Source of the DNA: an uncultured Acidobacteriota bacterium
GTDB taxonomy: Bacteria > Acidobacteriota > Thermoanaerobaculia > UBA5066 > Gp7-AA6
DNA: 64,000 nucleotides
Assembly (NCBI GenBank): GCA_963764715.1
Contig: CAVXTP010000013.1
Span: 64,001-128,000 of the forward strand
Direction: 5' to 3'
In this document: one piece after another, positions 1 through 64,000 of the stretch
Layout of the letters: every line of letters begins with the position of its first letter
How positions within the stretch are numbered: position 1 is the first letter of the stretch
Program-made: the position numbers and the translations under genes
Notes under the pieces: generated by a model
Database searches by the model: none
What the model was told of the DNA's origin: nothing
What the model saw: only the letters and a program-made list of their open reading frames with translations

Positions 1-7
1 GCGGCAC

Positions 8-121
8 GTGACGAGCGCCTGGCTTCCCAAGACCTTCACCACGCCCCGGGTCTTCATCCTGCGGATGCGCAACGTTCCCGCGATCGACGCGTCGGAGCCG
101 GCCGGAGCGCGGCACGCATGA
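8..121 (+). pseudogene. Short ORF resembling an internally deleted SulP/STAS sulfate permease (may extend beyond window edge)
   Basis: Frame reads VTSAWLPKTFTT-PRVFILRMRNVPAIDAS-EPAGARHA*; second block resembles the STAS motif of SulP transporters, first block resembles SulP N-termini; stop overlaps next ATG (ATGA at 118-121). Confidence 0.4.
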
Positions 122-597
122 CGGCGGAGCCGAAGCCCCCGACCTCGGGCGTGAAGTTCCCGCCCCCCGCCATCTACGTCCTGGCGCTCGCGGCGGGGTT
201 CTTCGTCCGCTGGCGGTGGCCGGCCTCGATCGTTCCCGGCCGCGACCCCGAGGTGCGGGTGGCGGGCGTCGCGGCCTTCCTGCTCGGCCTCGGGCTCGCC
301 CTCTGGGCGGTCGGGACCTTCCTCGCCACGGGAACGAGCCCCAACCCGACCCGACCGACCTCGGCCCTCGCGTTCGCCGGACCGTACCGCTTCACGCGCA
401 ACCCGATGTACCTGGGGCTCGCGGCGGCGAGCGCCGGCGTGGCGATGTTCTGGAACGCCCTGTGGCCGCTGCTCTGCGTGCCGGTCGCAATGGCGCTCGT
501 CACGCGCTTCGTGATCGCCCGCGAGGAACGCTACCTCGCGTCCCGGTTCGGGCCCCCGTATCTCGACTACACCCGGAAGGTCCGCCGATGGATCTGA
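118..597 (+). CDS. Isoprenylcysteine carboxyl methyltransferase / PEMT family membrane protein
   Basis: Hydrophobic helices; GPYRFTRNPMYLG and IAREERYL...FG..Y..Y...VRRWI motifs. Confidence 0.9.
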   Translation: MTAEPKPPTSGVKFPPPAIYVLALAAGFFVRWRWPASIVPGRDPEVRVAGVAAFLLGLGLALWAVGTFLATGTSPNPTRPTSALAFAGPYRFTRNPMYLGLAAASAGVAMFWNALWPLLCVPVAMALVTRFVIAREERYLASRFGPPYLDYTRKVRRWI

Positions 598-1664
598 GCC
601 GCCACCGCTGGAACGGCGAGGCGCTGCTCGAGCGCCACGACGCCGAGACCGGCGCGACCATCCTCATCGCCCTGCACTCCTCGCGCCTCGGGCCCGCTTC
701 CGGCGGCACCCGGATGAAGACCTATCCGGACCTCGCGGCGGCGCGGCGCGACGCCGAGCGCCTGTCGGAAGGCATGACGTACAAGTGGGCCGCCGCGGGC
801 TTCCCGCGGGGCGGGGGCAAGGCCGTGCTCGCCGTGCCGCCGGGCCTGGCCGGCGACGCGCGCGACGGGTTGCTGCGGCGCTACGGGGCCCTCATCCAGG
901 ACCTCGGCGGGCGGTTCTGGACGGGCGCCGACGTGGGCACGTCGTCGCGGGACATGGACGTGATCGCCGAGACCGGGGCGCCCTACGTCTTCAGCCGGAC
1001 CCCGGCGCACGGCGGCGCGGGCGACTCCGCGGGCTGGACGGCGCTCGGCGTCGAAGCCGGCATCCGGGCGACGTGCGCGCGCCTCTTCGGCGATCCGTCG
1101 CTTTCGGGCCGCCGCATCGTCGTCCAGGGCGCCGGCAGCGTGGGGGCCGCGCTCATCGCGAGGCTGCGGGCGGCCGGCGCGGAGGTCGCGTTCAGCGACG
1201 TGGACGAGGCGGCCGTGCGCCGCCAACGCGACGAAGGCCTCGCGTACCTCGATCCGGCAACGGTCCTCGAGGCGCCGTGCGACGTCCTCTCCCCGTGCGC
1301 GCTCGGCGGAGTGCTCGACTCCGCGACGATCCCGCGCCTTCGGTGCCGGGCCGTGGCCGGGGCCGCGAACAACCAGCTCGGCGAGCCGGAGGACGCCGAG
1401 CGCCTGCGGGCGAGGGGGATCCTCTACGCCCCGGACTTCGTGATCAACGCCGGGGGCGCCGTGGGGATCACCGGCCAGGAATCCCTGGGCTGGGCGGAAG
1501 AGCGCGCCCGGGAAGAAGTCCTCCGGATCGGCCCGACCCTCGAGCGCGTCTACGCGCTCGCCGAGGCGCAGGGCCTCACCACGGACGCGGCGGCGCGGCG
1601 GATCGCCGAGGAAAGGCTTCGGGCGGGCCCTCGCCCTAGCGCGCCGCCTGGCGGGGCGCGCTGA
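588..1664 (+). CDS. Glu/Leu/Phe/Val dehydrogenase (leucine dehydrogenase-like)
   Basis: LGPASGGTRM, GMTYK, GGGKAV, QGAGSVG Rossmann, AGAANNQL, PDFVINAGG; start set at ATG 588 overlapping the upstream gene end. Confidence 0.9.
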   Translation: MDLSRHRWNGEALLERHDAETGATILIALHSSRLGPASGGTRMKTYPDLAAARRDAERLSEGMTYKWAAAGFPRGGGKAVLAVPPGLAGDARDGLLRRYGALIQDLGGRFWTGADVGTSSRDMDVIAETGAPYVFSRTPAHGGAGDSAGWTALGVEAGIRATCARLFGDPSLSGRRIVVQGAGSVGAALIARLRAAGAEVAFSDVDEAAVRRQRDEGLAYLDPATVLEAPCDVLSPCALGGVLDSATIPRLRCRAVAGAANNQLGEPEDAERLRARGILYAPDFVINAGGAVGITGQESLGWAEERAREEVLRIGPTLERVYALAEAQGLTTDAAARRIAEERLRAGPRPSAPPGGAR

Positions 1665-3192
1665 CGGAGCCCGGCCGGTAGTCCGGATCGATCGTCTTCA
1701 TCTTCGCCTCGACGTCCGCGGCGAGCGCCGTGCGCCCGGCCCGCCGGGCGTCGGCCGCGATCCGGTCGAGACGGAAGAGGCCCTCGCCCCACGCGTCGAA
1801 GCGCGGGTTCAGGGACAGCTCGGTGGCGACCCTCCGGATCGCCGCCTCGGCCTCCGAGGGGTCCTTCCCGTGGAGCGCGATCTCCGTTTCGAGCTGGGTG
1901 ACGAACGGCGAGACGAACCAGTCGAGATACCGCCCCTGCGCTCCGAGCTCGACGCGTCCCGCATCGAGCTTCTCCTGCGCCCGCCGCGCCGCGGCGCGCG
2001 CGTCGTCGATCCGGCCCATCGCCAGGAGCGCCTCGCCCTCGACGACCGTCGCCACGATCCGCGCGGCCGGCGTGCGCGTGTCGACCTGGAGGGCGCGCGC
2101 CACGGTCAGGGCCTCGGCGGGCTGCCCGCGGAGAAGGTAGAACTCGGCGAGGCTCGCCTGGGGCGTGCCGCGGTAGGGCAGGCGCGCGGGCGTGTCGAAG
2201 GCCCGCCGAAACGTCCGCTCGGCGTCGGCGAGCCGGTTCATCCGGAGATACGTGTAGCCCAGGAGCTGCAGGTTGTGGAGGTGGTGCCAGTCGTCGCCCG
2301 GCCGGAGGTTCTCCTCGCGGGCGTAGGCCTCCTCGATCGCGTCGGCCTTCTCGAACTGCGCGAGCGCCTCGTCCCACCGTCCGAGGCGCGGAAGGACGTG
2401 GCCGTACATGTGCTGGGCGTGGGCCACGCCCGGGCTCGAGGCCGCGTAGATCTTCCCGTGGTCCGCCGCCTCGGCATGGTGCCCGATGTTCTCGAACGAG
2501 TGGACGAGATAGTGCTGGGCGCCGAGATGGCCGGGCGAGCGCACGAGCGCGGTCTCGTAGAAGGCGATCGAGGCCGCTCCCCCGAACTGCCCCCGTCCCC
2601 ACGGGCCCGGCTCCTCGGCATTGCCGCGCAGGATCCAGAGCTCCGCGTCCTCGGGATAGGCGGCGAGCGCCCGGTCGAGCGCGGCCTTGTAGGCGGCGTG
2701 CTTCTCCGCCTCCTCGGACGGCGGCGCGGCCTGCGCCTCGATCTGCTGCGCGCGCAGCGCGACGAAAGTCTTCTCCTTCGGCGAGGCCTTCTCGGCTGCC
2801 GCCACGGCCTTCGCGATGGCGGAGGCCTCGGCGTCCGGCCGTTCGAGGCCCTGCTCGGCACGCGCGAGGCCCATCCAGCACATGGCGCAGTCGGGATCGG
2901 CCCGGAGGGCCTGCCGGAAGGAGCGCGCCGCCTCGATGAAGACGTAGTGATGGAGGAAGGTCAGGCCCTGGTCGTAGAACGCCTGCGCCGCCGGCGCGGC
3001 GGTCGTGATCGGCTGGTGGACGCTCCCGACGTCGGTCCGCAGCCGGGTCGGCCGCTCGAGGAGCGCCGGGTCGACGGGGTCGCCCGGGGCCGCGCAGCCG
3101 GCGTGCGAGACCGGCAGGTCCGCCGCCGGCGCGGCGCCGGAAAAAGAAGCGGCGAGGGCGGCGGCGAGAAACAGGCGGAACAGGGAAGTCAT
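1636..3192 (-). CDS. Exported tetratricopeptide-repeat protein
   Basis: Signal peptide MTSLFRLFLAAALAAS; AQAFYDQGL...EAARSFRQAL..DP.CAMCWMG, HYLVH and HAQHMYGH motifs; ATGA overlap with upstream gene stop. Confidence 0.8.
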   Translation of the reverse strand: MTSLFRLFLAAALAASFSGAAPAADLPVSHAGCAAPGDPVDPALLERPTRLRTDVGSVHQPITTAAPAAQAFYDQGLTFLHHYVFIEAARSFRQALRADPDCAMCWMGLARAEQGLERPDAEASAIAKAVAAAEKASPKEKTFVALRAQQIEAQAAPPSEEAEKHAAYKAALDRALAAYPEDAELWILRGNAEEPGPWGRGQFGGAASIAFYETALVRSPGHLGAQHYLVHSFENIGHHAEAADHGKIYAASSPGVAHAQHMYGHVLPRLGRWDEALAQFEKADAIEEAYAREENLRPGDDWHHLHNLQLLGYTYLRMNRLADAERTFRRAFDTPARLPYRGTPQASLAEFYLLRGQPAEALTVARALQVDTRTPAARIVATVVEGEALLAMGRIDDARAAARRAQEKLDAGRVELGAQGRYLDWFVSPFVTQLETEIALHGKDPSEAEAAIRRVATELSLNPRFDAWGEGLFRLDRIAADARRAGRTALAADVEAKMKTIDPDYRPGSVSAPRQAAR

Positions 3193-3755
3193 GAACGTCC
3201 TTTCGGAATGCCGTACGGTTCGCCGCTCTTGGCCACGTCGAACTCGCCGGATTTCCCCTTCGGAACCGAGAGCGAGACCCAGTCCTTTCCCGCGAAGTGC
3301 CTCGCGAGGAACACGATCTGCCCCACATGGTACGCGTAGTGCGTGAGCTGGCGGTTGATGGCCTGCATGACCGTGTGCGGCTCCCGCCGGATGGGGACCG
3401 TGCGCAGGACGTCGGCCGGCGACAGGGCGGCGAGCGCTTCGAAGAGCAGCCGCCAGCCCGCCTCCCACCGTCCGAGGAGCGCCTCTCGCGTGTCGGCGGC
3501 GTCGAGCTCGAACTCGGAGTCGCGGTCGCGATCGGGCTTCTCGCCGTCGGAGGTCAGGAAGTCGGTCCAGCGCGAGCGCAGGTTGCCCGCGACGTGCTTC
3601 ATGACGATGGCGATGCTGTTGGACTCGGCGTCGATGGTGCGGAACAGGTCGGCCGCCGGAACCTGGGCGATCGCCCGGTCGGCGAGGTTCTTGTACTTGC
3701 GGAGCTGCAGGGCGGCGTCCTCGAGAAACGCGGCCTCCGGCACGGCTTCTTCCAT
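3189..3755 (-). CDS. DinB superfamily / DUF1572 protein
   Basis: SNSIAIVMKHVAGNLRSRWTDFLTSDGEKPDRDRDSEF and HYAYHVGQI motifs. Confidence 0.88.
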   Translation of the reverse strand: MEEAVPEAAFLEDAALQLRKYKNLADRAIAQVPAADLFRTIDAESNSIAIVMKHVAGNLRSRWTDFLTSDGEKPDRDRDSEFELDAADTREALLGRWEAGWRLLFEALAALSPADVLRTVPIRREPHTVMQAINRQLTHYAYHVGQIVFLARHFAGKDWVSLSVPKGKSGEFDVAKSGEPYGIPKGRS

Positions 3756-3799
3756 CGCCGTGATCGTATCGCTCCGCCGCCCGCCCGTAGAATGCCGGC
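3756..3799. promoter_or_regulatory. Back-to-back -10 elements for divergent, probably leaderless dinB-like and lhr transcripts
   Basis: TAGAAT (3788-3793) 6 nt before GTG 3800; TACGAT on minus strand (3763-3768) 7 nt before ATG 3755; no Shine-Dalgarno. Confidence 0.6.
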
Positions 3800-6700
3800 G
3801 TGAGCCGAGACCCCCTGTCGGGCTTCCGCGCCCCCGTCGCGCAGTGGTTTCGCGCGTCCTTCGCGCCGCCGACCGGCGCGCAGACGAAAGGCTGGCCCCC
3901 GATCCAGGCCGGGCGCTCGACGCTGCTGCTCGCCCCGACCGGGTCGGGCAAGACGCTCGCGGCGTTCCTGGCGGCGATCGACCGCCTGATGTTCTCTCCC
4001 GAGCCCGGAAAGAAGGACCGTTGCCGGGTCCTCTACGTGTCTCCGCTCAAGGCCCTCGCCGTCGACGTCGAGCGCAACCTCCGCGTGCCGATCGCAGGAA
4101 TTGCCGCGACCTCCGCGGGCCTCGGCGTCGCGCACCGCATTCCCTCGGTCGCCATCCGCTCGGGCGACACGCCCGCGGCGGAGAGGGCCCGCATCGCGCG
4201 GACCCCGCCCGACATCCTGATCACGACGCCGGAGTCGCTCTATCTGCTGCTGACCTCGCGGGCCCGCGAGGCGCTGGCCTCGGTCGAGACCGTCATCGTC
4301 GACGAGATCCACGCGATCGCGGCGAGCAAGCGCGGCGCCCACCTCTTTCTCTCGCTCGAGCGGCTCGAGGAGCTGCGGGAGCGGGGGAGGCCCCTGCAGC
4401 GGATCGGCCTCTCCGCGACGCAGCGCCCGCTCGAGGAGATCGCCCGGCTCCTCGGCGGGGGCGAGATCGCCGGCCGGCGCGGCACGTGGACGCCGCGCCC
4501 CGTCGAGATCGTCGACGCGGGAAGCCGCAAAGTCCTGGAGCTGACGGTCGAAGTCCCGGTCGAGGACATGGCGAAGCTCGGCGAGGAGCTCGACGAGCTC
4601 CCGTCCGGGCCCGCCTCCGCCGGCCCGACGCGGCGCTCGATCTGGCCGTCGATCTATCCGCGCCTCGTCGAGCTCGTCCGCGCCCACCGGTCGACGATGA
4701 TCTTCGCCAACAGCCGCCGGCTCGCCGAACGCCTCGCCGGGGCCCTGAACGAGGCCGCCGGGGAGGAGATCGCGCTCGCGCACCACGGCTCGATCTCGCG
4801 CGAGAAGCGCCTCGAGATCGAGGACCGGTTGAAGCGCGGGCAGCTCCCCGCGATCGTCGCGACCTCCACGCTCGAGCTCGGCATCGACATGGGCGCGGTC
4901 GACCTCGTCGTCCAGATCGAGGCGCCGCCCTCGATCGCCTCCGGCCTGCAGCGCATCGGGCGCGCGGGCCACGGCGTGGGCGAGGCGTCGCGGGGCATCC
5001 TCTTCCCGAAGTACCGGGGCGATCTCCTCGCGGCGGCCGCGGCCACCGCGCGCATGGCCGAGGGGAAAGTCGAGGAGACGACCTATCCGCGCAACCCGCT
5101 CGACGTGCTCGCCCAGCAGATCGTGGCGATCGTCGCGACCGAGCCCCGGCGCGTCGACGACCTCTATCGCATGGTGCGTCGCGCGGCGCCCTTCGCGGAG
5201 CTTCCGCGCGCCTCCTTCGACGGCGTGCTCGACATGCTCTCGGGCCGCTACCCCTCGGACGAATTCGCGGAGCTCCGGCCCCGCGTCACGTGGGACCGGG
5301 TCGGCGGCGAGGTCCGCGCCCGCGAAGGAGCGCGCCGGGTCGCGGTCGTCAACGCGGGGACGATCCCGGACCGGGGGCTCTACGGCGTGTTCCTGGCCGG
5401 CGGGGACGCGCGCCGGAGCCTCCGGGTCGGTGAGCTCGACGAGGAAATGGTGTTCGAGTCGCAGCCCGGCGACGTCTTCGTGCTCGGCGCCTCGTCCTGG
5501 CGGATCGACGAGATCACCCACGACCGCGTTCTCGTGACGCCGGCTCCCGGCCTTCCGGGCAAGATGCCCTTCTGGCACGGCGATCGCCCGGGACGGCCGA
5601 CGGAGTTCGGCGCGGCGATCGGCGAGCTGTCGCGCGAGCTCTCCTCGGCGAAGGGCGCCGACGCCGAGCGGCGCCTGCGGGACGCGCACGGCCTCGATCC
5701 CCGGGCCGCGACGAACCTCGTGGCGTACCTGCGCGACCAGCGCGAGGCGACGGGGGAGGTGCCGAGCGACCGCACGCTCGTCGTCGAGCGGTACGTGGAC
5801 GAGATCGGCGACTGGCGGGTCTGCATCCTGTCGCCCTGGGGCGCCCGCGTTCACGCGCCCTGGGCCACGGCCGTGCTCGCCCGGTTGAAGGAGTCGAGCG
5901 CCGCGGACGTCGAGGCGATCTGGTCCGACGACGGCATGGTGTTCCGGATCCCCGAGTCCGACGAGCCGCCCGACGTGGCGCGCTTTCTCCCGGCGGCCGA
6001 CGAGGTCGAGGACGTCGTCGTGCGCAGCCTCGGCCAGACCTCGCTCTTCGCCGCGCGTTTTCGCGAGAATGCCGCCCGGGCGCTCCTCCTCCCGCGCCGG
6101 CACCCCGGCCGGCGCAGCCCCCTCTGGGCGCAGCGCAAGCGGGCCGCGGACCTGCTCGCCGTGGCCTCGCGGTACGGGTCCTTCCCGATCATCCTCGAGA
6201 CGTACCGCGAATGCCTGCGCGACGTCTTCGACCTCCCGGGCCTGGTCGAGATCCTGCGCAAGATCGCCTCGCGCCGGATCCGGATCGTCACGGTCGATTC
6301 AAGGACACCCTCGCCCTTCGCCGGTTCCCTGCTGTTCTCCTACGTCGCGAACTTCATCTACGACGGCGACGCCCCCCTCGCCGAGCGCCGGGCGCAGGCG
6401 CTGTCGGTCGACCAGGCGCAGCTCAAGGAGCTTCTCGGCGAGGCGGAGCTCCGCGAGCTCCTCGATCCGGACGCGATCGCCTCCCTCGAGGCCTCGCTGC
6501 AGCGGCTCGAAGGCCGCCGGGTGCGGCACGCCGACGGCGTGCACGACCTGCTGCTCTCGCTCGGCGACCTGACCGAGGAGGAGATTCGCGCCCGGTCCGA
6601 GTCGCCGGGTGAAGTCCGGGCCTGGCTCGAGACGCTGGCGAAGGGGCGCCGCGTCGTCGCCGTGCGGATCGCCGGGGAAGCGCGCTTCGCCGCCGCGGAG

Positions 6701-8305
6701 GACGTCGCGAGGCTGCGCGACGCGCTCGGCGTCGTTCCGCCGCCGGGCCTGCCCGAGGCGTTTCTCGAGCCGCTCGAGGACCCGTTGTCGGACCTGCTGT
6801 CGCGCTACGCGCGCACCCACGGTCCGTTCCGCCTCGAGGACGCGGCGGCGCGCTTCGGCCTCGCCGTGGGGATCGTGCGCCTGGCCCTCGACCGGCTCGC
6901 CGACTCCGGCCGTGTGCTCGAGGGCGATTTTCTTCCCGGCGGCTCCTCGCGCGAGTGGTGCGACGCGGGGGTGTTGCGGGCCATCAAGCGGCGCTCGCTC
7001 GCGAAGCTGCGGCGCGAGGTCGAGCCGGTCGAGCCGGCCGCGTTCGCCCGGTTCCTGGCGGAGTGGCAGGGCGTGGCGCGGCCGCGCGCGGGGCTCGAGG
7101 CGCTCCTTTCGGCGGTCGAGCAGCTCCAGGGCGCTCCCATCCCGGCCTCCGCGCTGGAGACCGAGGTTCTGCCGGCGCGGATCGAGCGGTATCGCCCCGC
7201 CGACCTCGACTTCCTGCTCGCCTCGGGCGAGATCGTCTGGCGGGGCCTCGAGCCGCTCGGCCCCTCCGACGGGCGCGTGGCGCTGTACCTGACGGACCGC
7301 GCGGCGCTCCTGGCGCCGGTCCCGGCGCCCGCCGAGGGCGAGCTCGCGGCGAAGGTGCGCGAGCTCCTGCGTGCGCGCGGCGCGCTCTTCTTCCCGGACC
7401 TGGCGGCCGAGACGGGCGCCTTCGCGGGCGACCTCGTCGAGGCCTTGTGGGACCTCGTCTGGGCGGCCGAGGTCTCGAACGACACGCTCGCGCCCCTGCG
7501 CTCGATGCTGCGCGGATCCCCGGCGAAGGCCGCCCGCCGGATCCGGGGCGGGCCCTTCCGCTCGCGGCGGCTCGGACCGCCGGGAAGCGAAGGGCGCTGG
7601 GCGCTCGTGCCCGGCTCGTCCCGGCGGACCGCGCCGACCGAGACGGAACGGCGGACCGCGCTCGTCCGCGTCCTGCTCGAGCGGCACGGCGTCGTGACGC
7701 GGGAGGCGGCCGCGGCGGAAGGGATCGTCGGCGGCTTCTCCTCCGTCTATCCGGTGCTCAAGGCGATGGAGGACCAGGGCCAGGTGCGCCGCGGCTATTT
7801 CGTGGCGGGCCTCGGTGCGACCCAGTTCGCTCTTCCGGGCGCGGACGACCGGCTGCGCGGCCAGCGCGAGGCCCCCGAGTCCGAGGACTCGCGGACCCTC
7901 GTGCTCGCCGCCACCGACCCGGCGAATCCCTGGGGCGCCGCGCTCGCCTGGCCCGCCGGGGCGGGGGAGGCGCGGCCACAGCGTGCGGCCGGGGCGCAGG
8001 TCGTCCTGCGGGACGGCGGCCTCCTCGCCTGGATCGGCCGCGCGGAGACGAACCTGCTGACGTTCCTTCCGGCCGAGGAGCCGGCCCGCAGCGCCGCGGC
8101 CCGGGACCTCGTGCAGGCGCTGGCGCGACTGGTCGAAACCGGCCGCCGGCGCGCCGTCCTGGTCGGGAAGGTGGACGGCCGCGACCCGCACGAGTCCCCG
8201 CTCGCGCCGCACATGTCCGACGCCGGGTTCTTCCTCGGATCGCGCGGCTACCTGAAACGGATGTCGCCGGCCGCGGACGGACGGCGCGCGCCGGCGGACG
8301 GCTGA
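3800..8305 (+). CDS. lhr: Long-form Lhr ATP-dependent SF2 helicase with C-terminal winged-helix/glycosylase-like domain
   Basis: APTGSGKT, TTPES, DEIH, GLSAT, HHGS, TSTLELGID, QRIGRAGH; 1501 aa; C-terminal RRGYFVAGLGATQFA and LAATDPANPWG. Confidence 0.95.
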   Translation: MSRDPLSGFRAPVAQWFRASFAPPTGAQTKGWPPIQAGRSTLLLAPTGSGKTLAAFLAAIDRLMFSPEPGKKDRCRVLYVSPLKALAVDVERNLRVPIAGIAATSAGLGVAHRIPSVAIRSGDTPAAERARIARTPPDILITTPESLYLLLTSRAREALASVETVIVDEIHAIAASKRGAHLFLSLERLEELRERGRPLQRIGLSATQRPLEEIARLLGGGEIAGRRGTWTPRPVEIVDAGSRKVLELTVEVPVEDMAKLGEELDELPSGPASAGPTRRSIWPSIYPRLVELVRAHRSTMIFANSRRLAERLAGALNEAAGEEIALAHHGSISREKRLEIEDRLKRGQLPAIVATSTLELGIDMGAVDLVVQIEAPPSIASGLQRIGRAGHGVGEASRGILFPKYRGDLLAAAAATARMAEGKVEETTYPRNPLDVLAQQIVAIVATEPRRVDDLYRMVRRAAPFAELPRASFDGVLDMLSGRYPSDEFAELRPRVTWDRVGGEVRAREGARRVAVVNAGTIPDRGLYGVFLAGGDARRSLRVGELDEEMVFESQPGDVFVLGASSWRIDEITHDRVLVTPAPGLPGKMPFWHGDRPGRPTEFGAAIGELSRELSSAKGADAERRLRDAHGLDPRAATNLVAYLRDQREATGEVPSDRTLVVERYVDEIGDWRVCILSPWGARVHAPWATAVLARLKESSAADVEAIWSDDGMVFRIPESDEPPDVARFLPAADEVEDVVVRSLGQTSLFAARFRENAARALLLPRRHPGRRSPLWAQRKRAADLLAVASRYGSFPIILETYRECLRDVFDLPGLVEILRKIASRRIRIVTVDSRTPSPFAGSLLFSYVANFIYDGDAPLAERRAQALSVDQAQLKELLGEAELRELLDPDAIASLEASLQRLEGRRVRHADGVHDLLLSLGDLTEEEIRARSESPGEVRAWLETLAKGRRVVAVRIAGEARFAAAEDVARLRDALGVVPPPGLPEAFLEPLEDPLSDLLSRYARTHGPFRLEDAAARFGLAVGIVRLALDRLADSGRVLEGDFLPGGSSREWCDAGVLRAIKRRSLAKLRREVEPVEPAAFARFLAEWQGVARPRAGLEALLSAVEQLQGAPIPASALETEVLPARIERYRPADLDFLLASGEIVWRGLEPLGPSDGRVALYLTDRAALLAPVPAPAEGELAAKVRELLRARGALFFPDLAAETGAFAGDLVEALWDLVWAAEVSNDTLAPLRSMLRGSPAKAARRIRGGPFRSRRLGPPGSEGRWALVPGSSRRTAPTETERRTALVRVLLERHGVVTREAAAAEGIVGGFSSVYPVLKAMEDQGQVRRGYFVAGLGATQFALPGADDRLRGQREAPESEDSRTLVLAATDPANPWGAALAWPAGAGEARPQRAAGAQVVLRDGGLLAWIGRAETNLLTFLPAEEPARSAAARDLVQALARLVETGRRRAVLVGKVDGRDPHESPLAPHMSDAGFFLGSRGYLKRMSPAADGRRAPADG

Positions 8306-8306
8306 G

Positions 8307-8636
8307 ATGCCCGAAGGCGACACGATCTTCCGCGCCGCCCGCGGCCCGCGCGAAACCCGCCCGAGCCTGACGCGCGAGAGGACCTGGGTCTACGGCCGGA
8401 GCGGGAGGGCCTGCCGGCGTTGCGCAACGGCGATCCGCATGCGCCGGCAGGGAGTCGACGCCCGGTCCACGTACTGGTGCGCCGCGTGCCAGGCCGGCCG
8501 CGGCGAGAGCCCTAGGCTTTCGGCCGCGGCAGCGTCATCCCGGAGGACAGGAGCTTCGCGAACTCGGCGTCTTCCATGGGGCGGGCGAGGAAGAATCCCT
8601 GCCCGAATTCACAGGCCGTCTCGCGCAGGGCGCTGA
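8307..8636 (+). pseudogene. Internally deleted Fpg/Nei (endonuclease VIII-like) DNA glycosylase: N-terminal 12 aa fused in frame to zinc finger
   Basis: MPEGDTIFRAAR followed directly by WVYGRSGRACRRC...RSTYWCAACQ; beta-sandwich and H2TH domains missing; typical position downstream of lhr. Confidence 0.8.
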
Positions 8637-11271
8637 CCTGCTCGCGGTGCTCGATCCCCTCGGCCACCGTCGTCAGGCGCATGGCGCGGCCGAGGTCGAC
8701 GATGCCGCGGGCGAGCAGCGATAGGCCCAGATCGCTCGAGGATTCCTGAATGAACGAACGGTCGATCTTCAGGATGTCGACGGGCAGGTTCTGCAGGTAC
8801 GCGAGCGACGAGTAGCCCGTTCCGAAGTCGTCGATCGCCAGGCGCAGGCCGAGCTCCTTCAGCGAGCGCAGCCGCGGGATCATCGCCCGCGGGTCGACCA
8901 TGATGAGGCTCTCGGTCACCTCGAGCACCAGCCGGGCGGGCGGGAGTCCGGCCCGCGCGATCGCGGCCGCGACCTGCTCGACGACGTCGGGCTCCTGGAG
9001 CTGGCGCGAGGAAAGATTGACGCTGACGTGGGTCGTCGCCCCCGGCCCCGCGAGCTCGGCGATCCGGCGGCACGCCTCCTCGATGACCCAGAGGCCGATC
9101 GGAACGATCAGGCCGGTCTCCTCGGCGAGCGAGATGAATGCCCCGGGCGCCAGCAGCCCGCGGCGGGGATGGCGCCAGCGGACGAGGGCCTCGGCGCCGA
9201 CGATCGTCCCCGACGAGAGCTCGACGATGGGCTGGTAGTGAAGGACGAGCTGGTCTTCGGCGAGTGCGCGACGCAGATCGCTCTCGAGCTCCAGCCGCTC
9301 GATGACGGCCGCGCGCATCCCCGGCTCGAAGACTTCGAATCCGCCCTTGCCCTTTTCCTTGGCGATGTAGAGCGCCACGTCCGCGTTGCGGAGCAGCTCC
9401 CCGTCCGCATCGCCCGGAACGCCGACCGCGATGCCGGTCGAGGCCGACAGGAAGACCTCCTTGCCGAGGAGGGCGATCGGCTCCCGGAGGGCCGCGGCGA
9501 TCCGGTCGGCGACTTCGCGGGCGGTCGCGGCTCCGGCCGTGTCCTCGAGGAGGAGAGCGAACTCGTCGCCGCCCAGGCGCGCGGCCGTGTCGCCGGCCCG
9601 GATGCAGCCGAGGATCCGGCGCGCCACCTCGACGAGGACCTCGTCGCCGGCGACGTGCCCGAACGTGTCGTTGATCGCCTTGAAGTCGTCGAGGTCCAGC
9701 AACAGAACGGAGCAGGGCCGGCGGTCGCGCTGGCTGCGGGCCTGGGCATGGGCCACGCGGTCGGAGAGGAGCGAACGGTTGGCGAGCTTCGTGAGGGGAT
9801 CGTGGAATGCCTGGTGCGTCAGCTGGTTCTCGAGCGCCTTGCGGTCCTCGATGTCGCGGATCGTGAGCACGAGGCCCTGGATCGTCGGGTCCTCGAGCAG
9901 GTTCATCACGATCACCTCGGCGAAGAACCACTCCCCTCCGCGCCGCCGGAGGCGCCACTCGGCCGGCGCGGGCGCGCCCGGACGAGACGCGACTTCCGCA
10001 ACGATCGCGAGAGCGCGCGCCTGGTCCTCGGGGTGGAGCAGATCCGTCAGGCGGGTGCCGTCGAGCTCTTCGGGCCGGTATCCGAGGAGGCGTTCGACGG
10101 AGGGCGTCTGGTATCGGATCACCGTTTCGGGGGAGACGACCGCGATCATGTCGGAGGAGTTCTGGACGAGGGAGCGGAAGCGCGCCTCGCTCGCGCGGGC
10201 CGCGCTCTGCGCCGAGAGGCGCACGTTCTCCGACACCGCCATGTACTGGCGCACGAGGACGGCGGTCGTCAGGGCGATGGCCCCGAGAACGACGCCGAGC
10301 GAGGTCTGTTTCTGGGAAATGGCCGAAAAGAACAGCGTCCCGTAGCCGAGAACGACGGCGAGGTACGGAGCGAGGCTGATCGAGGGGCGCGTGGCATCCT
10401 CGGGCGCCGGCTGGGCGGCGGCCGGTCCGAGCCGGCGCTGCACCTCGGCGCTCGCGCCGAAGAACAGCCACGCCGCCATCGCGACGACGTCGAGGGTGCT
10501 GCCGCTGCGGTAGGCGGAGGTCAGGCTCATCACGCTCGAAACCGAGTCGTTGATGACCGTGACCATGAGGCCGGCCGTCAGCAGGAGGAACACGAGCCGG
10601 ACCGCGTCCGCCCGGCGCCGCGCCGCGATGACCGACATGCCGAAGAGAAGGATGAGGTCGCCCAGGGGATAGCCGATTCTCAGCACGACCTCCGAAAAGT
10701 CGGTGGCCTCGGTCGACACGAGCGGGGAGAGCAGCGCGGACCAGAGGAGCATGAGGCCGCCGAGAAAGACCGTCGCGACGTCCAGCCAGAACTGCCGGGC
10801 CTCCGCCCGCGTCTGCAGGAAGCGCGGAAACGAGAGAAGTCCCAGAAGAAGGGGCGGGTAGTACGCCACGTAGGCGATCTGGCTCGCGAGGTATCCGGGC
10901 CCGGACGTTCCGGCCTCGCGGAGAATCCACTGGGAGACGAACCAGAGCACGTCGCCCAGCCAGAAGAACACGAAAGCGACGGTCAGGAGGCGCCACGCGC
11001 GCGCGGTCGGGGCGTCGAGCCCCGGGACCCGGCTCGCCCGGAAGGCGAGCGCGGCGACGAGGAGGCCGACCGGCAGGAAGGTGACGTCGCTCGGGAAGGA
11101 GCGCGCCTCGTCGGTCAGCCCCGAGGTCAGGGTCCAGACGCTGTAGCCGACGCCGATGAGCGCGAGGAGCGCAAACGCCGCGCCGGACCGGCCGGAGCGT
11201 CGAGACGCCGGATCGCCGAGCGGTCCCGGAACCGGACCCGAAACGTCGGTCCTGATCGCCGCTCGACTCAC
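8512..11271 (-). CDS. Membrane-bound PAS-GGDEF-EAL diguanylate cyclase/phosphodiesterase
   Basis: Multiple N-terminal TM helices, PAS (RFRSLVQNSSD...HPED), HDPLTKLANR, GGDEF, EALVRW, DDFGTGYSS. Confidence 0.95.
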   Translation of the reverse strand: MSRAAIRTDVSGPVPGPLGDPASRRSGRSGAAFALLALIGVGYSVWTLTSGLTDEARSFPSDVTFLPVGLLVAALAFRASRVPGLDAPTARAWRLLTVAFVFFWLGDVLWFVSQWILREAGTSGPGYLASQIAYVAYYPPLLLGLLSFPRFLQTRAEARQFWLDVATVFLGGLMLLWSALLSPLVSTEATDFSEVVLRIGYPLGDLILLFGMSVIAARRRADAVRLVFLLLTAGLMVTVINDSVSSVMSLTSAYRSGSTLDVVAMAAWLFFGASAEVQRRLGPAAAQPAPEDATRPSISLAPYLAVVLGYGTLFFSAISQKQTSLGVVLGAIALTTAVLVRQYMAVSENVRLSAQSAARASEARFRSLVQNSSDMIAVVSPETVIRYQTPSVERLLGYRPEELDGTRLTDLLHPEDQARALAIVAEVASRPGAPAPAEWRLRRRGGEWFFAEVIVMNLLEDPTIQGLVLTIRDIEDRKALENQLTHQAFHDPLTKLANRSLLSDRVAHAQARSQRDRRPCSVLLLDLDDFKAINDTFGHVAGDEVLVEVARRILGCIRAGDTAARLGGDEFALLLEDTAGAATAREVADRIAAALREPIALLGKEVFLSASTGIAVGVPGDADGELLRNADVALYIAKEKGKGGFEVFEPGMRAAVIERLELESDLRRALAEDQLVLHYQPIVELSSGTIVGAEALVRWRHPRRGLLAPGAFISLAEETGLIVPIGLWVIEEACRRIAELAGPGATTHVSVNLSSRQLQEPDVVEQVAAAIARAGLPPARLVLEVTESLIMVDPRAMIPRLRSLKELGLRLAIDDFGTGYSSLAYLQNLPVDILKIDRSFIQESSSDLGLSLLARGIVDLGRAMRLTTVAEGIEHREQVSALRETACEFGQGFFLARPMEDAEFAKLLSSGMTLPRPKA

Positions 11272-11323
11272 CCGATCATTGTCGCCGATCGCCGGCCGGC
11301 TGCCGCACCCGATCGGCGCCGGG

Positions 11324-11572
11324 CTAGGTCTTTCGTGTTTTCCGGTAGATCCAGAGCACCAGGATCGCGCCGAGAAGCGCCCCGACGAAGCCCGCGGGCT
11401 CGCCTTCCTGGTACAGACCGAGCATCCGCCCGAGGAAGCCTCCGACGACGGCGCCGACGATGCCGAGCAGCGTGGTCACGATCCAGCCGCCGGGATCCTT
11501 GCCGGGCATGAGGAGCTTGGCGAGCGCGCCGACGATGAGGCCGAAGATGATCCAGCCGAGGATTCCGAACAT
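11324..11572 (-). CDS. GlsB/YeaQ/YmgE (transglycosylase-associated) stress membrane protein
   Basis: WIIFGLIVGALAKLLMPGKDPGG..T.LLGIVGA.VGG; SD AGGAGG upstream. Confidence 0.92.
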   Translation of the reverse strand: MFGILGWIIFGLIVGALAKLLMPGKDPGGWIVTTLLGIVGAVVGGFLGRMLGLYQEGEPAGFVGALLGAILVLWIYRKTRKT

Positions 11573-11658
11573 GGCCTGCCTCCTTCGGAAGTTTCGACCG
11601 AGATGCTGCCGCGACGATACATCGTCCGCGCGAAAATGCTGCTAGGCTTCGGCGCAGC

Positions 11659-13878
11659 ATGAACCGCCGCACGAAGGGAATCCCCGCCCTCGGCCTGCTC
11701 GCGCTTCTCGGACCCTCGATCCTGTTCGGCCAGACGGTCCCGGCTCCGGCCCCGCCGCCGCGTCCGAAGATCGGCCTCGCTCTCGGAGGCGGCGGCGCGC
11801 GCGGCATGGCGCACATCGGCGTCATCCGGATGCTCGAGGAGCTGCACATCCCGATCGACTACGTCGCCGGCACGAGCATGGGCTCGATCATCGGGGGCCT
11901 CTACTCCTGCGGCTTCACTCCCGACCAGATGGAGAAGGTCATCCAGGCGATCAACTGGGGGACGCTCTTCGAGGACGCGCCGGAGCGCGCGCAGCAGTCC
12001 TTCCGCCAGAAGGAGGACGATTTCGACCACCTGATCCCGCTCGAGTTCGGCCTGAACCTCAAGAAGGGCGGTCTCGTTCTGCCGCCGGGTCTCGTCGCGG
12101 GCAGCAAGCTCGGTTTCGTACTTCAGAGCGTGACGCTCCCGTGCTCGACCATCTCCAACTTCGACGACTATCGCATTCCGTTCCGTGCCGTCGCGACCGA
12201 CATCCAGACGGGTCAGCCCTACGTGATGTCGAAAGGAAACCTCGCACGCGTCATGCGGGCGAGCATGGCGATCCCGGCGATCTTCACGCCGGGGGAGATC
12301 GACGGCCACGTGCTGATCGACGGCGGCGAGTCCGAGAACCTTCCCGTCCAGACCGTCAAGGCCATGGGCGCCGACATCGTGATCGCGGTCAACGTCGGCT
12401 CCTCCGGCGCGGAGATCGCCGAGGCGCCGACCAACGTCGGCGGGATGATCAGCCGGCTCATCGACCTTCCCCTCCAGCAGAACACGATGGCGTCGGCCAG
12501 GCTCGCGACGATCGTGATCACGCCGAACCTCGAGGGGTACACCTCCGCCGACTTCCTCAAGGGGCCGGCGATGATCCCCCTCGGCTACAAGGCGGCGGAA
12601 GCCCAGCGGGACAAGCTCGCGGCCTGGTCGGAGCCCGAGAGCGTCTTTCGCGCCTGGAAACAGGGCCACGACGCCCCGCTGGCGCCGCTGCCGTACATCG
12701 ACGAGGTCATCGTCGAGCCCGTGCCCGACGTCGATTCGAGGCGCATCTCCTATCTCGTCGAGACGAAGGCCGGCCGGATCCTCGACACGAAGGTCCTCGG
12801 GAGCGATCTGAAGCGGATCTACGCGATGGGGATCTTCGAGATCGTCAGCTACTCGATCACATCGGAGGACCGGAAGAACGTCCTGCGGATCAAGGCGACG
12901 CCGAAGTCGTGGGGGCCGACGTACCTGAAGCTGGGACTCGCCCTCGGCACGGACTTCCAGTACACGACCGAGTTCGGGGTCGTCGCGCTCGTGGACGCGA
13001 CGGAGCTCAATAGGCTCGGCGGCCAGTGGAAGACGACGTTCACGATCGGGAGCCCCCTCGAGGTCAAGTCGCGCTTCTACCAGCCGCTCAGCTACCGCGG
13101 GCACCTCTTCGCGTCTCCGTACGGGGCGTGGCGCCAGCAGAACGCGCAGGTCTTTCTCGACCAGGTCGCGGTCGGCACCTATCAGGTCTCGCGCGGCGCC
13201 GTGGGCTTCGATCTCGGCTACGACTTCGGGACGTGGGGAGAGGCGCGCGTGGGTTACGTGCGGGCGTTCGGGAAGGGCACGCGCAAGGTCGGCGACCCCA
13301 TTTTCCCCAACCTGACCTGGGACGAAGGCGCGTTCGCCACCAACTTCACCGTCGACCAGATCGACAACGTGAACCTGCCGCACGCGGGCTACCTCGGCCG
13401 GGTGGAATACATCGCCAACCGCGAGAGCCTCGGGGGCACGACGTCCTACGACCGCCTCGAGGCCGGCCTGATCGGCGTGCAGACGATCGGGCGCTGGACG
13501 GGCCTCGCCAGGATCGGGGGCGGCAGCGGCCTGAGCACGAACATCCCGTTCTACGACCAGTTCTTCCTGGGCGGCCTCTTCCGCCTGTCGGGGCGGCCCA
13601 CGGGACAGCTCACGGGAAACGCCTACGGGCTCGGGGCGTTCCTGCTGTACTACCGGCTCAACGAGACGGCCGGGCTCGTCCTCAAGAACCTGTCGGTGGG
13701 CGTCTCGATCGAAACCGGAAGAACGTGGCTCTACCAGGAGCCGATGACGTTCCAGGGCTTCAAGCTGGCCGGCAGCGTTTACGTCATCGCCGACACGATC
13801 CTCGGGCCCCTCTTCGTCGGCTACGGCCACTCCGGAAGCAACAACTCCGCCTACCTGACGCTGAACCGAAGTTTCTAG
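11659..13878 (+). CDS. Patatin-like phospholipase fused to POTRA and Omp85/BamA-type barrel (PlpD-like, type Vd)
   Basis: Signal peptide, GGGGARG, GTSMG, DGG motifs; C-terminal beta-strand-rich region with LGGLFRLSG, DTILGPLFVGYG and terminal Phe. Confidence 0.9.
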   Translation: MNRRTKGIPALGLLALLGPSILFGQTVPAPAPPPRPKIGLALGGGGARGMAHIGVIRMLEELHIPIDYVAGTSMGSIIGGLYSCGFTPDQMEKVIQAINWGTLFEDAPERAQQSFRQKEDDFDHLIPLEFGLNLKKGGLVLPPGLVAGSKLGFVLQSVTLPCSTISNFDDYRIPFRAVATDIQTGQPYVMSKGNLARVMRASMAIPAIFTPGEIDGHVLIDGGESENLPVQTVKAMGADIVIAVNVGSSGAEIAEAPTNVGGMISRLIDLPLQQNTMASARLATIVITPNLEGYTSADFLKGPAMIPLGYKAAEAQRDKLAAWSEPESVFRAWKQGHDAPLAPLPYIDEVIVEPVPDVDSRRISYLVETKAGRILDTKVLGSDLKRIYAMGIFEIVSYSITSEDRKNVLRIKATPKSWGPTYLKLGLALGTDFQYTTEFGVVALVDATELNRLGGQWKTTFTIGSPLEVKSRFYQPLSYRGHLFASPYGAWRQQNAQVFLDQVAVGTYQVSRGAVGFDLGYDFGTWGEARVGYVRAFGKGTRKVGDPIFPNLTWDEGAFATNFTVDQIDNVNLPHAGYLGRVEYIANRESLGGTTSYDRLEAGLIGVQTIGRWTGLARIGGGSGLSTNIPFYDQFFLGGLFRLSGRPTGQLTGNAYGLGAFLLYYRLNETAGLVLKNLSVGVSIETGRTWLYQEPMTFQGFKLAGSVYVIADTILGPLFVGYGHSGSNNSAYLTLNRSF

Positions 13879-13966
13879 GGTCAGGTCTTCATTTTTCGGA
13901 TTCCGGTTCTGGCAAGGCTCGAGGTCGAGCCTGGCCGGGTTCTCGAAAAAGTGAAGACCTGACCCC
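13878..13966. repeat. Palindromic REP/MITE-like element, copy 1
   Basis: GGGTCAGGTCTTCATTTTTCG ... CGAAAAAGTGAAGACCTGACCCC inverted arms; homologous to 31013-31079 and 60566-60629. Confidence 0.9.
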
Positions 13967-15350
13967 TTACCCGGTTCAATCCGTCCAGCCCCGCCACCTT
14001 GTAGGCCTCGGCCATGGTCGGGTAGTTGAAGACGGCGTCGCGGAAGTAGTCGAGGGTGCCGCCGAAGGCGAGCACCGCCTGCCCGATGTGGATGATCTCG
14101 GTGGCGCGCTCTCCGAAGATGTGGACGCCGAGGAGCTTCCGGCTCTTCGGGTCGAAGAGCAGCTTCAGCATTCCCGCCTCGACGCCGAGCATCTGGCCCT
14201 TGGCGAGCTCGTCGAAGCGCGACAGGCCGATCTCGTAAGGCACTTTCGCCGCGGTCAGCTCCTGCTCGGTCTTGCCGACCATCGAGATCTCGGGAATCGT
14301 GTAGATGCCGTAGGGGACCGCCTCGGGCCGGCTGTCGCAGGACGCGCCGAACATGTGGCAGCTGGCGAGCCGTCCCTGCTCCATCGAGGTCGAGGCGAGC
14401 GCCGGGAATCCGATGACGTCGCCGGCGGCGTAGATGTGCGGAACGGCCGTCTGAAAGTGCTCGTTGACCTTGATCCGGCCGCGGTCGTCGGCGGTCAGGC
14501 CCGCGGCCGAGAGGTTCATGAGGTCGGCGTTCGTCTGCCGGCCGACCGTGTAGAGCAGCGACGCGCCGTGGACCTCCTTGCCGCTCTCGAGGGACGCCAC
14601 GACGCGGTCCTTCGCGTCGCGGCCGACCGAGACGACCTTCTCGCCGAGGCGGAACGTCGCGCCGCGCTGGCGCATGAAGTACATGAGGGCCTCGATCATC
14701 TCGGCGTCGACGAAATCGAGGATCGTCGGGCGCGCCTCGATGACCGTCACCTTGATGCCCAGCGCGGTGACCATCGAGGCGTATTCGAGGCCGATGACTC
14801 CGGCGCCCACGACGATGAGGTCGCGCGGCAGCTCCGTTCCCTGGAGGAGCTGGTCCGAGTCGATGACGCGCTTGCCGTCGAGCGGCACCGTGGGGTTGTG
14901 CGCCGGCCGGGTCCCGCAGGCGATCAGGATGTGGTCCGCCCGCAGGAGGGCCGGGCCCTCGAGCGACGCGACCTCGATGGTGTGCGGGTCGACGAAGCGC
15001 GCCGCGCCGTGCACGGTCGCGACGTGATTGCGCGCGAGCTGCGCCCGGACGACCTCCATCTCCTTCGCGAGGACCTTCTGCACGCGGAAGGCGAGGTCGG
15101 CGACGGTGATCTCGCGGTTGACCGCGTAATCCTTGCCGTAGAAGCTCTTCTCCCGGAACCCGCTCAAGTACATGATCGCTTCGCGGAGCGTCTTCGACGG
15201 GATGGTGCCGGTATGGAGGCAGACGCCCCCGACCATCTCTTTGCGGTCGATCACGGCGGCCTTCTTGCCGAGCTTGGCGGCGGCGATCGAGGCCTTCTGG
15301 CCGGCCGGGCCCGAGCCGATGACGACGAGGTCGTAGACGGCAGGTTCCAT
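13881..15350 (-). CDS. sthA: Soluble (Si-specific) pyridine nucleotide transhydrogenase
   Basis: GSGPAG, GGVCLHTGTIPSKTLREA (single Cys), GAGVIGLEYA, GDVIGFPALASTSMEQGR, FNYPTMAEAYKVA. Confidence 0.93.
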   Translation of the reverse strand: MEPAVYDLVVIGSGPAGQKASIAAAKLGKKAAVIDRKEMVGGVCLHTGTIPSKTLREAIMYLSGFREKSFYGKDYAVNREITVADLAFRVQKVLAKEMEVVRAQLARNHVATVHGAARFVDPHTIEVASLEGPALLRADHILIACGTRPAHNPTVPLDGKRVIDSDQLLQGTELPRDLIVVGAGVIGLEYASMVTALGIKVTVIEARPTILDFVDAEMIEALMYFMRQRGATFRLGEKVVSVGRDAKDRVVASLESGKEVHGASLLYTVGRQTNADLMNLSAAGLTADDRGRIKVNEHFQTAVPHIYAAGDVIGFPALASTSMEQGRLASCHMFGASCDSRPEAVPYGIYTIPEISMVGKTEQELTAAKVPYEIGLSRFDELAKGQMLGVEAGMLKLLFDPKSRKLLGVHIFGERATEIIHIGQAVLAFGGTLDYFRDAVFNYPTMAEAYKVAGLDGLNRVRGQVFTFSRTRPGSTSSLARTGIRKMKT

Positions 15351-15363
15351 GGCGATCAGCTTC

Positions 15364-18300
15364 TCACGCGGGGCGTGAAGACGGCGTGGACTCGGTCGGA
15401 AGCATGACGAGCTCTCCCGTGTGCAGGAAGAATAGTCCGGCGCGCGTCGGACGGCCGGTCAGGCGTTCCCAGTATCGCCGGTAGTGGCCGATCTGCGGGG
15501 CGTAGAAGGCCTCGAGGGCCGCCCGGTTCTCCGGAGTGACGGTGTCGGACTTGTAGTCGACGAGGACCCAGCCGTCCGGCTCCTCGAAGACGAGGTCGAT
15601 GGCGCCCTGGAGGACGGTCCCCGCCGGGGCTTCCGCCCGGTTGAGCTCCTGCGCCGGGACGGACAGTGCGAAGGGGACCTCGGCCAGACGGGTCTTCGAC
15701 GCGAGCGCCCGCGTCCAGAGGGGCGACTTCCGAACTCCTTCCACGATCCGCACGACGTCGTCGAGGTCCCCGGCCGGGCGCTCCTCCCCGGCGAGGAGGT
15801 TCGCGGCGACGAGGCGCAGGTCCGCCTTCGGGTCGCGCATCGCGGCTTCGAGCGCGCCGTGGAGCACCCGCCCCCACGACATGCCGCGACCCGTCGACTC
15901 CCAGGCCGGCTTCTCCCCGAGGTGCGCCACGTCCGTGACGGACACGACCCCGTACGAGGGAACCGCGCTCGCCTGCCGCCGCCGCAGGCGTTCGCGGCGG
16001 AAGGCTTCGAGCTCCCGCCCGACGGCCGCGAATCGCGCCGGCTGGGGAGGCGCCGGACCCGGTCCGGGCTCGGGCAGCTCCTGCGTCAGATAGGGTGCGA
16101 GGGCGCACCACGGGCCCTGCGCGTTCTCGCTCCGTCCCTGCTTCCAGAGGCTGACGACCAGCATGTCGCGGGCGCGGGTGGCCGCGACGTAGAGGAGTCG
16201 GAGCCTCTCGGCCTCGTCGAACGCCTCCGCGGCCGTCTCGAGCTCTTCCCACGCCGGAGGCTCGGCGACCTCGACGACTCCGAATCCTTCGGTCTCGCGG
16301 ATCACCCTCCAGTGGCCCCGCGCGCTCGCGAGGCGTCGGTCGATCGTGAACCGGATCGGCCGGTCGCGCTCCCGGCGGGGGTCGGCGAGGAACACCACCG
16401 GGGCCTCGAGGCCCTTGGCGCCGTGCACGGTCAGCAGGCGCACGGCGCCGGGGCGTCCGGGCCGGGCGCTCATCTCCTCGATGTAGCCCTCGTTGGTGAG
16501 CCGCTCGAGCTCCGCGACCACCCCGGCGAAGTCGAGGCCCTCGCCCGAGAACGTGCGCGCCGCGGCCATCGCCTTCAGCAGGTTGCCCGCGCGGCTGTCG
16601 GCGAGCTCCCGCGCGCCGGCATACGCGGTCCAGCCGAGCCGCTCGCCGAGTCGCGCAATTGCAGCCCCCGGCGGGAGGCTCTGCGCGAGCGCCTCGCCCT
16701 CGCGCAGGAGGTCGCAGGCTCGGGCGATCCGCGGGTCGGGATCCGGAGGAAGGGCGGCCCGGAACGAGAAGCGTCCTCCGGACCGGGAGTGCCGGTAGAG
16801 CGCCTCGTCGTCGACGCCGAAGAGCGGGCCGCGCAGCACCGCCGCGAACGGGACGGGATCGTCGGGGTCCGAGATCGTCGCGAGCAGCGGCAGCAGCGTG
16901 CGGAGCTCCTCGGAATCCTTGAAGGCCCCGCCGCCCGAGAGCTCGTACGGGATGCCGCGCGCCTCGAGCGCGCGCGCGTACTCGGACATGAACTTCCGCG
17001 TGCGAAAGAGGACGAGGAAATCGCCGGGCGCGCGCTCGCCGCGCCCCACTGCCCCTTCGATCGCGCGGGCGATCCGCAGCGAGTCCTGTTCGACGACGGG
17101 GGCCGTGGCCGGGCCGGAGGTGCGCGTCTGGAGCCGGAACACGGCGGGCTCGCCTTCGGCCCGCCGGGCCGAAAGGGGGACCCAGGCCGCCTGTTGGGGC
17201 GTCGAGGCCGGGGGGAACTCCCGCGCGAAGGCGCCGTTGACCCAGGCGCAGAGCCGCCCCGTCGACCGGAAGTTGGAGGAGAGGTGCAGGACCCGCCCGC
17301 TCTTCTCCAGACGCTCGCGCACCGCGCTGTACGTCTCGATGTCGGCGCGCCGGAAACGGTAGATGGACTGCTTGGGATCGCCCACGACGAAGAGGCTTCC
17401 GGGGCGCGGCGTAAGCTTCTTCCAGTCCTTCTCCTCGACGTCGGCGCCGGTCAGGTAGAAGAGGATCTCGGCCTGGATCGGGTCGGTGTCCTGGAATTCG
17501 TCGACGAGGATCGGCAGAAAGCGGTCCTGGAAGGCGGTCCGCACGCGCGGATGCCCCCGGAGGAGATCGCGTGCGATCAGGAGCAGGTCCTGGAAGTTGA
17601 GCCTCCCGTGGCGAAGGCGCCATGCGGCGTAGTCCTGCGCGGCCGGGGCGACGGCGCGCATCAGGATCGGGTGGAGGAACTCGCGCCAGCGCCGCAGGCC
17701 CGGCTCGAGCGCTTCGCGGCAGAGCGTCTCGAACTCGGCCCGCAGGCGCCCGGCCTCGGTCCCTTTCTTCTTCGCCCGGTCGAGCGCGTCGAGGACCTGC
17801 GCGAAGGCGGCGGCGTCGGCGGTGTCGCGCAGGGCCACGAGCCGGGCGGCCCGTCGCACGGCCTCCTGGTAGTCGGTCCAGCCGCCCGGCGGCATCTCCG
17901 TCGGAAGCTCGGCCTGAGCCCGGCCCAGAAACTTCGCGACCGCCGCGCGCTCGGCCGAGAAATCGGGCGCCGTCTCCTCCGCTCCGATCGACGGCACGAC
18001 ATCCTCGTTGTCCGACAGCGTCTCGTAGGTCTGGCGCAGGTCCTCGAGCCGGACGTTCAGCGCCGAGAGCCGCGGCAGGATCGGATTCTCGTCGGTGAAG
18101 AGCCGCTCGGTGTAGCGCTCCCAGGCCTCCAGGCGGGCGGCCGCGTTCTCGGGCTCGTCCATCTCGTCGAACCCCGGATCGACGCCGGCCTCGACCGGCC
18201 GCTCGCGGAGGAGCCGCGCGCAGAACGCGTGGATCGTGCCGACGAAAGCGGAGTCGAGGCGCGAGAGCGCGGCGTCGAGCCGCGACTTCTCCTCGCCGCT

Positions 18301-18561
18301 CGCCGCCCGCGCGGCCGCTTCGAGGCTCGTCTGGAATCTCTCGGACAGCTCCGCGGCCGCCTTGATCGTGAAGGTGACGGCGGACAGGCGGTCGATCGTC
18401 GTCGCGCCGGTGCGGATGAGCGCGGTCATTCGCTCGACGAGGCTCGTCGTCTTGCCGGTCCCGGCGGCGGCCTCGACGAGGAGCGAGGTGCCCAGGTCCT
18501 CGCGGATCGCGCGGCGGGCGTCCTCGTCGGGGAGGGCCCCGCGCGGCTCAGCCTTCGCCAT
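15364..18561 (-). CDS. addA: AddA-like UvrD helicase with C-terminal PD-(D/E)xK nuclease
   Basis: EAAAGTGKT, TFT, TIHAFC, DEFQDTD, VGDPKQSIYRFR, TVHGAKGLE, LLYVAATRARD, GAID...DYKSD. Confidence 0.8.
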   Translation of the reverse strand: MAKAEPRGALPDEDARRAIREDLGTSLLVEAAAGTGKTTSLVERMTALIRTGATTIDRLSAVTFTIKAAAELSERFQTSLEAAARAASGEEKSRLDAALSRLDSAFVGTIHAFCARLLRERPVEAGVDPGFDEMDEPENAAARLEAWERYTERLFTDENPILPRLSALNVRLEDLRQTYETLSDNEDVVPSIGAEETAPDFSAERAAVAKFLGRAQAELPTEMPPGGWTDYQEAVRRAARLVALRDTADAAAFAQVLDALDRAKKKGTEAGRLRAEFETLCREALEPGLRRWREFLHPILMRAVAPAAQDYAAWRLRHGRLNFQDLLLIARDLLRGHPRVRTAFQDRFLPILVDEFQDTDPIQAEILFYLTGADVEEKDWKKLTPRPGSLFVVGDPKQSIYRFRRADIETYSAVRERLEKSGRVLHLSSNFRSTGRLCAWVNGAFAREFPPASTPQQAAWVPLSARRAEGEPAVFRLQTRTSGPATAPVVEQDSLRIARAIEGAVGRGERAPGDFLVLFRTRKFMSEYARALEARGIPYELSGGGAFKDSEELRTLLPLLATISDPDDPVPFAAVLRGPLFGVDDEALYRHSRSGGRFSFRAALPPDPDPRIARACDLLREGEALAQSLPPGAAIARLGERLGWTAYAGARELADSRAGNLLKAMAAARTFSGEGLDFAGVVAELERLTNEGYIEEMSARPGRPGAVRLLTVHGAKGLEAPVVFLADPRRERDRPIRFTIDRRLASARGHWRVIRETEGFGVVEVAEPPAWEELETAAEAFDEAERLRLLYVAATRARDMLVVSLWKQGRSENAQGPWCALAPYLTQELPEPGPGPAPPQPARFAAVGRELEAFRRERLRRRQASAVPSYGVVSVTDVAHLGEKPAWESTGRGMSWGRVLHGALEAAMRDPKADLRLVAANLLAGEERPAGDLDDVVRIVEGVRKSPLWTRALASKTRLAEVPFALSVPAQELNRAEAPAGTVLQGAIDLVFEEPDGWVLVDYKSDTVTPENRAALEAFYAPQIGHYRRYWERLTGRPTRAGLFFLHTGELVMLPTESTPSSRPA

Positions 18562-21500
18562 GGATCTCCCGGAACGCGCGGAGCGCCGGCAGGCTCGTCT
18601 TCGCGAGCTTCGCCGACGCGCGCTTCGCGGAGGCGAACGCGCCGCCGCAGACGGTTTCGTAGTCGCAGTAGCGGCAGTCGTCCTTGTCGGCGGCGTGGGG
18701 AAACGCGCCGGCCCGCAGCAGGTCGAGCAGGCGCGCGAGGACCTCCCGCGTCTCGTTCAGGTCGAGGACCATCGCCATGCGCTGGCCTTCGCCCTTGCGG
18801 CCGGGGAAGAAGTAGCCCGACCGCGACACGGGAGCGGCGATTCCCGCCCGGTTCAGGAGGATCTCGAGGGCCATGGCGTAGAGGGCGTGCTGGATCTGCC
18901 GTCCGCCGTGGATCCCGCGCTTCTCCTTGTGGCGCCACGTTCCGCCGGTCTTGTAATCCCAGACGTGGAAGGATCCGTCGGGGGCCTCGTCGACCCGGTC
19001 GATCGAGCCGCGGAGCGCGAAAGCCGCGCCGGCGCCGATCGCGATGGAGACGGGCTCGCGGCTGGCGATCGCCGCCCGCGCGTCCGCCCGCGGCAGGCCG
19101 AACGGGATCTCGAAATAGCGCGGCGTCATCTCCCGGCAGTGCTCCTCTTCGAGCGCGAGGAACGTGCGGAGAGCGACGAGGATGTCGTCGCGCCGCTGGC
19201 CGAACGCCAGCTCCGAGGGCGGCGGGACTTTTTCCCGCCAGGCCGCCATCTGCCCGGCCGCGATCTCCTCGAGGAGGGGGGCGTGCCGGGCGGCGTCCGG
19301 TTTCTCGCCGGCGGCCGTGATCTTCTCGAAGAAGAGGCGGAAGACCTCGTGGAGGAGGGAGCCCGCCGTCATCGGATCGAGCCACTCCGTCGTGTCCCGT
19401 TCGAGCTCCTTCGGCGGCTCGATGCGCAGAACGTGCTTGAGGAAGTACTGAAAGGGGCACCGGGCCAGCGTCTCCAGGCGCGAGGCCGACTGGGGCTCGC
19501 CGCTCTCGCGGGGATCGAGCTCCGGCGTCCCGCTCCGGACCCACCCGTCGTAGATCGTGAACTCTTCCGAGCCGCGGGCCTCCTCGGCGCGGTGTCCCGC
19601 CTCGAGGTGGGGGTAGATCTCGCGGACCAGGGGAGCCGCCGCGCCCGCAGCCGCGGAGGGACCGGCGGCGGCGAGAACGGAGAGCCACCACTCGGTCTCG
19701 TCGAGAGCGGCGGAAGCGCCGGGCACGAATCCGGCCGCCTCGGGCAGAGCGGCGAGGAGATCGCTGTAGTCGGCCTGCGGCTCGCCCGCCCGGACGCGGT
19801 GAAGATCCAGGAAGAAGGGCGACGGAAACTGCTCGCTCTGTTGATCGAGGCTGCGCAGGTTCCAGCTCGAGTAGCTCGCCGTCAGGTGGCCGGTGACGCG
19901 GGCGACGCCGGCCTGGAGGGCGCGGGCCGATTCGCGGGGGCGCTCGCGATAGAGCGGCAGGCTGAGGGGCGCCAGAATCCGGTTGATGCTCCGGCGCTCG
20001 GCGTCGAGAAGGACGGGGTCTTCGAGGTCGGCGCCCGGATGCCGGGCCTCGTCGAGCCCGAGCAGATACGTGTGCGCCCGGCCGGAGAAGCCGCCGGAGC
20101 GGTAGTCGGCGACGTGCACCCGACCGGGCCGAGCGCGGTCGGCGTCGATCGACAGGGCGCGCACGGCATCCGCCAGGCGGCCGGCGGCTTCGGTCGGAGG
20201 GAGGGGAGTCGACGGGAGAACCTCCAGCTCCTCGAGGAGCTTCTCGAGGGCCGCGAGCGCCGTCGCGTCGAGCTCACCCGCGACGCGGGCGAACTCGCCG
20301 ACGAAAGTGCGGCAGCCGCGGGCGAGGGCCCGCAGGTCGCAGGCCGGCGCCGACGCGTCCGCGGCGAGCGCCAGCGCCCGCGAGGCGAACTCCCGGGCGC
20401 GCGTCGCCGCGGCCAGCCGCCGCGCCCGGCGTTCGGCGCGCTCGGCCCTTTCGCTCTCCCCGGCCTCGTCCGCTTCGCGGCCGCCCGCGTCGGGCTGTGC
20501 GAGCTCGGCGATCAGCCGATCGAGCGCGGCCGCGTGGCGCCGCGCGCCCCAGCCGATCTGCGCCTCGCGAAACGCGCGGGCGACGGCCCGGGTGCCCGGG
20601 CCTCCCTCCGCGGAACCGGCCACGCGCTCGAAGGTCAGCGCGCCCGCGGCGAGGGCTTTCCGCAGAACGTCGGCCTCGAATCCGCCTCCGACCCAGTCGA
20701 GAAACGTCAGCGCGGCCTGGCCCGGATGCGTGAACGGCGCGGCGACGCCCGAGCCGAAAGTGCACGGGACGCCGTGCTCGCAGGCGAGCTCCCACGCAAG
20801 GGCCGGATAGGTTCCGGGGTCGGTATAGAGGATCTCGACCTGGTCGAAGGGGATTTCGCCCTCGAGAATGCGTCGAAAGACCTCGCGGATCTCGTTCTCT
20901 TCGCCCACGGCGCGCACGAGCCGGGCCCGGGCCGCCACCGAGGCCCACTGCGCGAGAGGTTCCGTCGGCAGCACTTCGAGCCGGCCGGCCGCGACTTTCT
21001 CGACGAGCGAGCGCTCGACGGCGGTCAGGTCCGCGTCCTCCGGCAGGAGATAGACCGGCGCCGACGGGCCGGGGCCCGCCGCCTCGACCGCCCGGCGGAG
21101 CACCGCCGCCGAGTCGATGAACCGGCCCTTCGCGAGATCGGCGTCGTACCGGGACAGGATGCCCCGGAGCTCCTGGAGCTTGCGCGGATCGTCGAACGCC
21201 CCGGGCGGCAGGGCCGCCGCCGAGAGGCCGGCGGCGCGGATCTCCTCGAACGTGCGCTGGAGCGCCCGGTGGAATCCGGGCCGGTCGCGGAGCTGACCGA
21301 AATAGGACTTCGGCGTCAGGAATTCGGCGCAGGCCTGCTCGACCAGGGCGAGGGCCTGGGCGCGCGAAAGCAGTCGCAGCCCCTCCCGCGCCAGGGCCGG
21401 GCCGACGCGGTCGAGGGCGAGGGTGCGCACGGTCGCGACGCGCAGGTTCATCCAGGGCTGCCCTTCGCGGGCCAGCCGCTCGACGAGGGTGTGGCCGATC

Positions 21501-21646
21501 GCGAGCGACGGCGCGACGAGCACCTTCTCCTCGAGCGGGCGCTCGCGGCAGACGCGGGCGAGCGAGTCGATCAGTCGCGCGGGGGCGACGGCCGCCTCCG
21601 GGCGAGGCTCGGGCTCGTCGAACGGGAGAAAGGGCTGCTCCGCCAT
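18548..21646 (-). CDS. addB: AddB-like inactive helicase / PD-(D/E)xK nuclease with Fe-S staple
   Basis: SASRLETLARCPFQYF, RGSIDRVD...DYKTG, QHALY, CRYCDYETVC; overlaps addA-like start. Confidence 0.75.
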   Translation of the reverse strand: MAEQPFLPFDEPEPRPEAAVAPARLIDSLARVCRERPLEEKVLVAPSLAIGHTLVERLAREGQPWMNLRVATVRTLALDRVGPALAREGLRLLSRAQALALVEQACAEFLTPKSYFGQLRDRPGFHRALQRTFEEIRAAGLSAAALPPGAFDDPRKLQELRGILSRYDADLAKGRFIDSAAVLRRAVEAAGPGPSAPVYLLPEDADLTAVERSLVEKVAAGRLEVLPTEPLAQWASVAARARLVRAVGEENEIREVFRRILEGEIPFDQVEILYTDPGTYPALAWELACEHGVPCTFGSGVAAPFTHPGQAALTFLDWVGGGFEADVLRKALAAGALTFERVAGSAEGGPGTRAVARAFREAQIGWGARRHAAALDRLIAELAQPDAGGREADEAGESERAERAERRARRLAAATRAREFASRALALAADASAPACDLRALARGCRTFVGEFARVAGELDATALAALEKLLEELEVLPSTPLPPTEAAGRLADAVRALSIDADRARPGRVHVADYRSGGFSGRAHTYLLGLDEARHPGADLEDPVLLDAERRSINRILAPLSLPLYRERPRESARALQAGVARVTGHLTASYSSWNLRSLDQQSEQFPSPFFLDLHRVRAGEPQADYSDLLAALPEAAGFVPGASAALDETEWWLSVLAAAGPSAAAGAAAPLVREIYPHLEAGHRAEEARGSEEFTIYDGWVRSGTPELDPRESGEPQSASRLETLARCPFQYFLKHVLRIEPPKELERDTTEWLDPMTAGSLLHEVFRLFFEKITAAGEKPDAARHAPLLEEIAAGQMAAWREKVPPPSELAFGQRRDDILVALRTFLALEEEHCREMTPRYFEIPFGLPRADARAAIASREPVSIAIGAGAAFALRGSIDRVDEAPDGSFHVWDYKTGGTWRHKEKRGIHGGRQIQHALYAMALEILLNRAGIAAPVSRSGYFFPGRKGEGQRMAMVLDLNETREVLARLLDLLRAGAFPHAADKDDCRYCDYETVCGGAFASAKRASAKLAKTSLPALRAFREIHGEG

Positions 21647-21711
21647 GGACGCCGCACATTCTGTCTCACTCGATGGACAAACGTCGTCCGGGCGAAGGGA
21701 GTAGACTCCGG

Positions 21712-23583
<1,872 letters not shown>

Positions 23584-23604
23584 GGGCGGGGGAGTGCCCC
23601 GCCC
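23584..23604. repeat. REP-like GC hairpin between convergent genes
   Basis: GGGCGGGG-GAGTG-CCCCGCCC; same arms as REP at 40328-40352. Confidence 0.55.
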
Positions 23605-23613
23605 GCGGCGCCC

Positions 23614-24384
23614 CTAGAACTTCGCCACGATCCCGACGGCCGTCGCGGTGTCGGTGTGGCCGAAGCCCTCGACCGGCTGGTTGCGCCAGAGCACGGTCCA
23701 CGACGCCTGCAGGGCGAAGACCTTGGAGATGTCGGCCGTGATCGCCGCCTTGTTGGTGATGAAGTAGTTCTGCGTGTCGTCGAGATCGAGCAGGTAGCCG
23801 AAGTCGTTCGTGAAGGCCGCCGTCTTGGTGAACTGCCACTTGTAGGCGAGGGCCGCCCGCACGTTGGCGTAGCTGCGCGAGGGCTGGACGATGTCGTCGA
23901 TGATGTCCTTCTCGTTCGTCCAGCCGACGCCGCCTTCGACCCGCAGGAACTGCGTCGGGCCCTTGAAGAGCTTGTAGCCGGCGCCGGCGTCAACGCTGTA
24001 CAGGGAGTCGATGCCCGAAAACGTGTTCCGCAGGTAGCCGCCGCCGGCGAAGACGTCGAGGCGCTCGGTGAGGTCGCGCGAGGCGCGCAGGGACACCACC
24101 GTCGACTGGGCGGTCGTGACGCCGTCGGTCGCCGAATAGAGGTAGGCGCCCTTCAGGGTGAAGAGCCACGGCTTGGGGTTGTAATTGACTTCCGCGGCTC
24201 CGCCGATCGACGTCGTGTCCGTGTTGCCCGAGGTCGACAGGAACGAGAAGTTGACCTTGCCGAACCAGAGCGGATCGGGCGGAGGCGGCGGCTCCGGGCA
24301 CGGGCACGGAGGCGGCGTCTGCGCCAGCGCGCTTCCGGCGGCGAGAATGAGGACAATGAGGATGGAGACCAGGCGAATCTTCAC
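23614..24384 (-). CDS. DUF481 (YdiY-like) outer-membrane beta-barrel protein
   Basis: GTG start after AAGGGGGG; signal peptide, Pro linker, STSGNTDT, D....G.GY.., TDTAT..G...KF terminal Phe. Confidence 0.85.
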   Translation of the reverse strand: MKIRLVSILIVLILAAGSALAQTPPPCPCPEPPPPPDPLWFGKVNFSFLSTSGNTDTTSIGGAAEVNYNPKPWLFTLKGAYLYSATDGVTTAQSTVVSLRASRDLTERLDVFAGGGYLRNTFSGIDSLYSVDAGAGYKLFKGPTQFLRVEGGVGWTNEKDIIDDIVQPSRSYANVRAALAYKWQFTKTAAFTNDFGYLLDLDDTQNYFITNKAAITADISKVFALQASWTVLWRNQPVEGFGHTDTATAVGIVAKF

Positions 24385-24539
24385 GGTACCCCCCTTCAGC
24401 GAAGTCGGGATCCTAGCACCCGGAAACGGCCGGACGACCAACGTGTCGGGCCCGGTTTCGTCGAGGAATCCGTTGAAACCTTTTCCGGGGCGATTCCGAA
24501 TATGAGGGAATGCCGGCCCCCCGGCACGAGGAGGTTCTC

Positions 24540-25316
24540 ATGACCGAGGTGACCCGACACGAGCCCGGCTCCTTTTCGTGGGTGGAGCTCGCCACGAGCG
24601 ATCCCGCCGCCGCCAAGTCGTTCTATGCGACGCTCTTCGGCTGGGCGCCCGTCGACTCGCCGATGGGCCCCGGGCCCGAGGACGTCTACACGCGCCTCCA
24701 GATCGGCGGCAGGGACGTCGGCGCGCTCTACAAGATGATGAAGGAGCAGGCCGCGCAGGGCGTGCCGCCCAACTGGCTCTGCTACGTGGCCGTCGCGAGC
24801 GCCGACGAAACGGCGGCGAAGGCGAAGTCGCTCGGAGCGACGATCCTCGCCGAGCCCTTCGACGTCATGGAGTACGGCCGCATGGCGATGCTGCAGGACC
24901 CGGAGGGGGCCGTGTTCGCGATCTGGCAGGCGAAGCAGCACACCGGCATCCAGCTCGCCGGCGAGCCGGGCACGGCGTGCTGGTGCGAGCTCTCGTCGCG
25001 GGATGCGGCGAAGGCCGGCAAGTTCTACTCGGGCCTCTTCGGCTGGCAGCTGAAGACCTCCGATCCCGCGTACCACGAGATCTCGAGGGGCGGTGTCCCG
25101 ATCGGCGGGATCCTTCCGCTCGGTCCGGAGATGCAGGGCGTCCCGCCGCACTGGGGGGTCTACTTCCAGGTCGCCGACTGCGACGCGACCGTCGCGAAGG
25201 CGACGAAGCTCGGAGGAAAGCTCTGCTTCGGCCCGCACGACATCGCCAACGTCGGCCGGTTCGCCGCGGTCCAGGACCCGCAGGGCGCGGCGTTCTCGGT
25301 CATCAGGCTCGGGTGA
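24540..25316 (+). CDS. Two-domain VOC/glyoxalase family protein
   Basis: PGSFSWVELAT.D..AAK.FY..LFGW and second repeat WCEL...FY..LFGW...DPQGA.F; SD GAGGAGG. Confidence 0.92.
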   Translation: MTEVTRHEPGSFSWVELATSDPAAAKSFYATLFGWAPVDSPMGPGPEDVYTRLQIGGRDVGALYKMMKEQAAQGVPPNWLCYVAVASADETAAKAKSLGATILAEPFDVMEYGRMAMLQDPEGAVFAIWQAKQHTGIQLAGEPGTACWCELSSRDAAKAGKFYSGLFGWQLKTSDPAYHEISRGGVPIGGILPLGPEMQGVPPHWGVYFQVADCDATVAKATKLGGKLCFGPHDIANVGRFAAVQDPQGAAFSVIRLG

Positions 25317-25332
25317 GCGCGACCGCCGTCCG

Positions 25333-26415
25333 TCAGACCTTGACGAAGATGCGCTTGCGGTAGAGCAGGCCGAAGACCGCGATCCAGACCGCGAGATACG
25401 CGAGCGCGAAGAGGAGCGATCCGAGACGCGGGTCGGCGAACCGGTCGAACAGCGCCCGGTACGCGGTCGTCCAGGGGGAATGGGGCTTGCCGTCCGGGCC
25501 CGGGACCTTGATCGCGATCAGGGCCACGGCCGTCAGCGACGACAGCAGAAAAGCCGCGATGGCGTTGCGGCCCAGCCACACGAAGGGCGCGGCCCAGGCC
25601 CGCCGGCCGGCCACGTCGACGACCGCGACGCAGGCGGCCAGCGCGATCGCGGCGAGCCCGGACATCAGCAGCGCGTAAGACGAGGTCCACAGGTTCTTGT
25701 TGACCGGAAAGACGAGTCCCCACGCGAGGCCCGCGGCCGTCGCGGCGATGCCGCCGCCGAGGAGGGCCGCGATCTTGCGCGCCAGGGGAGACGGCGAGCG
25801 CAGGCGCTCCCCGGCCAGGACGCCGAGGAGGGTCGTCGCGACCGCGGGCAGCGTCGAGAGCAGTCCCTCGGGATCGAACGCCGGGCGGTACATGTGGGGC
25901 CCCAGCAGCGCGCGGTCGAGCCGGGCCGCGAGATTCCCCTCGGGGTCGAGCGGGCCGGTCGACAGGATCGCCCAGTACCCGAGGAGCAATGCCGCTGCGC
26001 CCCAGGCCGCGCCGCGCATACCGGCCACAAGGTAGATCGCGCCCGCACAGAGCACACAGAGGGCGATGCGCTGGAGAACGCCGGGGACGCGGAAGTGCTC
26101 GCGGTGGAACGCGAGAAAGCCGGCGAGGTTGAGAACGAGCCCCAGGACGAAGAGAACGGCCGAGCGGATCACGGTTTTGCGGAACAGCGCGTCGGCCGAA
26201 GCGCCGGCGGCGCGCCGGCCGCCGAGCGAGAGAGCGATCGAGACGCCGACCGTGAAGAGGAAGAACGGGAAGATCGTGTCGGTGTACGTCCAGCCGTGCC
26301 ATTCGGCGTGCTCGAGCGGGGGATAGACGGCCGACCAGGTGCCGGGGTTGTTGACGACGATCATGCCCGCGATCGTCGCGCCGCGCAGGGCGTCCACCGA
26401 TTCGAGGCGGGGCAT
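25333..26415 (-). CDS. Heparan-alpha-glucosaminide N-acetyltransferase-like membrane acyltransferase
   Basis: RLESVDALRG, MIVVNNPG, HAEWHG, PGVLQRIA, FDPEGLLST, PVNKNLWTSSY. Confidence 0.9.
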   Translation of the reverse strand: MPRLESVDALRGATIAGMIVVNNPGTWSAVYPPLEHAEWHGWTYTDTIFPFFLFTVGVSIALSLGGRRAAGASADALFRKTVIRSAVLFVLGLVLNLAGFLAFHREHFRVPGVLQRIALCVLCAGAIYLVAGMRGAAWGAAALLLGYWAILSTGPLDPEGNLAARLDRALLGPHMYRPAFDPEGLLSTLPAVATTLLGVLAGERLRSPSPLARKIAALLGGGIAATAAGLAWGLVFPVNKNLWTSSYALLMSGLAAIALAACVAVVDVAGRRAWAAPFVWLGRNAIAAFLLSSLTAVALIAIKVPGPDGKPHSPWTTAYRALFDRFADPRLGSLLFALAYLAVWIAVFGLLYRKRIFVKV

Positions 26416-26461
26416 CGAACGACTTTACTCCGGGGACGAGGCGGCTCCGGCCGGCGCGGCT

Positions 26462-27631
26462 CTAAGGCTTTTTCTCGAAGCGGCCGGCGAGGCCGTCGGG
26501 CTCCTTGCCGGTCGGCCAGGCGTCGGCGACCTTGAGGAGGTCGAGGTCGAGCACGACGACGACGTCCGCGTGGGCGGCGGCGACCCAGGCCCGCTTTCCG
26601 TCGGGCGCGATCAGGAGGCCGACCGGAGCGGAGCTCGCGCCGAACCTCTTCTGAAAGACCCGCGAATCGCTTCCGGCGACGGCGTCGCGGCCGAGGGGGA
26701 TGCGCTTGACCTCGGCGCGGGTCGCGACGTCGAAGACGCCGACGTCGCCCGAGCCCGTGAAGGAGACGAGGGCGCGCTTGCCGTCGGGCGCGATGCGCAC
26801 GCGGATCGGAAAGGAGCCCGCCTTGATCGTCGCGACGACCTTCGCCGACTTCGCGTCGATGACCGAGATCGTGTTGGACTCGCGATTGGCGACCCAGATC
26901 TCGCGCCCGTCGGGCGTGACGTCGAGGCCCTCGGCGCCGCGGCCCGTCGGGATGTCGCCGAGGACCTTGCCCCCCGGAACGTCGATCTCGGTGACGACGC
27001 CTCTCCGCAGGGCCGTGACCCACGCGATCTTGCCGTCGGGCGAGGCGGCGACCATGTGCGAGAGGTCGTGGCCGGTCGGGATGCGCACGGTGACGCGGGC
27101 CGTTTTCGGGTCGACGACGGCGAGCTCCTTCTTGCCCTCCGCGGTCACGAGGAGCCGGCCGTCTTTCAGGGCGAAGAGACCGTGGGGCCGCGAGCCCTCC
27201 CCGAGGTCGACGCGGGAGTTCACCTTGCCGGTCGCGATGTCGATGAGCGCGACGACCCGGCCCGGGGAGCCGGCGCGTCCGTAGTCGCTGACGGCCACGG
27301 TCTTGCCGTCGGCGAGGACCTCCGCCTCGTGCGGGCCGGATTCGACCGGCGCCGTCCACTTCAGCTTGCCCGTCGCGGCGTCGAAGACCGAGATCGAGTT
27401 GTCCGACTTGTTGACGACGACGAGGGCGTCGTTCGAGGGCCGCGGCGTCGGGGTCGGCGTGGGCGGCCCGGTCGGCGAGGGCGACGGGCTGCGGCCCCGG
27501 GAGCCCGGGCGCGGCGTCGCGGTCGGCCGGGGGGTCGAGACGCTCCCGGGGCTCGCGGCCCCGGGCGCAACGTTGGGGGATCCGGATGCCGTCTGGAGCA
27601 GGAGGAGGCCGGACAGGGCGAATTCGAGCAT
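26462..27631 (-). CDS. Exported YVTN/YncE-type beta-propeller protein
   Basis: Pro/Thr-rich linker, repeats such as VTPDGREIWVANRESNTISVID, GPHE, RPHG, EPDGL. Confidence 0.85.
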   Translation of the reverse strand: MLEFALSGLLLLQTASGSPNVAPGAASPGSVSTPRPTATPRPGSRGRSPSPSPTGPPTPTPTPRPSNDALVVVNKSDNSISVFDAATGKLKWTAPVESGPHEAEVLADGKTVAVSDYGRAGSPGRVVALIDIATGKVNSRVDLGEGSRPHGLFALKDGRLLVTAEGKKELAVVDPKTARVTVRIPTGHDLSHMVAASPDGKIAWVTALRRGVVTEIDVPGGKVLGDIPTGRGAEGLDVTPDGREIWVANRESNTISVIDAKSAKVVATIKAGSFPIRVRIAPDGKRALVSFTGSGDVGVFDVATRAEVKRIPLGRDAVAGSDSRVFQKRFGASSAPVGLLIAPDGKRAWVAAAHADVVVVLDLDLLKVADAWPTGKEPDGLAGRFEKKP

Positions 27632-27637
27632 CGGCAG

Positions 27638-28852
27638 CTAGTTTACGGGCAGGACGACCAAAGCGCCGGGCCGCTCGGAGAGGGCGGCCGGTCCGCCCGA
27701 CTCGCGGACCGCGAAATCGTCCTCGATCCGGACCCCGAACTTCCCGGGCAGGTAGATGCCGGGCTCGATCGTGACCGTGTTGCCGGAGGAAAGCGCGGTG
27801 CCGTTGCCCCGGACGAGGTACGGCGGCTCGTGGCCGTCCATGCCGAGGCCGTGGCCGAGCCGATGGGTGAAGTAAGCCCCGTAGCCGCCCGCCTCGATGA
27901 CTTGGCGCGCGGCGCGGTCGACCTCGGCCCCGGCCGCGCCGGCGCGGAGCGCCTCGATGCCGGCGGCCTGCGCGCGGTCGACGAGCGCGTAGACCTTGCG
28001 AACCTCGTCCGAGGGCGGCCCGAAGCTGGCGGTGCGCGTGACGTCCGACGTGTAGCCGCGGACCTTGCAGCCCGCGTCGATCAGCACGACGTCGCCGGCC
28101 GCGAGCTTCCGGTCGCCCGGGCCGCCGTGCGGTAGCGCCGAGGAGGGGCCGAACTGGACGAGGCCGCCGCCGCGAACGCCGAGGGCCTGGAACTGCTGCT
28201 CGAGGAGGTCGGAGACCTGGCTTTCGGTCATTCCCCGCGCGAGCTTGCGGTGCACGCCCGCGATCGCGAGCGACGTGCGGCGCGCCGCCTCCCGGAGGAA
28301 CGCCTGCTCTTCGGCGCTCTTCACCATGCGGAGCGAGTCGAAGGCCGCCGTCGCGTCGCGCGCCTCGAGATGCGCGGCGGCCTGGAGCTCCGACGCCGTG
28401 TGGAACGCGGTCGTTCCCTCGACGCCGAGGACCCGGGCCTTGCCGAGCGCCTTCGCCGCGAGCGGCATCGGGTCCTCGTCCTCGTTCCACGTCACGAGCT
28501 CGTCGAAGACGGCGTCCCGCTTGTGGTTCTCGGCCTCGAACGACGGAGTCACGAGGACGGCGGGCCCGTCGGCGAGGAGAACCAGGGCGGTCAGCCGTTC
28601 GCTCCGGCCGATCGCGAGGTTCGCCGACCAGGCGAGGTTGGTCGAAGGCGTCACGAAGAGGGCGTCGAAGCCCCGCGCCTTCGCCGCGGCGCGCAGGCGT
28701 GCCTGCCGCTCGCGGAAGGCCTCGGGCGGAAGCGGCGGCGGCAGGGGCGGCGCCGACGGCGGGCCGGGCGCGGCCTCGAGCCCCGCGGGAAGCGCCGACG
28801 CCGCGGCCGCGGCTCCGGCGGCGGTCATCCAGCGGCGGCGGGTCAGGGTCAT
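27638..28852 (-). CDS. Tat-exported Xaa-Pro peptidase (M24)
   Basis: MTLTRRRWM twin-arginine signal; SALPHG, IDAG...GYTSDVTRT, HRLGHGLGMDGHE, TIEPGIY, GVRIEDD. Confidence 0.92.
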   Translation of the reverse strand: MTLTRRRWMTAAGAAAAASALPAGLEAAPGPPSAPPLPPPLPPEAFRERQARLRAAAKARGFDALFVTPSTNLAWSANLAIGRSERLTALVLLADGPAVLVTPSFEAENHKRDAVFDELVTWNEDEDPMPLAAKALGKARVLGVEGTTAFHTASELQAAAHLEARDATAAFDSLRMVKSAEEQAFLREAARRTSLAIAGVHRKLARGMTESQVSDLLEQQFQALGVRGGGLVQFGPSSALPHGGPGDRKLAAGDVVLIDAGCKVRGYTSDVTRTASFGPPSDEVRKVYALVDRAQAAGIEALRAGAAGAEVDRAARQVIEAGGYGAYFTHRLGHGLGMDGHEPPYLVRGNGTALSSGNTVTIEPGIYLPGKFGVRIEDDFAVRESGGPAALSERPGALVVLPVN

Positions 28853-28913
28853 GCGGCGCGTAGGATACCGTTTCGCGGGCGCGGCGGTCCGCCGCGGCAC
28901 CCGCGCGCGCGGA

Positions 28914-29072
28914 TCAGTCGCTGTCGCGGCGGCGCTCGCCCTGGCGCCGGTCGACGCGGACGGCGTCGGACGGCGTATAGCGTTCGTGGGCGCGGCGGTC
29001 CCCGGTCCGGCGCTCGCTCTTTTCCTCCCGGCGGTCCTCGACCGGGTCGTTCGGCGCGTTGTCGTCGATCAT
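28914..29072 (-). CDS. Small charged protein (52 aa) with repeated (D/E)RR / RxxxR motifs; not in ORF track
   Basis: MIDDNAPNDPVEDRREEKSERRTGDRRAHERYTPSDAVRVDRRQGERRRDSD*; GC3-biased codons, GAGGA upstream, fills a gap between co-oriented genes. Confidence 0.6.
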   Translation of the reverse strand: MIDDNAPNDPVEDRREEKSERRTGDRRAHERYTPSDAVRVDRRQGERRRDSD

Positions 29073-29179
29073 GGGTCGGATCTTCCTCGACGGGTGTCGG
29101 TCAACTCGGGCGTCTCCAGGTCAGGTTCTCCCGCACGCGCGAAGGCAACGCCGGCCCGGCGGGCGGCATTCCCGCGACC

Positions 29180-29599
29180 TCAGTAGACGCCTCCGGTCAG
29201 GTGGACGATCGCGGTCCAGAGGCCGCGGCTGAATCGAAAGGTCACGAGCGGGACCACGATGGCGGCCGTTCCCCACACGCCGAGCAGAATCGGCAGCGGC
29301 CACAGCGGCGAGAATGCCGAGGCGATCATGAGCCCGAAGGCGACGACGAACGTGTTGAGGTCGAGGGAGCCCACCCACTGCCCGTGCTCGCGGGCGAAGC
29401 GCACGCCGCAGCTCGAGCACGCCTCGTGCATCGTGAAGTACGTCCGGAAGAGCGGACCCTGGCCGCAGACCGGGCACCGCAGCCTCAGTCCGCGCCAGAG
29501 GACCTTGCGCCAGTAGCCTTCCGGCCAGCCCGTGCGCGGGTGCGCCGCGGTTCCGCGAAGGGGAAGGACGGGAGGAGGATCGGGGCCCGGGGCGGCCAT
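29180..29599 (-). CDS. DUF983 family protein
   Basis: GLRLRCPVCGQGPLF...CSSCG zinc ribbon followed by two TM helices. Confidence 0.85.
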   Translation of the reverse strand: MAAPGPDPPPVLPLRGTAAHPRTGWPEGYWRKVLWRGLRLRCPVCGQGPLFRTYFTMHEACSSCGVRFAREHGQWVGSLDLNTFVVAFGLMIASAFSPLWPLPILLGVWGTAAIVVPLVTFRFSRGLWTAIVHLTGGVY

Positions 29600-29619
29600 G
29601 GGACGGCGATCTTACCGCG

Positions 29620-30525
29620 TCACGGCGCGGCCGCCGCGAGCGGGATGCGCTGGCCTTCGCGGGCCACGCCGAAGCCGCGCTTCTCGAGCGCCGCGCGCGC
29701 CGCCTCGTCGGAGAGCAGGCGGTTGGTGTGATTGAGGTGCACGAAGTAGACGCGTCCCTTCGCCGAGGGCACGGCGGCGAGGCGCGCCTCGGTCTCGGGC
29801 ACGAGCGGGTGCGGGATGTCGCGGATCGCGCGGCCGGGGATCTCGTCCGCGGAGAAGAACGTCCCGTCGACGAACGCGGTCAGCGCGGGGTCCGCGAGGA
29901 GATCCTCGAGCCGGCGGTCCCACGTCTCCCACTTGTCGATGTCGGGGAGCCAGAGGATGGCGCGCGACGGGCCGCGCAGGATCCAGGCCACGGTGTCCGA
30001 GTCCTCGTCGCGGTGAGGCACGCGCACCGGAGTCGCGCGCAGGCTCGGCGTCAGGACGATCTCCTCGCCCGGGGCGACCTCGTGGATCGCGATGTTGTCG
30101 AGGGCGACGAGGCGGCTCCACGGTTTGTTGCCGCGCAGGAAGGCCGCCATCGAGGGCGTGCAGTAGACCGGGACGCTCCGGGCGCCGAGGACCTCGCGGC
30201 CGAGCTGCGCGAGGCCCAGGTAGTGACCGATGTGGGCGTGCGTCAGGAGGATGCCGTCGGGCAGGCCGCCGAGCGCTTCCATCTGGTCGGCGAAGTCCGG
30301 CGTCGCATCGACGAGGAAGCGCCTCCCGGCGGCCGGATCGACGAGGCCGAGCGAGGCGACACGCATGCGCCGGGAGGGGTCGGCTCGCGCGGTCACGCAG
30401 AGCGGCTGGTGGCAACCCGCGTGAGGAACGCCCCCGTCCTGCGCGATGCCCAGTACCACGGCCTCGGGGCCCTTCGCGGGCGCGCCGCTTGCAAAGAGGA
30501 ACGCGGTCAGGAGCGCCGTCCGCAT
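29620..30525 (-). CDS. PqqB-like MBL-fold metallo-hydrolase, probably exported
   Basis: LGIAQDGGVPHAGC, DATPD, LTHAHIGHY, VPHRDE, DGTF, HLNHTN; N-terminal hydrophobic signal. Confidence 0.85.
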   Translation of the reverse strand: MRTALLTAFLFASGAPAKGPEAVVLGIAQDGGVPHAGCHQPLCVTARADPSRRMRVASLGLVDPAAGRRFLVDATPDFADQMEALGGLPDGILLTHAHIGHYLGLAQLGREVLGARSVPVYCTPSMAAFLRGNKPWSRLVALDNIAIHEVAPGEEIVLTPSLRATPVRVPHRDEDSDTVAWILRGPSRAILWLPDIDKWETWDRRLEDLLADPALTAFVDGTFFSADEIPGRAIRDIPHPLVPETEARLAAVPSAKGRVYFVHLNHTNRLLSDEAARAALEKRGFGVAREGQRIPLAAAAP

Positions 30526-30532
30526 GGCGGCC

Positions 30533-30564
30533 ACTGTAGACTGACGCCTGTAAACTGTCGACTG
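30533..30564. repeat. Degenerate heptamer tandem repeat (ACTGTAG/ACTGACG/CCTGTAA/ACTGTCG/ACTG)
   Basis: 7-nt periodicity in divergent intergenic region. Confidence 0.55.
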
Positions 30565-30578
30565 TTCAGGAGGAACCC

Positions 30579-30992
30579 ATGGCCCGCAAGAGCTTGTCCC
30601 GAACGACCGCCCAGGCCCTCGGCCCGATCGTCGTTCCGTTGTTTACGAAAGTCGCCCTGCCGATCGCGATCGAGAGCCTGCGCCGGGGCGGCAAGTTCGA
30701 CACCGACCGCTTCTACGCGGAGGCCAAGGAAAGCCTCGCGAAGGGCTTCGAGAAGAGCAAGCCGGAGATGGAGGACTTGAAGGACGAGCTCTCCGAGCGC
30801 GGCTCGGACCTCTACTCCGAAGCCCGCAAGCACGGCGCCGACCTGCTCGAAGCGCTGACGGAGAAAGGCTCCTCGATCGCCGAGGACTGGATGGGCCGCG
30901 TGCGCCCGCGCCGCCGCCGCTTCCGCCTCGTCCACGCGCTCGGCATCCTCGCCGTCGTCGGCGTCGTCGCGGCGCTCGTCGGGAAGAAGTAA
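30579..30992 (+). CDS. Hypothetical helical protein with C-terminal membrane anchor
   Basis: SD AGGAGG; good codon bias; amphipathic Lys/Glu region then RRRR and hydrophobic tail. Confidence 0.75.
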   Translation: MARKSLSRTTAQALGPIVVPLFTKVALPIAIESLRRGGKFDTDRFYAEAKESLAKGFEKSKPEMEDLKDELSERGSDLYSEARKHGADLLEALTEKGSSIAEDWMGRVRPRRRRFRLVHALGILAVVGVVAALVGKK

Positions 30993-31012
30993 CGCCGACG
31001 AAGAGGAAGTAG

Positions 31013-31079
31013 GGGGTCAGGTCTTCATTTTTCAAATTTCGAATGCTGTCTAAAATTCGAAATTTGAAGACCTGACCCC
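31013..31079. repeat. Palindromic REP/MITE-like element, copy 2
   Basis: GGGGTCAGGTCTTCA ... TGAAGACCTGACCCC with AT-rich interior containing TTCAAATTTCGAAT/ATTCGAAATTTGAA inverted repeat. Confidence 0.92.
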
Positions 31080-31080
31080 G

Positions 31081-32763
<1,683 letters not shown>

Positions 32764-32782
32764 AGGGCGGGGGAGTCTACAT

Positions 32783-32845
32783 CAGGAGGCAGGAGGCAGG
32801 AGGCAGGACTGGGAACGCGCGTTCGCTTACCGCTTACTGCTTACG
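32783..32845. repeat. Two heptamer tandem arrays: (CAGGAGG)x3+ and (GCTTACN)x3
   Basis: 32783-32808 and 32825-32845; imperfectly complementary to each other; second array encodes the last codons of ubiE. Confidence 0.65.
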
Positions 32846-33567
32846 GTCTCTCCGATGTTGATCCCCATCGTCCCGAGAAGTCGCTCCTCGTACCGCGCAT
32901 CGACGAACCCCGCCTCCCGCATCAGCGTCTCGACGCCCCGCTGGCCGGGATAGCGCGCGAGCGATTCCGGGATGTAGAGGTACGTGTCGGGATCGCCGTG
33001 AAAGATCCAGCCCACGAGGGGCATCACCGCGCGGAGGTATCCGGCGTAGAGGGCGGCGGCGATCCGGTTGGCGGGCTTCCCGAAGTCGAGCACCGCGAGG
33101 CGGCCGCCCGGAGCGAGGACGCGCCGCAGCTCGGCGAGCGCGCCGGGAATGTCGGCGATGTTGCGCAGCCCGTAGCTCACGGTGATGGTGTCGAAGGTGC
33201 CGTCGGCGAAGGGCAGGCGCAGGGCGTCGGCCTGGGTGAAACGGCTTCGGCGGCGGCCGGCGATCCGGCGGCGCCGTGCGACGGCCAGCATCGGAAGCGT
33301 GAAGTCGATCCCCGTCACCGACGCGGCGCCGAGCTCCTCGGCCAGGAAGCACAGGTCCCCGCTCCCGCAGCAGAGGTCGAGGAGACGTGCACCGCGGCCT
33401 GCCGGCGCACCGGCGAGCGCGAGCCGGACGGTCTGGCGCTTCCAGCGGCGATGCATCCCGAAGCTCATCAGGTCGTTGACGAGGTCGTACCGCCAGGCGA
33501 GCCGCGAGAACATTTCCCGGACACGGGACGCCCGGCTCTCGTCGTAGGACAGGTACTTGTTCGTCAC
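32827..33567 (-). CDS. ubiE: Ubiquinone/menaquinone biosynthesis C-methyltransferase (UbiE/MenG)
   Basis: VREMFS..A.RYDLVNDLMSFGMHRRWK, LDLCCGSGD, YGLRN, Y.Y..ES...YP. Confidence 0.88.
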   Translation of the reverse strand: MTNKYLSYDESRASRVREMFSRLAWRYDLVNDLMSFGMHRRWKRQTVRLALAGAPAGRGARLLDLCCGSGDLCFLAEELGAASVTGIDFTLPMLAVARRRRIAGRRRSRFTQADALRLPFADGTFDTITVSYGLRNIADIPGALAELRRVLAPGGRLAVLDFGKPANRIAAALYAGYLRAVMPLVGWIFHGDPDTYLYIPESLARYPGQRGVETLMREAGFVDARYEERLLGTMGINIGETVSSKR

Positions 33568-33624
33568 CGCAGGGAACTATAGACGCCGCCGTTCGGCCGC
33601 TTCCGGCTGTTGTAATGTCTCGGG

Positions 33625-35517
33625 ATGGCCGAAACGAGCCCCAAGCCCGTCAGCGCCGACGAGGCCCGCCGGGTCGCCGAGGAGGCCCGCGAGGCCGAGT
33701 GGAAGGCCCCGTCCTTCCTGAAGCAGATCTTCCTCGGCAACTTCCGCCTCGACCTGGTCCACCCGTTTCCCGCGGCCCCGCCGGAGCGCCCCGAGTTCCG
33801 CGCCTTCATGGACCGGCTGGAGCGCTTCCTGGTCGAGAAGGTCGATCCGGACGCGATCGACCGCGAGGGCAAGATCCCGCCGTCCGTCGTCCAGGGGCTC
33901 GCCGCGATCGGAGCCTTCGGGATGAAGATCCCGACCGAGTACGGCGGGCTCGGCCTGACGCAGCGCGAATACGGCGAGGCCATGAAGCTCATCACGAGCC
34001 GCGACGGCAACCTCGTGACGCTTCTCTCGGCGCACCAGTCGATCGGCGTGCCCCAGCCGCTCAAGCTCTTCGGCACGAAGGAGCAGAAGAAGAAGTTCCT
34101 GCCGCGTCTGGCGGCCGGGGCCGTCTCGGCCTTCGCGCTGACGGAGGCCCAGGTGGGCTCCGACCCGGCCAACCTCTCGACCACCGTGACGCGGACCCCC
34201 GAGGGCGACTACATCCTCGACGGCGAAAAGCTCTGGTGCACCAACGGGACGATCGCCGAGCTTTTCGTCGTCATGGCGCGCCACCCGGACACCCGGAAGA
34301 TCTCCGCCTTCATCGTCGAGAAGTCGTCGCCCGGCGTCGAGGTCGTCATCCGCTGCCACTTCATGGGACTGAAGGCGATCGAGAACGGCGTCATCCGCTT
34401 CCACAAGGTCCGCGTCCCGAAGGAGAACCTCCTCTGGGGCGAGGGCAAGGGCTTGAAGCTCGCCCTGATCACGCTGAACACCGGCCGGCTGACGCTGCCG
34501 GCGTCCTCGGCCGCGCTCGGCAAGCGTTGCCTCGAGATCTGCCGGTCGTGGTCGAACGAGCGCGTGCAGTGGGGCCTGCCGATCGGCCAGCACGACGCGA
34601 TCGCGCAGCTTCTGGCCGAGATGGCGGCGACGACGTTCGCGCTCGACGCGGTGTCGGACCTCGCGTCGTCGATGGCCGACATGGGCGACCGAGACATCCG
34701 CCTCGAGGCGGCCGTCGCCAAGATGTGGAACTCGGAAGAGGGCTGGAAGATCGTGGACCGCACCCTGCAGATCCGGGGCGGGCGCGGCTACGAGACGGCC
34801 GATTCGCTGCGCGCGCGCGGCGAGGCCCCGGTGCCGGTCGAGCGGATCATGCGCGACTTCCGGATCAACCTCATCTTCGAGGGCTCGTCGGAGATCATGC
34901 GCCTCTTCATCGCGCGCGAGGCCGTCGACAGGCACCTCGCCGTGGCCGGAGCGTTCGCCGATCCGAAGGCGACCCTCGGGACGAAGCTCGCCGCGCTTCC
35001 GAAGATGGCGGGCTTCTACGGCTGGTGGTACCCGTCGCGCTGGCTCGGCTGGGGCCGCTGGCCGCGGTTCTCGGACTTCGGGCCCCTCGCGGGCCACGTC
35101 CGGTTCGCCGAGCGGACCACGCGCAAGCTCGCGCGAACGCTCTTCCACCAGATGCTGAAGCTCGGGCCGAAGCTCGAGAAGCGGCAGGCGCTGCTCTTCC
35201 GGGCGGTCGACATCGGAGCGGACCTCTTCGCCATGACGGCCGCCCTCTCGCGCGCCGACGCCATGCGCCGCGCGGGCGTGCCCGAAGCCCCGCAGGCCGT
35301 GGAGCTCGCCGACATCTTCTGCCGCGGAACGCGGCGGCGGATCGCCGAGCACTTCCGTTCGATCGGCTCCAACGACGACGTCGAGAAGTACCGGACGGCC
35401 CGGCGCTTCCTCGACGGCGAGTTCGCGTGGCTCGAGAAGGGGCTCACCGCCATGGACGAGGCCGCGGAGGCCTCGGAGCCGGCGGCCGCGGCTCGCTCGC
35501 GGGCCGCCTCGGTTTAG
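33625..35517 (+). CDS. Acyl-CoA dehydrogenase (long, ACAD9/VLCAD-like)
   Basis: AHQSIG, AFALTE...GSD, GEKLWCTNG, LNTGR, QIRGGRGY, RINLIFEGSSEI. Confidence 0.93.
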   Translation: MAETSPKPVSADEARRVAEEAREAEWKAPSFLKQIFLGNFRLDLVHPFPAAPPERPEFRAFMDRLERFLVEKVDPDAIDREGKIPPSVVQGLAAIGAFGMKIPTEYGGLGLTQREYGEAMKLITSRDGNLVTLLSAHQSIGVPQPLKLFGTKEQKKKFLPRLAAGAVSAFALTEAQVGSDPANLSTTVTRTPEGDYILDGEKLWCTNGTIAELFVVMARHPDTRKISAFIVEKSSPGVEVVIRCHFMGLKAIENGVIRFHKVRVPKENLLWGEGKGLKLALITLNTGRLTLPASSAALGKRCLEICRSWSNERVQWGLPIGQHDAIAQLLAEMAATTFALDAVSDLASSMADMGDRDIRLEAAVAKMWNSEEGWKIVDRTLQIRGGRGYETADSLRARGEAPVPVERIMRDFRINLIFEGSSEIMRLFIAREAVDRHLAVAGAFADPKATLGTKLAALPKMAGFYGWWYPSRWLGWGRWPRFSDFGPLAGHVRFAERTTRKLARTLFHQMLKLGPKLEKRQALLFRAVDIGADLFAMTAALSRADAMRRAGVPEAPQAVELADIFCRGTRRRIAEHFRSIGSNDDVEKYRTARRFLDGEFAWLEKGLTAMDEAAEASEPAAAARSRAASV

Positions 35518-36870
35518 GTGCCCACGGCGCGGGTTCCGGCCCGGCGCGTCGGAACCGTTCTCGCGGTGCTCGCGGCGCTCGTCGCCGGGACGCTCTACGG
35601 GTTCGCCGCGCGCGAGCGCCGCTGGTTCCCGTTCGGCCTCGTCAAGGCCGCGTACCGGGCCGTCCGACCCGCGCCGACTCCGCCGCCGGCGCCTCACGTC
35701 GGGGTGGCGTCGTACGCCGAAGAAAAGCTCGCCCAGCGGGAGAAGATCGGCGAGCTGACGCAGCTCCCGTACCTCCAGGGCTACAACCCGGCCTCGGGGC
35801 GCACCGGCGTCCTGATCTACGACGAGGCACGGGCCGCGGGCGGCTGGAACCTGGCCGTCTCGGCGCACGCCGCGCAGGCGCTCCTGCTCGACATGCGGGG
35901 GATCACCCGTCATCGGTGGGGGATCGAGATGCGCCGCCTCTGGCCCGACCTGAAACTCGAGCCGGAGCGGGCGCCCTACGCCGCCTACTGGCGGCACGCC
36001 GAGCTGCTTCCCGACGGGGACCTGCTCGCGATCTGGGACTACATCGGCGTCGTCCGCGTCGACCGCGACTCCCGGCCGAAGTGGGCCCTCGCCAACGGAG
36101 CCCACCACGACCTCGCCGCGGGCCCGGACGGGACCCTCTACGTGCTGACGCGGGAAGCGCACGTGATTCCGGCGATCAACCCGGACGCCAACGTCTTCGA
36201 GGATTTCGTTTCGATGGTCTCGCCCGAGGGAAAGCCGTTGCGGCGCATCTCGCTGCTCGCCGCCTTCGCGGATTCCGACTACGCCGCGGTCCTCGCTCCG
36301 ATGGGGCGCGAGGGAGACATCCTCCACGCCAACGGGATCTCCGTCCTCGACGGCCGGCTCGCCGCGCGGTCTCCCGCGTTCCGGGCCGGCAACCTGCTCG
36401 TTTCTCTCCGCGCCCTGAACGTGGTCGCGGTGCTCGATCCGCAGAGCGGAAAGATCGTCTGGGCCCTCTCGGGGCCGTTCCGCGCGCAGCACGATCCGAA
36501 GATCCTTCCGAACGGAAGGCTGCTCGTCTTCGACAACTTCGCCTCGATGCAGGCGGGCGCCTCGCGCGTCCTGGAGCTCGACCCGTTCACGCAGGAGATC
36601 GCCTGGCGCTACGGCGATCGCGAGAACGAGCGCTTCTTCACCGAGTCCAACGGCGAGGCCGAGCGGCTTCCCAACGGCAATACCCTGGTCGTCGAGTCCG
36701 ACTCCGGCCGCGCGCTCGAGGTCACGCCCGAGGGCGAGACCGTGTGGGAGTACGTCAACCCGTACCGCGTCGGCGAGCAGCAGGAGCTCCGGGCGACCCT
36801 GAAGCAACTGACGCGGCTGCCCGCCGGACTGTCGATCGCGTGGGCCGAGCGGCCGCAGCCGCCGAGGTGA
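35518..36870 (+). CDS. Arylsulfotransferase (ASST)-family beta-propeller protein
   Basis: N-terminal TM; AHHD, DILHANGI, QHD...LPNG.LLVFDN, RLPNGNTLV.ES..GR..EVT..G..VWEY. Confidence 0.8.
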   Translation: MPTARVPARRVGTVLAVLAALVAGTLYGFAARERRWFPFGLVKAAYRAVRPAPTPPPAPHVGVASYAEEKLAQREKIGELTQLPYLQGYNPASGRTGVLIYDEARAAGGWNLAVSAHAAQALLLDMRGITRHRWGIEMRRLWPDLKLEPERAPYAAYWRHAELLPDGDLLAIWDYIGVVRVDRDSRPKWALANGAHHDLAAGPDGTLYVLTREAHVIPAINPDANVFEDFVSMVSPEGKPLRRISLLAAFADSDYAAVLAPMGREGDILHANGISVLDGRLAARSPAFRAGNLLVSLRALNVVAVLDPQSGKIVWALSGPFRAQHDPKILPNGRLLVFDNFASMQAGASRVLELDPFTQEIAWRYGDRENERFFTESNGEAERLPNGNTLVVESDSGRALEVTPEGETVWEYVNPYRVGEQQELRATLKQLTRLPAGLSIAWAERPQPPR

Positions 36871-36935
36871 GCGCCGCGCGCCGGAGCGCGCAAATTCTCG
36901 TTCCCGGACCGGGACCTCGGCTAGACTGGCCTTTC

Positions 36936-39691
36936 ATGCGCCTTCCCCGGGGGCTCGCGGGCGTTCTCTGGTCTCTCCTGCCGTCGCTCTCCTTCGCCGC
37001 CACCTTCACCGTCAACTCGAACAACGATCTCGACGACGGCGCCTGCAACGCCACCCACTGCTCGCTGCGCGAGGCGATCGTCGCGGCGAACGCCACGCTG
37101 GGGGCGGACACGATCCGGTTCGTGATCGGCTCGGGACCGAAGACGATCCAGGTCGCGTCGGCCCTGCCGACGATCACCGATCCGGTGACGATCGACGGAA
37201 CGACGCAGCCGGGCTTCGTGTCGGCCCCGATCATCGAGCTCGACGGCTCGGTCGCAGGCGCCGGCGCCGTCGGCCTGCACGTCACGGGGGGCGCGAGCCT
37301 CGTGACGGGCCTCGTCATCAACCGGTTCGTGCCGGCCTTTCCGGCGACGGGCGGCCACGGGATCGTGCTCGAGACGGGCGGGGGCAACGTCGTGCGCGGC
37401 TGTTACGTCGGCACGAACCTCGGCGGAACCGCGGCGCTCGCCAATGGCGGCGACGGCGTCCAGATCGTGGCGTCCTCGGACAACGTCATCGGGCGGACGA
37501 ACGCGTCCTTCCGGGAAACCTCCTGTCCGGCAACTCGAGCGCCGGGGTCCGGATCTCGGGCGCGGGCGCCGACCGGAACACGATCGCCGGCAACCGGATC
37601 GGGACGAACCCCGCGGGAACGGCCGCGGTCCCGAACTCGGCCGCGGGCGTCGTGATCATGTCGGGCGCCGACAACGTCGTCGGTTCGGGGATCGCGGGGG
37701 ATACGCTGGTCTCCGGCAACGGCGGCGACGGCATCGTGCTCTCCGGATCGGCCACGGGCGCAGTCGTCACCAACTGCTACGTCGGGACGAACGCGACCGG
37801 AGCTGCGGCTCTCGGCAACGTCGGCCAGGGAATCAACCTGGCGGGCGTCTCGAACAACACCGTCGGGCCGGGCAACGTGGTCTCGGGCAACGGGCAGAGC
37901 GGCGTGCTCCTGATCAGCGGGTCGAGCGGCAACACGGTGGCCGCCAACTTCGTCGGTCTGAACGTGCTCGGCACGGCCGCGATTCCGAACGCCCTGAACG
38001 GCATCATCCTCTCCAACGCCGCCGACAACACGGTCGGCCCCGGAAACGTCGCCAGCGGCAACGGCACGAACGGCGTGCGGCTGCGAACGGGGGCCTCCGG
38101 CAATCTCGTCCGGGGCAATCTCGTCGGCGTCAACGCGGCGGGGACGGCGGCGGTCCCCAACCTCACCGAGGGGGTCCAGCTCAACGACGGAGCCACCGGG
38201 AACACGATCGGCGGCCCGGGGGCGGACCGGAACGTCATCTCCGGCAACGGCTCGAACGGCGTTCTCGTCGTCGACGCGACGACGGCGGGCAACTTCATCG
38301 AGGGCAACTTCATCGGCTCCAACGCGACCGCCTCCGCGGCGATCCCGAACGCGGGCAACGGCGTCGCGGTGATGGGGGGCGCGAACGGAACCCAGATCGG
38401 CGGGACCGCCGCGGGAACGAAGAACGTGATCGCCTTCAACGGGGGCCGGGGCGTCTGGATCGAATCGGGAGACGGCAACTCGATTCTCGGCAACAACCTC
38501 GCGTTCAACGGGGCGCTCGGGATCGACCTCGGCCCGATCGGCGTGACGCCGAACGACGCGGGCGACCCGGACCCCGGCGCGAACCTGCTCCAGAACTTTC
38601 CGGTGCTCTCGGCGGTCCTCCTCGACACGGCCTCGACGCAGATCCAGGGCTCGCTCAACAGCTTCGCGAGCTCGAGCTACCGCCTCGAGTTCTTCTCGAG
38701 CGTCGTCTGCGACACGTCCGGCTACGGGCCGGGGCAGCGGCTCCTCGGGGCGGCCGACCGCAAGACCGATCCGGGCGGCAACGTCGCCTTCGTCGCGACG
38801 CTTCCGACGGCGGCGCTGGGGCCGTGGATCACGGCGACGGCGACGGACTCGGCCGGGAACACCTCGGAGCTCGCGGCCTGCCTGGCGATCCCGGGGCCGA
38901 CCGTGACGTCGATCCTTCCGACCTCGGGGCCGGCCGGCGCGGCGACGGCGGTCGTCATCGCCGGAACGAACTTCCAGAACGGAGCGACGGTCAAGATCGG
39001 GGGCGCGGCGGCCGGCGGGGTTTCCGTCATGAGCGGCTTCGAGGTCGACGCCTCGACGCCCGTCCTGTCGCCGGGGACCCTGAACGACGTGACCGTGACC
39101 AATCCGAGCTCTCTCGCCGGGGGCCTCTCGGCGGGGTATCTCGCCGACTTCAACGACGTCCCGCAGGACAACATCTTCCACGACGACGTCGAGACGGTGT
39201 TTCGCGCGGGCATCACCGCCGGCTGCGGCGCGGGCAACTTCTGCGTCGCGAGCGCCGTGACGCGGGCCCAGATGGCCGTCTTTCTGCTGAAGACGGAGCA
39301 CGGCTCGGCCTACCTGCCGCCCAATTGCACGGGCGTCTTCGACGACGTTCCCTGCCCTTCGCCTTTCGCCGACTGGATCGAGCAGCTTTCCTCCGAGGGG
39401 ATCACGGCCGGCTGCGGCGGCGGGAACTACTGCCCGGCGAGCCCCGTGCGCCGCGACCAGATGGCGGTCTTTCTGCTCAAGACGAAGAACGGCTCGGCCT
39501 ACGTTCCGCCGGCCTGCGCGGGCGTCTTCGGCGACGTCGCTTGCCCCGGTCCCTTCACGGACTGGGTCGAGCAGCTCTACGCCGACCAGATCACCGGCGG
39601 CTGCTCGGCGTCGCCCCTTCTGTATTGTCCCGGTTCCTCCAACACGCGCGGGCAGATGGCGGTGTTTCTCGTGAAGACCTTCGGGCTCTAG
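36936..39691 (+). pseudogene. CSLREA-domain / beta-helix / IPT / triple SLH-like surface protein split by a single frameshift near 37510
   Basis: MRLPRG signal, TFTVNS..D..DG.C...HCSLREAI; beta-helix repeats (GN.IG....G....PN) continue in the -1 frame from GNLLSGNSSAG into ORF 37652-39691. Confidence 0.8.
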
Positions 39692-39760
39692 GATGATCGC
39701 GGCCGGCTCAGGTGCGCCTGGCTCTGGTGGACGCCTTCGGCTTTGAGGTAGGGTGAACTC

Positions 39761-40315
39761 ATGAAACGAACCGCGCTCGCCCTGGCTTCGGTCCTGCTTT
39801 TCGCCGGCGCCGCCCTCGCGGCCGACAAGAAGGCCGAGGGTGAATTCTCGGCCACGGCCTCGATCGGGACGCCGAGCGGAACGCGCAGCATGGCCTTCGA
39901 CGTCGTCGTCTCGAGCCCGAGGGGCCGCGCAGAGATGGCGCCCCTCAAGAAGGTGCTCGAGGACGGCGGCCAGCAGGCGCTCGTCAACGCGATCCGCGGG
40001 AGCGGCCAGGGCCAGGTCAAGCTGGGCGCCCTCGTCTATCCGGTCGACCTCGTCATGGTCGAGAAGATCGACGACGGCTGGCGCTACTTCGTCGTGACCA
40101 CGCGGCCGATCAAGTACACCGAGGCGGACGAGGACGGCGGCGCGTCCCTGAACTATCCCTTCGCCGTCTTCGGCTTCGACTCGACGGACTTCAGCTCGGG
40201 CGACGGCTTCATCTACACGAAGGCCGCCCTGTCGATCGATCCGGACGGGCACGTCCAGGTGTCCCAGTACGACGGGGACCCCGGGACGCTCTCCGACGTC
40301 CGCCGCATCAACTAG
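39761..40315 (+). CDS. Hypothetical exported protein
   Basis: Signal peptide MKRTALALASVLLFAGAALA; strong codon bias. Confidence 0.8.
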   Translation: MKRTALALASVLLFAGAALAADKKAEGEFSATASIGTPSGTRSMAFDVVVSSPRGRAEMAPLKKVLEDGGQQALVNAIRGSGQGQVKLGALVYPVDLVMVEKIDDGWRYFVVTTRPIKYTEADEDGGASLNYPFAVFGFDSTDFSSGDGFIYTKAALSIDPDGHVQVSQYDGDPGTLSDVRRIN

Positions 40316-40327
40316 CGGCCCGCGGGA

Positions 40328-40352
40328 GGGCGGGGACAAGCCCCGCCCCTAC
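40328..40352 (-). repeat. GTAG-type REP sequence
   Basis: Minus strand GTAGGGGCGGGG-CTTGT-CCCCGCCC between convergent genes. Confidence 0.8.
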
Positions 40353-40368
40353 GACCGTGGCCCCGAGG

Positions 40369-41316
40369 TCACGCGCCGGCGACTTCGTCGGTCCCCTCGT
40401 TGATGCCCTCGAAGAGGATCGTCGAGAGGTAGCGCTCGCCCGTGTCGGGGAGCATGGCGAGGATGACCGAGCCCTTCGGCGCCTTCGCGGCGACCTTGCG
40501 CGCGGCGGCGAAGGTCCCGCCCGAGGAGATGCCGCAGAAGATGCCTTCCTTCGACGCGAGCTCGCGCGCGGCGTCGCGCGCCTCGAGGTCGCCCACGGTC
40601 ACGATCTCGTCGTAGACCTCGCGGTCGAGCACCGCGGGGATGAAGTCCGGAGTCCAGCCCTGGATCTTGTGGGGCTTCCACTCCGTCCCGGTCAGGAGCG
40701 CCGCGCCCTCGGGCTCGGTGACGACGATCTTGATGTCCGGCCGCGCCGCCTTGAGCATCTGGCCGGCGCCGGTGAGCGTGCCGCCGGTGCCGTAGCCGGT
40801 GACCCAGTAGTCGAGGCGCCGGCCCGCGAAGTCGCGCAGGATCTCGGGGCCCGTCGTGTTGCGGTGATACTCGGGGTTGGCCGGGTTCTCGAACTGCCGG
40901 GCCAGGAACCAGCCGTTCTTCTTCGCGAGCTCCGCCGTCCGCTTGACCATCCCCGAGCCCCGCTCGGCGGCGGGGTGGAGGATGACCTTCGCGCCCAGGA
41001 TCCGCATCAGCTTGCGGCGCTCGATCGAGAAGCTGTCGGACATGACGGCGACGAACGGGTATCCCTTGACGGCGCAGACCATCGCCAGCGCGATGCCGGT
41101 GTTTCCGGAGGTGGCCTCGATGACGGTCTGCCCGGGCTTGAGCTCGCCCCGCCGCTCGGCGTCCTCGATGATCGCGATCGCCAGCCGGTCCTTGACCGAG
41201 GAGAGCGGGTTGAAGGCCTCGCACTTGACGTACATCGTCACGCCCGCGGGCGCGAGGCGATGGATCTTGACCACCGGGGTGTTGCCGATCGTTCCGAGGA
41301 TGTTTTCGTGAATCAT
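40369..41316 (-). CDS. cysK: Cysteine synthase A (O-acetylserine sulfhydrylase)
   Basis: NPLSSVKDR, EATSGNTG, QFENPAN, GTGGT, PHKIQG, GISSG, PDTGERYLS. Confidence 0.95.
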   Translation of the reverse strand: MIHENILGTIGNTPVVKIHRLAPAGVTMYVKCEAFNPLSSVKDRLAIAIIEDAERRGELKPGQTVIEATSGNTGIALAMVCAVKGYPFVAVMSDSFSIERRKLMRILGAKVILHPAAERGSGMVKRTAELAKKNGWFLARQFENPANPEYHRNTTGPEILRDFAGRRLDYWVTGYGTGGTLTGAGQMLKAARPDIKIVVTEPEGAALLTGTEWKPHKIQGWTPDFIPAVLDREVYDEIVTVGDLEARDAARELASKEGIFCGISSGGTFAAARKVAAKAPKGSVILAMLPDTGERYLSTILFEGINEGTDEVAGA

Positions 41317-41481
41317 GAATTGCTCCCTTTGCGTGCAGCGGTTGCGAAAGCGGCGCGGGCGCCGCGCGTCACGGATTCGGAAGGAACGGACGACATCGGC
41401 CCTCCGCTCCCAGGGAGTGCGCGAGGCGCGGTGGACAGGTCATCCGGGTCATCGCCGAGGAGCGTAGGATATGCCAGCTTT

Positions 41482-42894
41482 ATGAGTACCAAGAACCATG
41501 CGATCGCCACATTCTTGGCCCTGTTCGCCCTCGGGACCTCGGTCATGAGCGCGGCCGCCCGCACGATGCGGGTGGACTATTTCCACACCGGCAACGCCGC
41601 GGAGGAGCAGTTCAGCTTCGATCGCGTCGTGCTGGAGCCCCTGCCCTGGCCGGGCAACCCGAAACGGCCGATCGACGACACGAACCTCGGGAAGTACTTC
41701 TTCGAGGTCGTCGACCGGGCCTCCAACCGCGTCCTCTACTCGCGGGGCTTTGCCTCGGTGTACGGGGAGTGGGAGACGACCGGCGAGGCGAAGGAAGTCC
41801 GCCGCACCTTCTCCGAGTCCTTGCGCTTCCCGGCGCCGGACGCTCCCGTCCAGATCTCGCTCAAGAAGCGCGACGCGCAGAACGCCTTCCGGGAGGTCTG
41901 GGTTCTCCTCGTCGATCCGAAGGACGTCTTCGTCGACACGGCGGCCCCGGCCTCGCCCGGCCCCGTCCTGACCATCCAGAAGAACGGGGACCCGGCCGAG
42001 AAGGTCGACTTCCTCATCCTCGGCGACGGCTACACGGCGGCCGAGCGCGGCAAGTTCGAGAAGGACGCGCGGCGGCTGGCCGAGCTCCTCTTCGCCGTCG
42101 AGCCGTTCAAGTCGCGCCGGGGCGACTTCAACGTCTGGGCGATCTGCCCGCCCTCGGAGGAGTCGGGGATCTCGCGGCCCTCCGTCGGCATCCACCGCCG
42201 GACGCGCATCGGCTCGAGCTACGACGCCTTCGGCAGCGAGCGCTACATCCTGACCTTCGAGAACCGGTCGTTCCGCGACGTCGCCTCGTTCGCGCCCTAC
42301 GACTTCGTCGAGATCCTGACGAACAGCCGCACCTACGGGGGCGGCGGGATCTTCGGCCAGTACTCGACCGTCGCGGCCGACAGCCTCTGGTCGCCGTACG
42401 TCTTCGTGCACGAGTTCGGCCACCACTTCGCGGCGCTCGCCGACGAGTACTTCACCTCGCCCGTGTCCTACGAGCCCGCGTCGGGGGTGCGCATCGAGCC
42501 CTGGGAGCCCAACGCCACGGCCCTCCTCGACCCGGCGAACGTGAAGTGGAAGGACCTCGTCACGCCCGGCACTCCGGTTCCGACGCCCTGGAAGAAGGAG
42601 GAGTTCGAGAAGGCCTCGCGCGAGTTCCAGGCGAAACGCCGCGAGATCCGCAAGGCGAACGGCCCCGAGGACGAGATGGACAAGCTCTTCACGGAAGAGC
42701 TCAAGTTCGAGACGAAGCTCCTCGGCACCGACCAGCACTCCGGCCGCGTCGGGGCCTTCGAAGGGGCTCTCTACGAGTCGAAGGGCTACTACCGGCCGCA
42801 GGAGGACTGCATCATGTTCACGCGCGACGAGGTGCCCTTCTGCGCCGTCTGCCGGCAGTCGCTGACCCGCGTGATCGACCTCTACAGCCGCTGA
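41482..42894 (+). CDS. Peptidase M64 (IgA peptidase-like), exported
   Basis: Signal peptide; TMRVDYFHTG, GDGYT, YGGGGIF, HEFGH...LADEY, YRP..DCIM, FC.VC. Confidence 0.92.
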   Translation: MSTKNHAIATFLALFALGTSVMSAAARTMRVDYFHTGNAAEEQFSFDRVVLEPLPWPGNPKRPIDDTNLGKYFFEVVDRASNRVLYSRGFASVYGEWETTGEAKEVRRTFSESLRFPAPDAPVQISLKKRDAQNAFREVWVLLVDPKDVFVDTAAPASPGPVLTIQKNGDPAEKVDFLILGDGYTAAERGKFEKDARRLAELLFAVEPFKSRRGDFNVWAICPPSEESGISRPSVGIHRRTRIGSSYDAFGSERYILTFENRSFRDVASFAPYDFVEILTNSRTYGGGGIFGQYSTVAADSLWSPYVFVHEFGHHFAALADEYFTSPVSYEPASGVRIEPWEPNATALLDPANVKWKDLVTPGTPVPTPWKKEEFEKASREFQAKRREIRKANGPEDEMDKLFTEELKFETKLLGTDQHSGRVGAFEGALYESKGYYRPQEDCIMFTRDEVPFCAVCRQSLTRVIDLYSR

Positions 42895-42904
42895 TCGTGC
42901 GCCC

Positions 42905-44173
42905 ATGAGCTTCCGCCGCGGCCTTCGGCTCGCGGGCTTCGCCCGGCGGCACCTGGGCCGCATGAACGCGGGCCGGGCGGACGTCATGGCGCACCTCGCC
43001 GCGCCCCGCGCCGACAACCTGCCGATGCCGACGTTCGTGCAGCTCCGTGTGACGAACCTCTGCAACCTGCGCTGCAAGATGTGCGGGCAGTGGGGCGACA
43101 CCGGGATCTTCCGGTCGCATTCGGGCTCCGCCGGGGCGACCGACGGGGCGCCCGAGCGGGAGCGCATCCGCGAGCTCATCGGATTGAAGCGCCAGCTCGC
43201 GCTCTCCGACTACGTGCGCCTCCTCGACGAGCTCGCGCCCTCGCGGCCGATCATCAGCCTCTTCGGCGGCGAGCCGCTGCTGTACCCGGACATCGTGCCC
43301 CTGGTCCGCGAGGTCAAGGCGCGCGGCCTCACCTGCACGGTCATCACCAACGGCGGCCGCCTCGAGCCGCTGGCGCGCGAGCTCGTCGAGAGCGGGATCG
43401 ACTCGATCGCGGTCTCGATCGACGGGCCGCCCGAGACGCACAACGGGATCCGCGGGCAGGCCGGCAGCTTCGAGCGGGCGGCCGCCGGGGTCCGCGCCGT
43501 CGCGGACTGGCGCCACCGCCTCGGCCGCGTTCTCCCGATGCAGATCGCGATCCTGCCCGTCACCGAGCTCAACATCGACGTGGTCGCCCCCGCGATCGAC
43601 GTCCTGCGGGAGCTCCCTCTCGACACGATCAACGTGGGCCTGCGCTGGTTCGTGCCCGAGAACGTGGGCGCCGAGTACGAGCGGGTCATGCGGGAGGACC
43701 TCGGCGTCGAGGCGACCTCCTGGAAGGGCTTCGAATTCGACGGGACCTCGATCGCGGCCACGAAGGGCCGGCAGCTCGCCGAGCTCGTCCGGCTGCTGAA
43801 GGGCCTGAAACGCCGGCGCTTCCTCGACTCGAGCCGTGGCCGGCCCTGGACCTCGTTCGTGCCCGACGTACCGGCCGAGCGCGTGCCCGAGTACTTTTCG
43901 GATTTTGCCGAGACCTTCGGGCACCGCATGTGCCCGGTCGCCTGGTACTTCGCGCAGGTCGAGCCGGACGGCGAGGTCGCCTTCTGCGGGGACTTTCCGG
44001 ACTATTTCATCGGCAACGTGCGCCGGCAGTCCTTTCGCGAGATCTGGGCGGGGGAGAAGGCGAACCGCTTCCGCGCGAAGCTCGCGAAGGAGCCGCTCCC
44101 GATCTGCGCCCGCTGCTGCGGGAACTTCGTCTACGGGAAGTGGGAGAGGCCGGGGGCGGTCCCCCGGTCGTAG
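42905..44173 (+). CDS. Radical SAM protein with SPASM/Twitch domain
   Basis: CNLRCKMC, GGEPLL, VSIDG, C..W.....PDGEV.FC.D, C.RCC. Confidence 0.9.
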   Translation: MSFRRGLRLAGFARRHLGRMNAGRADVMAHLAAPRADNLPMPTFVQLRVTNLCNLRCKMCGQWGDTGIFRSHSGSAGATDGAPERERIRELIGLKRQLALSDYVRLLDELAPSRPIISLFGGEPLLYPDIVPLVREVKARGLTCTVITNGGRLEPLARELVESGIDSIAVSIDGPPETHNGIRGQAGSFERAAAGVRAVADWRHRLGRVLPMQIAILPVTELNIDVVAPAIDVLRELPLDTINVGLRWFVPENVGAEYERVMREDLGVEATSWKGFEFDGTSIAATKGRQLAELVRLLKGLKRRRFLDSSRGRPWTSFVPDVPAERVPEYFSDFAETFGHRMCPVAWYFAQVEPDGEVAFCGDFPDYFIGNVRRQSFREIWAGEKANRFRAKLAKEPLPICARCCGNFVYGKWERPGAVPRS

Positions 44174-44228
44174 GGGCGGCCCTTGCGGCCGCCCTCTTGA
44201 GCCGGGCGGGGGACAACCCCGCCCCGAC
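44170..44228. repeat. Inverted doublet of GTAG-type REPs (REPIN-like)
   Basis: GTAGGGGCGGCC-CTTGC-GGCCGCCC (44170-44194) and degenerate inverted GGGCGGGG-GACAA-CCCCGCCCCGAC (44204-44228). Confidence 0.75.
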
Positions 44229-44231
44229 GAC

Positions 44232-45191
44232 CTACGACCGGAGCGCGTCCCAGAACTTGTAGAAGTTGAACCACTGCGTCGGATGGCGGCGGACGACGCC
44301 CTCCAGGTCCGACGCGACCCGCTCCATGATCCGGACGGCGTCGGCGTCGGCCGAGAGCGACGGGTCGGCCGAGAGCGGCTCGCCCCAGACGTTGAAGTAG
44401 CTGCCGTCGGGGTTTCGCAGAAAGAAGCCGGGCAGGATCTCGCACCCGCAGAAGCGCGCCAGAAGCGCCGGCGAACGCAGGAACGGCGTCGGCCGCCCGA
44501 AGAACGGCACCACGACCTCGTCCTCGGGATACGCGCGGTCGACGAGCAGCGCCACCGCCCGGCCGGCGTCGACGGCGCGGCGCACCTTGAAGGCCGTCGC
44601 CATGGACGAGCCGATGTCGATCGACTCGACGCCGAGCCGCTGCCGGAGCTGCTGCCGCATCTCCTGGACGTCGGGGTCGAGCTCGGGCTGGCCGACGACC
44701 GCCGGCACGAGGTCGTGCGCCCGAAGCGTCACGGCTCCCATCTCCCAGTTGCCGACGTGCCCGGTCACGAGGAGAAAGCCCCGGCCGCCGCGGCGCACGC
44801 GGGCGAGGGTCCGCGCGTCCTCGGCCAGGGTGACGACGCGGGGGACGAGCGTTTCGCTCCGCAGCTTCCACACGTCGATCGTGTGCCGCCCGTACTCGAA
44901 GAACTGGCGGCGGGCGAGCCGCTCGGCCTCGGCGTCGGAGACGCCGAGCGCCTTGTGAAAATTGTCGCGGATCCCGGCTTTCGTGCGTCCCAGAAAGGTG
45001 ACGGCGAGGCCGTTGCCCACCAGGTTGATGGCGTTCAAGACGGACATCGGCAGCCAGCGGGCGCCGTAGTGCAGGCCGCCGTAAACGACGCGGTTGGAGA
45101 GCCCGTGGCTGACCCATTTCTTTCGCCCGCGTCGGGACGCGGTCGGAGGCGGCCCCCCGTTCGGGCCGGCGGCGGGCTCGGTTTCTCCCAT
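44232..45191 (-). CDS. Lysophospholipid acyltransferase (HtrB/MsbB/PatA family)
   Basis: GHVGNWE, VALLVDR, VPFFG, HPTQWFNF. Confidence 0.88.
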   Translation of the reverse strand: MGETEPAAGPNGGPPPTASRRGRKKWVSHGLSNRVVYGGLHYGARWLPMSVLNAINLVGNGLAVTFLGRTKAGIRDNFHKALGVSDAEAERLARRQFFEYGRHTIDVWKLRSETLVPRVVTLAEDARTLARVRRGGRGFLLVTGHVGNWEMGAVTLRAHDLVPAVVGQPELDPDVQEMRQQLRQRLGVESIDIGSSMATAFKVRRAVDAGRAVALLVDRAYPEDEVVVPFFGRPTPFLRSPALLARFCGCEILPGFFLRNPDGSYFNVWGEPLSADPSLSADADAVRIMERVASDLEGVVRRHPTQWFNFYKFWDALRS

Positions 45192-45225
45192 GGGAGAGAG
45201 GAGTTTACAATCCGTGCTGCCGGCC

Positions 45226-46671
45226 ATGAACGTTCTGTTGATCCGCCCCGACCCGGGCAACGAGCGTTTCGGGCTGGGGCCCTTCTTTCGAGTCGAGCCG
45301 CTGGGCCTCGAATACGTCGCCTCGTCCCTCCGAGGCCGCGGCCACACGCCGTCGATCGTGGATCTGCGCTTCGGCCGCCGCGTCGGGGCCTGGATCCGGC
45401 GGACGCGTCCCCGGATGGTCGGCATCTCCTGCATGCACGCCCTCGAGTACGACCGGGTGATCGAGACCGCGCGCGAGGTGCGCCGCGCCGCGCCCGACGC
45501 CTTCATCCTCGTGGGGGGCCACGCCGCCGCCGCCTTTCCGGGGCCACTCCAGTCTCCCGAGATCGACGCGATCTGCGTCGACGACGGCGAAGAGGTGGTG
45601 CCGACGGTCGCGGATGCGCTGGCGTCGGGACGCCCCCTCGCGGAGGTGCCCGCCCTGCTCCTGCGGGGACGCGAGGGCTGGACCGCGACGCGCCATCTCG
45701 AGGACCGGACGGGCCTCGACGCGGTGCCTCTGCCCGCCCGCGATCTCGTGGAACGCGACCGCAACCGGTACCACTGCCTGCTCTTCAAGCCCGTCTGGCT
45801 CGTCGAGACGGCCCGCGGCTGCCCGTTCCGCTGCAACTTCTGCTCGGTGTGGCAGCTCTACGGGCGCTCGTTTCGCGAGCGGTCGATCGCCGCGGTCGTC
45901 GAGGACATGGAGAAGGTCGGCGACGCCGTCTTCATCGCCGACGACCTCTTCTGGAACCACCCCGAGCGCAGCCACGAGCTCGCGCACGCGCTCAAGGCCC
46001 GCGGCATCCGCAAGCGCTGGATCCTCGTCCAGACCCGGACGGACCTCATCTGCCGCCACGCCGACCTTCTCGAGGCCTGGCGGCCGCTCGCGAAGGATTT
46101 CGACATCTTCTTCGGCCTCGAGGCGGCTTCCGACGCGGGCCTCGCGAGCGTGACGAAGGACGCCGGCGTCACGTCGTCGATCGAGGCGGCGCGGCTCGCG
46201 CGCTCACTCGGCTACGGCGTCACGGGGAACTTCCTCGTCGATCCCGACTGGGACGAGGCGCACTTCCAGGAGCTCTGGGACTTCGTCGCGAAGAACGGCT
46301 TCCAGCGCGCGGGCTACACGATCCTGACGCCGCTGCCGGGGACCGATCTCTTCCAGAAGCTCTCGCCGATCCTCGAGGGTCAGCCCTGGTTCAAGTACGA
46401 CATGCACCACGTTCTCTGGGAGCCGAAGCTCGGCGCCAGGCGGTTCTTCGAGCTCTACGCCGAGACCTGGCGCCGGTCGATCCTGAACACCTCGGGCGAG
46501 AAGAGCTGGATCGAGTGGATGCGCCAGGTCCGTCCCGCGCAGATCCCGTACCTGACGCGCGTCCTCATGCGGACCCAACGGATGATGAAGGCGCAGGCGT
46601 ATCTCAAGGAGCACGAAGAGGCGCAGCGGACCAAAGCGGTCGCGCCGCCCCAGGCCCTCGAGGCGTCCTGA
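45226..46671 (+). CDS. B12-binding class B radical SAM enzyme, hopanoid C-3 methylase (HpnR)-like
   Basis: RVEPLGLE..A, VGGH, RGCPFRCNFCSVWQLYGRSFR, DD, FGLEA, ILTPLPGT. Confidence 0.8.
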   Translation: MNVLLIRPDPGNERFGLGPFFRVEPLGLEYVASSLRGRGHTPSIVDLRFGRRVGAWIRRTRPRMVGISCMHALEYDRVIETAREVRRAAPDAFILVGGHAAAAFPGPLQSPEIDAICVDDGEEVVPTVADALASGRPLAEVPALLLRGREGWTATRHLEDRTGLDAVPLPARDLVERDRNRYHCLLFKPVWLVETARGCPFRCNFCSVWQLYGRSFRERSIAAVVEDMEKVGDAVFIADDLFWNHPERSHELAHALKARGIRKRWILVQTRTDLICRHADLLEAWRPLAKDFDIFFGLEAASDAGLASVTKDAGVTSSIEAARLARSLGYGVTGNFLVDPDWDEAHFQELWDFVAKNGFQRAGYTILTPLPGTDLFQKLSPILEGQPWFKYDMHHVLWEPKLGARRFFELYAETWRRSILNTSGEKSWIEWMRQVRPAQIPYLTRVLMRTQRMMKAQAYLKEHEEAQRTKAVAPPQALEAS

Positions 46672-47246
46672 GCTCGACCGGTCTCGATCGCGTCCTGCCG
46701 GGCGGCGAACGGCTCTCCCTTCACTCGACCCGGATCCGCGCGACCCGAGAGCGCGTGTGGGAAGCGATCCTCGCGCGGGACCTCGCCAGCTCGGCGGCGT
46801 CGAAGGCGCTTCTCGCCCTGCGCGGATATGGCGGCCGGGCGTTTGCGCAGAGCAAGGGAACGTTCCCCGAAAAGCTCCAGCGCTTCGGCTTCACGCGGCT
46901 CGAGGAGGATCCCGGGCGCGAACTCGTCTTCGGCATCGCCGGGAAGTTCTGGCGCTACGACGGAGGGCTGCGGCCGATCGCGGACCGGGCCGCGTTCCTC
47001 GGATTCGCCGATGAGGGCTGCGTGAAGGCCGCGTGGAACCTCCGGGTCGAGGAGAGCGGCAGCGGCGCCTTCGAGCTCTCGACCGAGACGCGTATCCAGT
47101 ACTTCGGCGCCGCCGCCCGCCGGAAGTTCCGCCTCTACTGGACGCTCATCCGCCCGTTCTCGGGCGCGATCCGGATCGGCCTGCTGCGCGGGATCCGGCG
47201 CCGAAGTGATGGCGGAGGCTCGAACGCGCGTTACTCGGGAGTATGA
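46668..47246 (+). CDS. Hypothetical protein (DUF2867/SRPBCC-like); start uncertain
   Basis: LLALRG, PGRELVFGIAGKFW, KAAWN, LSTETR, RRKFRLYWTLIRPFSG.IR; only plausible start is CTG overlapping the upstream TGA. Confidence 0.7.
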   Translation: MSSTGLDRVLPGGERLSLHSTRIRATRERVWEAILARDLASSAASKALLALRGYGGRAFAQSKGTFPEKLQRFGFTRLEEDPGRELVFGIAGKFWRYDGGLRPIADRAAFLGFADEGCVKAAWNLRVEESGSGAFELSTETRIQYFGAAARRKFRLYWTLIRPFSGAIRIGLLRGIRRRSDGGGSNARYSGV

Positions 47247-49573
47247 GTCAGGGTGAACCGGGTGATTTCAGAGGCGGTCAACTGCCCCTGCGAATCGGTC
47301 TGCGCCACAGTCGCGGTGGCCCACGGGTCTTTGCGGCCGGTCAGCGACCAGTGTTCTTGGAAGTACGGGTACGCTCCTCCGAATAAGGTTCCCCAGACAT
47401 ATCGATCCGCGAAATGGAAGACCCCGTATTCCTTGAGCCAAAAATCAGCGAAGGAAAAGGAAATGCACGTAACCGAAAACGCGTCGTGCGGAGTTCCCGT
47501 ATCGTAGAGCAGTTTGACGTTTTGGTCGCCGCCCCAGTACATCCTCGCTTTGAAAGTCGAAGGGGTCGACGAGAGCAGCACGGGGCAGTCGTCCGGGGCG
47601 CAACACGCCTCCAGGTGCTCGTGAAGGATTGGACCTTCTCCGGAGATCTCGAGCCCATTCTGAGTCGAGTGACCGCGGAGCGTCACCGACTCGGCGACCA
47701 CCCGCGCGCTCTCGCTGAACGGGCCCCCGGTCTCCGCGATCGACGAGTCGAACGTGAGCTTGAACGTGAGGCACTTGAACACCTGGTCGATCTCGGACTG
47801 GAGTTCCGGGAACCGTTGACTGAGGCCGCCAGATCGGGCGACCTTGATGATCGGGAATACGCTGAAGATGGCGTGCGGGTCCTCCGAGCACCGCTCGTGG
47901 ATCTTCGACAATGCCAGCGAGATCATCCTCTTCCAGAGTGAGTAGATTTCTTCGGTTCGGCCGGGAAAGACCGTCTCCATGGGTGCCCCGACCGCGATGG
48001 GGACCTCGAGCACCCAGGCGTTCGTTTGATGGATGAGGTCGACGACGCGAGCCGGCTCGCCGTCGGTGGCCTCCATCTGGATTTTGAGGGCCTGGTATCC
48101 CGCGTCCAGGCGCTGGACCACACTGACTTCGATCCTCTTGAATTCGGGTCCACCGATCGACGCCGCGGCGGCGCGACCGTCGCGGAGGAAGGGTGAGATC
48201 GCGTGGCTCAGCAGGTCGCCGTCGGCAACCGGCTCACGCTCGAGCCGGGACTGCCGCTCCGAATCCGTTCCGCGGGCGACGCCGTAGCCTCCAAGATGAA
48301 AGATTTCCAGCTTGAGGTCCCCCGACGTCGGCCAGGGTGGAAAGAGGAACAGGTCCTCGCCCGACCCGTTCCACGCGACAGGGGTCTCTTCCGAACCGGC
48401 GAGGGGCGCCGCGGTGTGAATCGACAGCGTCGCGCCCTGAAGCAGCGGTGTTCCGGAAGGCTGGATGTCTACGCCGGCGACGAGTCCCCCCGCGAAGGGG
48501 AAATGACCGACGGCTCCGACCGGCGTCATCGTCACGACTTCGTCGAAAAGAAGTGAAGTCGCCGGGATGTCCAGCGTGAAGACGGTGCCGTCGGCCGCGG
48601 TCGCGGAAAGCGACCCTCCCTCGAGGGCGGGAATCGGGGCGGACGCGGCGCGCGGGGAGTGGGTCTCGACCGTGATTCCGTCGCCGCCCCGGAACGCCGC
48701 GGTGTCACCGACCGATGCGAATGTGCTCGCAGGATTGCTGTAGGAGCGCATCGCACCGCTGATCGTGTCGACCACGTTGATCGTGTACGCGACGTTCGAG
48801 AGCGCTCCGAAGAAGACCCAGAACTTGCCGCTGATCGACCGGGCGTCGAGGACCTTGATCATCAACTCGACATTGGACGGCGAAAAGAACCAGAAATAGC
48901 CCGTGTCGTTGGTGAGCTGGACGGGCTGCCCGGAGCCATGGCGGCCGTGGGAATCCGTCCAGTGGACTTCCAGACGGAAGCGGCAACTCGTCAGGAAAAG
49001 ATTCGGTCTCCCGTCGGCACATGGCGTGAACGCGGCTGCGGATTCGGAGGCGGCCTTCATGCTTTCGTGCGGAACGGCGTCGATGAACCCCTGGATCTCG
49101 TCGAGCGAGCCAGGCGGCGCCGCGGTGCCGGCAACCTCGACCGTTTGCGCCGTCGGCGGCGCGTCGACGGCCCCTTCGAACGCGCTGGTGTCGCCGACGC
49201 TCGCGAACTGGCCGAGGGGGTTGTGATAGTTCTTGACCGCGCCGGTGACCGTGTCGGTGACGGTCAGGTCGAACTCCACGGATGTGAGCGCCCCGAAGAA
49301 GACCCAGTACTTCCCGCTGAGGGCCCGGGCGTCGAGGACCTTGACGACGAGCTCGATGTTGGCCTCCGAGAAAAACCAGAAGTAGCCGGTGTCGGCGGTG
49401 ATCGGGACGGCCTGGCCGACGCCGGTGCGGCCCCGGGAGTCGCGCCACGAGACGTCCACCTCGAAGCGGGAAGCGTTGAGGCAGAGGGTCGTGGGCGACG
49501 GGGCGCACGGAGCGGCGGCGAGCCGGTTCGAGGCCAGGAGCAGCGAGGCGGCGATCAGGAGAGCCTTGCGCAT
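47231..49573 (-). CDS. Exported protein with two tandem Cys/aromatic repeats and divergent C-terminal region
   Basis: Signal peptide MRKALL; repeat RF..EV.W.D..GR.G.GQ.V..T.DTGYFWFFS..N.EL..KVLDAR..SGK.WVFFGAL..V.....V.DT..GA...Y.NP...FASVGDT.AF occurs twice; SD AGAGGGA. Confidence 0.85.
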   Translation of the reverse strand: MRKALLIAASLLLASNRLAAAPCAPSPTTLCLNASRFEVDVSWRDSRGRTGVGQAVPITADTGYFWFFSEANIELVVKVLDARALSGKYWVFFGALTSVEFDLTVTDTVTGAVKNYHNPLGQFASVGDTSAFEGAVDAPPTAQTVEVAGTAAPPGSLDEIQGFIDAVPHESMKAASESAAAFTPCADGRPNLFLTSCRFRLEVHWTDSHGRHGSGQPVQLTNDTGYFWFFSPSNVELMIKVLDARSISGKFWVFFGALSNVAYTINVVDTISGAMRSYSNPASTFASVGDTAAFRGGDGITVETHSPRAASAPIPALEGGSLSATAADGTVFTLDIPATSLLFDEVVTMTPVGAVGHFPFAGGLVAGVDIQPSGTPLLQGATLSIHTAAPLAGSEETPVAWNGSGEDLFLFPPWPTSGDLKLEIFHLGGYGVARGTDSERQSRLEREPVADGDLLSHAISPFLRDGRAAAASIGGPEFKRIEVSVVQRLDAGYQALKIQMEATDGEPARVVDLIHQTNAWVLEVPIAVGAPMETVFPGRTEEIYSLWKRMISLALSKIHERCSEDPHAIFSVFPIIKVARSGGLSQRFPELQSEIDQVFKCLTFKLTFDSSIAETGGPFSESARVVAESVTLRGHSTQNGLEISGEGPILHEHLEACCAPDDCPVLLSSTPSTFKARMYWGGDQNVKLLYDTGTPHDAFSVTCISFSFADFWLKEYGVFHFADRYVWGTLFGGAYPYFQEHWSLTGRKDPWATATVAQTDSQGQLTASEITRFTLTHTPE

Positions 49574-49590
49574 GGTGTTCCCTCTGGCCA

Positions 49591-49620
49591 ACACGCGCAA
49601 GGGCGGGCCGGCCGGGGTCA
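49591..49620 (-). promoter_or_regulatory. Putative ECF promoter, copy B
   Basis: TGACCC-N15-TGCGCGTGT, 18 nt upstream of ATG 49573. Confidence 0.65.
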
Positions 49621-49628
49621 GGTTCGGG

Positions 49629-49675
49629 AAAGAAAAGAGCCGCCGGGAGGTCCGAGGAAACCTCGTTTCGGCGGC
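49629..49675 (-). terminator. Probable intrinsic terminator after beta-helix/SLH gene
   Basis: GCCGCCG...CGGCGGC stem with inner CGAGG/CCTCG hairpin followed by TCTTTTCTTT on minus strand. Confidence 0.6.
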
Positions 49676-49723
49676 GATGGTCCGGCGACTCGAACCCGAA
49701 ACGTCTTCGTCCGGGGCTCCCGG

Positions 49724-52051
49724 CTACTGCAGGTGGAACGTCTTGGTCAGGAACACCGCCATCTGCCCGCGGGTGTTGGGATTGAGCGGACAGTAGTTGC
49801 CCCCTCCGCACCCTCCCGTGATCCCCTCGGCGGCGAGCTGCTCGATCCAGTCGGCGAACTGCGACGGGCACGGGACGTCCGGGTAGTCCCCGTTGCAGGG
49901 CGGCGGCAGGTAGTTCGGGCCGTGCTCGGCCTTCAGCAGGAAGACGGCCATCTGGTCGCGGCGGACGGGGTTCTGCGGGCAGTAGTTGCCGCCGCCGCAC
50001 CCTCCCGTGATCCCCTCGGTGGCGAGGGCCTCGATCCAGTTGGCGAACGTCGACGGACAGGGGACGTCGGAGAAGGTCCCCGTGCACGGCGGGGGAACGT
50101 AGCAGAGGCCGTGGCGGCCCTTTAGCAGGAAAACGGCCATCTGCTGGCGGAGCGTCGGGTCGTTGACGCCGTAGAGCCCGTTGCCGACGCCGACCGTGAT
50201 CGCGTTCGAGACGAGGGTCGTCACGAAGTTGTAGAACTGCTGGCTCGGCGGCACGTCCAGGAAGTCCACGATCCAGGCCTTCTTGAGGGTCCCCGAGGTC
50301 GCGTCCGTGTTCGTGACCACGATGTCGTTGACGGTGGCGGCGGGCAGCAGGGGCGCCGTGACCGTCATCGTCGTCTCGTCGGTGACGTTGGGGCCGGTGC
50401 CCGCGACGCCGCCGAACGTGACCGTCGCGCCCGCGACGAAGTGGGTGCCCGTGAGGGTGACGACCACGCCGCCGGCGGGCGGCCCCGAGCGCGGGCTCGA
50501 CGCGTAGATGACGTTCTGCGAGAACTCGGACGTGTTGCCCGACGGGTCCGTCGCCGTCAGGGAGATCGGCGGCTGCGTCGGGGCGTTCGCGTCGTTGACG
50601 ACGAGGTCGAACGGCGCGTCGCCCGCTCCGTTGGTCGTGACCTGCTGCGTTCCCAGGTAGTACGCGCTCTGGAGCAGGTCGCGCGGGCGCGGCGTGCACG
50701 ACGGGCTCTCGAAGACGTCGAGGTCGAAGGTCGTACTCGGGCTCGACTTGAGGATCCCGTGCACCGTGACGGTCGTCGCGCCGTAGTCGACCGACGAGAT
50801 GAACGGGAAGTTCTGGAGCTGATTGGCGCCGGTGTCGCCGTCGCCGGCGTCGTTTTTCGTGACGCCGTCCGGGACGTTGTCGATGCCGAGGCGCTGGCTG
50901 AAGAAGATCGGGTTGGCGCGGATCGCGTTGCGGACGCCGTCGTTGTACACGCCGGTCTGGTTGAACGCGATCGCGTTGGCCTCCCCGGGTGCGACGCCGC
51001 CGATGAGCGCGTCGGTCGCCGCCAGGCTGAGATAAACGCCCGCCCGTCCGTTTCCGAGCGGTTTCGTGGCCGTGGGGTCCGTTCCGATTGTGTTGCCCTT
51101 GACGACGGAGCCGACGGTCCCTAAGTAGATCCCGTCGAGCTGGTTGCCGGAGATGAGGTTTCCTTCCCCGGCGTTGAAATCGCCGCCGATCACCAGGCCC
51201 GGGTGGACTGTCGCGTAGATCCCCCACTGGTTGGGGAGCGACTCCGTCCCCGCAGCGTTCGTTCCGATGCGATTGCCCTGGATCGTGGTGCCGCTGCCGT
51301 TGATGACGAAGATGCCCTCGCCGGTGCTTCCGGAGACGAGGTTGCCCTGGCCCGGGTCCGACCCGCCGATCAGGAAGCCCGTGGTTCCCGTCAGGCTGAT
51401 GCCGCGGCCGTTGGAAATCGGCGCGTTCCCGGTGATCGACGTTCCGATGAGGTTGCCCTGGATGACGTTCGCGCCGCCGCCCGTCGACTGGATGCCGGTG
51501 GTGTTGCCGCTGATGAGGTTCCGGGCTCCCGCGGCGGAGCCACCGATCACGTTGCCGGTCGCGCCCGACGTGATGACGACTCCCGTCCCGTTCGGCACGG
51601 CGATCGTCCCGGTCGGATTCGTTCCGATGAAGCAGGCCTCGAGGTGGTTGTCGTTCGACTCGATCTGGATGCCGGCGGAGAAGTCGTTGACGCAGACGCC
51701 GCGGATCGTGTTCCCGCCGGCTCCCGTCATGCGGAGACCCGCGCCGCTGAACGTGGAGACCTCGATCAGGGGCGTGCCGGCGTAGCCCGGCTGGGTCGTG
51801 GCGTCGAGGGTCGTCTGGCCGGCCAGCGGCGGAAGGATGCTGAGCGGCAGGATCTGGAAGGGGCCGGCGCCCGGGATGTTGAAGTCGATCGTGTCGGGCC
51901 CCGCGTTGGCGTTCGCGTCGAGGATCGCCTGGCGAAGCGACCCCCCTCCGGTGTCATTCGTGTTCGTGACGGTGAACGTGGCGGCGTGCCCGACGGCGCC
52001 CGCGAGCGCGAAGCCCCATGCGGCGGAAGCGAGCCACCGGGCGCGCCTCAC
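49724..52051 (-). CDS. Exported beta-helix / IPT-TIG / triple SLH-like surface protein
   Basis: GTG start overlapping RDD stop (GTGA); signal peptide; ATFTVTNTND.G.GSLRQAI..AN; GN.IG repeats; GNTSEFS; [13 protein letters not shown]...[11 protein letters not shown] repeats. Confidence 0.9.
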   Translation of the reverse strand: MRRARWLASAAWGFALAGAVGHAATFTVTNTNDTGGGSLRQAILDANANAGPDTIDFNIPGAGPFQILPLSILPPLAGQTTLDATTQPGYAGTPLIEVSTFSGAGLRMTGAGGNTIRGVCVNDFSAGIQIESNDNHLEACFIGTNPTGTIAVPNGTGVVITSGATGNVIGGSAAGARNLISGNTTGIQSTGGGANVIQGNLIGTSITGNAPISNGRGISLTGTTGFLIGGSDPGQGNLVSGSTGEGIFVINGSGTTIQGNRIGTNAAGTESLPNQWGIYATVHPGLVIGGDFNAGEGNLISGNQLDGIYLGTVGSVVKGNTIGTDPTATKPLGNGRAGVYLSLAATDALIGGVAPGEANAIAFNQTGVYNDGVRNAIRANPIFFSQRLGIDNVPDGVTKNDAGDGDTGANQLQNFPFISSVDYGATTVTVHGILKSSPSTTFDLDVFESPSCTPRPRDLLQSAYYLGTQQVTTNGAGDAPFDLVVNDANAPTQPPISLTATDPSGNTSEFSQNVIYASSPRSGPPAGGVVVTLTGTHFVAGATVTFGGVAGTGPNVTDETTMTVTAPLLPAATVNDIVVTNTDATSGTLKKAWIVDFLDVPPSQQFYNFVTTLVSNAITVGVGNGLYGVNDPTLRQQMAVFLLKGRHGLCYVPPPCTGTFSDVPCPSTFANWIEALATEGITGGCGGGNYCPQNPVRRDQMAVFLLKAEHGPNYLPPPCNGDYPDVPCPSQFADWIEQLAAEGITGGCGGGNYCPLNPNTRGQMAVFLTKTFHLQ

Positions 52052-52524
52052 CGGGCCTCCACGACGATCGAGTCGGCGATCAGGTCGTGCAGCGCTCTCC
52101 GGTCCCGATGGAGGAGCGCCACGATCGAGTCGATCAGGAGAACGTTGCCGGCCGTGATGCCGACCAGGCGCAGCAGGGCCCGTCCCATGCCGATCGCCTG
52201 CCCGTCTTCGATCCTCCCGACGCGCGCCACGCGCAGCCCCATGATCTTCTTTCCGGGGGTCGCGCCCTCGAGACCCCAGAAGTAGACGAAATAGCCGGTG
52301 ACGACCACCGCGGCGAGCGCGACGAGCCCCCAGGTTTCCGCTTCCGCGGCCCGGGGACCGAAGATCGCGAGCGCCATGTGGGCCACCAGTCCCGCCACCA
52401 GCGCGACGCTCGCCACGATCACCCCGTCGATCGCCGTCGCGGCCAGCCGCACGGCCAGCCCGGCCGATGCCGGGGGATGCACCACCGCGAGAGATCCCGG
52501 AAGCTCCAGCGTCCTCGAGCTCAT
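52048..52524 (-). CDS. RDD family membrane protein
   Basis: AGL.VRLAA..ID, YF.YFW...GATPGK..MGLRV, RALLR, RRALHDLIADS.VV; SD GGAGGAGG. Confidence 0.92.
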   Translation of the reverse strand: MSSRTLELPGSLAVVHPPASAGLAVRLAATAIDGVIVASVALVAGLVAHMALAIFGPRAAEAETWGLVALAAVVVTGYFVYFWGLEGATPGKKIMGLRVARVGRIEDGQAIGMGRALLRLVGITAGNVLLIDSIVALLHRDRRALHDLIADSIVVEAR

Positions 52525-52596
52525 CGCCTCCTCCTCCACAGGTCCCGAAGCGCCGGCCGCCGCGTCCCACCGCCGCGACCCTGGAGACCCTGTCCA

Positions 52597-52626
52597 CAAC
52601 GCGCAGGAACGGGCGGGATGGGATCA
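52597..52626 (-). promoter_or_regulatory. Putative ECF promoter, copy C
   Basis: TGATCC-N15-TGCGCGTTG upstream of RDD gene. Confidence 0.65.
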
Positions 52627-52630
52627 AATG

Positions 52631-52662
52631 CCGCGGCCGTGCCAATCGGGTCACGGCCGCGG
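52631..52662 (-). terminator. 11-bp perfect hairpin after SLH gene (terminator or stabilising stem)
   Basis: CCGCGGCCGTG-N10-CACGGCCGCGG; only weak U tract. Confidence 0.45.
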
Positions 52663-52677
52663 TGCCAGGGAAAAGGG

Positions 52678-55077
52678 CTACGGCAGGCGGAACGTCTTCA
52701 CGATAAACACGGCCATCTGACCCCGCGTATTCGCGTTGGCCGGGCAGTAGTTCCCGCCGCCGCAGCCGCCCGTGATCCCCTCCGCGGCGAGCTGCTCGAT
52801 CCATCCGGCGAAAGTCGAGGGACAGGGGACGTCGGCGAACGTGCCCGAGCAGTCGGGAGGGACGTAGGACGCCCCGTGCTCCGCCTTGAGGAGGAAGACC
52901 GCCATCTGGTCCCGGCGCACCGGATTGGTGGGGCAGTAGTTCCCGCCGCCGCAGCCGCCGGTGATGCCCTCGGCGGCCAGGCCCTCGATCCAGGCCGCAA
53001 ACGTGGACGGGCACGGGACGTCGGGGAAGGTGCCGGCGCAGGGCGGCGGCACGTAACAGAGCCCGTGGCGCGCCTTGAGGAGGAAAACCGCCATCTGCTG
53101 GCGCAGCGTCGGCTGGTCCACGCCGTAGAGGCCGCCGCCGACTCCGACGGTGATCGCATTGGACACCAGGGTCGTCACGTACGAGTGGAACTGGTGGATC
53201 TGGGGCACGTCGAGGAAGTCCGCGACCCAACCCTTGATCAGGGCGCCGGTGGTGCCGTCCGGCGTCGTCGCGACGATGTCGTTGACGGTTCCGGGCGCGA
53301 GCGCCGGCGACGTCGTGTAGAGCTGGTGATCGTTCACGAAGGTGATCGGCACCGCCGGGCCGCCGATCGCGATGGCGGTGGGGTTCGCGAAGTCGGTCCC
53401 GTTGATGGTCAGCGTCGTCCCGCCGGCCGCCGGTCCGGACGCCGGCGACATGGTGAAGATGATCCGCTGCGAGAACTCCGACGTGTTGCCGGACGGGTCC
53501 GTGGCGGTCACCCCGATCCGGGCGCCGTTTTCCACGACCACGGGCAGGGTGACGTCGAAATCGAAGTGCCCGGCGCCGTCGGTCGTGATCTGCGAGGAAC
53601 CCAGGTAGGTCTCGCCCTCGTTGAAGTCCCTCGGGAAACGGGTGCACGCCGCGTTGGCGTAGAAGTCGAAGGTGTACTGCGTCGACGGGACGCTGTTGAA
53701 CTTGCCGAGGACCTCCACGTCGGACGCGCCGTAGACGACCGACTGGACGATCGGGAAGTTCTGATAGTTGTTCGGGCTCACGTCCGCGTCGAGCGGATCG
53801 TTCGGCGTGGGGCCGTCGCCGTTCAGGTCGATGCCGAGCTGCTCGTTGTCGTGGATCGAGTTTCCGCGGATCGTGACCTGGTTCGCCGAGGACTGGACGA
53901 GCACGCCGACGGGGACGCTGAAGAGCAGCACGCCGCTGTTGTAGGCGATGACGTTGCCCTGGCCGGGTCCGGTTCCTCCGATGACGACGCCGGTGACGTT
54001 GGCGGTCGAGATCCCCGTGACGTTCGGCAGCGGCAACGCACCGGTGACGTCGGTCCCGATCTTGTTTCCGTAGATCGTCGTGTTGGTGGCGAAGTTGTAC
54101 ACGTAGATGCCCATCTGCGTGTTGCCGGAGATGACGTTGCCCTCGCCGGCGCCCGCGCCGCCGATCTCCACGTCGCCGCCCCCCGAGTCGTTGATGCCGA
54201 GCGACTGGTGGCCGAGGGAGAACGTGCCGGTCACGTCCGTGCCGATGAGATTCCCCCGGATGATGATTCCGGACCCGCCGCTCATGCCGATTCCCCCGCC
54301 GAGGTTTCCCGAGATGACGTTCCCCGCGCCCGCGAAGCTTCCGCCGATCGCTGCGCTGTCGCACCCCGAGAGGCTGATCCCGGTCCCGTTGGGAATCGAG
54401 ACCGTTCCGGTGACGTCGGTGCCGATCAGGTTGCCCTGGACGACGAGGCCCTGAGAGATCTCGCAACCGATTCCTCCGGCGTCGTTGCCCGAGATCAGGT
54501 TGCGGTCCGCGGCCGTCAGCCCGCCGATCGTGTTGTTGGGCGAGGTAATCAGCCGGATCCCCTGGCCGCCCGTGGACGCGTCGGCGGTGCCCGCCGCGTC
54601 GGTGCCGATGTAGCAGCCCTCGACGACGTTGCCGCCGGCGCTGGTGAAGAGAATCGCCGTGGAGAAGCCGTTCAGCACCAGGGCTCGGAGCGTGCTGCTG
54701 CCGGCGGAGATCGAGAGCCCCGAGGTCTGGCTCCCGTGAACCTCGATCAGCGGTGCTCCCGCGTACCCCGGCTGCGTGGTCCCGTCGATCGTCACGGGCG
54801 AGGTGACCGTCGGCAGCGACGTGAGTGAGACGTTGATCGTCTGCACGCCCGCGCCGGGGATGTTGAACGCGATCGTGTCGGGCCCCGCGTTGGCGTTGGC
54901 GTCGAGGATCGCCTGGCGAAGCGACCCGGCGCCGCTGTCGGCGGTGTTCGTCACGGTGTACGTCGCCGCCTGCACGCCCGTGCTGCCGAGCGCGAGGAAC
55001 AGCGCGGCCAGGAACCCGGCCTGGTGGATGGCTCCGCGCGGGCCCCAGGGTCGACCTCCGGTGGCTTGCGTGTCCAT
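52678..55077 (-). CDS. Exported beta-helix / IPT-TIG / triple SLH-like surface protein (paralog of 49724-52051)
   Basis: SD GGAGGGA; [25 protein letters not shown]; same domain order and near-identical C-terminal module. Confidence 0.9.
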
Positions 55078-55153
55078 TTGTCCCTCCTGCCTCTTCCTCG
55101 ATTTACGAAGGCGGGGGTCGCGGGTTCCGGACGGGGCCCCGGCCATCGTTCGG

Positions 55154-55183
55154 ACACGCGCAGGAGCCAGAAAGACAGGCTCA
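55154..55183 (-). promoter_or_regulatory. Putative ECF promoter, copy A
   Basis: TGAGCC-N15-TGCGCGTGT in the divergent region next to the ECF gene. Confidence 0.65.
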
Positions 55184-55244
55184 ACGGGGGGGCGGGGGCG
55201 TGTTCCCGCTGTGATGTAATTCGCCCCAAAGGACTTCCGAGCCG

Positions 55245-55805
55245 ATGGCGGATCCGACCGAGCCGGACGTGACAGCCCTGCTCAAGGAGTGGAGCGGAGG
55301 GGATCGGAGAGCGCTCGAACGCCTGATGCCGCTCGTGTACGACGAGCTGCGCAAGCTCGCCGCCTCCTACCTGCGCGAGGAACGGCCGGACCACACCCTG
55401 CAGCCGACCGCGCTGGTCCACGAGGCCTACATCCGCCTGACGAACCAGCGGGACGTCGTCTGGCAGAACCGGGCCCACTTCTTCGGCATCGCCGCCCAGA
55501 TGATGCGGCGCATCCTGGTCGATCATGCCCGCAAGCGCCAGGCCGCCAAGCGGGACGCCGCCGCCTGGCGCGTCGCGACCGACGTCGACGACGCGGCCGA
55601 CCGGGCGCCGGAGCTGCTCGCCCTCGACCGGGCCCTCTCGAGCCTCGAGGAGATGGACCCGCAGCAGGCGAAGGTCGTGGAGCTGCGCTTCTTCGGAGGA
55701 CTCACGGTCGAGGAGACGGCGGAGGTCGCGGGGGTCTCGCCCGCCACCGTCAAGCGCGAGTGGCGCACGGCGAAGGCCTGGCTTCGCCGCGAGATCGGCG
55801 CCTAG
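55245..55805 (+). CDS. ECF sigma factor, TIGR02999 (kinase-associated) family
   Basis: [67 protein letters not shown]. Confidence 0.95.
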
Positions 55806-55813
55806 CGTCGGTC

Positions 55814-58342
55814 ATGGCGAGCCGCGTGCCCCCGGAGGCGTGGCCGAGAGTCAAGGAGATCCTGGACGCGGCCCTGGACGTCCCGACCGGGGAGCGGGGC
55901 GCCTTCATCGCCTCCCGCTGCGCGGGGGACGAGGCCCTGCGCCGCGAGGTCGAGTCGCTGGCCTCCGTCTCGGAATCGGGCTGGAGCTTCATCGAAAGCC
56001 CCGCGGGCGGCCGCGTCGCCGCGCTCTTCGAGGATTGGGTGCCGCCGTCGCGGGTCGGGGAGCGCATCGGCGCCTACCAGGTCCTCTCCGAGCTCGGCCA
56101 CGGCGGCATGGGGATGGTCTATCTCGCCCGACGCGCGGACGACGAGTTCCAGAAGACGGTCGCGATCAAGCTCATCCGGCCCGGCATGGCGAGCGACTTC
56201 GCGCTGCAGCGCTTCCGGAGCGAGCGGCAGATCTCGGCCTCCCTCGAGCACCCCAACATCGCGCGGCTCCTCGACGGCGGCGCCACTCCGGGCGGCGAGC
56301 CGTACTTCGTCCTCGAATACATCGAAGGGGAGCCGCTGATCGAATACTGCGACCGGCGCCGGCTGACCGTCGCGGACCGCCTGCGGCTCTTCGACGACGT
56401 GTGCGCCGCGGTCCAGTACGCGCACCAGAACCTCGTCGTCCACCGCGACATCAAGCCCAGCAACATCCTGGTGACCTCGGAGGGCGTGCCGAAGCTCATG
56501 GACTTCGGGATCGCCAAGCTCCTCCAGCCCGACGGCGCGCCCGCGGCCGACGGGGAGACGGGCACGTTCCTCCGGATGATGACCCCCGACTATGCGAGTC
56601 CCGAGCAGATCCGGGGCGAGCGCATCACGACCTCGAGCGACGTCTACGCGCTCGGGGTCGTACTCTACGAGCTGCTCGTGGGCCGCAAGCCCTACCACGT
56701 GACGGGGCCGGAGCCGGCGGAGCTGCTTCGCGTCGTCTGCGAGCGCGACCCGGAGAAGCCGAGCGTCGCCTCGGGGTCCCGGGAGCTGCGGGGCGACCTC
56801 GACGCCATCGTCCTCAAGGCGATGCGCAAGGAGCCGGAGCACCGGTACGCCTCCGTCGGCGAGCTCGCCGCCGACCTTCGCCGCTACCGGACCGGCGCAC
56901 CGGTGCTGGCGCGCCGCGGCACCTTCTCCTACCGCGCGGCCAAGTTCGCGCGCCGCCACCGCGTCGCGCTGGCCGGAGTCGCCCTGCTCGCGCTCGTCCT
57001 GGCGGGGGGCGTCCTGGCGACGCTGCGCGAGGCCCGCCGCGCCCGGGCGGCCGAGGCGCGCGCGCAGCGCCGGTTCGACGATGTGCGCCGTCTCGCGAGC
57101 TCGTTCCTCTTCGAGTTCCACGACGCGATCCGGGACCTGCCCGGCTCGACCCCGGCGCGCGCCCTCATCGTGAAGCGGGCGCTCGAGTACCTCGACGACC
57201 TCGCGCGCGAGTCGGCCGGCGACCGCGCGCTGCGGCGCGAGCTCGCGGGGGCGTATCTCAAGGTCGGCGACGTGCAGGGCAACGCCTTCATGGCGAACCT
57301 CGGAGACGTCCCGGGCGCCTTGCAGAGCTACGGCAAGGCGATCGCGCTGCTCGAGCCCGTCGTGGCCGCGGGCGGCGCCACGGACGCCGAGCAGGCGACC
57401 CTCGCGACCGCGTATCTGACCGGGGGCGGCATCCGGCTCGTGGCGGGCGACGCACGCGAAGCCGTGGCGATGGCGGAAAAGGGGCTGCCGCTGCGGAAGG
57501 GCCTCGCCGCTCGCCATCCCGGAGATCCCGCGGCCGCCCGGGACCTCGCGCAGGCCTGGCAGTTCTACGGCTTCTACCTGACGGCGGCCGAGCGCCCGGA
57601 CGAGGCCTTCGAGGCCCTGGGGAAGCAGGCGGAGATCCTGCGGGCGCGCCTCGCGGCCGCTCCGAAGGACCGCGCGGCGCGGCGCAGTCTCGGCCAGAAT
57701 CTCTACCTCACGGGCGAGGCCCTGCGGAGCCGCGGCGACGCCGAGGGCGCGCTCAAGGCGTTCGACGAGGCGGTCGTTCTCGGAGAGGGCCTCCGGAAGG
57801 AAGACCCGTCGAGCATCCAGCTCCAGCGGGACCTCGCGTACACGTACACCGCGGTCGGAGGCTTCTACGAGGCGCGGAGCGATCACCCGGCCGCCCTCGA
57901 GAACTTCCAGAAGGCGCTCGGCCTCTTCGAGTCCATGGCCGCGGCGGACGCGAAGAGCGTGGACGGCCGGCTCGGAGTGGCCATGACGCGGCACAACATC
58001 GGTCTCCAGCGGGCCGGTCTTCACGATGCGTCCGGGGCCCTGAAGGAGTACGAGGAGGCCCGCCGTCTCTACGAGCCGATGGTCGCGGCCGATCCGAGCA
58101 ACGCCTGGGTCGAGGGGTCGCTTGCCGACCTCTACCTCGCCATCGGGAAGGCGCTCGAGGAGCTCGGCCGGGACCCGGGCGACGAGCCGTGCGCCCTCTT
58201 TCTGAGGTCGAACGGGATCTACGAACGGCTGCGCGCCGCCGGCCGGCTCAGCTCTCTGAGCGCCGAGGGATCCGCGGAGGCGGCCGCCGCGGCCAGGCGC
58301 TGCCGGGGAAGCGCGGCGCAATCCTCTTTGCCGGGACGCTGA
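55814..58342 (+). CDS. Membrane Ser/Thr protein kinase with extracytoplasmic TPR domain
   Basis: LGHGGMGMVY, VAIK, HPNIARLLDGG, HRDIKPSN, DFGIAK, YASPEQ, DVYALG; TM helix; TPR-like repeats. Confidence 0.95.
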   Translation: MASRVPPEAWPRVKEILDAALDVPTGERGAFIASRCAGDEALRREVESLASVSESGWSFIESPAGGRVAALFEDWVPPSRVGERIGAYQVLSELGHGGMGMVYLARRADDEFQKTVAIKLIRPGMASDFALQRFRSERQISASLEHPNIARLLDGGATPGGEPYFVLEYIEGEPLIEYCDRRRLTVADRLRLFDDVCAAVQYAHQNLVVHRDIKPSNILVTSEGVPKLMDFGIAKLLQPDGAPAADGETGTFLRMMTPDYASPEQIRGERITTSSDVYALGVVLYELLVGRKPYHVTGPEPAELLRVVCERDPEKPSVASGSRELRGDLDAIVLKAMRKEPEHRYASVGELAADLRRYRTGAPVLARRGTFSYRAAKFARRHRVALAGVALLALVLAGGVLATLREARRARAAEARAQRRFDDVRRLASSFLFEFHDAIRDLPGSTPARALIVKRALEYLDDLARESAGDRALRRELAGAYLKVGDVQGNAFMANLGDVPGALQSYGKAIALLEPVVAAGGATDAEQATLATAYLTGGGIRLVAGDAREAVAMAEKGLPLRKGLAARHPGDPAAARDLAQAWQFYGFYLTAAERPDEAFEALGKQAEILRARLAAAPKDRAARRSLGQNLYLTGEALRSRGDAEGALKAFDEAVVLGEGLRKEDPSSIQLQRDLAYTYTAVGGFYEARSDHPAALENFQKALGLFESMAAADAKSVDGRLGVAMTRHNIGLQRAGLHDASGALKEYEEARRLYEPMVAADPSNAWVEGSLADLYLAIGKALEELGRDPGDEPCALFLRSNGIYERLRAAGRLSSLSAEGSAEAAAAARRCRGSAAQSSLPGR

Positions 58343-58383
58343 CCGCACCCCGCCGGTATGATCCGGCCGCTCGAGGAGGCCCC

Positions 58384-58881
58384 ATGAAGTGTCTCGGCGG
58401 TCCCGGAGTCTGGCTCGTCGCAGCGGCTCTGTCCGCGCAGTCGGCCGACGGCGTCTTCGCGCAGGGCGCGGTCGGGGCGGTGCTGGACGCCTGGCACGGG
58501 GCGGCCGCGGCCGCCGACGAGGAGAAGTACTTCTCGTACTTCACGCCGGACGCCGTCTTCCTCGGCACCGACGCGACGGAGCGCTGGACGCGGGACGAAT
58601 TCCGGAAATGGGCGCATCCCTACTTCGCGAAGGGAAAGGCCTGGAATTTCCGGACCGTCGAGCGGTGGATCTCCTTTTCCCCCGACCGGAGCGTGGCCTG
58701 GTTCGACGAGAGGCTCGACACGCCCAACATGGGGCCCTGCCGCGGCTCCGGGGTCCTCGTGCGCGTGGGCGACGGATGGAAGATCGCGCAGTACAACCTG
58801 TCGATCCCGATTCCCAACGACCTCGCCGACGGCATCGTGAAGCAGATCGCCGCGGAGGCGGGCTCGAAGAAAGGCCGATGA
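58384..58881 (+). CDS. SnoaL-like / NTF2-family exported protein
   Basis: LD.WH.AAA.AD...YF......VFLGTDATERW, AWFDE.L, GSGVL, WKIAQYNLS; SD GAGGAGG. Confidence 0.88.
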   Translation: MKCLGGPGVWLVAAALSAQSADGVFAQGAVGAVLDAWHGAAAAADEEKYFSYFTPDAVFLGTDATERWTRDEFRKWAHPYFAKGKAWNFRTVERWISFSPDRSVAWFDERLDTPNMGPCRGSGVLVRVGDGWKIAQYNLSIPIPNDLADGIVKQIAAEAGSKKGR

Positions 58882-60617
58882 CGATGCGACGCCGAATGGT
58901 CCGGGTCATGCTCGCCGCGCTCGGGGCCGCCGTCGTGGCGGCCGCCTCGCCGGCGCCCCCTCCCGCGGACCTCGTGATCCGGGGCGGCGCCGTCTACACC
59001 GTCGACGACGCCCGGAGCTGGGCCGAGGCCGTGGCGGTCTCGGGCGGGAAGATCGTCTTCGTCGGCACCGACGCCGGGGCGAAGGGGTGGATCGGGCCGA
59101 AGACGCGGGTCCTCGATGCCTCCGGAAAGATGGTCCTTCCCGCCTTCCACGACTCCCACGTCCACCCCGTGTCGGGAGGCGTCGAGGCGCTCGAGTGCGA
59201 TCTGAACGGCGCGCCGACGCCGGCCGCGGTCCTCGAGAAGGTCAAGGCCTACGCGGCCGCGCACCCGTCGTTGCCGTGGATCCGCGGGGGAGGCTGGGAG
59301 CTGACGCTCTTTCCCGACGGCAACCCGTCCAGGTCGCTCCTCGACGCGATCGTGCCCGATCGGCCCGTTTACCTGTCGGCGACCGACGGCCATTCGGTCT
59401 GGGTCAACTCGAGAGCGCTCGAGCTCGCGGGCGTCACGAAGGCGACGGCGGATCCGCCCTACGGCCGGATCGAACGGGACCCGGCGACGGGCGAGCCGAC
59501 CGGGACGCTCCGCGAGGACGCCGCCGACCTGGTTTCGAAGCTCTTCCCGAAGCGCACCGCGAAGGAATACGCCGACGGGCTCCGGGAGGGCCTGCGGATC
59601 GCGAACCGGTTCGGGCTGACGTCCCTCGTCGAAGCGAGCGCGTCGGAGGAGGACCTCGAGGCGTACCGGACCCTCGAGTCCCGCGGCGAGCTCTCGGCGC
59701 GCGTCGTGGCGTCGCTCCACTGCGACACGGACCGGGGCCTTGCGGAGGTGCCGCGCCTCGTCGCCCTGCGCAAGAAGTACGCCGGCCGGCGGCTGCGGAC
59801 GAACGCGGTCAAGATCTTCGCCGACGGCGTCCTCGAGACGCGCACGGCTGCCGTCCTCGAGCCCTACCTCGGGTTCCCGGGCGACCGCGGCAAGGCGAAC
59901 CTCGAGCCGGCGGCGTTTGACGCGCTGGCGACGGCCCTCGACCGCGAAGGTTTCCAGATCCACGTCCACGCCATCGGCGACCGCGCGGTCCGGATGTCGC
60001 TCGACGCCGTCGAGGCCGCGCGCCGCGCCAACGGGGCCCGGGACGCGCGGCACCACCTCGCGCACATCGAGCTCATCGACCCGGCGGACGTCCCGCGCTT
60101 CCGGCGTCTCGGCGTCATCGCGAACTTCCAGCCCTTCTGGGCCAACGGCGACAAGTACCTGACCGAGCTCACCGAGCCGAAGCTCGGGCCGGAGCGGTCG
60201 CGCTGGCTCTACCCGATCCAGAGCGTCGTCGCCTCCGGCGCGGTCGTCGCGTTCGGCAGCGACTGGAGCGTTTCCTCGATGAACCCCCTCGACGGGATCG
60301 AGGTCGCGGTGACGCACCTCCAGCCGGCCGAGGGGCCGGGCCCGGCCTGGCTCCCCGAGGAGCGGATCGGGCTCCCCGACGCGATCGCGGGCTACACGAT
60401 CCGCGCCGCGTACCTCGACTTCTCCGAGAAGGAGACCGGCTCGATCGAGGCCGGCAAGGCGGCCGATCTCATCGTCCTCGACCGCAACCTCTTCGAGATC
60501 CCGCCCTCCCAGATCCACGAGGCAAAAGTCCTGCTGACCCTCCTCGACGGCCGAGAGGTTTACCGGGGGTCAGGTCTTCAAATTTCGGTTTCTAGACTGC
60601 AATCATCCGAAAAATGA
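58878..60617 (+). CDS. Amidohydrolase family 3 (YtcJ-like), exported
   Basis: PAFHDSHVH, DGHSVWVNS, KIFADG, HAIGDRA, GSDW, GSIEAGKAADL. Confidence 0.93.
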   Translation: MTMRRRMVRVMLAALGAAVVAAASPAPPPADLVIRGGAVYTVDDARSWAEAVAVSGGKIVFVGTDAGAKGWIGPKTRVLDASGKMVLPAFHDSHVHPVSGGVEALECDLNGAPTPAAVLEKVKAYAAAHPSLPWIRGGGWELTLFPDGNPSRSLLDAIVPDRPVYLSATDGHSVWVNSRALELAGVTKATADPPYGRIERDPATGEPTGTLREDAADLVSKLFPKRTAKEYADGLREGLRIANRFGLTSLVEASASEEDLEAYRTLESRGELSARVVASLHCDTDRGLAEVPRLVALRKKYAGRRLRTNAVKIFADGVLETRTAAVLEPYLGFPGDRGKANLEPAAFDALATALDREGFQIHVHAIGDRAVRMSLDAVEAARRANGARDARHHLAHIELIDPADVPRFRRLGVIANFQPFWANGDKYLTELTEPKLGPERSRWLYPIQSVVASGAVVAFGSDWSVSSMNPLDGIEVAVTHLQPAEGPGPAWLPEERIGLPDAIAGYTIRAAYLDFSEKETGSIEAGKAADLIVLDRNLFEIPPSQIHEAKVLLTLLDGREVYRGSGLQISVSRLQSSEK

Positions 60618-60629
60618 AGACCTGACCCC
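60566..60629. repeat. Palindromic REP/MITE-like element, copy 3
   Basis: GGGGTCAGGTCTTCAAATTTCGG ... CCGAAAAATGAAGACCTGACCCC. Confidence 0.92.
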
Positions 60630-60633
60630 GGTC

Positions 60634-61149
60634 TCATTTGACCCGGGTGTAGGTGAAGGTGCCGACGTGGTCCTGGCCCTTCGCACGGGAGGTCCAGGCC
60701 TGGGAGAAGTGGTCGGCGTCCTGAAACGTGACGACGAGGCCCCGCATGAGCTCGCCGTCGGGGTCCTTCACGTTGGTCGCGTCGAGGAAGGAGAAGGCGA
60801 GCGTCCGGCCGCCGTCGCCGAGGGCCGTCGCGGCCATCCGCGGCTGGTTGCCCATGGCGCAATAGTGGGTCGCCATGATGCGCGCGCCGTCGGGGTGGTA
60901 GATCGTGACCATGCTCATGTCGTGCCCGCTGTCGAGCGTCTCCATGAGGCTCGTGCCGTTGGAGACGAGCTTGTAGGAGACGCGCACGTCGCCACCCCCT
61001 CCGGCGTCGGCCCCGGAGTAGGTGCCCTTCCAGTCGCCGACGAGCGTCTGGAGCTTCGTCCAGGCGGGGTTCGGCGCGTCCGCGGCCGGAAGGGTCGCCG
61101 CGAGCGCCAGGAATGCGAAAGTGGCCGCGATCGATCTGTTCTGCTTCAT
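60634..61149 (-). CDS. Hypothetical exported beta-barrel-like protein
   Basis: Signal peptide MKQNRS; L.G.W.G, M.T.YH.DG...ATHYCAMGNQPRM, F.DATN; TGATG coupling to upstream gene. Confidence 0.85.
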   Translation of the reverse strand: MKQNRSIAATFAFLALAATLPAADAPNPAWTKLQTLVGDWKGTYSGADAGGGGDVRVSYKLVSNGTSLMETLDSGHDMSMVTIYHPDGARIMATHYCAMGNQPRMAATALGDGGRTLAFSFLDATNVKDPDGELMRGLVVTFQDADHFSQAWTSRAKGQDHVGTFTYTRVK

Positions 61150-61625
61150 CACCGTCCCTCCTCCACCAGGCCGCCCAGACGATCCAGGCAGCCGATCCAT
61201 CCTGCCGCATGGTCCGCGCGCGCTCGCTCGGTCGCGAGGCGCTCGTGCGTCACGACGACCTCGGTTTCGGCGCCGCGCTCCAGGAACTCCACGGTCACGA
61301 GCGTGTCCCGCCCGACCTTGTCGCCGAGGCTCGGGTCGTTGTCCCAGCTCCACGTGTAGACGAGCTTCGAGGGCGATGCGACCTCGAGGTAGCGGCCCTC
61401 GATGCGCCAGGCCTTGCCGCGTTCGCGGCCCTCGAGCAGGTAGCGGCCGCCCGTCCGCAGGTCGAGCTCGCGGACCTGCATCTCGCCGCCCGGCTCGATG
61501 AACCAGCGCATCAGGAGCTCCGGGTCCGTCCACGCCCGGTAGACCCGTTGGCGCGAGGCTTTGATCGTGCGCGAGACGCGGACCGCCGGCGGCGCGTCGC
61601 TCGCCCGGGGCGTCGGCTCAACCAT
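61149..61625 (-). CDS. SRPBCC / AHSA1-like domain protein
   Basis: R.I.A....VY.AWTDPE....W, DLR.GG.Y, G.YLEV..P.KLVYTW.W, H..GW...LDRL. Confidence 0.92.
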   Translation of the reverse strand: MVEPTPRASDAPPAVRVSRTIKASRQRVYRAWTDPELLMRWFIEPGGEMQVRELDLRTGGRYLLEGRERGKAWRIEGRYLEVASPSKLVYTWSWDNDPSLGDKVGRDTLVTVEFLERGAETEVVVTHERLATERARADHAAGWIGCLDRLGGLVEEGR

Positions 61626-61990
61626 GACTCATCCTCCTCCTTCTCGTCCTTTGCGGGGGACTCCTCGAGGTAACGCTTCAGGGCGTCGAGGCGCTCCTGC
61701 CAGAAGGCCTCGTAGTGCGCGATCCAGTCGGCGGCCGTGCGCATGGGCCCCGGCACAAACCGGCAGTGGTGGACGCGTCCCTCGCGCCGGCGAGCGAGCA
61801 GGCCCGCGTCCTCGAGCACCCGAAGGTGCTTCGAGATCGCGGGCGGCGACATCGCGAAGGGCCGCGCCAGCTCGCCGACCGAGGCGTCCGGCGTTTCCGC
61901 CAGCCGGGACAGGATCGCGCGGCGCGTGGGGTCGGCGAGGGCGCCGAAGGTCGCGTCGAGCGCCGAGGCGGCGGCCGAATGGTTAACCAT
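61511..61990 (-). CDS. ArsR/SmtB family transcriptional regulator
   Basis: LDATFGALADPTRRAIL..L, ELA.PF.MS.PAISKHLRVLE.AGL, FW..RLD.L; reading frame runs 115 nt into the SRPBCC gene. Confidence 0.9.
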   Translation of the reverse strand: MVNHSAAASALDATFGALADPTRRAILSRLAETPDASVGELARPFAMSPPAISKHLRVLEDAGLLARRREGRVHHCRFVPGPMRTAADWIAHYEAFWQERLDALKRYLEESPAKDEKEEDESWLSRRPGRATRRRRSASRARSKPRANGSTGRGRTRSS

Positions 61991-62026
61991 ATGGTTAACT
62001 ATATCGCCGTGGCACCGAGCTGTCAA
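61982..62026 (-). promoter_or_regulatory. Sigma70 promoter with overlapping 18-bp palindromic operator; leaderless arsR-like mRNA
   Basis: TTGACA (62021-62026)-17 bp-TATAGT (61998-62003)-7 nt-ATG; perfect palindrome GTTAACCATATGGTTAAC at 61982-61999. Confidence 0.85.
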
Positions 62027-62046
62027 CGGTGCGACGCGTTTTTTCG

Positions 62047-64000
62047 TTAGAACCCGAACGCCTTGACCAGGAACACCATCATCTGCCCCCGGGTGTTGGG
62101 ATTGGAGGGGCAGTACAAGAGCGGCACCGCCTGGCAGCCACCCGTCACGCCCTCCGCGTAGAGCCGTTCGATCCAGGGAGCGAACGGGTCGCCGACGGGA
62201 ACGTCCCCGAAGACCCCCGTCGCCGGCGGGGGCACGTACGCGCTCCCGTACCTGGTTTTGAGCAGGAACGCCGCCATCTGCCGGCGTGTGACCGGACTGT
62301 CGGGACAGTAGTTTCCGCCCCCGCAGCCCCCGGTGACGCCGAGCCCCGCGAGCTCCTCGATCCACGGGGCGTAGGGGCTCGACGCCGGGACGTCGGCGAA
62401 AACCGTTCCGGTGGCGGGCGGCGGCACGTGGTCCGCGCCGAGCTCGCTCCGCAGGAGCAGGACCGGCATCTGCTTGCGCGGGAGCGCGAGGTCGCGGCAG
62501 AAGTTGCCGAGGTGGCACCCCGCGGTGATCCCGGCGCGGAACAGCGTCTCGATGAACGGGTGGAACGGGTCCCCCTGCGGCACGTCGAGAAAGTCGGCGA
62601 ACCATCCCTTCGGAAGGGTCGACTCGCTCGTGTCCGGGTTCGTCACGACGACGTCGTTGAGCGTTCCCGGCGACAGCGGCGGAGTCGACGCCGTGACGAG
62701 CGCCGCGCTCGAGACCGAGACGCCGGTCGCCGGCACTCCGCCGATCGAAACCGCCGCGCCCGGCTGGAAGCCCGCGCCCGTGATCGCGACCCCGGTCCCT
62801 CCCGCCGCCGGACCGGAGGACGGAGCGATCGCCAGGTCCGCCGCCGCCCCGGCCTCGTAGGCCCCGAGGTCGGGCGAGGCGTCCCGCGGGCGGCCGAGGA
62901 TGTCGTCCGGAGGCATCGAAGCGGGATCGGCCTGGCCGACCGCCGGACTCCCGGCGCCGATCGAGCCGTAGGTGGCCACGAGGCGCTCGAACTCCTGCCG
63001 GATCGTGGCGCTGCCGCTCACAAACGCCGTCCCGTTCCAGCGCGGGAGCACGATGCCGGCCTGGCCCGGCAGCTGCGGGTCGGCGACCACGGCGTGCGCG
63101 TCGTCGACGAGCGGGCTCACGAGATCGCCCCCCGGGATCGCGGCGCCGCCGTTCCAGTAGAGGTTGCGGTCGAGGACAAGGCCCGTGACCTCGGCGGGCG
63201 TCCCGTCGGAGAACTCGTTGGTCCCGCCCGCGGCCTCCGCCCCCATCGTCCCGGTGGGGTCCGACCACACGTTGTTCCGGAAGGCCACGTTCTCGTTGAC
63301 GGGGTTGGAGCCTTCGCGGTTCACCCGGCAGGCGTACGCGAGCGAAGGCAGGTCGCCGACGACGGTGTTGGCGCGGAACGTGACGTCCCGTCCGCCCTTG
63401 ACGCCGAACGCGGCGCGCATGTCGTTGGCGGAGTTGCCGAGCATCAGGTTGTTCTCGACGAGGATCGACCGGCCCTCGAAGTAGGGCATCCCGTCCTCGC
63501 CGACGAGGGCGAAGTTGGAGCCGCTCGAGCCCTCCCAGTTCAGGAAGACGTTGCGCCGGACGGTGATGCGCTCGTCGCCGATCTGACCGTCGTCGCCGGC
63601 GTTGGAGTCCTTCATGACGATGAAGGAGCTCGTGTCGTTGGCGTTGGACCGCCCGCTGCCGGCGAAGTCGTTGAAGAAGATGTTGTCCTGCACGAGCACG
63701 TCGGTCACGCTGTTGATGTCGATGTGCTCGTCGGAGCCGGCCTGGTTGTAGAAGACGTTGTTCTCCACGGTCACGAAGCGGGCGCCGTTGTTGATCTTGA
63801 GCAGGTCGTTGTTCCAGGAGTCGTGGAACACGTTGTCCCGGATCGTGACGTTTTCGGCCCAGAGCCCTCCGGCCTGCTGCACCTGCATGACGAGGGCGCC
63901 GGCCCCCGCCCCCGTGTGGCGGAGCTCGAAGCCCTCGAGGACCACGTTCTTCGAACCGAAGAGCTTGACGACGGTGCCGGAGTACTGGAGGACCGCGCGG
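62047..64000 (-). CDS. Right-handed beta-helix / IPT / triple SLH-like surface protein, 5' end beyond window
   Basis: Asn-ladder repeats ([19 protein letters not shown]), DILGRPR...[42 protein letters not shown]. Confidence 0.88.

Follow-up and report, generated by a model that had tools for sequence, protein, structure and literature searches.

Which promoters are used by an ECF sigma factor that is encoded beside a Ser/Thr kinase in an uncultured, soil-type Acidobacteriota bacterium, and could the kinase control their use? The pair lies in a 64,000-nucleotide stretch of DNA, here called the window, for which a sequence-only reading had proposed that the kinase switches on the sigma factor, which then induces nearby surface-protein genes from the promoter motif TGANCC-N15-TGCGCGT. 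Those parts of the interpretation that sequence analysis can reach are supported by the results below. To our knowledge, work on phospho-activated ECF sigma factors has been limited to a few Proteobacteria, and the original paper on one such pair, EcfP/PknT, is said to be Iyer et al. 2020. A literature search, which took in PMC7826278 without its supplements and did not extend to Iyer et al. 2020, returned neither an Acidobacteriota ECF-kinase regulon nor promoters or regulons of phospho-activated ECFs in other phyla.

Copies of the motif in the window

The features of the locus are listed in Table 1. TGANCC-N15-TGCGCGT has three matches in the window, versus none in 100 out of 100 dinucleotide-preserving shuffles. 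They were found on the minus strand with exactly 15 bases between the boxes, at the places where the sequence-only reading had put them, except that its coordinates ran on for two bases after TGCGCGT, and the gene layout confirmed that they precede all three units divergent from the ECF-kinase pair. On the divergent strand, 61 nt separate the beginning of copy A from the ECF start, and the start codon of beta-helix protein A is 78 nt downstream of this copy. A sigma-70 consensus scan of positions 47000-58600 gave 0 promoter-like sites. Hairpins had also been described just ahead of copies B and C. The one after gene A is indeed strong (0/200 shuffles as good), but after gene B, although a stem is present, the stretch of 111 nt is unremarkable overall (z -1.2); a terminator scanner listed neither hairpin.

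Table 1. Features of the ECF-kinase locus, with positions in the window
Feature	Position	Strand	Remarks
780-aa secreted protein, unnamed family	47231..49573	-	No Pfam match
Promoter motif copy C, TGACCC-N15-TGCGCGT	49593..49620	-	780-aa protein start codon 19 nt downstream
Stem GCCGCCG...CGGCGGC then UCUUUUCUUU, terminator-like	49639..49675	-	After gene B
Beta-helix / TIG / SLH surface protein B, 775 aa	49724..52051	-	GTG start overlaps RDD stop (GTGA)
RDD-family membrane protein, 158 aa	52048..52524	-	PF06271, 73.8 bits; first gene of unit B
Promoter motif copy B, TGATCC-N15-TGCGCGT	52599..52626	-	RDD start codon 74 nt downstream
Strong hairpin after gene A	52631..52662	-	-29.9 kcal/mol, z -4.2; ends few bases before motif B
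Beta-helix / TIG / 3x SLH surface protein A, 799 aa	52678..55077	-	ATG start behind AGGAGGG
Promoter motif copy A, TGAGCC-N15-TGCGCGT	55156..55183	-	Pattern scan of window
TGATGTAAT, extended -10-like element	55212..55220	+	25 nt ahead of ECF start
ECF sigma factor, 186 aa, TIGR02999 / PF07638	55245..55805	+	Profile matches
Hanks-type Ser/Thr kinase, 842 aa	55814..58342	+	Pfam/profile matches; start 9 nt after ECF

The motif is enriched in the genome and precedes genes for secreted proteins

In the genome to which the window belongs (4,363,139 bases), there are 7 exact matches to the pattern, each of which lies on its contig's minus strand, versus 0 for the backward pattern. When the half-sites were counted at spacings of 10 to 21, the numbers were 0, 2, 0, 0, 0, 7, 0, 0, 0, 0, 1 and 0, against 0-1 per spacing for the reversed control, so that the motif occurs above background with a peak at N15. 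Both boxes are exact in these seven sites and the spacers, as had been claimed, are unrelated. Allowing one mismatch gave 51 matches versus 32 in the control, and most of these are chance or coding matches; three of them, together with the seven exact ones, make up a set of ten sites that all point toward a secreted-protein gene, whose start codon lies 19-120 nt downstream. Conservation extends to positions that were outside the search pattern; for example, a pyrimidine stands ahead of TGCGCGT in 39 of 41 sites.

We also trained a matrix on 31 sites taken from other genomes only, and ran it over this genome. Its top five matches were all known sites, at 32.7-25.8 bits, compared to a maximum of 17.2 for the reversed genome. 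Copies B and C scored 25.8 and 20.5 bits, and copy A, the one nearest to the ECF gene, scored 17.1, which is about the level of the best reversed-genome match. The match at C16:61814 (21.3 bits) was dropped since it is located inside a coding region.

The local units had been taken as the regulon, and their three sites stood, yet the genome holds at least ten sites, seven of them outside the window. Eight of the ten lie ahead of beta-helix/TIG/SLH paralogs, and another candidate target is a 243-aa SLH protein unrelated to the beta-helix family. The two beta-helix genes named for the locus were found, but they are members of a family of 43 paralogs, of which only 8 have the motif upstream. Counting enriched dyads upstream of the 43 paralogs recovered only coding 3' ends of upstream paralogs.

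This concentration on one paralog family could mean that the motif is a functionless leftover of duplication, spread with copied upstream regions. We consider this very unlikely, as spacers and flanks are unrelated while both boxes are exact, 35 of the 43 paralogs are without the motif, and its conservation extends across families of the phylum. It is also found ahead of unrelated genes (those for RDD, the 780-aa protein, the 243-aa SLH protein and, in Pyrinomonadaceae, small proteins).

Could the motif be an operator for a DNA-binding repressor or activator instead of a -35/-10 pair? The centres of the half-sites are ~21 bp apart, or two helical turns, which would fit a protein on one face of the DNA, and the TGCGCGT half holds a palindromic GCGC core. 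However, the two half-sites are dissimilar, they keep one orientation relative to the downstream gene in 10/10 sites, the boxes are spaced exactly (N15 in 7 sites, other spacings in 0-2), and apart from the ECF-kinase pair no conserved regulator gene accompanies the motif, so that we judge an operator improbable. The geometry and the TGAnCC element suit ECF promoters. Canonical ECF promoters are likewise bipartite with a fixed spacing, the SigW promoter of B. subtilis being TGAAAC-N16-CGTA; TGAYCC resembles the -35 elements TGAAAC and GGAACC, and the distance to the -10 element equals that in TGAAAC-N16-CGTA, whereas (Y)TGCGCGT differs from the canonical -10 boxes CGTC and CGTA.

In relatives the motif appears to follow the sigma factor

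Of 20 same-genus loci whose ECF is at least 61% identical, 16 carry the motif 40-180 nt away from the ECF start on the divergent strand, and the other four have a best match of only 9-10 of 12 positions; it is present in 0/10 loci with paralogs at 59% identity or less. Over 110 Acidobacteriota ECF loci, the divergent strand carried a 12/12 copy in 25 and an 11/12 copy in 18, together 43/110, and the remaining 67 had no copy of at least 11/12 beside the ECF, whereas the opposite strand had 0/110 at this level and a maximum of 10/12. In 80 loci of other Acidobacteriota (1.14 Mb) there were 21 motif matches versus 0 in the reversed control. In such comparisons the motif behaves as a promoter of this ECF clade would, but since the relatives are not independent, these counts overstate the support.

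The gene behind the motif varies by locus, and can encode an RDD protein (the first gene in at least six genus loci), a beta-helix protein, a member of the 780-aa family or, in Pyrinomonadaceae, a ~90-aa protein; the constant partner across loci is the ECF-kinase pair. Genus genomes, all counted here without the rows for genome G030, hold 63 strict sites in the 16 that have the ECF ortholog, and 4 strict sites, which look like conserved coding matches, in the 8 that do not. G018, for instance, has ~10 beta-helix paralogs and no ECF ortholog, and 54 kb around the beta-helix genes of G018 and G005 contained no site of at least 11/12. A further 55 strict sites are spread over 19 genus genomes; of these, 12 are ahead of beta-helix genes, 6 of the 780-aa family, 4 of a TPCR..DTR family and 2 of a PATR-like family. 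Motif-bearing ECFs clustered in a quick tree, although not as one clade (13 changes versus a shuffled mean of 33.5). Judged from these comparisons, the motif seems to follow the sigma factor rather than the target genes, and its co-inheritance with the ECF could also reflect another factor in the same module.

The genome contains five TIGR02999 ECF-kinase pairs, and paralogous types use related motifs with a common -35 element, TGRYCC, which makes cross-recognition conceivable. The motif might thus be a real promoter that is read by another sigma factor, either a TIGR02999 paralog or another ECF, its adjacency to this pair reflecting conserved gene order only. We think there is little chance of this: no motif was found beside any of the other four TIGR02999 pairs, genus genomes with other TIGR02999 paralogs but without the ECF ortholog have no upstream copies, and the motif tracks the ECF orthologs through changing neighbours and into other Acidobacteriota families. 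Moreover, ECFs of the C21a and C21b types are accompanied by distinct -10 elements of their own, in 7/20 and 6/20 loci, respectively. The strict type-A motif, TGAC[AC]C-N15-CTCGCGG, had 3 matches genome-wide versus 0-4 at other spacings and is not enriched.

In none of the 110 ECF loci was a motif copy aimed at the ECF gene. The extended -10-like element TGATGTAAT precedes it, and by eye we saw TGnT(C/G)TAAT at the equivalent position in 17 of 21 genus loci and variants of it in the remaining four; the element is likely the housekeeping-type promoter of the ECF-kinase operon. From the lack of a motif copy directed at it and the conserved element ahead of it, the ECF gene does not appear to be autoregulated, unlike most ECF groups as described in the relevant part of PMC7826278.

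The sigma factor and its partner kinase

As had been proposed, the sigma factor is of the TIGR02999 type (226.6 bits, cut-off 126.15; PF07638, 190.3 bits, cut-off 21.1), and its gene pair has no anti-sigma gene among the immediate neighbours, which were checked for anti-sigma domains and encode surface proteins and an amidohydrolase. Its region 2.2 tetrad, QPTA, lacks acidic residues and contains the threonine that had been claimed for this stretch, Thr55 (codon 55407-55409). This residue is invariant in 61 aligned relatives. In a separate pattern comparison the tetrad was QPTA in 61 relatives; among 85 pattern-matched relatives a Thr is third in 84, and D or E occurs in only one tetrad.

The kinase, too, is as described, with intact Hanks catalytic motifs, an N-terminal extension of ~85 aa, a kinase domain at 88-344 (Pkinase match 88-295/344), a single membrane helix (383-405) and a C-terminal half rich in TPRs (TPR matches 496-779). 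Its best solved match is 9EED, PknS(1-364) of X. citri (E 5.5e-56), in which residues 8-358 are aligned, including the N-terminal extension. In 93 of the 105 loci with enough flank, the kinase gene is next after the ECF gene. The kinases behind all five TIGR02999 ECFs of the genome are 48-59% identical to the ECF-adjacent kinase, and the other ~65 kinases 32-38%. A complex prediction for kinase residues 1-370 with the ECF gave a score of 0.57, with 0.00 for the best of three controls, and is weakly suggestive of binding: this mark was reached by 58/80 solved complexes and 2/110 mismatches, but among those reaching it, scores of at most 0.60 belonged to only 7/80 solved complexes and to both mismatches. 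At least 38% of the contacts agreed between runs, and the partner pLDDT was at least 61.

How does this pair compare with known ones? In EcfK/PknS of Xanthomonas citri, which controls a T6SS, the ECF gene is likewise directly followed by that of a transmembrane Hanks kinase of ~840 aa. According to the sections of PMC13147305 that deal with its layout, the kinase domain of PknS is preceded by an N-terminal extension of ~83 aa and followed by a single membrane helix and C-terminal TPRs, a layout shared with the present kinase (extensions of ~83-87 aa in the two). Thr51 of EcfK has a counterpart in Thr55, although, as far as that account goes, the EcfK tetrad is QATE, unlike QPTA, which is without an acidic residue; EcfK T51A is described there as still active via a second site, T106. 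For the ECF43 group, parts of PMC13147305 and PMC8999054 report that QTTA replaces DAED and that the Thr is phosphorylated. EcfP of Vibrio parahaemolyticus has STTA in region 2.2, with the second Thr phosphorylated, and is inactive alone because the acidic DAED is missing (PMC8999054, in the portion on EcfP). EcfP/PknT, an ECF43 pair that responds to polymyxin, has no anti-sigma factor, as in the present pair, but its regulon and cue differ; and whereas EcfK/PknS targets a T6SS, the candidate targets here are SLH-anchored surface proteins, in the phylum Acidobacteriota. The present pair is probably a further phospho-activated sigma/kinase pair of the ECF43 type, a label that rests on the TIGR02999/PF07638 models, the Thr in region 2.2 and the adjacent Hanks kinase.

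A model for kinase-gated transcription

We consider it probable that this TIGR02999 (ECF43-type) sigma factor, presumably kinase-gated, has TGAYCC-N15-(Y)TGCGCGT as its cognate promoter, with TGAYCC as the -35 and (Y)TGCGCGT as the -10 element. The ECF-kinase operon would be expressed constitutively from its own extended -10-type promoter, without autoregulation, and the free sigma factor would be inactive because QPTA replaces the acidic residues that other ECFs have in region 2.2. The catalytic half of the membrane kinase is expected to be cytoplasmic, and the TPR half to lie outside the membrane. Upon an envelope or external cue the kinase would phosphorylate Thr55, the phosphate providing the charge needed for binding core RNA polymerase, and the locus might then be the 'contact system' that the sequence-only reading had called it. 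The holoenzyme would start transcription a few bases past TGCGCGT at ~10 units in the genome, namely three local ones (beta-helix/SLH A; RDD with beta-helix/SLH B; the 780-aa protein) and seven elsewhere, nearly all predicted to encode secreted proteins and mostly SLH-anchored surface proteins.

The genus might even possess several paralogous sigma/kinase pairs with one -35 element (TGRYCC) and their own -10 codes, acting as parallel kinase-gated channels that switch different subsets of the surface coat depending on the outside cue. Candidate -10 codes of paralogous pairs are TGCGCGT, CTCGCGG and nnCGAG, and three of the five pairs in this genome sit inside arrays of the 43-member beta-helix family. 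We put this forward as a tentative idea that is rather doubtful at present; if true, ECF43-type modules would form a signal-driven switch of the surface repertoire, and TGAYCC-N15-TGCGCGT would be the promoter of one channel, conserved across Acidobacteriota.

Under the model, this class of sigma/kinase pairs would be linked to the control of an expanded family of SLH-anchored surface proteins, which bears on envelope remodelling in Acidobacteriota. Since the locus offers a sharply defined promoter code of 13 bases together with ~10 candidate regulon units and a clear putative phospho-site, reporter assays in a laboratory host would be straightforward, also for an uncultured lineage.

Candidate target proteins

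Proteins A and B have SLH scores of 49 and 55.7 bits (cut-off 20.8) and have the features of SLH-anchored surface proteins, which are predicted to bind a wall polymer. The genome contains at least 141 SLH matches (150 of 318 candidates scored) and two PF04230 matches (pyruvyl transferase, CsaB-like).

The 780-aa protein consists of two conserved N-terminal beta-sandwich repeats, a ZU5-like part (307-437), a helical region and a beta-rich C-terminus, and the latter varies, in agreement with its earlier description as a variable-tipped secreted protein. A Foldseek search with the whole model gave no global match (TM about 0.1). VIA-align of residues 307-437 gave Z values of 11.2 to 6m3q_E (rmsd 3.3, 128 aligned), 10.7 to 3ud1_A and 10.5 to 3f59_A; Foldseek matched this part to 4d8o with a probability of 0.95, and it has no Pfam match. 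The ESM Atlas gave unnamed clusters for the protein and a 0.77 lead to a cluster with ZU5 in 41% of its members. Residues 601-780, compared to autotransporter beta domains, which are 12-stranded barrels of the outer membrane, reached Z 8.3 to 3qq2_A (rmsd 4.3, 147 aligned), with 7.6 to 3aeh_B, 6.7 to 4mee_A and 6.6 to 1uyo_X, values that fall in the range that VIA-align calls common. These residues form the variable half of the protein and contain conserved Cys residues.

Layout of the locus and the motif in its own genome

As listed in the table, an ECF sigma factor gene and a kinase gene, which begins 9 nt past it, lie divergent from three transcription units on the minus strand, the layout that the sequence-only reading had described. 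The region 47231-58342 is flanked by unrelated genes encoding radical SAM enzymes, a lipid A acyltransferase and an amidohydrolase. The nearest named relatives of the ECF are found in Thermoanaerobaculia MAGs (Acidobacteriota; 80-81% identity). The kinase has a single membrane helix (residues 383-405), and its GHGGMG, AIK, HRDIKPSN, DFG and SPE motifs are all intact.

Features of the locus and of related regions in the same genome (G000; C1 to C23, contigs)
Feature	Position	Strand	Remarks
ECF sigma factor, 186 aa	55245-55805	+	TIGR02999 226.6 bits (cut-off 126.15), PF07638 190.3 bits
Hanks-type Ser/Thr kinase, 842 aa	55814-58342	+	Pkinase domain; TPR matches in C-terminal half
Motif TGANCC-N15-TGCGCGT, copies A, B, C	55156-55183, 52599-52626, 49593-49620	-	pattern search of window
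Beta-helix/TIG/SLH protein A	52678-55077	-	
RDD protein	52048-52524	-	stop overlaps gene B GTG start by GTGA
Beta-helix/TIG/SLH protein B	49724-52051	-	GTG start
780-aa secreted protein	47231-49573	-	no Pfam or NCBIfam match
Third beta-helix/SLH paralog	36966-39688	+	46% identical to protein A; without motif
Another SLH-bearing gene	62053-62835	-	without motif
Beta-helix/TIG/SLH array	G000:C21:314967-419782	one strand	~105 kb, roughly 35 paralogs
Second-motif region	C21:370624, 375636, 378258, and upstream of 380632		
ATAGACTC element upstream of paralogs, examples	C21:325648, 402967, 414930, 419743		
Tandem Hanks kinase runs, examples	C21:180776-229344, C1:38594-55082, C23:23857-40284		

The three motif copies reported upstream of these units, with their 15-nt spacer, are present, and the pattern was absent from all 100 window shuffles. 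The whole genome (4.36 Mb, 70% G+C, 26 contigs) contains seven matches versus none for the reversed pattern, and spacers of 10 to 21 nt gave 0, 2, 0, 0, 0, 7, 0, 0, 0, 0, 1 and 0 matches, indicating that the motif exceeds background specifically at a spacer of 15. All four exact sites outside the window lie closely upstream of genes for signal-peptide proteins; C7:67605, C21:317521 and C21:417479 precede beta-helix paralogs, and C12:68344 precedes the gene of a 243-aa protein with an SLH repeat at its end. When one mismatch was allowed, 51 matches were found versus 32 in the control, thus most of these are noise; the sites at C7:61178, C21:410511 and C14:195153 are located directly upstream of additional beta-helix paralogs. 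Each of the 10 sites in this genome points towards a start codon at a distance of 19-120 nt, and their spacers are mutually unrelated. Of the hairpins proposed to end the previous genes, that of gene A is strong, and that of gene B resembles a terminator within a stretch that as a whole is not unusual.

The motif accompanies orthologs of this ECF

Among 40 relatives examined, we found 19 more same-genus loci encoding an ECF at 61-87% identity. The expectation that the motif would occur near TIGR02999 ECF-kinase pairs held for the orthologs of this ECF, since 16 of the 20 genus loci (own locus counted) have TGANCC-N15-NGCGCGT on the strand divergent from the ECF, at a distance of 40-180 nt from its start, but not for paralogs of at most 59% identity (0 of 10 loci). 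The remaining four genus loci match only 9-10 of the 12 motif positions. The 80 loci from other species (1.14 Mb; mostly Pyrinomonadaceae and other Acidobacteriota, ECF identity about 55-80%) gave 21 motif matches versus none for the reversed control. Within 350 nt of the ECF, the divergent strand matched all 12 positions in 25 and 11 positions in 18 of 110 loci, a set that includes two duplicated places (L005 = L034 and L010 = L032), and the opposite strand never exceeded 10 of 12; because relatives are not independent, these locus counts and the genome counts overstate the evidence. Behind the motif, the genus loci have an RDD gene, a beta-helix gene or a member of the 780-aa family. Pyrinomonadaceae and their relatives have, divergent from the ECF, the gene of a protein of ~85-110 aa, in which ARVFGCWH..MSRPFS is a conserved stretch (loci L037, L043, L047, L049, L052, L054, L058, L061, L062 and L071). 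Across loci, the target gene varies while the ECF stays constant.

Strict sites total 63 in the 16 genus genomes with an ECF ortholog, 12 of these adjacent to the ECF. The eight genomes without an ortholog have four, and the sequence and context of these four suggest conserved coding matches. No full-length member of the 780-aa family was found in five well-assembled genomes without the ortholog, and no beta-helix match in three of these five. The remaining two are G018, where about 10 beta-helix genes form an array, and G005, with a few beta-helix matches; no site of at least 11 of 12 positions turned up in the 54 kb fetched around the beta-helix genes of these two.

An independent matrix was built from 31 sites, all from other genomes. 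Scanning the own genome with it ranked known sites first to fifth (32.7-25.8 bits) and scored two more known sites at 20.5 and 20.0 bits; the reversed-genome maximum was 17.2 bits, and copy A reached just 17.1. Positions outside the search pattern were also conserved; for example, 39 of 41 distinct sites have a pyrimidine immediately before TGCGCGT. In a quick tree, motif-bearing ECFs clustered (13 changes versus 33.5 when shuffled; 0 of 500 shuffles as low) and did not form one clade. The ortholog loci, the other-genome matrix and the phylum-wide counts uphold, as far as sequence goes, the earlier proposal of an ECF regulon, and the predicted promoter and regulon of this ECF are well supported.

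We retrieved another 55 strict sites, from 19 genomes of the genus. These lie upstream of beta-helix genes (12), the 780-aa family (6), a TPCR..DTR family (4) and a PATR-like family (2); 31 precede none of these four families, and most of the 31 appear, from read-through frames, to fall in conserved coding sequence. On this tally, the genes at the locus make up the conserved core of the predicted regulon. In two relatives (loci L127, G004:C92, and L144, G011:C8), strict copies stand upstream of genes that, judged from N-terminal sequences, encode an FtsX-like permease and an ABC ATPase; these genes may be further regulon members.

Predicted surface proteins and the related array

Proteins A and B combine a right-handed beta-helix, a TIG domain and three SLH repeats. 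An N-terminal FTVTNT.DSG.GSLRQAI signature is borne by 43 paralogs in the own genome, the majority in one array on contig C21, where many are just 15-90 nt apart. With at least 141 SLH matches in the genome, which also encodes two CsaB-like pyruvyl transferases, SLH anchoring is evidently a main route of surface display. By eye, a recurring ATAGACTC element, which may be a housekeeping -10 box, stands 40-60 nt before the starts of many C21 paralogs without the ECF motif.

The family of the 780-aa protein comprises more than 1,900 unnamed 'hypothetical' proteins without a Pfam model and has invariant Cys residues. High conservation of the two N-terminal repeats and variability of the C-terminal half agree with the description as a variable-tipped secreted protein. 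AlphaFold2 modelled the protein with confidence (pLDDT 89.6, pTM 0.84); in model comparison, residues 307-437 appear ZU5-like (Z 10.5-11.2) and residues 601-780 weakly resemble autotransporter beta domains (Z 6.6-8.3). The ~115-aa N-terminal repeat was found in other proteins of relatives too.

The C21 array contains two further TIGR02999 ECF-kinase pairs (C21:349144 and C21:380881), both divergent from a beta-helix gene. The C21a-type ECF (C21:349015 region; L184-L191) is 61% identical to the ECF of the window, and TGAC(C/A)C-N14-16-(C/A)(T/C)CGCGG adjoins it divergently in the own genome and in 7 of the 20 loci fetched. The strict form showed no enrichment across the own genome. The C21b type is adjoined by TG(G/T)(C/T)CC-N12-17-..CGAG in 6 of 20 loci, a form related to the TTGACC/CTGGCC-N14-TTGTCGAG found upstream of three paralogs near the C21:380881 ECF. 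For both that ECF and its relative in G018 (L027), TTGTCGAG(A/T) also lies on the divergent side. Neither type's motif occurred on the opposite strand in the fetched loci. The motifs beside the C21a and C21b ECFs thus provide a lead that the three ECF types may share a -35 box and differ in their -10 boxes.

The putative kinase gate

Judged by its sequence, the pair appears to belong to the known ECF43-type sigma/kinase class, and activation of an ECF by phosphorylation is itself a known mechanism; transcription starts, phosphorylation and the cue are what we infer for this locus. According to two papers (PMC13147305, PMC8999054), ECF43 members have a QTTA-type motif in place of the acidic DAED, and the motif Thr of EcfP and EcfK is phosphorylated by the adjacent kinase. 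Region 2.2 of the ECF studied here reads QPTA. This tetrad is present in 61 of 112 distinct relatives, 84 of 85 pattern-matched relatives have Thr in its third position, and only one has an acidic residue in it. Alignment of 61 sequences shows Thr55 to be invariant and Thr51 at least 90% conserved.

Among the 105 loci whose flank was long enough, 93 have a kinase gene next after the ECF. All five TIGR02999 ECFs of the own genome are followed by kinases 48-59% identical to that of the window, and the remaining ~65 Hanks kinases are 32-38% identical to it. Its top solved match is 9EED (E 5.5e-56), which its paper states to be PknS(1-364); the N-terminal extension is aligned too, and PknS, as described (PMC13147305), has the same overall build. 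A predicted complex of kinase residues 1-370 with the ECF scored 0.57 (best of three controls 0.00). Of 80 solved complexes, 58 attained the mark, as did 2 of 110 mismatches; at scores of at most 0.60, just 7 of the 80 did so, along with both mismatches. Runs share at least 38% of contacts and partner pLDDT is at least 61. The prediction is weakly suggestive of kinase-ECF contact.

No motif copy was directed at the ECF gene itself in the 110 ECF loci, and reading of 21 genus loci identified TGnT(C/G)TAAT 25-35 nt before the ECF start in 17 and variants in the other four. Both would fit an operon that is made constitutively and controlled after translation. Hanks-type kinase domains number about 70 in the genome, and tandem runs of 6 to 17 genes account for many of them.
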